NCBI GenBank assembly: GCA_964576115.1
Contig: CAZNUA010000001.1
Coordinates: 179,172-199,171, forward strand
Length of the DNA stretch: 20,000 bases
Direction of reading: 5' to 3'
Source: an uncultured Gemmatimonadota bacterium
GTDB lineage: Bacteria > Blakebacterota > Blakebacteria > Blakebacterales > Blakebacteraceae
Shown here: positions 1-20,000 of the stretch, in pieces
Layout of the letters: the number at the start of each line of letters is the position of its first letter
How positions within the stretch are numbered: position 1 is the stretch's first letter
Notes under the pieces: generated by a model
The model's database searches: none
What the model was told of the DNA's origin: nothing
What the model saw: only the letters and a program-made list of their open reading frames with translations
Program-made: the position numbers and the translations under genes

Positions 1-1616
1 CGGGCGTAGTAGTACGCGATCCGGGCATACCCGAGACCGGGCTGGGCCCGGTGCGGCCACAGTTCCATATAGAAGGCCAGGGCGGTGCGGAAGGGTACCG
101 AATCGAGAATGTGCCAGCGGTGGTTCGAGACATAGCCCAGATTGCCGGGGCCGGTGTCCAGCGGCTGGCCGCAGTAGGGATGGTCGAAGAGATCGGGGCG
201 GCTCCACGAGTAATTGAAGTAATCCTCGCTTCCGGTGCCGTAGAAGCGGGGAAAGGACTCGTCGTCGACAAAGATCTTCTCGTCCCCCTCACCCCACCAG
301 TTGCCCCCCGGGGTGGGCACCGCCGACGGGTTGACGACCATGGCCGCGACCCCGACCAGGCGCCCGGCGCCGTGGACCACCGCGTAGGGCAGATCGATCG
401 GTCCGGTACGCACGTCCAGATCGGTGTCGGAGCGCCAGCGGGCACGGAAGTACAGCGAGCGCTCGTCCCAGGACCACGGCGAGACTTCGAACGAGACGTG
501 GGCGGTGACGGTCGCATCGCTCAGGTTGGTCAGCCTGACGATCGTTTTCTCCTGAAAAGGCATGACCCAGCGGCTCGTCATCCGGCCCTGGTCGTCGACC
601 GTGACGGGGGTGCTCTCGAAGGGATTCACCCCCGGACCCGAACCGAAGAAATCGCCGAGGGGCGCTTCGACCTGCGGCTGTCCCGCGCCGTCGAAGGCCA
701 GCTGGAGCAGAGTGCCGCGCAGGGCCCGGTCGACGTCATCGGCCTCGACCCGGGCGCCGAACTGCGTGATCGCCCCCGCCGTACCGGAGGTGCGCAGGGT
801 CATGTCCCACGAGGTGCCGGGCGCCAGCTCGGCCTGCTCGACATAGGTCGGCGGGGCGGTCGTCGTTTCCTGCTCCGCCCGCCGCCGGCCGGACAAGACC
901 CGGGCCGGGATCAGTTCGAGTTCCTCACGGGCCGCCCGCAGTTCCCGACCGGTGTTGAAGGTTCGCACCCGGGTTCCTTCGGGGTAGCGCCTCACCTCGA
1001 CGTGATAGAAGTGCAGCTCGTCGAGTTTGCCCTCCCAGGTCAGACGCACCCCTGCCGCGTACGGGATCGGGAAATAGTCGGCGTCCTGCTGGCAGAAGAT
1101 ATCGAGAAAATCTCCATCGATGCCGCCGGCTTCGAGAAAAACCTCCGCTTTGCGGGCCAGGAAGCGATAGGCATCCCCCTCGTAGCAGGGCTCATCGGCG
1201 CCATCGAGGTAGACCCGCAGGATTCCACCCATGCCCGCCGACCAGGTCCGCACGATTGCCCCGGGGCCGGTTTCGTCAACCATCAGGTAGAGCCCGACGC
1301 CGTCGGCCCCGGCCTCGCGCAGGGTGGTCAGGAAACCGGGGATCGGTTCACCTCCGAAACCGTCGGCATTGGAGTACCAGCCTTCGGCATCGGGGGACCG
1401 GGATCTCCGGTCGTAGGAGGAGAACTGCATCACCTCGAAGAAGGGGTCGGGCAAAGAGGCCAGCCGGGCGAGATCGCCCATCTCGGCCAGCAGGGTTCCG
1501 GTCGTGACCGTCCCGGCCCGGGAGAGATTCTGGGCCGGGAGGGAGAGGGGCAACAGAGAAACGGTCACGATCGTGGCGGCGAGAGCGGGACGCAGTCGAG
1601 TGAACATTCTTCTCAT
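1..1616 (-). CDS. DUF2961 / glycoside hydrolase family 172 protein, secreted; 3' end lies outside the window
   Basis: Manual minus-strand translation from ATG 1616 (alternative ATG 1607): signal-peptide-like MRRMFTRLRPALAATIVTVSLLPLSLPA, then QFSSYDRRS, GPGAIVRTWS, MPF, WWGEGDEKIFVD and GTGSEDYFNYSW, typical of DUF2961/GH172. Same frame at both ends; absent from the ORF track because its stop is outside the window. Confidence 0.88.
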   Translation of the reverse strand, partial: MRRMFTRLRPALAATIVTVSLLPLSLPAQNLSRAGTVTTGTLLAEMGDLARLASLPDPFFEVMQFSSYDRRSRSPDAEGWYSNADGFGGEPIPGFLTTLREAGADGVGLYLMVDETGPGAIVRTWSAGMGGILRVYLDGADEPCYEGDAYRFLARKAEVFLEAGGIDGDFLDIFCQQDADYFPIPYAAGVRLTWEGKLDELHFYHVEVRRYPEGTRVRTFNTGRELRAAREELELIPARVLSGRRRAEQETTTAPPTYVEQAELAPGTSWDMTLRTSGTAGAITQFGARVEADDVDRALRGTLLQLAFDGAGQPQVEAPLGDFFGSGPGVNPFESTPVTVDDQGRMTSRWVMPFQEKTIVRLTNLSDATVTAHVSFEVSPWSWDERSLYFRARWRSDTDLDVRTGPIDLPYAVVHGAGRLVGVAAMVVNPSAVPTPGGNWWGEGDEKIFVDDESFPRFYGTGSEDYFNYSWSRPDLFDHPYCGQPLDTGPGNLGYVSNHRWHILDSVPFRTALAFYMELWPHRAQPGLGYARIAYYYA

Positions 1617-1747
1617 CCTTTGCGGTTGAGGGGAATATCGTAGTGTAGCAGGGGCACGGGAATCGCTCCAGAGTAGCCCGCACCGGCGGGGGCGGGTATG
1701 GTAGGAGAGAGATGCTGGAGAGGCCCAACCGAAGCAGGAGAGAACCG

Positions 1748-2350
1748 ATGAAGCGATCGCTGGGCGCCCGTACCCTGCTCTACCCCACCCCCGTACTCGT
1801 CATCGGCACGTGGGATACGGCGGGAAAACCGAACCTGATGGCGGCGGCCTGGGGTGGGATCTGCTGTTCGCAGCCACCCTGTGTTGCGGTGGCGGTACGC
1901 CGGAACCGGCACACCTATGCCGGGCTCATCGAGCACGGCGCCTTTACTGTCAGCGTCACCTCCGAGGCCCTGGCGGCTGAAGCCGATTTCACCGGCACCG
2001 TCTCGGGCGCCGAAGTGGACAAGTTCGCCGCCGCCGGTCTGACTCCGGTAGAAAGTGAGATCGTGGATGCCCCCTGGCCCGACGAGTTTCCGATGGTGCT
2101 CGAATGCACATTGCGCCACACCGTCGAAATCGGCGTGCACACCCAGTTCGTGGGCGAGATCATGGATATCAAGGTCGAGGAGTCGCTGCTGGATGAAAAA
2201 GGAGTACCCGACCTCGAACGCCTGCAGCCGATCTTCTACGATCCCGGCCGGGGCGGGTACTGGACCACCGGCCGCTGGCTGGCCGATGCCTACAGCCTCG
2301 GTCGGCGTTTCTCGGATAACTCCGATCAGCCGGCCGGCAGGTCCAGATAG
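1748..2350 (+). CDS. Flavin reductase family protein (flavoredoxin-like, FMN-binding)
   Basis: LYPTPVLVIGT...PNLMAAAWGGICCSQPP...LEC...GVHTQFVGEI flavin-reductase motifs; AGGAG RBS precedes ATG 1748, preferred over ORF-track start 1712. Confidence 0.9.
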   Translation: MKRSLGARTLLYPTPVLVIGTWDTAGKPNLMAAAWGGICCSQPPCVAVAVRRNRHTYAGLIEHGAFTVSVTSEALAAEADFTGTVSGAEVDKFAAAGLTPVESEIVDAPWPDEFPMVLECTLRHTVEIGVHTQFVGEIMDIKVEESLLDEKGVPDLERLQPIFYDPGRGGYWTTGRWLADAYSLGRRFSDNSDQPAGRSR

Positions 2351-3453
2351 AAGGTCGTGCCCTCTCCCTCGGCCGAGGTGAAGCCGACCTGACCGCCGAG
2401 ATACCCTTCGCCCAGCAGTTTCATGCTGTAGGTGCCGATTCCCCGGCCCGCTCCTTTGGTGGAATAGGAACGCTCGAAGATCTGGAGCTGAACCTCGCGG
2501 GGCATGACGGTCGAGTTGTGCACCCGCAGACGCACACCGCCCGACCGGCTCGAGCCGCCGAGCGTGACCGTGCCGCCCGCCGGGGTGGCCTCGAGAGCGT
2601 TCTTGAGCATATTCCCGATGACCCGGCCGGCCAGGCGGGGGTCGGTCGCGACCGCGATCCCGGGGGCATCCGTTTCGACCACGATTTCTTTGCCTTCCGC
2701 CACTTCGTGATTGCAGTAGAGTTCGCGGAGCGAGGCCAGGAATTCAGCCACGTCGACAGCGCTGCGCCCGACGGCGAGATCTCCCCGCTCGGCCGCCAGC
2801 AGATCGCGCTGGGCCTGAATCTCCTCCACCAGCCGCTCGGCCTGACGACCGAGCATGTCGAGAATCTCCACCTGTTCCTCGGCATCGGTGTAGGCCATCA
2901 TTTCGGCCAATCCCTGCAGTCCGCCGGCGGTATTCATGATGTCGTGGAAGAAGGTCCGTTCGAGCAGGGAGCGGCGTTTCTCGTGGGCGATATCCGAGGC
3001 CGTGAAGAGAGTGACGGTTTCCCCTTCCAGCTCGAGCGGAGCGGCGGTCACGGCCAGGTCGAGCGACTCGCCGGCCGGCTCGCGGCTGATCCGGCATTCC
3101 GAAGCGGCGCTTTGCCCCGCGACTGCCTCCAGGATGACGTGGGCCGCCCCGCATGTGCGGCAGAACTCCGTCGTGCCGCACCCGCCCTCGGTCTCATGGG
3201 CGTGGATACAGTGCAGGGCTTCTCCCGGCCGCAATCCGCATAGGCCGTCCAGAGACTCCGATCCGGTGAAGGCCTGCATCGACCGGTTGGCGTAGACGAT
3301 CTGGCGCTCGTCGTTGAGCAGCAGCAGCAGAACGGGCACGCGATCGAGCAGGCCGGTCAGCAGTCGGTCGGAGGTGACCGTGTCGGTCAACCGTTTCAGT
3401 TCTTCGGCGCCGGCCCGCTCAGCGGGTGCAAACATGGTTTCCATCGCGGTCAT
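2326..3453 (-). CDS. Cytoplasmic PAS-domain sensor histidine kinase with a Cys-rich motif
   Basis: H-box FFHDIMN, N-box NMLKNALEA, F/G2 boxes IFERSYSTKGAGRGIGTY; N-terminal PAS-like LLLNDERQIVYAN; no transmembrane helix; AGGAGG RBS upstream. Confidence 0.92.
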   Translation of the reverse strand: MTAMETMFAPAERAGAEELKRLTDTVTSDRLLTGLLDRVPVLLLLLNDERQIVYANRSMQAFTGSESLDGLCGLRPGEALHCIHAHETEGGCGTTEFCRTCGAAHVILEAVAGQSAASECRISREPAGESLDLAVTAAPLELEGETVTLFTASDIAHEKRRSLLERTFFHDIMNTAGGLQGLAEMMAYTDAEEQVEILDMLGRQAERLVEEIQAQRDLLAAERGDLAVGRSAVDVAEFLASLRELYCNHEVAEGKEIVVETDAPGIAVATDPRLAGRVIGNMLKNALEATPAGGTVTLGGSSRSGGVRLRVHNSTVMPREVQLQIFERSYSTKGAGRGIGTYSMKLLGEGYLGGQVGFTSAEGEGTTFYLDLPAG

Positions 3454-3470
3454 GGCCGTGTGTGCCTCCT

Positions 3471-4943
3471 TCAGAAGCGCTTCCGGGTCTCGCTGCCATT
3501 CAGGTTTCGCCCGGGGGGCCGTTCTGCGGGTTGATAGAGCGGATTCGGTTCGTCGGGTACGGGGGCTGAGAGGTCACGCCGCCACTGCCGCATCAGAGCG
3601 TGCAGCTCATCCCGCCGAGCGGGCATGTCATGCGCCAGGTTACGGGTCTCCCCGATATCCTCGCGCAGATTGTAGAGCTCGAGGCGACCGTCTTCGAAGA
3701 ATTCGATCAGTTTGAAATCTCCCCGGCGCACCGCTCCGGCCGGGGTCGTACGCCACGGCCCCCCGGTATCGGCATAGGCTTCGAGATAGGCCGGGAAGTG
3801 CCAGAAAAGCGGATGCGATGCGAGCCGATCAGCCCCGCGCAGCAACGGGATCAGGCTCACTCCGTCACAGGGCTGACCGGCCGGCGGGTCGACTCCGGCC
3901 AGCTCGCAGAGGGTGGGATAGAAATCGACCATGATGACCGGTTCCGGGCACCTCGTGCCGGTCGCGATGACACCGGGCCAGTGCACGATCATCGGCGAAC
4001 GGATACCCCCTTCATACAGCATTCCCTTCGAACCGCGCAGGGGCGCCATCGAGGTCACCCTCCCGTGACCGCCGTTGTCGGAGAAAAAGATGATCACGGT
4101 CTCCCGTTCCAGGCCGAGTTCTTGCAGCGTTTTCACGATCCGGTCCACTCCGGCATCAACCCGCTCGATCATGGCGGCATAGGTCGGATTCCGGTGCCCG
4201 CCGTCGGATTCGCGCTCCCGGCAGGAGGCGACGAGATCTTCTGGTGCCTGGAGGGGGGTATGGACGGCGTAGTGGGTCAGGTAGAGAAAGAAGGGACGCT
4301 CGGCATTCGCCTCGATGAACCGCACCGCCTCGGCGTTGAGCCGGTCGGTCAGGTACTCCCCCGCCGGGCCGTCGGGCAGATCGGGGTTGGAATAGGGGCT
4401 GAAGTAGCTCGCGGGGTGCCCGCGCTCATTGCCCCCCACATTGACATCGAACCCCTGGCCCAGGGGGCCGGTTTCGGGACCGGTCCCCAGATGCCACTTC
4501 CCCAGACTGGCACAGCGGTAGCCGGCTTCGCCCAGTACCTCGGCGATGGTCACGATCGCGGGATCCAGTTCGGTTCTGTTCGGCGTCGGCACGAGCCGCC
4601 GGTCGCGGGCCCGGCCGCGCTCGGAAGAATTCACCGTATAGACGCCGTGACGGGGGGTGTACTGACCCGACAGCAGGCAGGCTCGCGAGGGCGCGCAGTT
4701 CGGAGCGGCGGCATAGGCGTCCGAGAAGACCATCCCCTCCGCCGCCAGCCGGTCGATCGCCGGGGTACGGTAATAGCGGCTGCCCATGAAACCGGCGTCG
4801 CGCCAGCCGAGGTCGTCGATGAGAATGAAGATGATATTCGGAGACCGTCGGCGGCGCGTGAGGGTACAGGCTCCCAGGAGGAGACCGGTCGAACCGATGC
4901 CGGCCGTCTTCAGGAAAGAACGTCTGCCGGTCTGGCGTGCCAT
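3471..4943 (-). CDS. Formylglycine-dependent (Cys-type) sulfatase, Tat lipoprotein
   Basis: PNIIFILIDDLG, CAPSRACLLSG (CxPxR), GKWHLG, SDNGG, KGMLYEGGIR; N-terminal RRSFLK twin-arginine motif and LGAC lipobox. Confidence 0.95.
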   Translation of the reverse strand: MARQTGRRSFLKTAGIGSTGLLLGACTLTRRRRSPNIIFILIDDLGWRDAGFMGSRYYRTPAIDRLAAEGMVFSDAYAAAPNCAPSRACLLSGQYTPRHGVYTVNSSERGRARDRRLVPTPNRTELDPAIVTIAEVLGEAGYRCASLGKWHLGTGPETGPLGQGFDVNVGGNERGHPASYFSPYSNPDLPDGPAGEYLTDRLNAEAVRFIEANAERPFFLYLTHYAVHTPLQAPEDLVASCRERESDGGHRNPTYAAMIERVDAGVDRIVKTLQELGLERETVIIFFSDNGGHGRVTSMAPLRGSKGMLYEGGIRSPMIVHWPGVIATGTRCPEPVIMVDFYPTLCELAGVDPPAGQPCDGVSLIPLLRGADRLASHPLFWHFPAYLEAYADTGGPWRTTPAGAVRRGDFKLIEFFEDGRLELYNLREDIGETRNLAHDMPARRDELHALMRQWRRDLSAPVPDEPNPLYQPAERPPGRNLNGSETRKRF

Positions 4944-5013
4944 CAGGTCGGCTCCTGCGAGAGTCCGCTCATCATCCTACGCCGTCCCCTGCGGCGGCTC
5001 AAGCCACAGCCGG

Positions 5014-5041
5014 CGAACCTTTCGGCCTCCGGCGGTGTATT
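5014..5041 (+). promoter_or_regulatory. Putative autoregulatory ECF-sigma promoter
   Basis: GAAC (5015-5018), 17-nt spacer, TGTAT (5036-5040), about 45 nt upstream of the ECF sigma start; fits the AAC-N16/17-(C/T)GT ECF pattern. Confidence 0.5.
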
Positions 5042-5084
5042 CACAGTGCAGGATCGGCACTCTCACCGGCAGCGAGGACGAGGC

Positions 5085-5639
5085 ATGGAAGACACAACCC
5101 TGGTGAAACGTGCAGCGGCGGGCGATCCCCGGTCGTTCGAGATCATCGTGCGGCGTCACGCCGGCGCGATCGTGAACTACCTGCGGCGTTTCCTGCCCGA
5201 TCCCGACGAGGCCGAGGACGCCGCTCAGGAGGTGTTTGTGTCGGCCTGGTGCAATCTCAGCCGTTTCGATCCCGATCGCGGGTTGTTCAAGAGCTGGCTC
5301 TTCCGGATCGCCACCAATACCGGTTTGAACGAGATCAAGCGCCGGGAAAGATCCGCGGCCAGGGAAGAGGCCGCGGCACCGCTGGTGCATCAGAGCCGCA
5401 GCGAACCGGGGCAGGGTAGCGAACAGCGCGAAATGACCCGGTTGCTGCAACCCGCCCTGCAGTCCCTGCCGGACGGCGAGCGTCAGATCATCCTGCTCTC
5501 CTACTACCACGAGCTGACCTACAGTCAGATCTCTCACATCCTCGAGATTCCGATCGGTACCGTGAAATCACGGATGCACAAGGCGATGGCGCGCCTGCGC
5601 ACCGAGCTGGAACCGATCAGGGAAGGTGAGTTGAAATGA
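5085..5639 (+). CDS. ECF RNA polymerase sigma-70 factor
   Basis: Region 2 AEDAAQEVFVSAW...FKSWLFRIATN and region 4 LPDGERQIILLSYYHELTYSQISHILEIPIGTVKSRMHKA. It is the C-terminal part of ORF 3600..5639; true start ATG 5085 after AGGACGAGG. Confidence 0.95.
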   Translation: MEDTTLVKRAAAGDPRSFEIIVRRHAGAIVNYLRRFLPDPDEAEDAAQEVFVSAWCNLSRFDPDRGLFKSWLFRIATNTGLNEIKRRERSAAREEAAAPLVHQSRSEPGQGSEQREMTRLLQPALQSLPDGERQIILLSYYHELTYSQISHILEIPIGTVKSRMHKAMARLRTELEPIREGELK

Positions 5640-6847
5640 AACACCCCACTGCGGCGGAACTGACCGATCTGGAACGCGGCGAACTGCCCATCGAACGGGC
5701 CCGGGAGATCCGCGACCATCTGGAAAAATGTGAGGCGTGCCGGAGGGAATGGGAGGCCATGCAGAATGTGGCCCGGGAGCTGGCGACGTGGGAAGATGAA
5801 CCGGTGTCGACAGCCTTCGTGACCTCGACCATGAACGCCATCGCGCGAACCGATTCCACTCGGGCTCCGGACGGGCGCAGGACCGCTTTCGGCTGGTTGC
5901 GGCGGGTTTCGGTCGCTGCGGCAGCCGTGGCGGTCTCGCTGCTCTTTCAGGCCTTCGTCTGGAATCCTCTCGATACTCCCCGCTCCTTCCGGGCAATCTT
6001 CGACCTGACTCCGGAAGCGGCCGCCCTGAGCGCCGGAGCGGCTTTGCCCGACACGATCCTGGTTCTGACCGTACATCCCGACGGGAAGGTGAGTACCGAG
6101 CTGCTGGGTGAAGAGATCGGCGAACTCGAAGATCTCATCCCCCGGATCATCGAGCGAGCCGGCGAACGCGACATCAGGACCGTGCTCCTGCTCGGGAGCG
6201 ATCCCGAGGGAACGATCACGATCGACCGGAGCGACCTGGCGCCCCTGCTCGAAGAACTGGATATCGAGCAGGTCACGGCCGGAGCCGGCGTCGTCCTCAT
6301 CGCCGGCCGGGGTGACGTGGTGGCCCGGATCGGAGTGCCGATCGAGTACATCATCACGACGGTTCCCCGGATCGAGGGGCAGATTGTCCAGATCGATATC
6401 GCCGACTCGCTCGTTTCCCGCGCCGAGGCGGCACAGGCTGTCCGTGCCGCTCTGGTCCTCTCGCGGGCCGACTCGTTGCGCGATACCGGCGCGTTCGCGG
6501 TCGAGATGCGCTACGCACGCGGGGAAGAGAGACCGGTCGTGCATGTCATCCGACCCCGACTCGAAGTCCTGCCACGGTCCGAACCGGCTGCGGCACTGCA
6601 CGACAGCCTGTTGACCCCGCAACGGCTTCTGATCACCGTGAACGAGGCGGGCGAGATCGTCACCAGCTGGTCCACTCTGCCGCTCGAGGATTTCCGCGAC
6701 ATGGCCGGCCGGATCATCACATCCCTGGGAGATATCCCGATCCTCTTGCTGATCCCCGAAGGTTCAGAGGACCGCGAGTCGATTCTGTTTCAGATTCTGG
6801 AGGAGGCCGGCGGGACGAAGATCACCGTCAGACGGATCAAGAAGTGA
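5636..6847 (+). CDS. Zinc-finger (zf-HC2/ZAS) anti-sigma factor with one transmembrane helix and ExbD/TolR-like extracytoplasmic repeats
   Basis: HLEKCEAC (HxxxCxxC); ATGA overlap with the sigma stop; TM segment VSVAAAAVAVSLLFQAFVW; C-terminal segments resemble ExbD periplasmic domains. Confidence 0.8.
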   Translation: MKHPTAAELTDLERGELPIERAREIRDHLEKCEACRREWEAMQNVARELATWEDEPVSTAFVTSTMNAIARTDSTRAPDGRRTAFGWLRRVSVAAAAVAVSLLFQAFVWNPLDTPRSFRAIFDLTPEAAALSAGAALPDTILVLTVHPDGKVSTELLGEEIGELEDLIPRIIERAGERDIRTVLLLGSDPEGTITIDRSDLAPLLEELDIEQVTAGAGVVLIAGRGDVVARIGVPIEYIITTVPRIEGQIVQIDIADSLVSRAEAAQAVRAALVLSRADSLRDTGAFAVEMRYARGEERPVVHVIRPRLEVLPRSEPAAALHDSLLTPQRLLITVNEAGEIVTSWSTLPLEDFRDMAGRIITSLGDIPILLLIPEGSEDRESILFQILEEAGGTKITVRRIKK

Positions 6848-6866
6848 CCTGTCGAATCGGCGAATT

Positions 6867-6890
6867 CCCGGACTGACGAGTACGTCCGGG
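6867..6890. other. Hairpin just downstream of the anti-sigma stop
   Basis: CCCGGAC-(10 nt)-GTCCGGG inverted repeat. Confidence 0.45.
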
Positions 6891-6919
6891 GTGAGGGAAG
6901 GGAACGAAACGGGCGGGCA

Positions 6920-6949
6920 CCGGAGCTGCGCCGGTTGACGCAGCTCCGG
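6920..6949. terminator. Perfect 11-bp GC hairpin, possible terminator or 3' stability element
   Basis: CCGGAGCTGCG-CCGGTTGA-CGCAGCTCCGG; no adjacent U-tract, so a terminator role is uncertain. Confidence 0.45.
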
Positions 6950-6960
6950 GCCGGTAAAGC

Positions 6961-7045
6961 GAAAATAGAACTGCCGGGAACGACCTCCCACACTGCCTTC
7001 CTCCCCTAAGCACTGCGGTGTCCCCGGCAGAGAGCTTCCGTCTTG
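6961..7045 (-). ncRNA. Candidate ~85-nt small RNA
   Basis: Directly downstream of minus-strand TTGACA-N17-TATTAA; CUGCCGGGGA/UUCCCGGCAG stem followed by UUCUAUUUU; interior carries GCAGUG...GGGAGG twice. Confidence 0.45.
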
Positions 7046-7080
7046 TTGATATTAATAGTTATAATTCCTATTATTGTCAA
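7046..7080. promoter_or_regulatory. Palindromic, overlapping bidirectional sigma70 promoter
   Basis: AT-rich island: plus strand TTGATA(7046)-N17-TATTAT(7069); minus strand TTGACA(7080)-N17-TATTAA(7057); 13-bp arms match at 11/13 as an inverted repeat. Confidence 0.7.
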
Positions 7081-7086
7081 GCTTCG

Positions 7087-7128
7087 GATGTAACCTCGGC
7101 GGTATCAGATGTAACCCCGGTGGTATCA
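7087..7128. repeat. Two tandem 21-bp direct repeats (putative operator)
   Basis: GATGTAACCTCGGCGGTATCA and GATGTAACCCCGGTGGTATCA, 19/21 identical. Confidence 0.85.
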
Positions 7129-7428
7129 AACCCTGTCCCCGCAGTCGATACCGATACCTCCGGGCGTTCGGGACCGAAACCTGTGTACCGGCCCCCGTGC
7201 CCGGCCGTCCGAGCCCTGCTCCGGAGTCCGGCTCGACCCCGGTAGCCGAACCCTTCCGGATGGGGTTATACTCACCTCCACCCGAACCGGCAGGGCGACT
7301 TCATGATCAGTCCATCTTCGACCCCCCCCGCTCCACCATTCCCCGCTTCGATACCCCCCTGTTGGGCGAATCGGTTATGACGATTTGCCCGGCACCCTCG
7401 GGAAACCGCTGAGCGGAGAGCACTACCG

Positions 7429-9903
7429 ATGAGCACCCTGACAGACAACCTCAGTTTCGGTCTCAAGCTGCTGCGCAAGGAAACCGCTTTCTCCGTTACC
7501 GCTCTGCTCACCCTGGCCCTCTGTATCGGGGCCAACAGCGCCGTCTTCAGTGCCGTCAACGCCCTGATGCTGCGCCCCCTGCCCTTTCCCGAACCGGAAC
7601 GGCTGGTCATGATCTACAACTCCTACCCCCGGGCCGAGGCTCCCCGTCTGGGCGCCTCGGTTCCCGATTATGTCGCCCGGCGGGCGGGGGTCGACGCGTT
7701 CGAGGATATCGGCGCTTTCTTCTACGGCGGTCTGACCGTAGGTGAGACGGGCCAGCCCGAACGTGCCTGGGCGATCTACATCACTCCCGCCCTGCTCACT
7801 TTGTTGCGGATCGAACCGGTCATCGGACGCAATTTCACCGAAGCCGAGACCGAGGCCGAGAACGCCCGGGTGGTGCTGCTGGGCTATGAATACTGGCACG
7901 AGCATTTCGAACGGTCCGACGATGTCCTGGGACAAACCCTGCGCATCGACGGCGAGAACTGGACCATCGTGGGTGTCCTGCCCGAGGGCTTCCGCCTGCT
8001 CGACGAACGGCAGGTCGATCTCTGGACCCCGATCCCCTTCACCCCCGCCGCCCGGTCGATCGACAACCTGCATACCAATTCCCTCTCACTGATCGCCCGG
8101 CTGCGGCCCGGAGCCACGATCGAGCAGGCCGAAGAACAGATCGCGGCCGTCAACAACCGGCTGCTGGAGCAGTGGCCCGCTCCCGACGGTCGTCAGATCA
8201 TGGAACGGGCCGGTTTTCACACCGAGGTCGTCGAGCTGCAGACAGCCCTGCTCGGCGACCGGCGACCGCTCTTCACCCTGCTCCTGGGCGGGGTTGTCCT
8301 GGTCCTGTTGATCGGTTGCGTGAATATCGCCCACCTGATGATCACCCGCCTCAATGTCCGGCAGCTCGAACTGGCCACCCGGATCGCCCTGGGCGCCAAT
8401 CGCCGGCAGATCTACACCCAGGTCGTGACCGAAAGCCTGCTGATCGCCGTCATCGGCGGTCTGCTGAGCCTGCTGGTGGCAATCGGCGCTCTGGCCCTGA
8501 TGCGCCTGCTCCGGTTCAACGAATTTCCCTTCGGCTACATGATCCGCCTCGATGTCACCACCCTGCTCTTCACCCTGCTCATTTCCATGCTGGCGGGGGT
8601 TTTTTTCGGGCTCGTGCCCGCCGCTCAGGTCATGCGCACCGACCTGCAGACGGTCTTTCGATTCGACGGCCGGAGTGTGACCGCCGACCGGGGAGCGATC
8701 CGGAACCGGAACCTGATGGCGATCATACAGGTGGCGCTCGCCTTCGTGCTGCTCACCGGGGCGGGGCTTCTGGTTCTGAGTTTCTCGCGGCTCATCAGGG
8801 TCGATCCCGGTTTCACCGATCCCGCCTCGGTCCTGCACGGCTTTATCGACCTGCCTGCGGCACGCTATCCCGACCAGGAATCATGCCTTGCATTCTCCGA
8901 CGAGCTGCTGGCCGAAATGCGTGCCCTGCCGGGGGTCCGCGAGGCAGCTCTCACCACCCGGCTTCCCTTCGTGACCTTCGAACTGACCTCGATTCTCTTT
9001 CCGGAAGGCTACGAAGACCGGGCTGATGAATCGCTCATCGCCCACCGCCGGGCATCCGTTTCGCCGGGCTATTTCAGCACTCTGGGAATTCCTCTTCTCC
9101 GCGGACGCGATTTCACTCCCGCCGACGATCTCGCCAGCCCCCGGGTGGTCATCGTCGACGAATGGCTCGCGGAGCGGTACTGGCCAGGAGAAAATCCCAT
9201 CGGTCAGCGTCTGCGCACGGGAACCCCGGGGCAGAAGATCGATGATGAAACCGAGCTGTTCACCGTCATCGGGGTGGTCGGGTCGGTCCGCTATGACGAT
9301 CTGGCCGAACCGGCGGCCGGCGGCCGCGGCGCCTACTACCTGCCCCTTCGTCAGTGGCCACAGGCCTTCATGGTCCCGGTCCTGCGGGTCGACGGGGAAC
9401 CGATGGCCCTGGCCAGGCCGCTGCAGGAACGGATCGTCGAGATCGATCCCGACCTGCCGTTCTACTTTCCGACCGCCTACGACGAACGGCTGGCCGACAG
9501 CACCCTGGAACGCCGCATTCCCATGGTGCTGCTCATCGTTTTCGCCGCCCTGGCTCTTTTCCTGTGCGCAGTCGGCCTCTATGGTGTGCTGGCGTACGGG
9601 GTAACGCAGCGCACCCGGGAGCTGGGCATCCGTCTGGCGGTGGGCAGCACCCACTCCGAAATTTTCCGTCTGATCATCGTCGACGGTCTGCGCCTGCTCG
9701 GGATCGGGCTGGCAATCGGGATCGTTCTGGCCCTGGTCCTGCTGCGCATCATCCGCAGCCTGCTCTTCGCCGTAGCGCCCACCAACCTGACGGTCTTCGT
9801 CTTCATCACCCTTCTGCTCTCGACCGTGACCCTGGTGGCCTGCATCATCCCGGCTCGTCGGGCTACACGGATCAATCCGGTCTCGGCTCTCAAACAGGAA
9901 TGA
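7429..9903 (+). CDS. ADOP-type duplicated MacB/FtsX ABC permease (orphan, no ATPase nearby)
   Basis: LTLALCIGANSAVFS..ALMLRPLPFPEPERLV, LLIGCVNIAHL..ELATRIALGA, RVDPGF, VTQRTRELGIRLAVG, PARRATRINP: two MacB-PCD/FtsX modules; GGAG RBS. Confidence 0.93.
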   Translation: MSTLTDNLSFGLKLLRKETAFSVTALLTLALCIGANSAVFSAVNALMLRPLPFPEPERLVMIYNSYPRAEAPRLGASVPDYVARRAGVDAFEDIGAFFYGGLTVGETGQPERAWAIYITPALLTLLRIEPVIGRNFTEAETEAENARVVLLGYEYWHEHFERSDDVLGQTLRIDGENWTIVGVLPEGFRLLDERQVDLWTPIPFTPAARSIDNLHTNSLSLIARLRPGATIEQAEEQIAAVNNRLLEQWPAPDGRQIMERAGFHTEVVELQTALLGDRRPLFTLLLGGVVLVLLIGCVNIAHLMITRLNVRQLELATRIALGANRRQIYTQVVTESLLIAVIGGLLSLLVAIGALALMRLLRFNEFPFGYMIRLDVTTLLFTLLISMLAGVFFGLVPAAQVMRTDLQTVFRFDGRSVTADRGAIRNRNLMAIIQVALAFVLLTGAGLLVLSFSRLIRVDPGFTDPASVLHGFIDLPAARYPDQESCLAFSDELLAEMRALPGVREAALTTRLPFVTFELTSILFPEGYEDRADESLIAHRRASVSPGYFSTLGIPLLRGRDFTPADDLASPRVVIVDEWLAERYWPGENPIGQRLRTGTPGQKIDDETELFTVIGVVGSVRYDDLAEPAAGGRGAYYLPLRQWPQAFMVPVLRVDGEPMALARPLQERIVEIDPDLPFYFPTAYDERLADSTLERRIPMVLLIVFAALALFLCAVGLYGVLAYGVTQRTRELGIRLAVGSTHSEIFRLIIVDGLRLLGIGLAIGIVLALVLLRIIRSLLFAVAPTNLTVFVFITLLLSTVTLVACIIPARRATRINPVSALKQE

Positions 9904-10061
9904 TACGCCACACATCTCCAGCCGGGAGGGCATCTGAGGCGCAACGGGGCACGGAAAGGACTGTCAGGAGCCACACCGGAGTGGCATGTTAGGATCGCAT
10001 TGTCGGGACGTACGGAAGGCACCCTGGAGAATCGAACTCCGGGCAGCGAGGGGACACTGTC

Positions 10062-10991
10062 ATGACGACCGACCTGGTGCGGCTCAAGAGCTTCCTCTAT
10101 GCCGCCGAGCAGATGAGTTTCACCGAAGCGGCCCGGCTGCTGCACCTGACCCAGCCAACGGTCAGCCACCACATCAAGGGGCTGGAGCAGGAACTGGGAG
10201 TCAGTCTCTTCGACCGCACCGGCGCCCGGCTGCGCCTGACCGACGCCGGCCGGTTTCTGCTGCCCCGGGCCCGCAAGATCGTCCGTCAGTACAACAGCAT
10301 GCAGGAATTGATGGCCTCGCTCGAAGAGGATACGGTCGGTCACCTGCGTATCGCCTGCAGCACGACCTGCGGTAAGTACCTGCTGCCCCAGTTCGCGGCC
10401 CGCTTCAAGGAACGTCACCCCGGGGTCGAGGTGACGATCTTTTCCTGCACCTCGGAAGACATCGTCCCCCGCCTGCTGGGGGGAGAGGCCGAACTGGGCG
10501 TGGTCAGCTATGAAGCCCGCCAGCAGGGAATCGACGCCCAGGAGTTCTTCGTCGACGCCATCTCGCTGCTCGTCCCCACCGAGCACCCCTGGACGCGCTG
10601 GCCGGCCGTCGATCCAACCGACCTGCTCGAAGAGAAGATCATCATCCGGGAGCCCACCTCGGGCACCCTGCGAGTGATGCTTTCGGAGCTGGCTAAGCAC
10701 AGCCTCTCGCTCGACGACCTCGACATCTTCCTCGAACTGGGGAACGCCGAGGCGATCGTCATGACGATCGCAGCCGGTTTCGGGGTCAGTTTCGTTTCGC
10801 GTCTGGCCGCCGCCTGCAGCCGGAACCGGGGTGAGGTGATCGAAGTGCCTGTGGCCGGTCTGCAGCTCAGACGCCAGATTTATATGATCCGCCGTTCATT
10901 GGAGACACCGGTACCCGCCCGGGAGGCGTTCTGGGAGTTCATCCACCACCCGGCCAATTACGACCTGCTGCTCCTGCCCGAAGCCGATTGA
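10062..10991 (+). CDS. LysR-family regulator, CysL/YeiE-like effector domain
   Basis: HTH SFTEAARLLHLTQPTVSHHIKGLE; IACSTTCGKYLLP, REPTSGT and ELGNAEAI match the CysL-like pattern (GASTT, REPGSGT, ELGSTEAI). Confidence 0.93.
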   Translation: MTTDLVRLKSFLYAAEQMSFTEAARLLHLTQPTVSHHIKGLEQELGVSLFDRTGARLRLTDAGRFLLPRARKIVRQYNSMQELMASLEEDTVGHLRIACSTTCGKYLLPQFAARFKERHPGVEVTIFSCTSEDIVPRLLGGEAELGVVSYEARQQGIDAQEFFVDAISLLVPTEHPWTRWPAVDPTDLLEEKIIIREPTSGTLRVMLSELAKHSLSLDDLDIFLELGNAEAIVMTIAAGFGVSFVSRLAAACSRNRGEVIEVPVAGLQLRRQIYMIRRSLETPVPAREAFWEFIHHPANYDLLLLPEAD

Positions 10992-10992
10992 G

Positions 10993-11092
10993 NNNNNNNN
11001 NNNNNNNNNNNNNNNNNNNNNNNNNNNNNNNNNNNNNNNNNNNNNNNNNNNNNNNNNNNNNNNNNNNNNNNNNNNNNNNNNNNNNNNNNNNN
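10993..11092. other. Assembly gap (100 N, probably a placeholder length)
   Basis: Run of exactly 100 N between two convergent stop codons. Confidence 0.99.
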
Positions 11093-11095
11093 CGT

Positions 11096-11461
11096 CTAGA
11101 AAACGAGCGAGAGCGTGGCGCCCTGAGCCTCGAGCAGGAAGGAGGGCGCGTTCATGACCTCCACCCCGTCGCGCACGTCTTCGGGGGCGATGTCCTTGGC
11201 CTCGTAGGCCAGCTCGCAGAGGACGATGCGACCGCCGAGTTCGAGAATGGTGTTGAACATCTCGACCGGGTCGGGCAGTCCCTTGGTGCCCTGCCGCTTC
11301 TCCAGTTCGCCCTTGACCAGCGCCGGCGCTCCGGCGGGGCAGAAGAAGATGAGCACCTCGTCATCCAGGCTGAGAGCCGAGGATCCCATGATCAGGGTGG
11401 GAAATAAGCCGCCGGCAGCATCGTTGCAGAAGATCACGGTCTTGCCTGTCTCTTCGCTCAC
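11096..11461 (-). CDS. dsrE: DsrE/DsrF-like family protein (putative sulfur carrier)
   Basis: EVLIFFCPAG..ALVKG, LGGRIVLCELA (conserved Cys), DGVEVMNAPSFL and terminal SLVF; GTG start with AAGGAG RBS. Symbol denotes the family, not a proven orthologue. Confidence 0.8.
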   Translation of the reverse strand: MSEETGKTVIFCNDAAGGLFPTLIMGSSALSLDDEVLIFFCPAGAPALVKGELEKRQGTKGLPDPVEMFNTILELGGRIVLCELAYEAKDIAPEDVRDGVEVMNAPSFLLEAQGATLSLVF

Positions 11462-11514
11462 AGTCTTTTCTCCTTGATCGGTTTTCGCCCTCTTGTGCGG
11501 GGCTCTGAGCCGGT

Positions 11515-11811
11515 CTACTCCGGCAGGGCGTAGAGGTAGTACTCCCCGGAATCGTCCATCCCGGTTTCAACGATGAGATCATACTTCTTCATGGCAGTGA
11601 CATGCCAGAGAACCTGGTCGGAGGGCAAGCCGGTTGCGGCCGCCAGTTCGGGAATGCTCTTGGCACCCTCTTTGAGAACTTTTCGCAGCTGCTTGCGCAG
11701 CGCGTTCTGTTCCTTGACCAGCACCTGGGTCCGGGCGACCGAGTCGGCGTTCTGTTCCCGCAGGCCGGCCAGGAAGGCCGCGCGCTCCTTGGCGTCTTCC
11801 TTCTCACTCAT
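11515..11811 (-). CDS. Small winged-helix protein translationally coupled to hdrA
   Basis: KSIPELAAATGLPSDQVLWHVTAMKKYDLIVE HTH plus wing; ATGA overlap with the hdrA stop; GAGG RBS. Confidence 0.8.
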   Translation of the reverse strand: MSEKEDAKERAAFLAGLREQNADSVARTQVLVKEQNALRKQLRKVLKEGAKSIPELAAATGLPSDQVLWHVTAMKKYDLIVETGMDDSGEYYLYALPE

Positions 11812-13862
11812 GCGCTCACCTCGATTCCGGGCAGATCCTCAACAATGGCATCGATCATGGCCTCGTACTGGTCCAGGCTGAAGCCGAGCAGGTCGATCGC
11901 CCGTGTGGGACAGGCACTGACACAGGCGCCGCAGCCCTTGCAGTTGGCCGGGGTGACTTCGGCCCGCTTCACGGTCTGGCCGTCGATCTGGACGTCGATC
12001 AGCGCCAGGGCGTCGTTCACGGGGCAGATTTCGATGCAGGTTCCGGTTCCGTTGCAGCGTTGCATGTCGACCCGGGCCACGAACGGCTCGAGTTCGACTC
12101 CACCCGAACGCAGGAGCACGGCCACCTTGGCGGCTGCGGCCGAGGCTGCCGCCGAACTCTCCTGAACGGTCATCGGCCCCTGGGCGGTCCCGGCCAGGAC
12201 GATCCCCGCCACGGCGGTCTCGACCGGCCGCAGCTTGGGATGAACCTCGGCCAGGAAACGATCGCTGCCCGGGGAGACGTTGAAGAGATCGTGCAGGTCG
12301 GCGATCGGGGTCGGCATCATGCCGACCGCCAGGACGACCAGGTCGACCGGGACCTCGATCTCGGTTCCTCCATCGGTGAGATAGTCGTTCACCTTCACCA
12401 CCAGCCCCGATCCCTTGCCGTCCGGATCGGCGCTGACTTCGGGCAGTTCTTCGGCCATATAGCGCAGGAAGAGCACCCCGTTGCGGGCCGCCCGGGTGTA
12501 CATATCCTCATGGCCCCGCCCGTACGTGCGGATGTCCTGGTAGACACTGAAAACCCTGGTGTCGGGGAAGCGCTCCCGGATCACGTTGGCCGTACTCATC
12601 ACGGCCGAACAGCAGACCCGCGAGCAGTAGTCGTTGACCTCGCCGTCGTCCTGCGGCTCGTTGATCCCCTCGACCTGCCGGCTGCCGACACAGTGGATCA
12701 TCGCGATCGAGCGCACCGGTCGTCCGTTCAGTTCCAACCGGCCGCCGGTGGGGCCGTCGGGAGTCAGCATGCGCTCGAGTTGGGGCAAGGTCACGACCCC
12801 CTCGAGTTCGCCGTAACCGTACTCACCCTTGCGCGGCTCGTAAGGCGTAAAGCCGGTAGCCAGGACTATCGCGCCGGCGACCAGTTCGAACTCCTCATCG
12901 GCCTCGTCGAGCGAAATACCGGTTACCCCTTCGACTTTCAGACACTCACCGCAGCGGGTGCAGTTCTCCCAGTCAATGGCGGGAGTCGCGGGGTAGCACC
13001 CCTCATAGGGCCGGTAGATCGCCTTGCGCTCGGTCAGGTTGTAGTTGAAGGGATCGGGCGCGCTCTCGGGGCAGGCCGCCATGGCTGCCTCCAGACCGGT
13101 GGCATTCTCCGCAACTCCCCGCGACCGGCGTCGCAGCCCGATCTCGAAGTTGCCCACATAGCCCGCCACCGAGGTAACCTCGGTCGAGGTGTGAACGGTG
13201 ATCTTCTCCTCGGCCAGCACTTTCTCGATCAGACCGTGCAGTTCCTCGCGGGCATTGGTGTCCCGGGGGAAGATGTGATCGAGCATCGACAAGCGGCCGC
13301 CGAGGAAGGGTGAGCGCTCGATGAGGGTGGCCTCGAGACCGTTGTGAGCCAGTTCGAGGGCGGTGCGCAGTCCGGCCACTCCCCCCCCCACGACCAGGGC
13401 GTGGCGCTCGGCCGAGAGTTCGATCGATTCGAGCGGCTCGAGACCGCGGGCCTTGGCGATCCCCGCCCGCATCAGGCGAATGGCTTTAAGAGTCGCTTCT
13501 TCGGGATGGTCGTGGTGCACCCAGCTGTCCTGCTCGCGCAGCCCCACGTGGTAAAAGAGATAGGGGTTCAGACCGGCCCGGGTCACCGTGCCGCGGAAGG
13601 TCAGCTCGTGCAGCGAAGGAGCGCAGGCGCCGACGACGACCCGGTTGATGCCCTTCTCACGGATGTCCTCATCGATCATGCCCTGCCCCGGATCGGAGCA
13701 CATGAAGATGTAGGAGCGGGAAACCACCACGTCGGGTTCGTCGGCCAGCGCTTCGGCAACCTTTTCAACATCGACCACATCGCCGATGTTGCCGCCGCAG
13801 GTGCAGACGTAGACGCCGATCCGCGGCTCGTCAGTCTGGGGCTGGGATGTCGGCTCGGTCAT
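11808..13862 (-). CDS. hdrA: Heterodisulfide reductase subunit A family flavoprotein (long, 684 aa)
   Basis: GVYVCTCGGNI, FMCSDPGQ, GACAP, GGGVAG, HCVGSR..YCSRVCC, DIRTYG, EVHPKLRPVET, C-terminal ferredoxin CKGCGACVSACP. Confidence 0.95.
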   Translation of the reverse strand: MTEPTSQPQTDEPRIGVYVCTCGGNIGDVVDVEKVAEALADEPDVVVSRSYIFMCSDPGQGMIDEDIREKGINRVVVGACAPSLHELTFRGTVTRAGLNPYLFYHVGLREQDSWVHHDHPEEATLKAIRLMRAGIAKARGLEPLESIELSAERHALVVGGGVAGLRTALELAHNGLEATLIERSPFLGGRLSMLDHIFPRDTNAREELHGLIEKVLAEEKITVHTSTEVTSVAGYVGNFEIGLRRRSRGVAENATGLEAAMAACPESAPDPFNYNLTERKAIYRPYEGCYPATPAIDWENCTRCGECLKVEGVTGISLDEADEEFELVAGAIVLATGFTPYEPRKGEYGYGELEGVVTLPQLERMLTPDGPTGGRLELNGRPVRSIAMIHCVGSRQVEGINEPQDDGEVNDYCSRVCCSAVMSTANVIRERFPDTRVFSVYQDIRTYGRGHEDMYTRAARNGVLFLRYMAEELPEVSADPDGKGSGLVVKVNDYLTDGGTEIEVPVDLVVLAVGMMPTPIADLHDLFNVSPGSDRFLAEVHPKLRPVETAVAGIVLAGTAQGPMTVQESSAAASAAAAKVAVLLRSGGVELEPFVARVDMQRCNGTGTCIEICPVNDALALIDVQIDGQTVKRAEVTPANCKGCGACVSACPTRAIDLLGFSLDQYEAMIDAIVEDLPGIEVSA

Positions 13863-15226
13863 GACGTGCTCCTCTCAGCGCTGACGGCGGCTTCCGCCGG
13901 TGCTGTAGCGGCCCCTCCGGTTTCGATCCAGGCGGCTGCCGCTCCCGCCGCCGCACTGGCCATGACGATACTGTCGACAATGTCCATCGGGGCGGTGGCC
14001 GTACCGGTCGCGAAGATGCCCGGTTGCTCCGTCAGACAGGGAGAGATACTGAAATCCGGTGTGTCCATGAATCCGTCCAGATCGTCGGCGGACACCCCGC
14101 AGAGAGTCTCAGCGTTGTAGGAAGGCACCATGCCGACCGAGAGGACGACCAGATCGTGCGTGTCCTCGACCAGACGGTTCTCATCGACCAGTTCGACCCG
14201 CACGACGGGATTCTGATTCTCGTCTTCGGTGATCCGGGCCACCTTGCCCTTGACGAACTCGATCCCCATCGCTTTGGCGTTCTGGTAGAACTGCTCGTAT
14301 CCCTTCCCGAAGGTCCGGATATCCATGTAATAAATCTTGATCTCGGCCATCGGTAGCGCGCCAGAGAGCAGCATGGCCTGCTTGATGGCGTACATGCAGC
14401 AGACCCGGCTGCAGTACTCCACTCCCAGGCTCACATCACGCGATCCGGCGCACTGTATGTACGCAATCGAATCGGGCTGCTTGCCGTCGGAGGGGCGCAG
14501 GACGTGGCCGTAGGGACCGGTCGGCGCCAGCAGGCGCTCCATGGTCAGACCGTCGATGACGTTTAGGATCTCCCCGCCGCCGTATTCGGCCTTGGCGTCG
14601 GTCGGAGTGATTTCGTACCCGGTGGCCAGGACGACGGTCTTGGCCGAGAGTTCGATCTGTTCGGGCTGCTGGGCCAGATCGACCGCCCCGGGCGGACAGG
14701 CCTGCTCGCACTTGCCGCAGAGCAGGCAATGTTCCATCTCGAGCACCGCGATCTGGGGAATGGCCGTAGAGAAAGGTACGTAGACGGCCCGGTGGGCGGT
14801 CAGATTGGAATCGAAATCGTGCGGCAGATCGACGGGACAGACCAGTTCGCACATGCGGCAGCCGGTGCAGGTATCGGGATTCACATAGCGCGGTTTCTGC
14901 AGGATCCCGGCCGTAAAGCCGTCGGCTGTGCGCTGGATCGTCTGCAACTCGCACCAGGTGAACAGAGTGATGTTGGGGTGATGGGCGACGGCCGCCATCT
15001 TCGGGGTGGTGATACAGCTGCAGCAGTCCAGGGTCGGGAAGACCTTGCTGAGCGCGATCATCTTCCCCCCGATGCTGGCTTCTTTCTCCACCAGAGTGAC
15101 CGCATAGCCCTGATCGGCCAGGTCGAGTGCCGTCTGCATTCCGGCGATCCCGCCCCCGACGACCAGGGCATCGGTGTCCATGCGTGTGACGTTCATGTGT
15201 GGCACAACCTCCTGGCTGTCGGCCAT
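13859..15226 (-). CDS. hdrA: Heterodisulfide reductase subunit A family flavoprotein (short, 455 aa)
   Basis: GGGIAG, KVFPTLDCCSC, inserted ferredoxin CTGCRMCELVCP / CLLCGKCEQACP, QCAGSRD..YCSRVCCMYAIK, YMDIRTFGK; ATGA overlap with the next hdrA. Confidence 0.95.
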   Translation of the reverse strand: MADSQEVVPHMNVTRMDTDALVVGGGIAGMQTALDLADQGYAVTLVEKEASIGGKMIALSKVFPTLDCCSCITTPKMAAVAHHPNITLFTWCELQTIQRTADGFTAGILQKPRYVNPDTCTGCRMCELVCPVDLPHDFDSNLTAHRAVYVPFSTAIPQIAVLEMEHCLLCGKCEQACPPGAVDLAQQPEQIELSAKTVVLATGYEITPTDAKAEYGGGEILNVIDGLTMERLLAPTGPYGHVLRPSDGKQPDSIAYIQCAGSRDVSLGVEYCSRVCCMYAIKQAMLLSGALPMAEIKIYYMDIRTFGKGYEQFYQNAKAMGIEFVKGKVARITEDENQNPVVRVELVDENRLVEDTHDLVVLSVGMVPSYNAETLCGVSADDLDGFMDTPDFSISPCLTEQPGIFATGTATAPMDIVDSIVMASAAAGAAAAWIETGGAATAPAEAAVSAERSTS

Positions 15227-15235
15227 GACGGTCCC

Positions 15236-15673
15236 CTACGCAGCCGGCGCCTCGGGCAGGGGTTGCTGGACGGGACCGATCTCATCCAGCAGTTCTCGCA
15301 TTTCGCGGACTTCCTTCAGGAACGGCTTGGTGCACACCGTACAGATCGCCGTCAGTCGGAGCCGTCGGGTGTCTATCTCCTTTTCCTTCATGAGGGGATA
15401 GGTCTTGTTTATCAGCTCCGCCGTACGCTCCGCACCCCCCGGGTAGGGGCAGTCCGAGCCGCTGTACATGACGATGATGGCGTCGATGCCGCGCTCGAAA
15501 GCCCGCAGGTAGAAACTCTCGGGGAACATGCAGGGGCAGACCACCGGCAGGACGTAGACGTCGGGGGTGTACTCGGCGTGCAGCTGCCCGACCGCGTCGG
15601 CTCCGGCGTATCCGCCGGAGAGTGTGGCCAGGATCAGGATTTTCGGTTGCCGCTTTCCGGCACTCTCAGCCAT
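15236..15673 (-). CDS. mvhD: MvhD/FlpD-like iron-sulfur subunit with an atypical Cys pattern
   Basis: PKIL..GYAGADAVG..Y..V.C..AFERGIDAIIV..DCPY..RRLRL..F follows the MvhD family pattern; adjacent to hdrA. Confidence 0.85.
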   Translation of the reverse strand: MAESAGKRQPKILILATLSGGYAGADAVGQLHAEYTPDVYVLPVVCPCMFPESFYLRAFERGIDAIIVMYSGSDCPYPGGAERTAELINKTYPLMKEKEIDTRRLRLTAICTVCTKPFLKEVREMRELLDEIGPVQQPLPEAPAA

Positions 15674-15674
15674 A

Positions 15675-15810
15675 GCGCTTCCCTCGGTTCAAAGCGGTTA
15701 ATGCGGGCCCCGGGCCGCTCCGGCGAGGGAGCGAGGATGCTCCCACCCCCTGTGGCAGGGGGCACCGGAAGCGGCCCGGGTTTTGGAAAGGCAGACGAAC
15801 CGGGAAGCGC
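15675..15810 (-). promoter_or_regulatory. Structured intercistronic RNA sequestering the mvhD ribosome-binding site
   Basis: 15797-15810 pairs with 15675-15690 (14 bp, 2-nt bulge) and encloses a three-way junction at 15709-15780. Confidence 0.6.
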
Positions 15811-15811
15811 G

Positions 15812-16066
15812 TTACTTGTTACGACGCAGGAAGAGGCGGTCGTACCCTTCAGCCTCCAGGGCTCCCAGGAAGTCATGACCGACCTTGTCGGCCCACCGCG
15901 GGATGTCGTTCTTGGTGTTGGCGTCACCACTCCAGATCTCGAGAACTTCCCCGACCTTGATGGCACCGATGCCCTTCTTGGCTTCGAGCAGGGGGCCGGG
16001 ACAGGCGCTGCCTCGGGCGTCGACGACTTTCGCTGCCTGCAGGGTGGTGAGATCCACGTCGGACAT
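15812..16066 (-). CDS. tusA: TusA/SirA-family sulfurtransferase (84 aa)
   Basis: VDARGSACPGPLL (CPxP), GEVLEI..D...DIPRWA..GH; start ATG 16066 after GGAG, preferred over 16156. Confidence 0.93.
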   Translation of the reverse strand: MSDVDLTTLQAAKVVDARGSACPGPLLEAKKGIGAIKVGEVLEIWSGDANTKNDIPRWADKVGHDFLGALEAEGYDRLFLRRNK

Positions 16067-16167
16067 GTTCACGCTCCAGGTTGCATGGGGTCTCAGCGGC
16101 CCGCCCTGGGCGGTACCGCCGGTTGTGACGCTTATACTCATATCATCCCGGAGCACGAAGTAATTAG

Positions 16168-16205
16168 GATATTGTATCTATATCGCCCCATAGAAAATAT
16201 CTATG
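16168..16205. promoter_or_regulatory. Tandem LysR boxes (T-N11-A) upstream of the tusA-hdr operon
   Basis: CATAG-N7-CTATG (16189-16205) and GATAT-N7-ATATC (16168-16184), centres 21 bp apart in an AT-rich patch. Confidence 0.75.
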
Positions 16206-16272
16206 AGGTCTGCGGCCATCCGGACCCTCATCAGAGAAGGCCGACTCCCCCCGCAGCGGGCACAGGTGCCCG

Positions 16273-16872
16273 TCAGTAGCGACCGAAGCGCAGGGTCAGC
16301 CCGACCGTATAACCGCTCAGGTCGGCGGCCGCCAGACCGTAGGTCGTCTCGGTCACATCATCGACTCCGATGACGGAGCGGTACCCCGCTCCGACCGCGA
16401 CCCGGAAGTGCTGCGTGACGTTCAGGCAGTAATGGGCCGAGGGTTCGAAAACCCAGATGGTATCGTCGTGCTGGTTCTCTTCGAGGTCGGTCCCGACCTC
16501 GTTGAAGTTGATCCCGCCGATTCCGATCAGGGCGTCGATGTACCAGTGGGTCAGCCGGTCGGGATCGTGCAGGTATTCGAGCAGCAAACCGCCGTACCCG
16601 AGCTGCAGCTCATACATCGTTCCGGCTACCTCAACCTCGTGTTCGGTCACCAGGCCCCAGCCCCCGCCGCCGATGGCGATGGTCTTGCCGATGACCCAGC
16701 CGCCCAGACCGCCCATGAGGAGACCGTCGGAATCCAGAATCTGTGTATACATCAGGTTGGGACCGCCGAACCCGCCGTGTTCGGTACCGCGCCCCAGCAA
16801 TGTCTCCTGCGCCCCGGCCGTGACCGGGACAAGCAACGCCACCAGACAGAGAGATGTCATGATCCGCTTCAT
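16273..16872 (-). CDS. Outer-membrane beta-barrel protein of unknown function (199 aa)
   Basis: Signal peptide MKRIMTSLCLVALLVPVTAGA; Gly/aromatic alternating strands; C-terminal VGLTLRFGRY; GGAGG RBS before ATG 16872. Confidence 0.75.
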   Translation of the reverse strand: MKRIMTSLCLVALLVPVTAGAQETLLGRGTEHGGFGGPNLMYTQILDSDGLLMGGLGGWVIGKTIAIGGGGWGLVTEHEVEVAGTMYELQLGYGGLLLEYLHDPDRLTHWYIDALIGIGGINFNEVGTDLEENQHDDTIWVFEPSAHYCLNVTQHFRVAVGAGYRSVIGVDDVTETTYGLAAADLSGYTVGLTLRFGRY

Positions 16873-16954
16873 CAGTAACCTCCGGAAGAGAACTGTCAAT
16901 ACATAAAGGACCGGCTCAGCGGTCCCCTCTATGAGTATATACGCGGCCGGAGGG

Positions 16955-18490
16955 TCATGGGGTGCCGGCGACTGCCGCCGCCCACTCGGGGAAAACCGCA
17001 AAATCGATCCCGAAGACATGGGTTCCGACCAGGTAGAAGAGCACCGTGATCACGAGCGCCCCGATCAGATTCAGGACCACTCCGACCCGGGCCATTTCGG
17101 CGATCCGGATCCGGCCGCTCCCGAAGACGATGGCGTTGGGAGGAGTAGCCACCGGCATCATGAAAGCACACGAGGCCGAGAGCGTGGCGGGGACCATCAG
17201 GAGCAGGGGATGCACCCGCATGGCCACGGCCACGGCGGCCAGGATCGGCAGGATCATTTCGGTCGTGGCCGTATTGGAGGTCAGTTCGGTCAGGAAAGTC
17301 AGGGTCAGACAGATCAGGATGGTCATCACGAAGGGGGAGGTGCCCGCCAGGCCGCCGAACTGATTGCCGATCAGGGTCGAGAGACCGGTGACCTGAAAAC
17401 CCTGGGCCAGGGCGAAGCCGCCCCCGAAGAGCAGCACGATCCCCCACGGCAGACGCGGGATCACATCGCGGTCCATGACCGAGGCGCTCTGTGCGTCGGG
17501 ACTGCGGGTAGGAATGAAGAAGAGGACCATGGCCATGGCGATCGCCACCGTACCGTCGTCGAGCAGTTCGGGAAAGGGCAACAGCCCGGACCAGCCCGGC
17601 AGGCTGAAGAGTCCGAAGTCGAGCGGTTTGCGGAAGACCCAGAGCACGGCCGTCAGGGCGAAGACGACCAGGACGGCCTTCTCCTCGAAGCTGATCGGAC
17701 CGAGGCGCTCGTACTCGGTCTCGACGATCTGGGGATTCACTGCTATCTCGGATCCGGTCCGGTAGAAGATCCGGGTCAGCACGAACCAGATCACGGCCAG
17801 CATCAGCACACAGACAGGGATGCCGAGCAGGATCCAGCGCCCGAATTCGACCGCCGGGGCGTCGGGGAACATGATCTGGAAGATACGGGTGAAACTGAGG
17901 TTGGGAGGGGTGCCGACCAGGGTGGCGATCCCCCCCACCGAGCAGGCATAGGCGATCCCGAGCATCAGCGCCACCGAGAAGGTGTGCACTTTCTCGCGCC
18001 CGAATTCCTCCTCGAGCTGCAGGATGATGGCCATCCCGATCGGGATCATCATGACCGCCGTGGCGGTGTTGGAGATCCACATCGAGAGGAAGGCGGCCGC
18101 GATCATGAAACCGAGGATGATCCGCGACGGACTGCCGCCAATGAGACGGATGATGGTCAGGGCGATGCGCCGGTGCAGGTTCCACTTCTCCATCGTCAGG
18201 GCGATCATGAAGCCGCCGATGAAGAGGAAGATGGTGGAGTTGACGTAGATCGGAGCGGTGGCCTTGCCGCTCAGGATCCCCAGGACCGGGTAGAGCACGA
18301 GCGGCACCAGAGAAGTGGCGAAGAGGGGGATGGCATCGGTGATCCACCAGGTGGCCATCAGCGCCGCCACCGCGGCCAGACGGGTCGCGGCCGGATTACC
18401 CGGTTCGAGGTCGCAGGCGAGCAGGATCAGGAAGAGGAGCGGACCAAGTGCCAGACCGATTTTCTGAGTCGTCGTGCGCGAAGCTTTCAC
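16955..18490 (-). CDS. SLC13/DASS Na+:dicarboxylate or sulfate symporter
   Basis: WWITDAIP, LSMWISNTAT, GGIATLVGTPPN, TELTSNTAT, FMMPVATPPNA motifs; GTG 18490 overlaps the upstream stop (GTGA). Confidence 0.93.
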   Translation of the reverse strand: MKASRTTTQKIGLALGPLLFLILLACDLEPGNPAATRLAAVAALMATWWITDAIPLFATSLVPLVLYPVLGILSGKATAPIYVNSTIFLFIGGFMIALTMEKWNLHRRIALTIIRLIGGSPSRIILGFMIAAAFLSMWISNTATAVMMIPIGMAIILQLEEEFGREKVHTFSVALMLGIAYACSVGGIATLVGTPPNLSFTRIFQIMFPDAPAVEFGRWILLGIPVCVLMLAVIWFVLTRIFYRTGSEIAVNPQIVETEYERLGPISFEEKAVLVVFALTAVLWVFRKPLDFGLFSLPGWSGLLPFPELLDDGTVAIAMAMVLFFIPTRSPDAQSASVMDRDVIPRLPWGIVLLFGGGFALAQGFQVTGLSTLIGNQFGGLAGTSPFVMTILICLTLTFLTELTSNTATTEMILPILAAVAVAMRVHPLLLMVPATLSASCAFMMPVATPPNAIVFGSGRIRIAEMARVGVVLNLIGALVITVLFYLVGTHVFGIDFAVFPEWAAAVAGTP

Positions 18491-19869
18491 ACCGATTCCG
18501 GTTCCTTTCCTTTCCGGGTCATGAGCCAGTAGACCGGAAGGCCGGCCAGCAGAATGACGAGCCCGATCACGGCGTTGCGCCGCTGGACCGGGTCGAACAG
18601 AACGTAGGCGTCGACGAAGAGCAGGGTGAGGATGAACAGGGCCGGGGTGACGGGATAGCCGGGACAGCGGAAGGGACGGGGACGTTCGGGCCGGCTGCGG
18701 CGCAGACGGTACACCGCAGCCACGGTCAGAGCGTAGAAGATCAGCGAGGCGAAAACCACGTATTCGGTGATGTCCTTGAAAGTCTTGAGGACCACCACCA
18801 GTACGATGGCCCACAGTGCCTGGGCCCAGATCGCGACATACGGGGTGCGCCAGCGGGGATGCACCCGCATCAGCGGCCGGACACCGAGCCCGTCGCGGGC
18901 CATGGCATAGAAGGCCCGGGGACTGGAGAGCAGGCTGGGATTGGCCGCCCCGAAGACCGACAGGCAGATGAGCAGGCTCAGCAGAACTCCGGCGCCGGAA
19001 CCGAACATGCGCTGGACCGCTGTCAGCGGCACCTGCTCGTCGGTCGCAAAGGTGCGCATTTCGTCGATCGGAACCAGGTGAAAGTAGACCGCATTGACCA
19101 GCACATAGGTCACGATCAGGATCACGATCCCGATGATGAGTCCCCGCGGCAGGTCGCGGGCTGGATCGCGCAGCTCGGCGGCATTGAAGGTGACCTGGTA
19201 CCAGCCCTCATAAGCCCAGAAGATGGCCACGGCCGCCATCACCAGCCCCGAGATGAGCGAGACCGCCGGTTCGGTCGGGACCGGCTCGGGCACCACCGCA
19301 TCGGGACGGGTCAGCAGGAAGCCGGCGGCAACCAGCATGCCCAGGGCCGCCAGCTTGGCGAAGGTGGCCGTATTCTGCAGGATCGCCCCCCACCTGACCC
19401 CGTAGTGGTTGGTCAGGGCCAGAGTCAGGATCATGCCGGCGGCCACGGCGATCTGGGCCAGCTCGCTCATCGGCACCAGGCGGTTGGCGAAGCGGGTGAA
19501 GGCCACCGCCAGAGCGGCCATGGTGCCGGTGTTGATGACCAGCAGCAGGCACCAGCCGTAGAGGAAGGCCACCCCCCTACCCCACCCCTCGCGCAGGAAG
19601 GCGTACATCCCCCCCGCCTCGGGGAACATCGCCCCCAGCTCGCCGTAGGCGAAGGCTCCGAGCAGGACGATCAGGCCCAGGAAGACCCAGACGGCATAGG
19701 CCAGCAGCGGACTCGGCAGGGCCTGGGAAACGTTGAGCGGCTTCATGAAGATGCCCGAACCGATCACCGAGCCGACCACCACCATGACGACGCTGGTCAG
19801 GCCCAGGCAGCGCCTGAGTTCGAGTGTCTGTCCCTCGGGTTGAGCCACGGCGCACTCCGCGTTTTCCAT
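18487..19869 (-). CDS. APC-superfamily amino acid permease
   Basis: VGSVIGSGIF, ELGAMFPEAGGMYAFL, WAYEGW, AELRDPARDLP, PRAFYAMARDG, RPFRCPGYP; multiple transmembrane helices. Confidence 0.95.
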   Translation of the reverse strand: MENAECAVAQPEGQTLELRRCLGLTSVVMVVVGSVIGSGIFMKPLNVSQALPSPLLAYAVWVFLGLIVLLGAFAYGELGAMFPEAGGMYAFLREGWGRGVAFLYGWCLLLVINTGTMAALAVAFTRFANRLVPMSELAQIAVAAGMILTLALTNHYGVRWGAILQNTATFAKLAALGMLVAAGFLLTRPDAVVPEPVPTEPAVSLISGLVMAAVAIFWAYEGWYQVTFNAAELRDPARDLPRGLIIGIVILIVTYVLVNAVYFHLVPIDEMRTFATDEQVPLTAVQRMFGSGAGVLLSLLICLSVFGAANPSLLSSPRAFYAMARDGLGVRPLMRVHPRWRTPYVAIWAQALWAIVLVVVLKTFKDITEYVVFASLIFYALTVAAVYRLRRSRPERPRPFRCPGYPVTPALFILTLLFVDAYVLFDPVQRRNAVIGLVILLAGLPVYWLMTRKGKEPESV

Positions 19870-20000
19870 CCGGTACTCTGCCCGTTCGGCCCGTCCGCTG
19901 AGCAGTGTAGTCGCTCAGCCCCGGTGCCGGCAATCGCCCCCTGGCCTGTTCCCGATCGGATAAACGCCCCCTGTCCTCGCTCGTCCCTGAGTCAGATATC

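Follow-up and report, generated by a model that had tools for sequence, protein, structure and literature searches.

The six-gene operon on the minus strand of the window (the whole 20,000-nucleotide stretch of DNA that was analysed) is read here, at a rough probability of 60%, as a derived, soluble variant of a TusA/DsrE-linked 'type II Qmo'/Hdr-like module that probably reduces carrier-bound sulfane sulfur. Comparison of gene orders showed that the predicted QmoC gene was cleanly lost, genus-wide, while the other genes were kept. The family is widespread and, to judge from gene content, its members normally encode a QmoC-like membrane subunit or an HdrCB subunit.

Operon layout and scaffold gap

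The operon forms a single unit at 11096-16066 of the minus strand, which encodes TusA, an atypical MvhD, a short HdrA, a long HdrA, a small winged-helix protein (wHTH), and DsrE. All six genes were intact in the window, and 4-bp ATGA overlaps could be found at 13859-13862 and 11808-11811. The features were as follows:

10062-10991, plus strand: LysR-family regulator, convergent with dsrE across the gap (Pfam HTH_1 and LysR_substrate)
10993-11092, no strand: scaffold gap of 100 N between dsrE and lysR
11096-11461, minus strand: DsrE_2-family sulfur-carrier protein, 121 aa, GTG start, AAGGAG ribosome-binding site (PF13686, 30.5 bits)
11462-11514, minus strand: wHTH-dsrE spacer, 53 bp, the slot for a QmoC-like gene (about 1.2 kb) or hdrC+hdrB in relatives
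11515-11811, minus strand: small cysteine-free winged-helix protein, 98 aa, whose start overlaps the hdrA684 stop (ATGA; HTH_20, E 7e-4)
11808-13862, minus strand: long HdrA-like flavoprotein HdrA684, 684 aa, without a fused MvhD (domains and 5odc_A alignment)
13859-15226, minus strand: short HdrA-like flavoprotein HdrA455, 455 aa, built like QmoA (domains and 5odc_A alignment)
15236-15673, minus strand: MvhD/FlpD-like protein, 145 aa, with a CxxC motif (C111, C114; FlpD, 64.5 bits)
15812-16066, minus strand: sulfur carrier TusA, 84 aa when counted from the conserved ATG, in an ORF that extends to 16156 (PF01206, 64.6 bits)
16165-16205, minus strand: two LysR-type boxes upstream of tusA, the perfect T-N11-A palindrome CATAGATATTTTCTATG at 16189-16205 and a second, imperfect box at about 16165-16181

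The ORFs and domains agreed with the earlier note on this DNA, which had described a minus-strand tusA-mvhD-like-hdrA455-hdrA684-wHTH-dsrE unit with ATGA overlaps and a LysR double box. Its statement that the window holds no hdrB/C/D, hydrogenase, apr or qmoC genes was also borne out: CCG, [NiFe]-hydrogenase, Apr, and QmoC-type domains were absent from all 25 window ORFs scanned against Pfam, and tblastn searches of the window using QmoC-like, HdrC, and HdrB queries matched only the ferredoxin motifs of the HdrA genes. The exact form ATAGA-N5-TCTAT of the upstream box occurs as a single copy in the window and twice in the 3.96-Mb genome, compared to 0.45 expected. The same exact box precedes tusA in a second species of the genus (G001) and the operon in 12 other related loci.

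The gap at 10993-11092, where the presence of hdrBC or hdrD would, according to the same note, have refuted its reading, is one of 85 N runs in the assembly, all of exactly 100 N. A 209-letter contig from sequencing runs X1-X4 bridges it, overlapping each flank by 30 letters and placing 149 letters between 10992 and 11093. A metagenome contig nearly identical to the window (L206) carries wHTH-DsrE-LysR with a 45-bp spacer, the edges of which match the gap edges of the window. Since the gap measures 45-153 bp, hdrBC inside it is excluded, and both contigs leave no room for hdrBC or hdrD. The wHTH-dsrE junction was identical in L206 and was spanned by continuous contigs of the four runs (X1-X4), which came from three studies. 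G001 had the same layout, with 75-86% protein identity and a 54-bp spacer where the window has 53 bp.

Related loci, ancestry and selection

At least 467 relatives of HdrA455 were present among species-representative genomes, and gene order was analysed at the 80 best loci. The commonest gene order was TusA-MvhD-HdrA455-HdrA684-wHTH-QmoC-DsrE-LysR, and the convergent LysR followed DsrE in most of the complete loci. The slot after wHTH could be assessed in 65 of the 80 loci, the other 15 ending too early; it was occupied by a QmoC-like gene in 63 and by HdrC+HdrB in two, and no locus had neither. The slot protein matched the NCBIfam qmoC model (NF038018) over its full length with 194.6 bits, below the cut-off of 300, compared to 487.6 bits for a true aprBA-linked QmoC. 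A metagenome scan revealed QmoC in 22 of the 23 loci reaching past wHTH, the exception being the window's own population. Loci without either a QmoC-like gene or HdrCB in the slot were confined to this population and G001, while a genus of the same family (g2) has kept QmoC.

The recurrence of the TusA-MvhD'-HdrA455-HdrA684-wHTH-...-DsrE-LysR order in the 80 related loci, together with invariant carrier cysteines, upheld the proposed linkage of TusA/DsrE carriers to an HdrA-type flavoenzyme. The claim that the system lacks HdrB/C or QmoC by design failed against the filled slots of the genomes and metagenomes. Homologous clusters regularly include a partner of the HdrBC type, an outcome that the earlier note had itself named as evidence against its HdrB/C-less reading, and that reading is contradicted at the level of the family.

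A quick maximum-likelihood tree (SH-aLRT support only, midpoint root) placed the window HdrA455 within a 67-row, mainly Chloroflexota clade with an SH-aLRT of 99, and the testable members of this clade carry QmoC. Three of 85 loci were left out of the tree, namely L097 (split by a frameshift), L086 (truncated), and L099. As the window HdrA455 nests inside QmoC-bearing clusters, the absence of QmoC represents a recent genus-level loss and not a design of the family. The genome's RecA had no close Chloroflexota relative, its best matches being 59-71% identical and drawn from many phyla. The cluster most likely came to this lineage by lateral transfer, in either direction, from Chloroflexota-like bacteria. 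Both the slot counts and this nesting stand against a minimal electron-bifurcating system that is complete without HdrB/C and that, by design, uses persulfide bound to TusA/DsrE in place of the HdrB substrate. Such a system would fit a window without hdrB/C/D or qmoC, a gap too small for one, and the purifying selection on the remaining genes in two species, but we consider it distinctly unlikely.

The dN/dS values between the two QmoC-less species (the window species and G001) were 0.066-0.209 for all seven genes, including 0.066 for TusA and 0.15 for DsrE, and the remaining cluster genes are under purifying selection. These values, the six intact window genes, and the conserved LysR boxes and ribosome-binding sites argue against a decaying remnant, non-functional since the loss of QmoC and heading to pseudogenisation, although the module lacks its electron-exit subunit and, in G001, a frameshift near residue 321 breaks the HdrA455 orthologue in two. 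Both parts of the latter gene are still 70-83% identical to the window protein and contain no additional stops, and the G001 assembly is fragmented (a MAG of 580 contigs, 83% complete); the frameshift could be the onset of decay or a MAG error. Decay of the cluster is judged very unlikely.

Elsewhere, the genome (G000) encodes QmoC-like, HdrABC, and CCG-domain (HdrD-like) proteins. The genome search for hdrB/C/D, which the earlier note had proposed, detected hdrA-hdrC-hdrB on contig C55 and, on contig C23, a canonical MvhD together with two CCG proteins, but no such gene in the operon itself. DsrA and AprA were not found in this 93.7%-complete genome. A hydrogenase-linked paralogous cluster at 94.5-102.2 kb of contig C1 encodes HdrA627, MvhD, MvhG-like, MvhA-like, HdrA432, wHTH, and QmoC-like proteins, of which HdrA432 is 54% identical to HdrA455 and the wHTH 42-44% identical to its operon counterpart. 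The QmoC-like protein of this cluster (187.6 bits to NF038018) is encoded on the same contig as the operon, 90 kb away, and G001 has the same paralogue.

These genes provide candidates for complementation in trans, whereby the soluble proteins would dock onto a partner encoded elsewhere and work as a membrane or HdrB-type complex: the paralogous QmoC-like protein, present in both species, the HdrCB on C55, and the CCG proteins on C23. Purifying selection on the window genes fits such continued use. However, identity between the paralogous QmoC-like protein and that of the module in a relative (L012) is only 44%, and the cluster of the paralogue has its own full partner set; docking in trans appears possible but rather doubtful.

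Cofactor sites, carriers and regulator

HdrA684 could be aligned to the HdrA of PDB 5odc_A over its full length (E 1e-160), with an N-terminal cluster domain, an FAD domain, a degenerate inserted ferredoxin domain, and a C-terminal ferredoxin domain. Relative to 5odc_A, the 'DCxxC' motif and the first inserted CxxCxxCxxxCP motif are lost, while C20/C22/C55/C80, C391/C413/C417/C418, and seven C-terminal cysteines are retained; the GxGxxG motif was invariant (61 sequences). HdrA455 corresponds to residues 145-582 of 5odc_A (E 7e-118) and consists of an FAD domain with the DCxxC, CxGSRD, and YCSxVCC cysteines and a complete 2x[4Fe-4S] inserted ferredoxin domain, without the N- or C-terminal domains. 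Thirteen of its 18 cysteines were invariant in 82-83 homologues. The two proteins were shown by alignment to lose complementary predicted cofactor sites, so that only the heterodimer would have one full HdrA-type cofactor set. Identity to the aprBA-linked canonical Qmo proteins was 35% for HdrA455-QmoA and 27% for HdrA684-QmoB.

The MvhD-like protein scored 64.5 bits against FlpD, compared to 175 bits for the genome's canonical MvhD, and alignment to solved MvhD chains revealed the loss of the N-terminal CxxC and of the GC of the GCxxGDC motif. C111 and C114 were present in 78 of 78 homologues, and C46, C48, and C75 in 40, 14, and 34 of 79, respectively. The C111/C114 motif occurred in every TusA-linked MvhD-like protein aligned but in neither canonical MvhD nor the C-terminal domains of QmoB; of 59 near-full-length representatives, 18 had the CxxC motif, 14 the canonical motif, and none both. 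An AlphaFold2 model (pLDDT 84) placed the CxxC between strand 4 and helix 115-132. Judging from these alignments, an invariant CxxC has taken the place of the canonical [2Fe-2S] cysteines in all TusA-linked MvhD-like proteins, which is a new detail.

The AlphaFold2 model of the wHTH protein (pLDDT 95.5) consisted of a winged helix with two long N-terminal helices, and its best PDB fold matches were ArsR/MarR regulators (E about 1e-3). In each related locus that extends far enough, its gene comes after that of the long HdrA, and in the hydrogenase-linked paralogous cluster it lies between the HdrA455-like and QmoC-like genes. Since the protein resembles an ArsR-type DNA binder, it need not be a subunit of the complex.

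The TusA start is most likely the ATG at 16066, with GGAG 8 nt upstream, and both the start and the ribosome-binding site are kept in G001. The cysteine of the TusA CPxP motif (Cys52 of the 114-aa ORF) was conserved in 75 of 75 homologues. Among DsrE homologues, Cys12 was present in 52, Cys41 in 49, and Cys82 in all of 53; the nearest solved structure was the DsrE/DsrF-like protein 3mc3 (E 0.02). A YeeE-family transporter was added in 12 of the 80 related loci (the best 80 of at least 467), and a further DsrE was present in most of these 12.

The best NCBIfam match of the window LysR was NF040786, 'selenium metabolism-associated LysR', with 239.8 bits (cut-off 250). The same model was the top match for 20 of 20 LysR homologues beside related clusters, six of which exceeded the cut-off. 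In locus L024, one of the 12 with a YeeE-family transporter, a second TusA, the one extra TusA scanned, matched YedF best with 72.6 bits (cut-off 79), and the genome has selD (330 bits). The nearest curated family of the regulator and this YedF-like protein may point to selenium as much as to sulfur, and the module could then reduce or traffic carrier-bound selenium, for instance towards selenophosphate synthetase, with TusA and DsrE as the carriers. Against this, the module's own TusA scored best as TusA, and the four transporters scanned out of the 12 had the thiosulfate transporter TsuA as their best NCBIfam match (278-321 bits), above the selenium YedE models (43-127 bits). Moreover, no selD, selA or selB was linked to the module in the related loci examined, and the 'selenium' name of NF040786 is founded on genome association rather than on a test. 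A selenium function is considered unlikely.

Comparison with known systems and proposed mechanism

Canonical (type I) QmoABC-AprAB occurs in sulfate reducers and green sulfur bacteria. The operon resembles it in the pair of a short and a long HdrA-like flavoprotein and in the MvhD module, and the related loci also in the QmoC-type subunit, which has a membrane domain and resembles HdrC at its N-terminus. It differs in that the operon adjoins sulfur carriers and not APS reductase, with no aprBA adjacent, and in that its MvhD is a separate, cluster-less CxxC protein, whereas QmoB has MvhD as a fused C-terminal domain. The best solved match of both HdrA proteins was the methanogen MvhAGD-HdrABC complex (PDB 5odc), in which the HdrA has the domain order of HdrA684, and an MvhD-fold protein is likewise encoded alongside. 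In contrast to that complex, the operon has no HdrB or HdrC, its HdrA functions are divided between two proteins with complementary cysteine losses, its MvhD-like protein lacks the canonical cluster cysteines, and it contains no hydrogenase, MvhA/G-like genes being found in the genome's paralogous cluster.

As described in passages of Neukirchen et al. (2023, PMC10504309), type II QmoABC includes the HdrA-like Qmo proteins of Ammonifex degensii and 'Ca. Vulcanisaeta moutnovskia' and occurs in organisms with or without Dsr/Apr, its role being unclear. According to the same passages, HdrBC can substitute for QmoC, a swap mirrored in the related loci (63 QmoC versus two HdrC+HdrB). The relatives of the window fit type II Qmo by this description, with two HdrA-derived flavoproteins nearer to methanogen HdrA than to bacterial QmoAB and a QmoC-type subunit, the slot protein matching the qmoC model over its full length below the cut-off. 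The association with TusA, DsrE, a CxxC MvhD-like protein, wHTH, and LysR is unmentioned in those passages, and neither TusA nor 'type II' is mentioned in the part of the supplementary text drawn on here. The window differs further in being without any QmoC.

The sulfur-oxidising sHdr system, as outlined in the abstract of Tanabe et al. (2024, PMC11094781), includes TusA, DsrE3, and rhodaneses, as well as HdrB1/B2, C1/C2, and lipoate-binding proteins. The likeness lies in the genetic linkage of an Hdr-type complex to TusA and to sulfur transferases of the DsrE family, and thus in the logic of a cascade of carriers that supplies an Hdr-like enzyme in the cytoplasm. However, sHdrA is short, with PDB 6tjr matching only part of the window HdrA proteins (E about 5e-36), and the window is without HdrB, HdrC or a QmoC-type subunit.

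In the preferred reading, that of a derived type II Qmo/Hdr-like module, the full set comprises TusA, the MvhD-like CxxC protein, a short QmoA-like HdrA, a long HdrA resembling QmoB without its MvhD domain, the small winged-helix protein, a QmoC-like haem/FeS membrane subunit (or HdrC+HdrB), DsrE, and the convergent LysR regulator, which is predicted to bind the T-N11-A box upstream of tusA. Sulfane sulfur (persulfide or thiosulfate-derived sulfur) would be handed between DsrE and TusA, and the carrier sulfur then reduced to sulfide, with electrons passing through the flavin and iron-sulfur chain of HdrA455/HdrA684; both the direction (reduction versus oxidation) and the substrate of this chemistry are guesses. 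In ordinary members, the complex may exchange electrons with menaquinone via QmoC, or use HdrCB. Without QmoC or HdrB the window has no recognised substrate or quinone site, and the soluble unit may therefore be incomplete alone. In the window's genus, it would be a soluble unit working with a cytoplasmic partner such as ferredoxin, or with a borrowed QmoC-like, HdrBC or HdrD-like protein encoded elsewhere.

Organization of the operon and the adjoining scaffold gap

The window has a G+C content of about 64% and contains a single run of 100 N at 10993–11092. Six intact ORFs were found on the minus strand between 11096 and 16156, facing a LysR gene on the plus strand.

Genes of the operon and the facing regulator in the window
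15812–16156, minus strand: TusA ORF, conserved ATG at 16066 (PF01206, 64.6 bits)
15236–15673, minus strand: MvhD/FlpD-like protein (MvhD')
13859–15226, minus strand: HdrA455, short HdrA-like flavoprotein of 455 aa
11808–13862, minus strand: HdrA684, long HdrA-like flavoprotein of 684 aa
11515–11811, minus strand: HTH_20-like small winged-helix protein of 98 aa (wHTH)
11096–11461, minus strand: DsrE_2-family protein (ORF and domain scan)
10062–10991, plus strand: LysR gene, convergent with dsrE and ending one base short of the gap

There is a 4-bp overlap (ATGA) between hdrA455 and hdrA684 and another between hdrA684 and wHTH; the spacer between wHTH and dsrE is only 53 bp long, and dsrE ends three bases past the gap. 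Upstream of tusA, a perfect T-N11-A palindrome (16189–16205) is accompanied by a second, imperfect box, and both LysR boxes were kept in the sister species although the surrounding spacer diverged. The exact box motif has one copy in the window and two in the whole genome, and exact copies lie upstream of the operon in G001, a species of the same genus, and at 12 other loci. The operon is thus predicted to be under LysR control via this conserved box. The minus-strand unit described in the earlier note was borne out by the ORFs, their domains, the ATGA overlaps and the LysR boxes. A look for RNA data sets containing 11093–12600 of the window found none.

The other exact genomic copy of the box (G000:C79:1083, L204) lies 69 bp upstream of a MacB/FtsX-type permease gene, and a paralogous permease gene occupies 7429–9903 of the window with the LysR gene directly after it; this coincidence could be due to chance, with 0.45 exact boxes expected in the genome. 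Upstream of tusA on the minus strand, orf248 (16273–17019) encodes a glycine-rich secreted protein with no Pfam match that is conserved in G001, and is followed by the hairpin CGGGCA-cctg-TGCCCG, while 16955–18814 encodes a transporter of the Na+/sulfate-symporter family (DASS). These two are genus-specific neighbours that lie outside the module in other phyla, and no similarity was found between orf248 and the outer-membrane barrel beside the DsrC/DsrE_2 cluster on contig C13. The genes of 3–6847 (DUF2961 protein, flavin reductase, PAS histidine kinase, sulfatase, ECF sigma factor and zf-HC2 anti-sigma factor) form a set typical of polysaccharide-degrading sediment bacteria and have no relation to the operon.

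All 85 N runs in the 144-contig assembly are exactly 100 N long and therefore represent conventional scaffold gaps. A 209-letter contig obtained from four public sequencing runs (X1–X4) of three studies, one of which may be the source sample, joined positions 10992 and 11093 with 149 letters between them; its overlap of 30 letters per side was one below the bridging threshold, which makes it strong rather than formal proof. Furthermore, an unbroken wHTH-DsrE-LysR arrangement could be observed on a 1002-bp metagenome contig (L206) with 97–99% protein identity to the window, where the dsrE-lysR spacer measured 45 bp and its edges matched the letters at the edges of the window's gap. The spacer is accordingly polymorphic, with 45 bp in L206 and about 153 bp in X1–X4, and it is likewise interrupted by a 100-N gap in G001. 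The 185 bp from the latter gap to the dsrE stop (L097:8216–8400) belong to a dispersed repeat, copies of which (84–92% identical) are present on numerous contigs in the genome of the window; this intergenic repeat is approximately 160 bp long and was found on C16, C59, C15, C2, C1, C55 and others. Assemblers stop at such a repeat, which is probably why both assemblies have a scaffold break at this point. The earlier note had considered that hdrBC or hdrD might be hidden inside the gap. The X1–X4 contig and L206 revealed that the gap holds no gene, as 45–153 bp is too short for any, and an assembly artefact at the wHTH-dsrE junction was ruled out by G001, the X1–X4 contigs and L206.

Occupancy of the slot after the wHTH gene and loss of QmoC

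At least 467 relatives of HdrA455 were present in species-representative genomes, and the best 80 of these loci (59–73% identity) were analyzed. They were mostly located in Anaerolineae MAGs, with some in Planctomycetota, Desulfobacterota and others; overall, the carriers of the module are for the most part Anaerolineae with a fermentative metabolism, not sulfate reducers. Mapping by tblastn revealed a very stable gene order, TusA-MvhD-HdrA455-HdrA684-wHTH-[~1.2 kb]-DsrE-LysR (convergent). The product of the gene in the ~1.2-kb slot consists of an N-terminal 2x[4Fe-4S] HdrC-like domain and a multi-helix membrane domain, and it matched the NCBIfam qmoC model NF038018 end to end with 194.6 bits, below the cut-off of 300. 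A reference QmoC adjoining aprBA-qmoAB in one of the Desulfobacterota genomes scored 487.6 bits with the same model. Among the 65 testable loci, 63 carried the QmoC-like gene in the slot and two (L083, L087) carried HdrC together with a CCG-domain HdrB, while dsrE followed wHTH directly in none; the remaining 15 of the 80 loci were left out of this count, as 14 end before the wHTH gene and one right after it. QmoC and HdrCB are therefore alternatives in one slot. A metagenome scan with the wHTH protein produced 26 loci, with QmoC after wHTH in 22; two of the other four end at wHTH, one gave a weak partial match, and the last was L206, whose QmoC-less junction is the window's letter for letter and which represents the window's own population.

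Twelve of the 80 loci have a YeeE-family transporter inserted between DsrE and LysR (L024 at 11108–13399, L038, L046, L033, L049, L058, L060, L069, L070, L042, L052 and L064), and the four of these 12 that were scanned gave the thiosulfate transporter TsuA as the best NCBIfam match. Most of the 12 loci have an extra DsrE, and L024 also has a second TusA with YedF as its best match. The additional DsrE copies preceding YeeE group in a clade to themselves (12 rows, support 100); the window's DsrE lies outside this clade, and its identification as the special YeeE-associated DsrE was ruled out.

According to the earlier note, the operon was HdrB/C-less. For the window this held true, since only the 53-bp spacer separates wHTH from dsrE and no CCG, hydrogenase, Apr or QmoC-type domain was found in any of the 25 window ORFs scanned. 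For the family it did not, as homologous clusters consistently carry the QmoC-like gene or HdrC+HdrB after wHTH. A module built without HdrBC by design would be in agreement with the layout of the window, and with that of G001, which shares the QmoC-less arrangement and the neighbouring genes (Na+/sulfate-symporter-family gene, orf248, LysR) with 75–86% protein identity. A second genus of the same family, however, is represented by two genomes that contain TusA-MvhD-HdrA-HdrA-wHTH-QmoC. The QmoC-less layout is a genus-level, secondary and recent loss, not the design of the family.

A quick maximum-likelihood tree with 83 rows was built for HdrA455 (three of 85 loci, L097, L086 and L099, were filtered out). 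In it, the window's protein was placed inside a 67-row, mainly Chloroflexota clade (SH-aLRT 99), while the copy of G004, a genome of the same family, and the genome's own paralogue were placed elsewhere. The best matches of the genome's RecA were 59–71% identical and scattered over many phyla, and none gave a placement. With RecA matches not exceeding 71%, the resemblance of the cluster to Anaerolineae genes equals or exceeds that of the genome's RecA to RecA from any genome sampled. These comparisons would be explained most simply by lateral transfer, in either direction, and a subsequent deletion of qmoC.

Selection on the remaining genes was evaluated by computing dN/dS between the two QmoC-less species, the window's and G001.

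dN/dS between the two QmoC-less species
TusA: 0.066
HdrA455, residues 1–320: 0.150
wHTH: 0.151
DsrE: 0.152
MvhD': 0.169
LysR: 0.175
HdrA684: 0.209

These low values indicate that the genes have been kept by selection since the loss. Decay of a module deprived of its membrane subunit was considered in view of the G001 orthologue of HdrA455 (L097:11160–12529), in which a frameshift near residue 321 divides the gene into two reading frames. This may be an early pseudogene or an assembly error, the latter being possible because the G001 MAG is 83% complete and consists of 580 contigs; both pieces are still 70–83% identical to the window's protein. A natural deletion of QmoC with the other genes under selection in two species suggests that the soluble part is functional by itself or can use a partner in trans.

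Possible partners in trans were sought in the rest of the genome (93.7% complete), where the search for hdrB, hdrC and hdrD proposed in the earlier note gave a divided result: none was present in the window, while HdrBC or CCG proteins occurred on only three contigs, namely C55 (hdrA-hdrC-hdrB), C23 (a 983-aa HdrA-like fusion, a canonical MvhD and two CCG proteins) and C3 (a 634-aa Fer4_8 + CCG protein). Moreover, a paralogous cluster lies approximately 90 kb upstream on the same contig (L096, G000:C1:90000–106000, locus coordinates 4502–12898). It encodes HdrA627, a canonical MvhD (175 bits), an MvhG-like protein (Oxidored_q6), an MvhA-like [NiFe] hydrogenase large subunit, HdrA432, wHTH, a QmoC-like protein (187.6 bits to NF038018, cut-off 300) and a HycI protease, and is a hydrogenase-linked Hdr/Qmo-type membrane complex. 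A QmoC-like subunit that might act in trans is thus encoded in the genome; the cluster that contains it has neither TusA nor DsrE, and this paralogue is also present in G001.

Cofactor motifs and the CxxC of the MvhD-like protein

The anatomy of the two HdrA proteins was assessed by alignment to the solved HdrA of Methanothermococcus thermolithotrophicus (5odc_A). HdrA455 lacks the N-terminal domain and the C-terminal ferredoxin domain; its FPTxDCxxC, CxGSRD and YCSxVCC cysteines are retained, and its inserted ferredoxin domain has both CxxCxxCxxxCP motifs. HdrA684 retains the N-terminal four-cysteine domain, CxGSR/YCSRVCC and the seven-cysteine C-terminal ferredoxin domain, after which it stops, MvhD' being a separate gene; it lacks DCxxC and the first inserted ferredoxin motif. 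The FAD-binding GxGxxG motif was kept in both. With these complementary losses, an HdrA455/HdrA684 heterodimer would have about one complete HdrA cofactor set instead of two.

MvhD' is the most unusual part of the module. Alignment with solved MvhD chains and with the two canonical MvhDs of the genome showed that the N-terminal CxxC and the GC cysteine are missing from it, and cysteine occupies the remaining canonical positions in only 14–40 of 79 homologues. A new CxxC (C111, C114) was instead found in 78 of 78 homologues. The motif AICTVC was present in every TusA-linked MvhD-like protein aligned, including one from Planctomycetota and one HdrCB-type protein from Desulfobacterota, and was found neither in the aligned canonical MvhD nor in the aligned QmoB C-terminal domains. 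Among 59 near-full-length representatives from the best 150 matches of a 1.84-billion-protein search, the CxxC motif was observed in 18, the canonical motif in 14, and both in none. In the AlphaFold2 model of MvhD' (pLDDT 84), the CxxC is placed where strand 4 ends and a helix begins, on the same sheet edge as the loops after strands 1–3, to which alignments with solved MvhD assign the canonical cluster cysteines. The CxxC is a candidate active site.

The sulfur carriers keep their characteristic residues. TusA, the product of the first gene of the module, has the CPxP cysteine in the window and in 75 of 75 homologues, and the window's DsrE_2 protein, the last before the convergent LysR, has conserved cysteines. 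The wHTH protein is cysteine-free, and cysteine remains below 50% at every aligned position of its homologues (n = 69). Its AlphaFold2 model (pLDDT 95.5) consists of two long helices and a winged helix and gave generic ArsR/MarR resemblance only (E about 1e-3, TM about 0.5); with this generic fold likeness and no cysteine, a persulfide-sensing repressor of the SqrR/BigR type was rejected. Since wHTH also occurs between the HdrA455-like and QmoC-like genes of the hydrogenase-linked paralogous cluster, its role is tied to the Hdr/Qmo core rather than to sulfur sensing, either as a subunit or as a regulator.

Comparison with known systems and possible function

The window shares with the TusA/DsrE-linked module of its relatives TusA, the CxxC-type MvhD', adjacent short and long HdrA followed by wHTH, DsrE_2, and LysR with its box, and differs by the absence of QmoC-like or HdrC+HdrB after wHTH. 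It differs from canonical QmoABC in lacking QmoC, and the slot protein of the relatives (194.6 bits) falls below the NF038018 cut-off of 300; the fused C-terminal MvhD domain of QmoB is missing from HdrA684, there is no apr gene in the window, and no AprBA partner was found in the genome, where the best match to the aprA model TIGR02061 reached 25.7 bits against a cut-off of 641.75. In comparison with HdrABC/MvhAGD, HdrB (two CCG domains) and HdrC are not encoded in the window, the full cluster-cysteine set is missing from HdrA684 and HdrA455, and the [2Fe-2S] set is missing from MvhD'. The sHdr sulfur-oxidation system (hdrC1B1A-hyp-C2B2 with a lipoate-binding protein) includes HdrB and HdrC, both absent here. 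Among open full text, the nearest description in print is the 'type II' QmoABC, in which HdrA-like QmoAB and a distinct QmoC occur with or without Dsr/Apr (Neukirchen et al. 2023, PMC10504309). The TusA-MvhD-HdrA-HdrA-wHTH-QmoC-DsrE set was not found described in the open full-text literature, nor in the available portions of PMC12142623, PMC13490349 and PMC6397845.

DsrA, AprA and YeeE-family transporters were not found in the 93.7%-complete genome, whereas selD and a DsrC/TusE-family gene were present. The selD match (330 bits; G000:C45:1973–2665, L198) is contained in an open frame of 918 aa, pointing to a fusion protein, and the genome probably uses selenium. A module handling selenium in place of sulfur would agree with the presence of selD; the four YeeE-family transporters scanned in related loci have the thiosulfate transporter as their best match. 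A second sulfur-carrier cluster (L205, G000:C13:50000–60000, locus coordinates 2581–6456) encodes a Pyr_redox_2 flavoprotein (411 aa), a DUF1641 protein, a DsrC/TusE-family protein (115.5 bits), DsrE_2 (131 bits) and an outer-membrane beta-barrel; DsrAB was not found in the genome.

The cluster is real and conserved. The best explanation overall, with a probability of roughly 0.6, is that it is a QmoC-less, probably soluble form of a biochemically uncharacterised module acting on carrier-bound sulfur. DsrE and TusA would pass sulfane or thiosulfate-derived sulfur to the complex, a supply with which the occasional TsuA-like importer is consistent, and the flavin and iron-sulfur chain of HdrA455/HdrA684 would supply two electrons, releasing sulfide. 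In most relatives QmoC would link this chain to menaquinone, or HdrCB would give a CCG-type thiol/disulfide site, while in the window's genus the soluble part may use a cytoplasmic donor or borrow a partner in trans. The structural and evolutionary part of this explanation is very probable; the reductive sulfur chemistry is tentative and rather less likely than not.

An unlikely alternative is that the MvhD' CxxC serves as the catalytic site of the whole family, with MvhD'-HdrA455-HdrA684 sufficing by itself as a ferredoxin-linked and possibly bifurcating persulfide reductase, to which QmoC or HdrCB would be optional coupling modules. The CxxC would accept sulfane sulfur from TusA/DsrE or become linked to them through a disulfide or trisulfide, and its reduction by the adjacent HdrA iron-sulfur clusters would follow, much as in ferredoxin:thioredoxin reductase or HdrB, but in an MvhD fold without a cluster of its own. 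If this were true, the clean loss of QmoC with the rest under selection would be the natural experiment showing it.

The loss of its QmoC gene sets the window apart, and the window demonstrates that its 'HdrB/C-less' appearance is a recent loss and not a design. The CxxC replacing the MvhD cluster motif provides a sequence signature that names a candidate active site and is open to mutational test. The module combines sulfur carriers with electron-transfer proteins of the Hdr/Qmo type, and if it reduces or oxidises carrier-bound sulfur, it would represent an unrecognised sulfur-cycling route in anoxic sediments.
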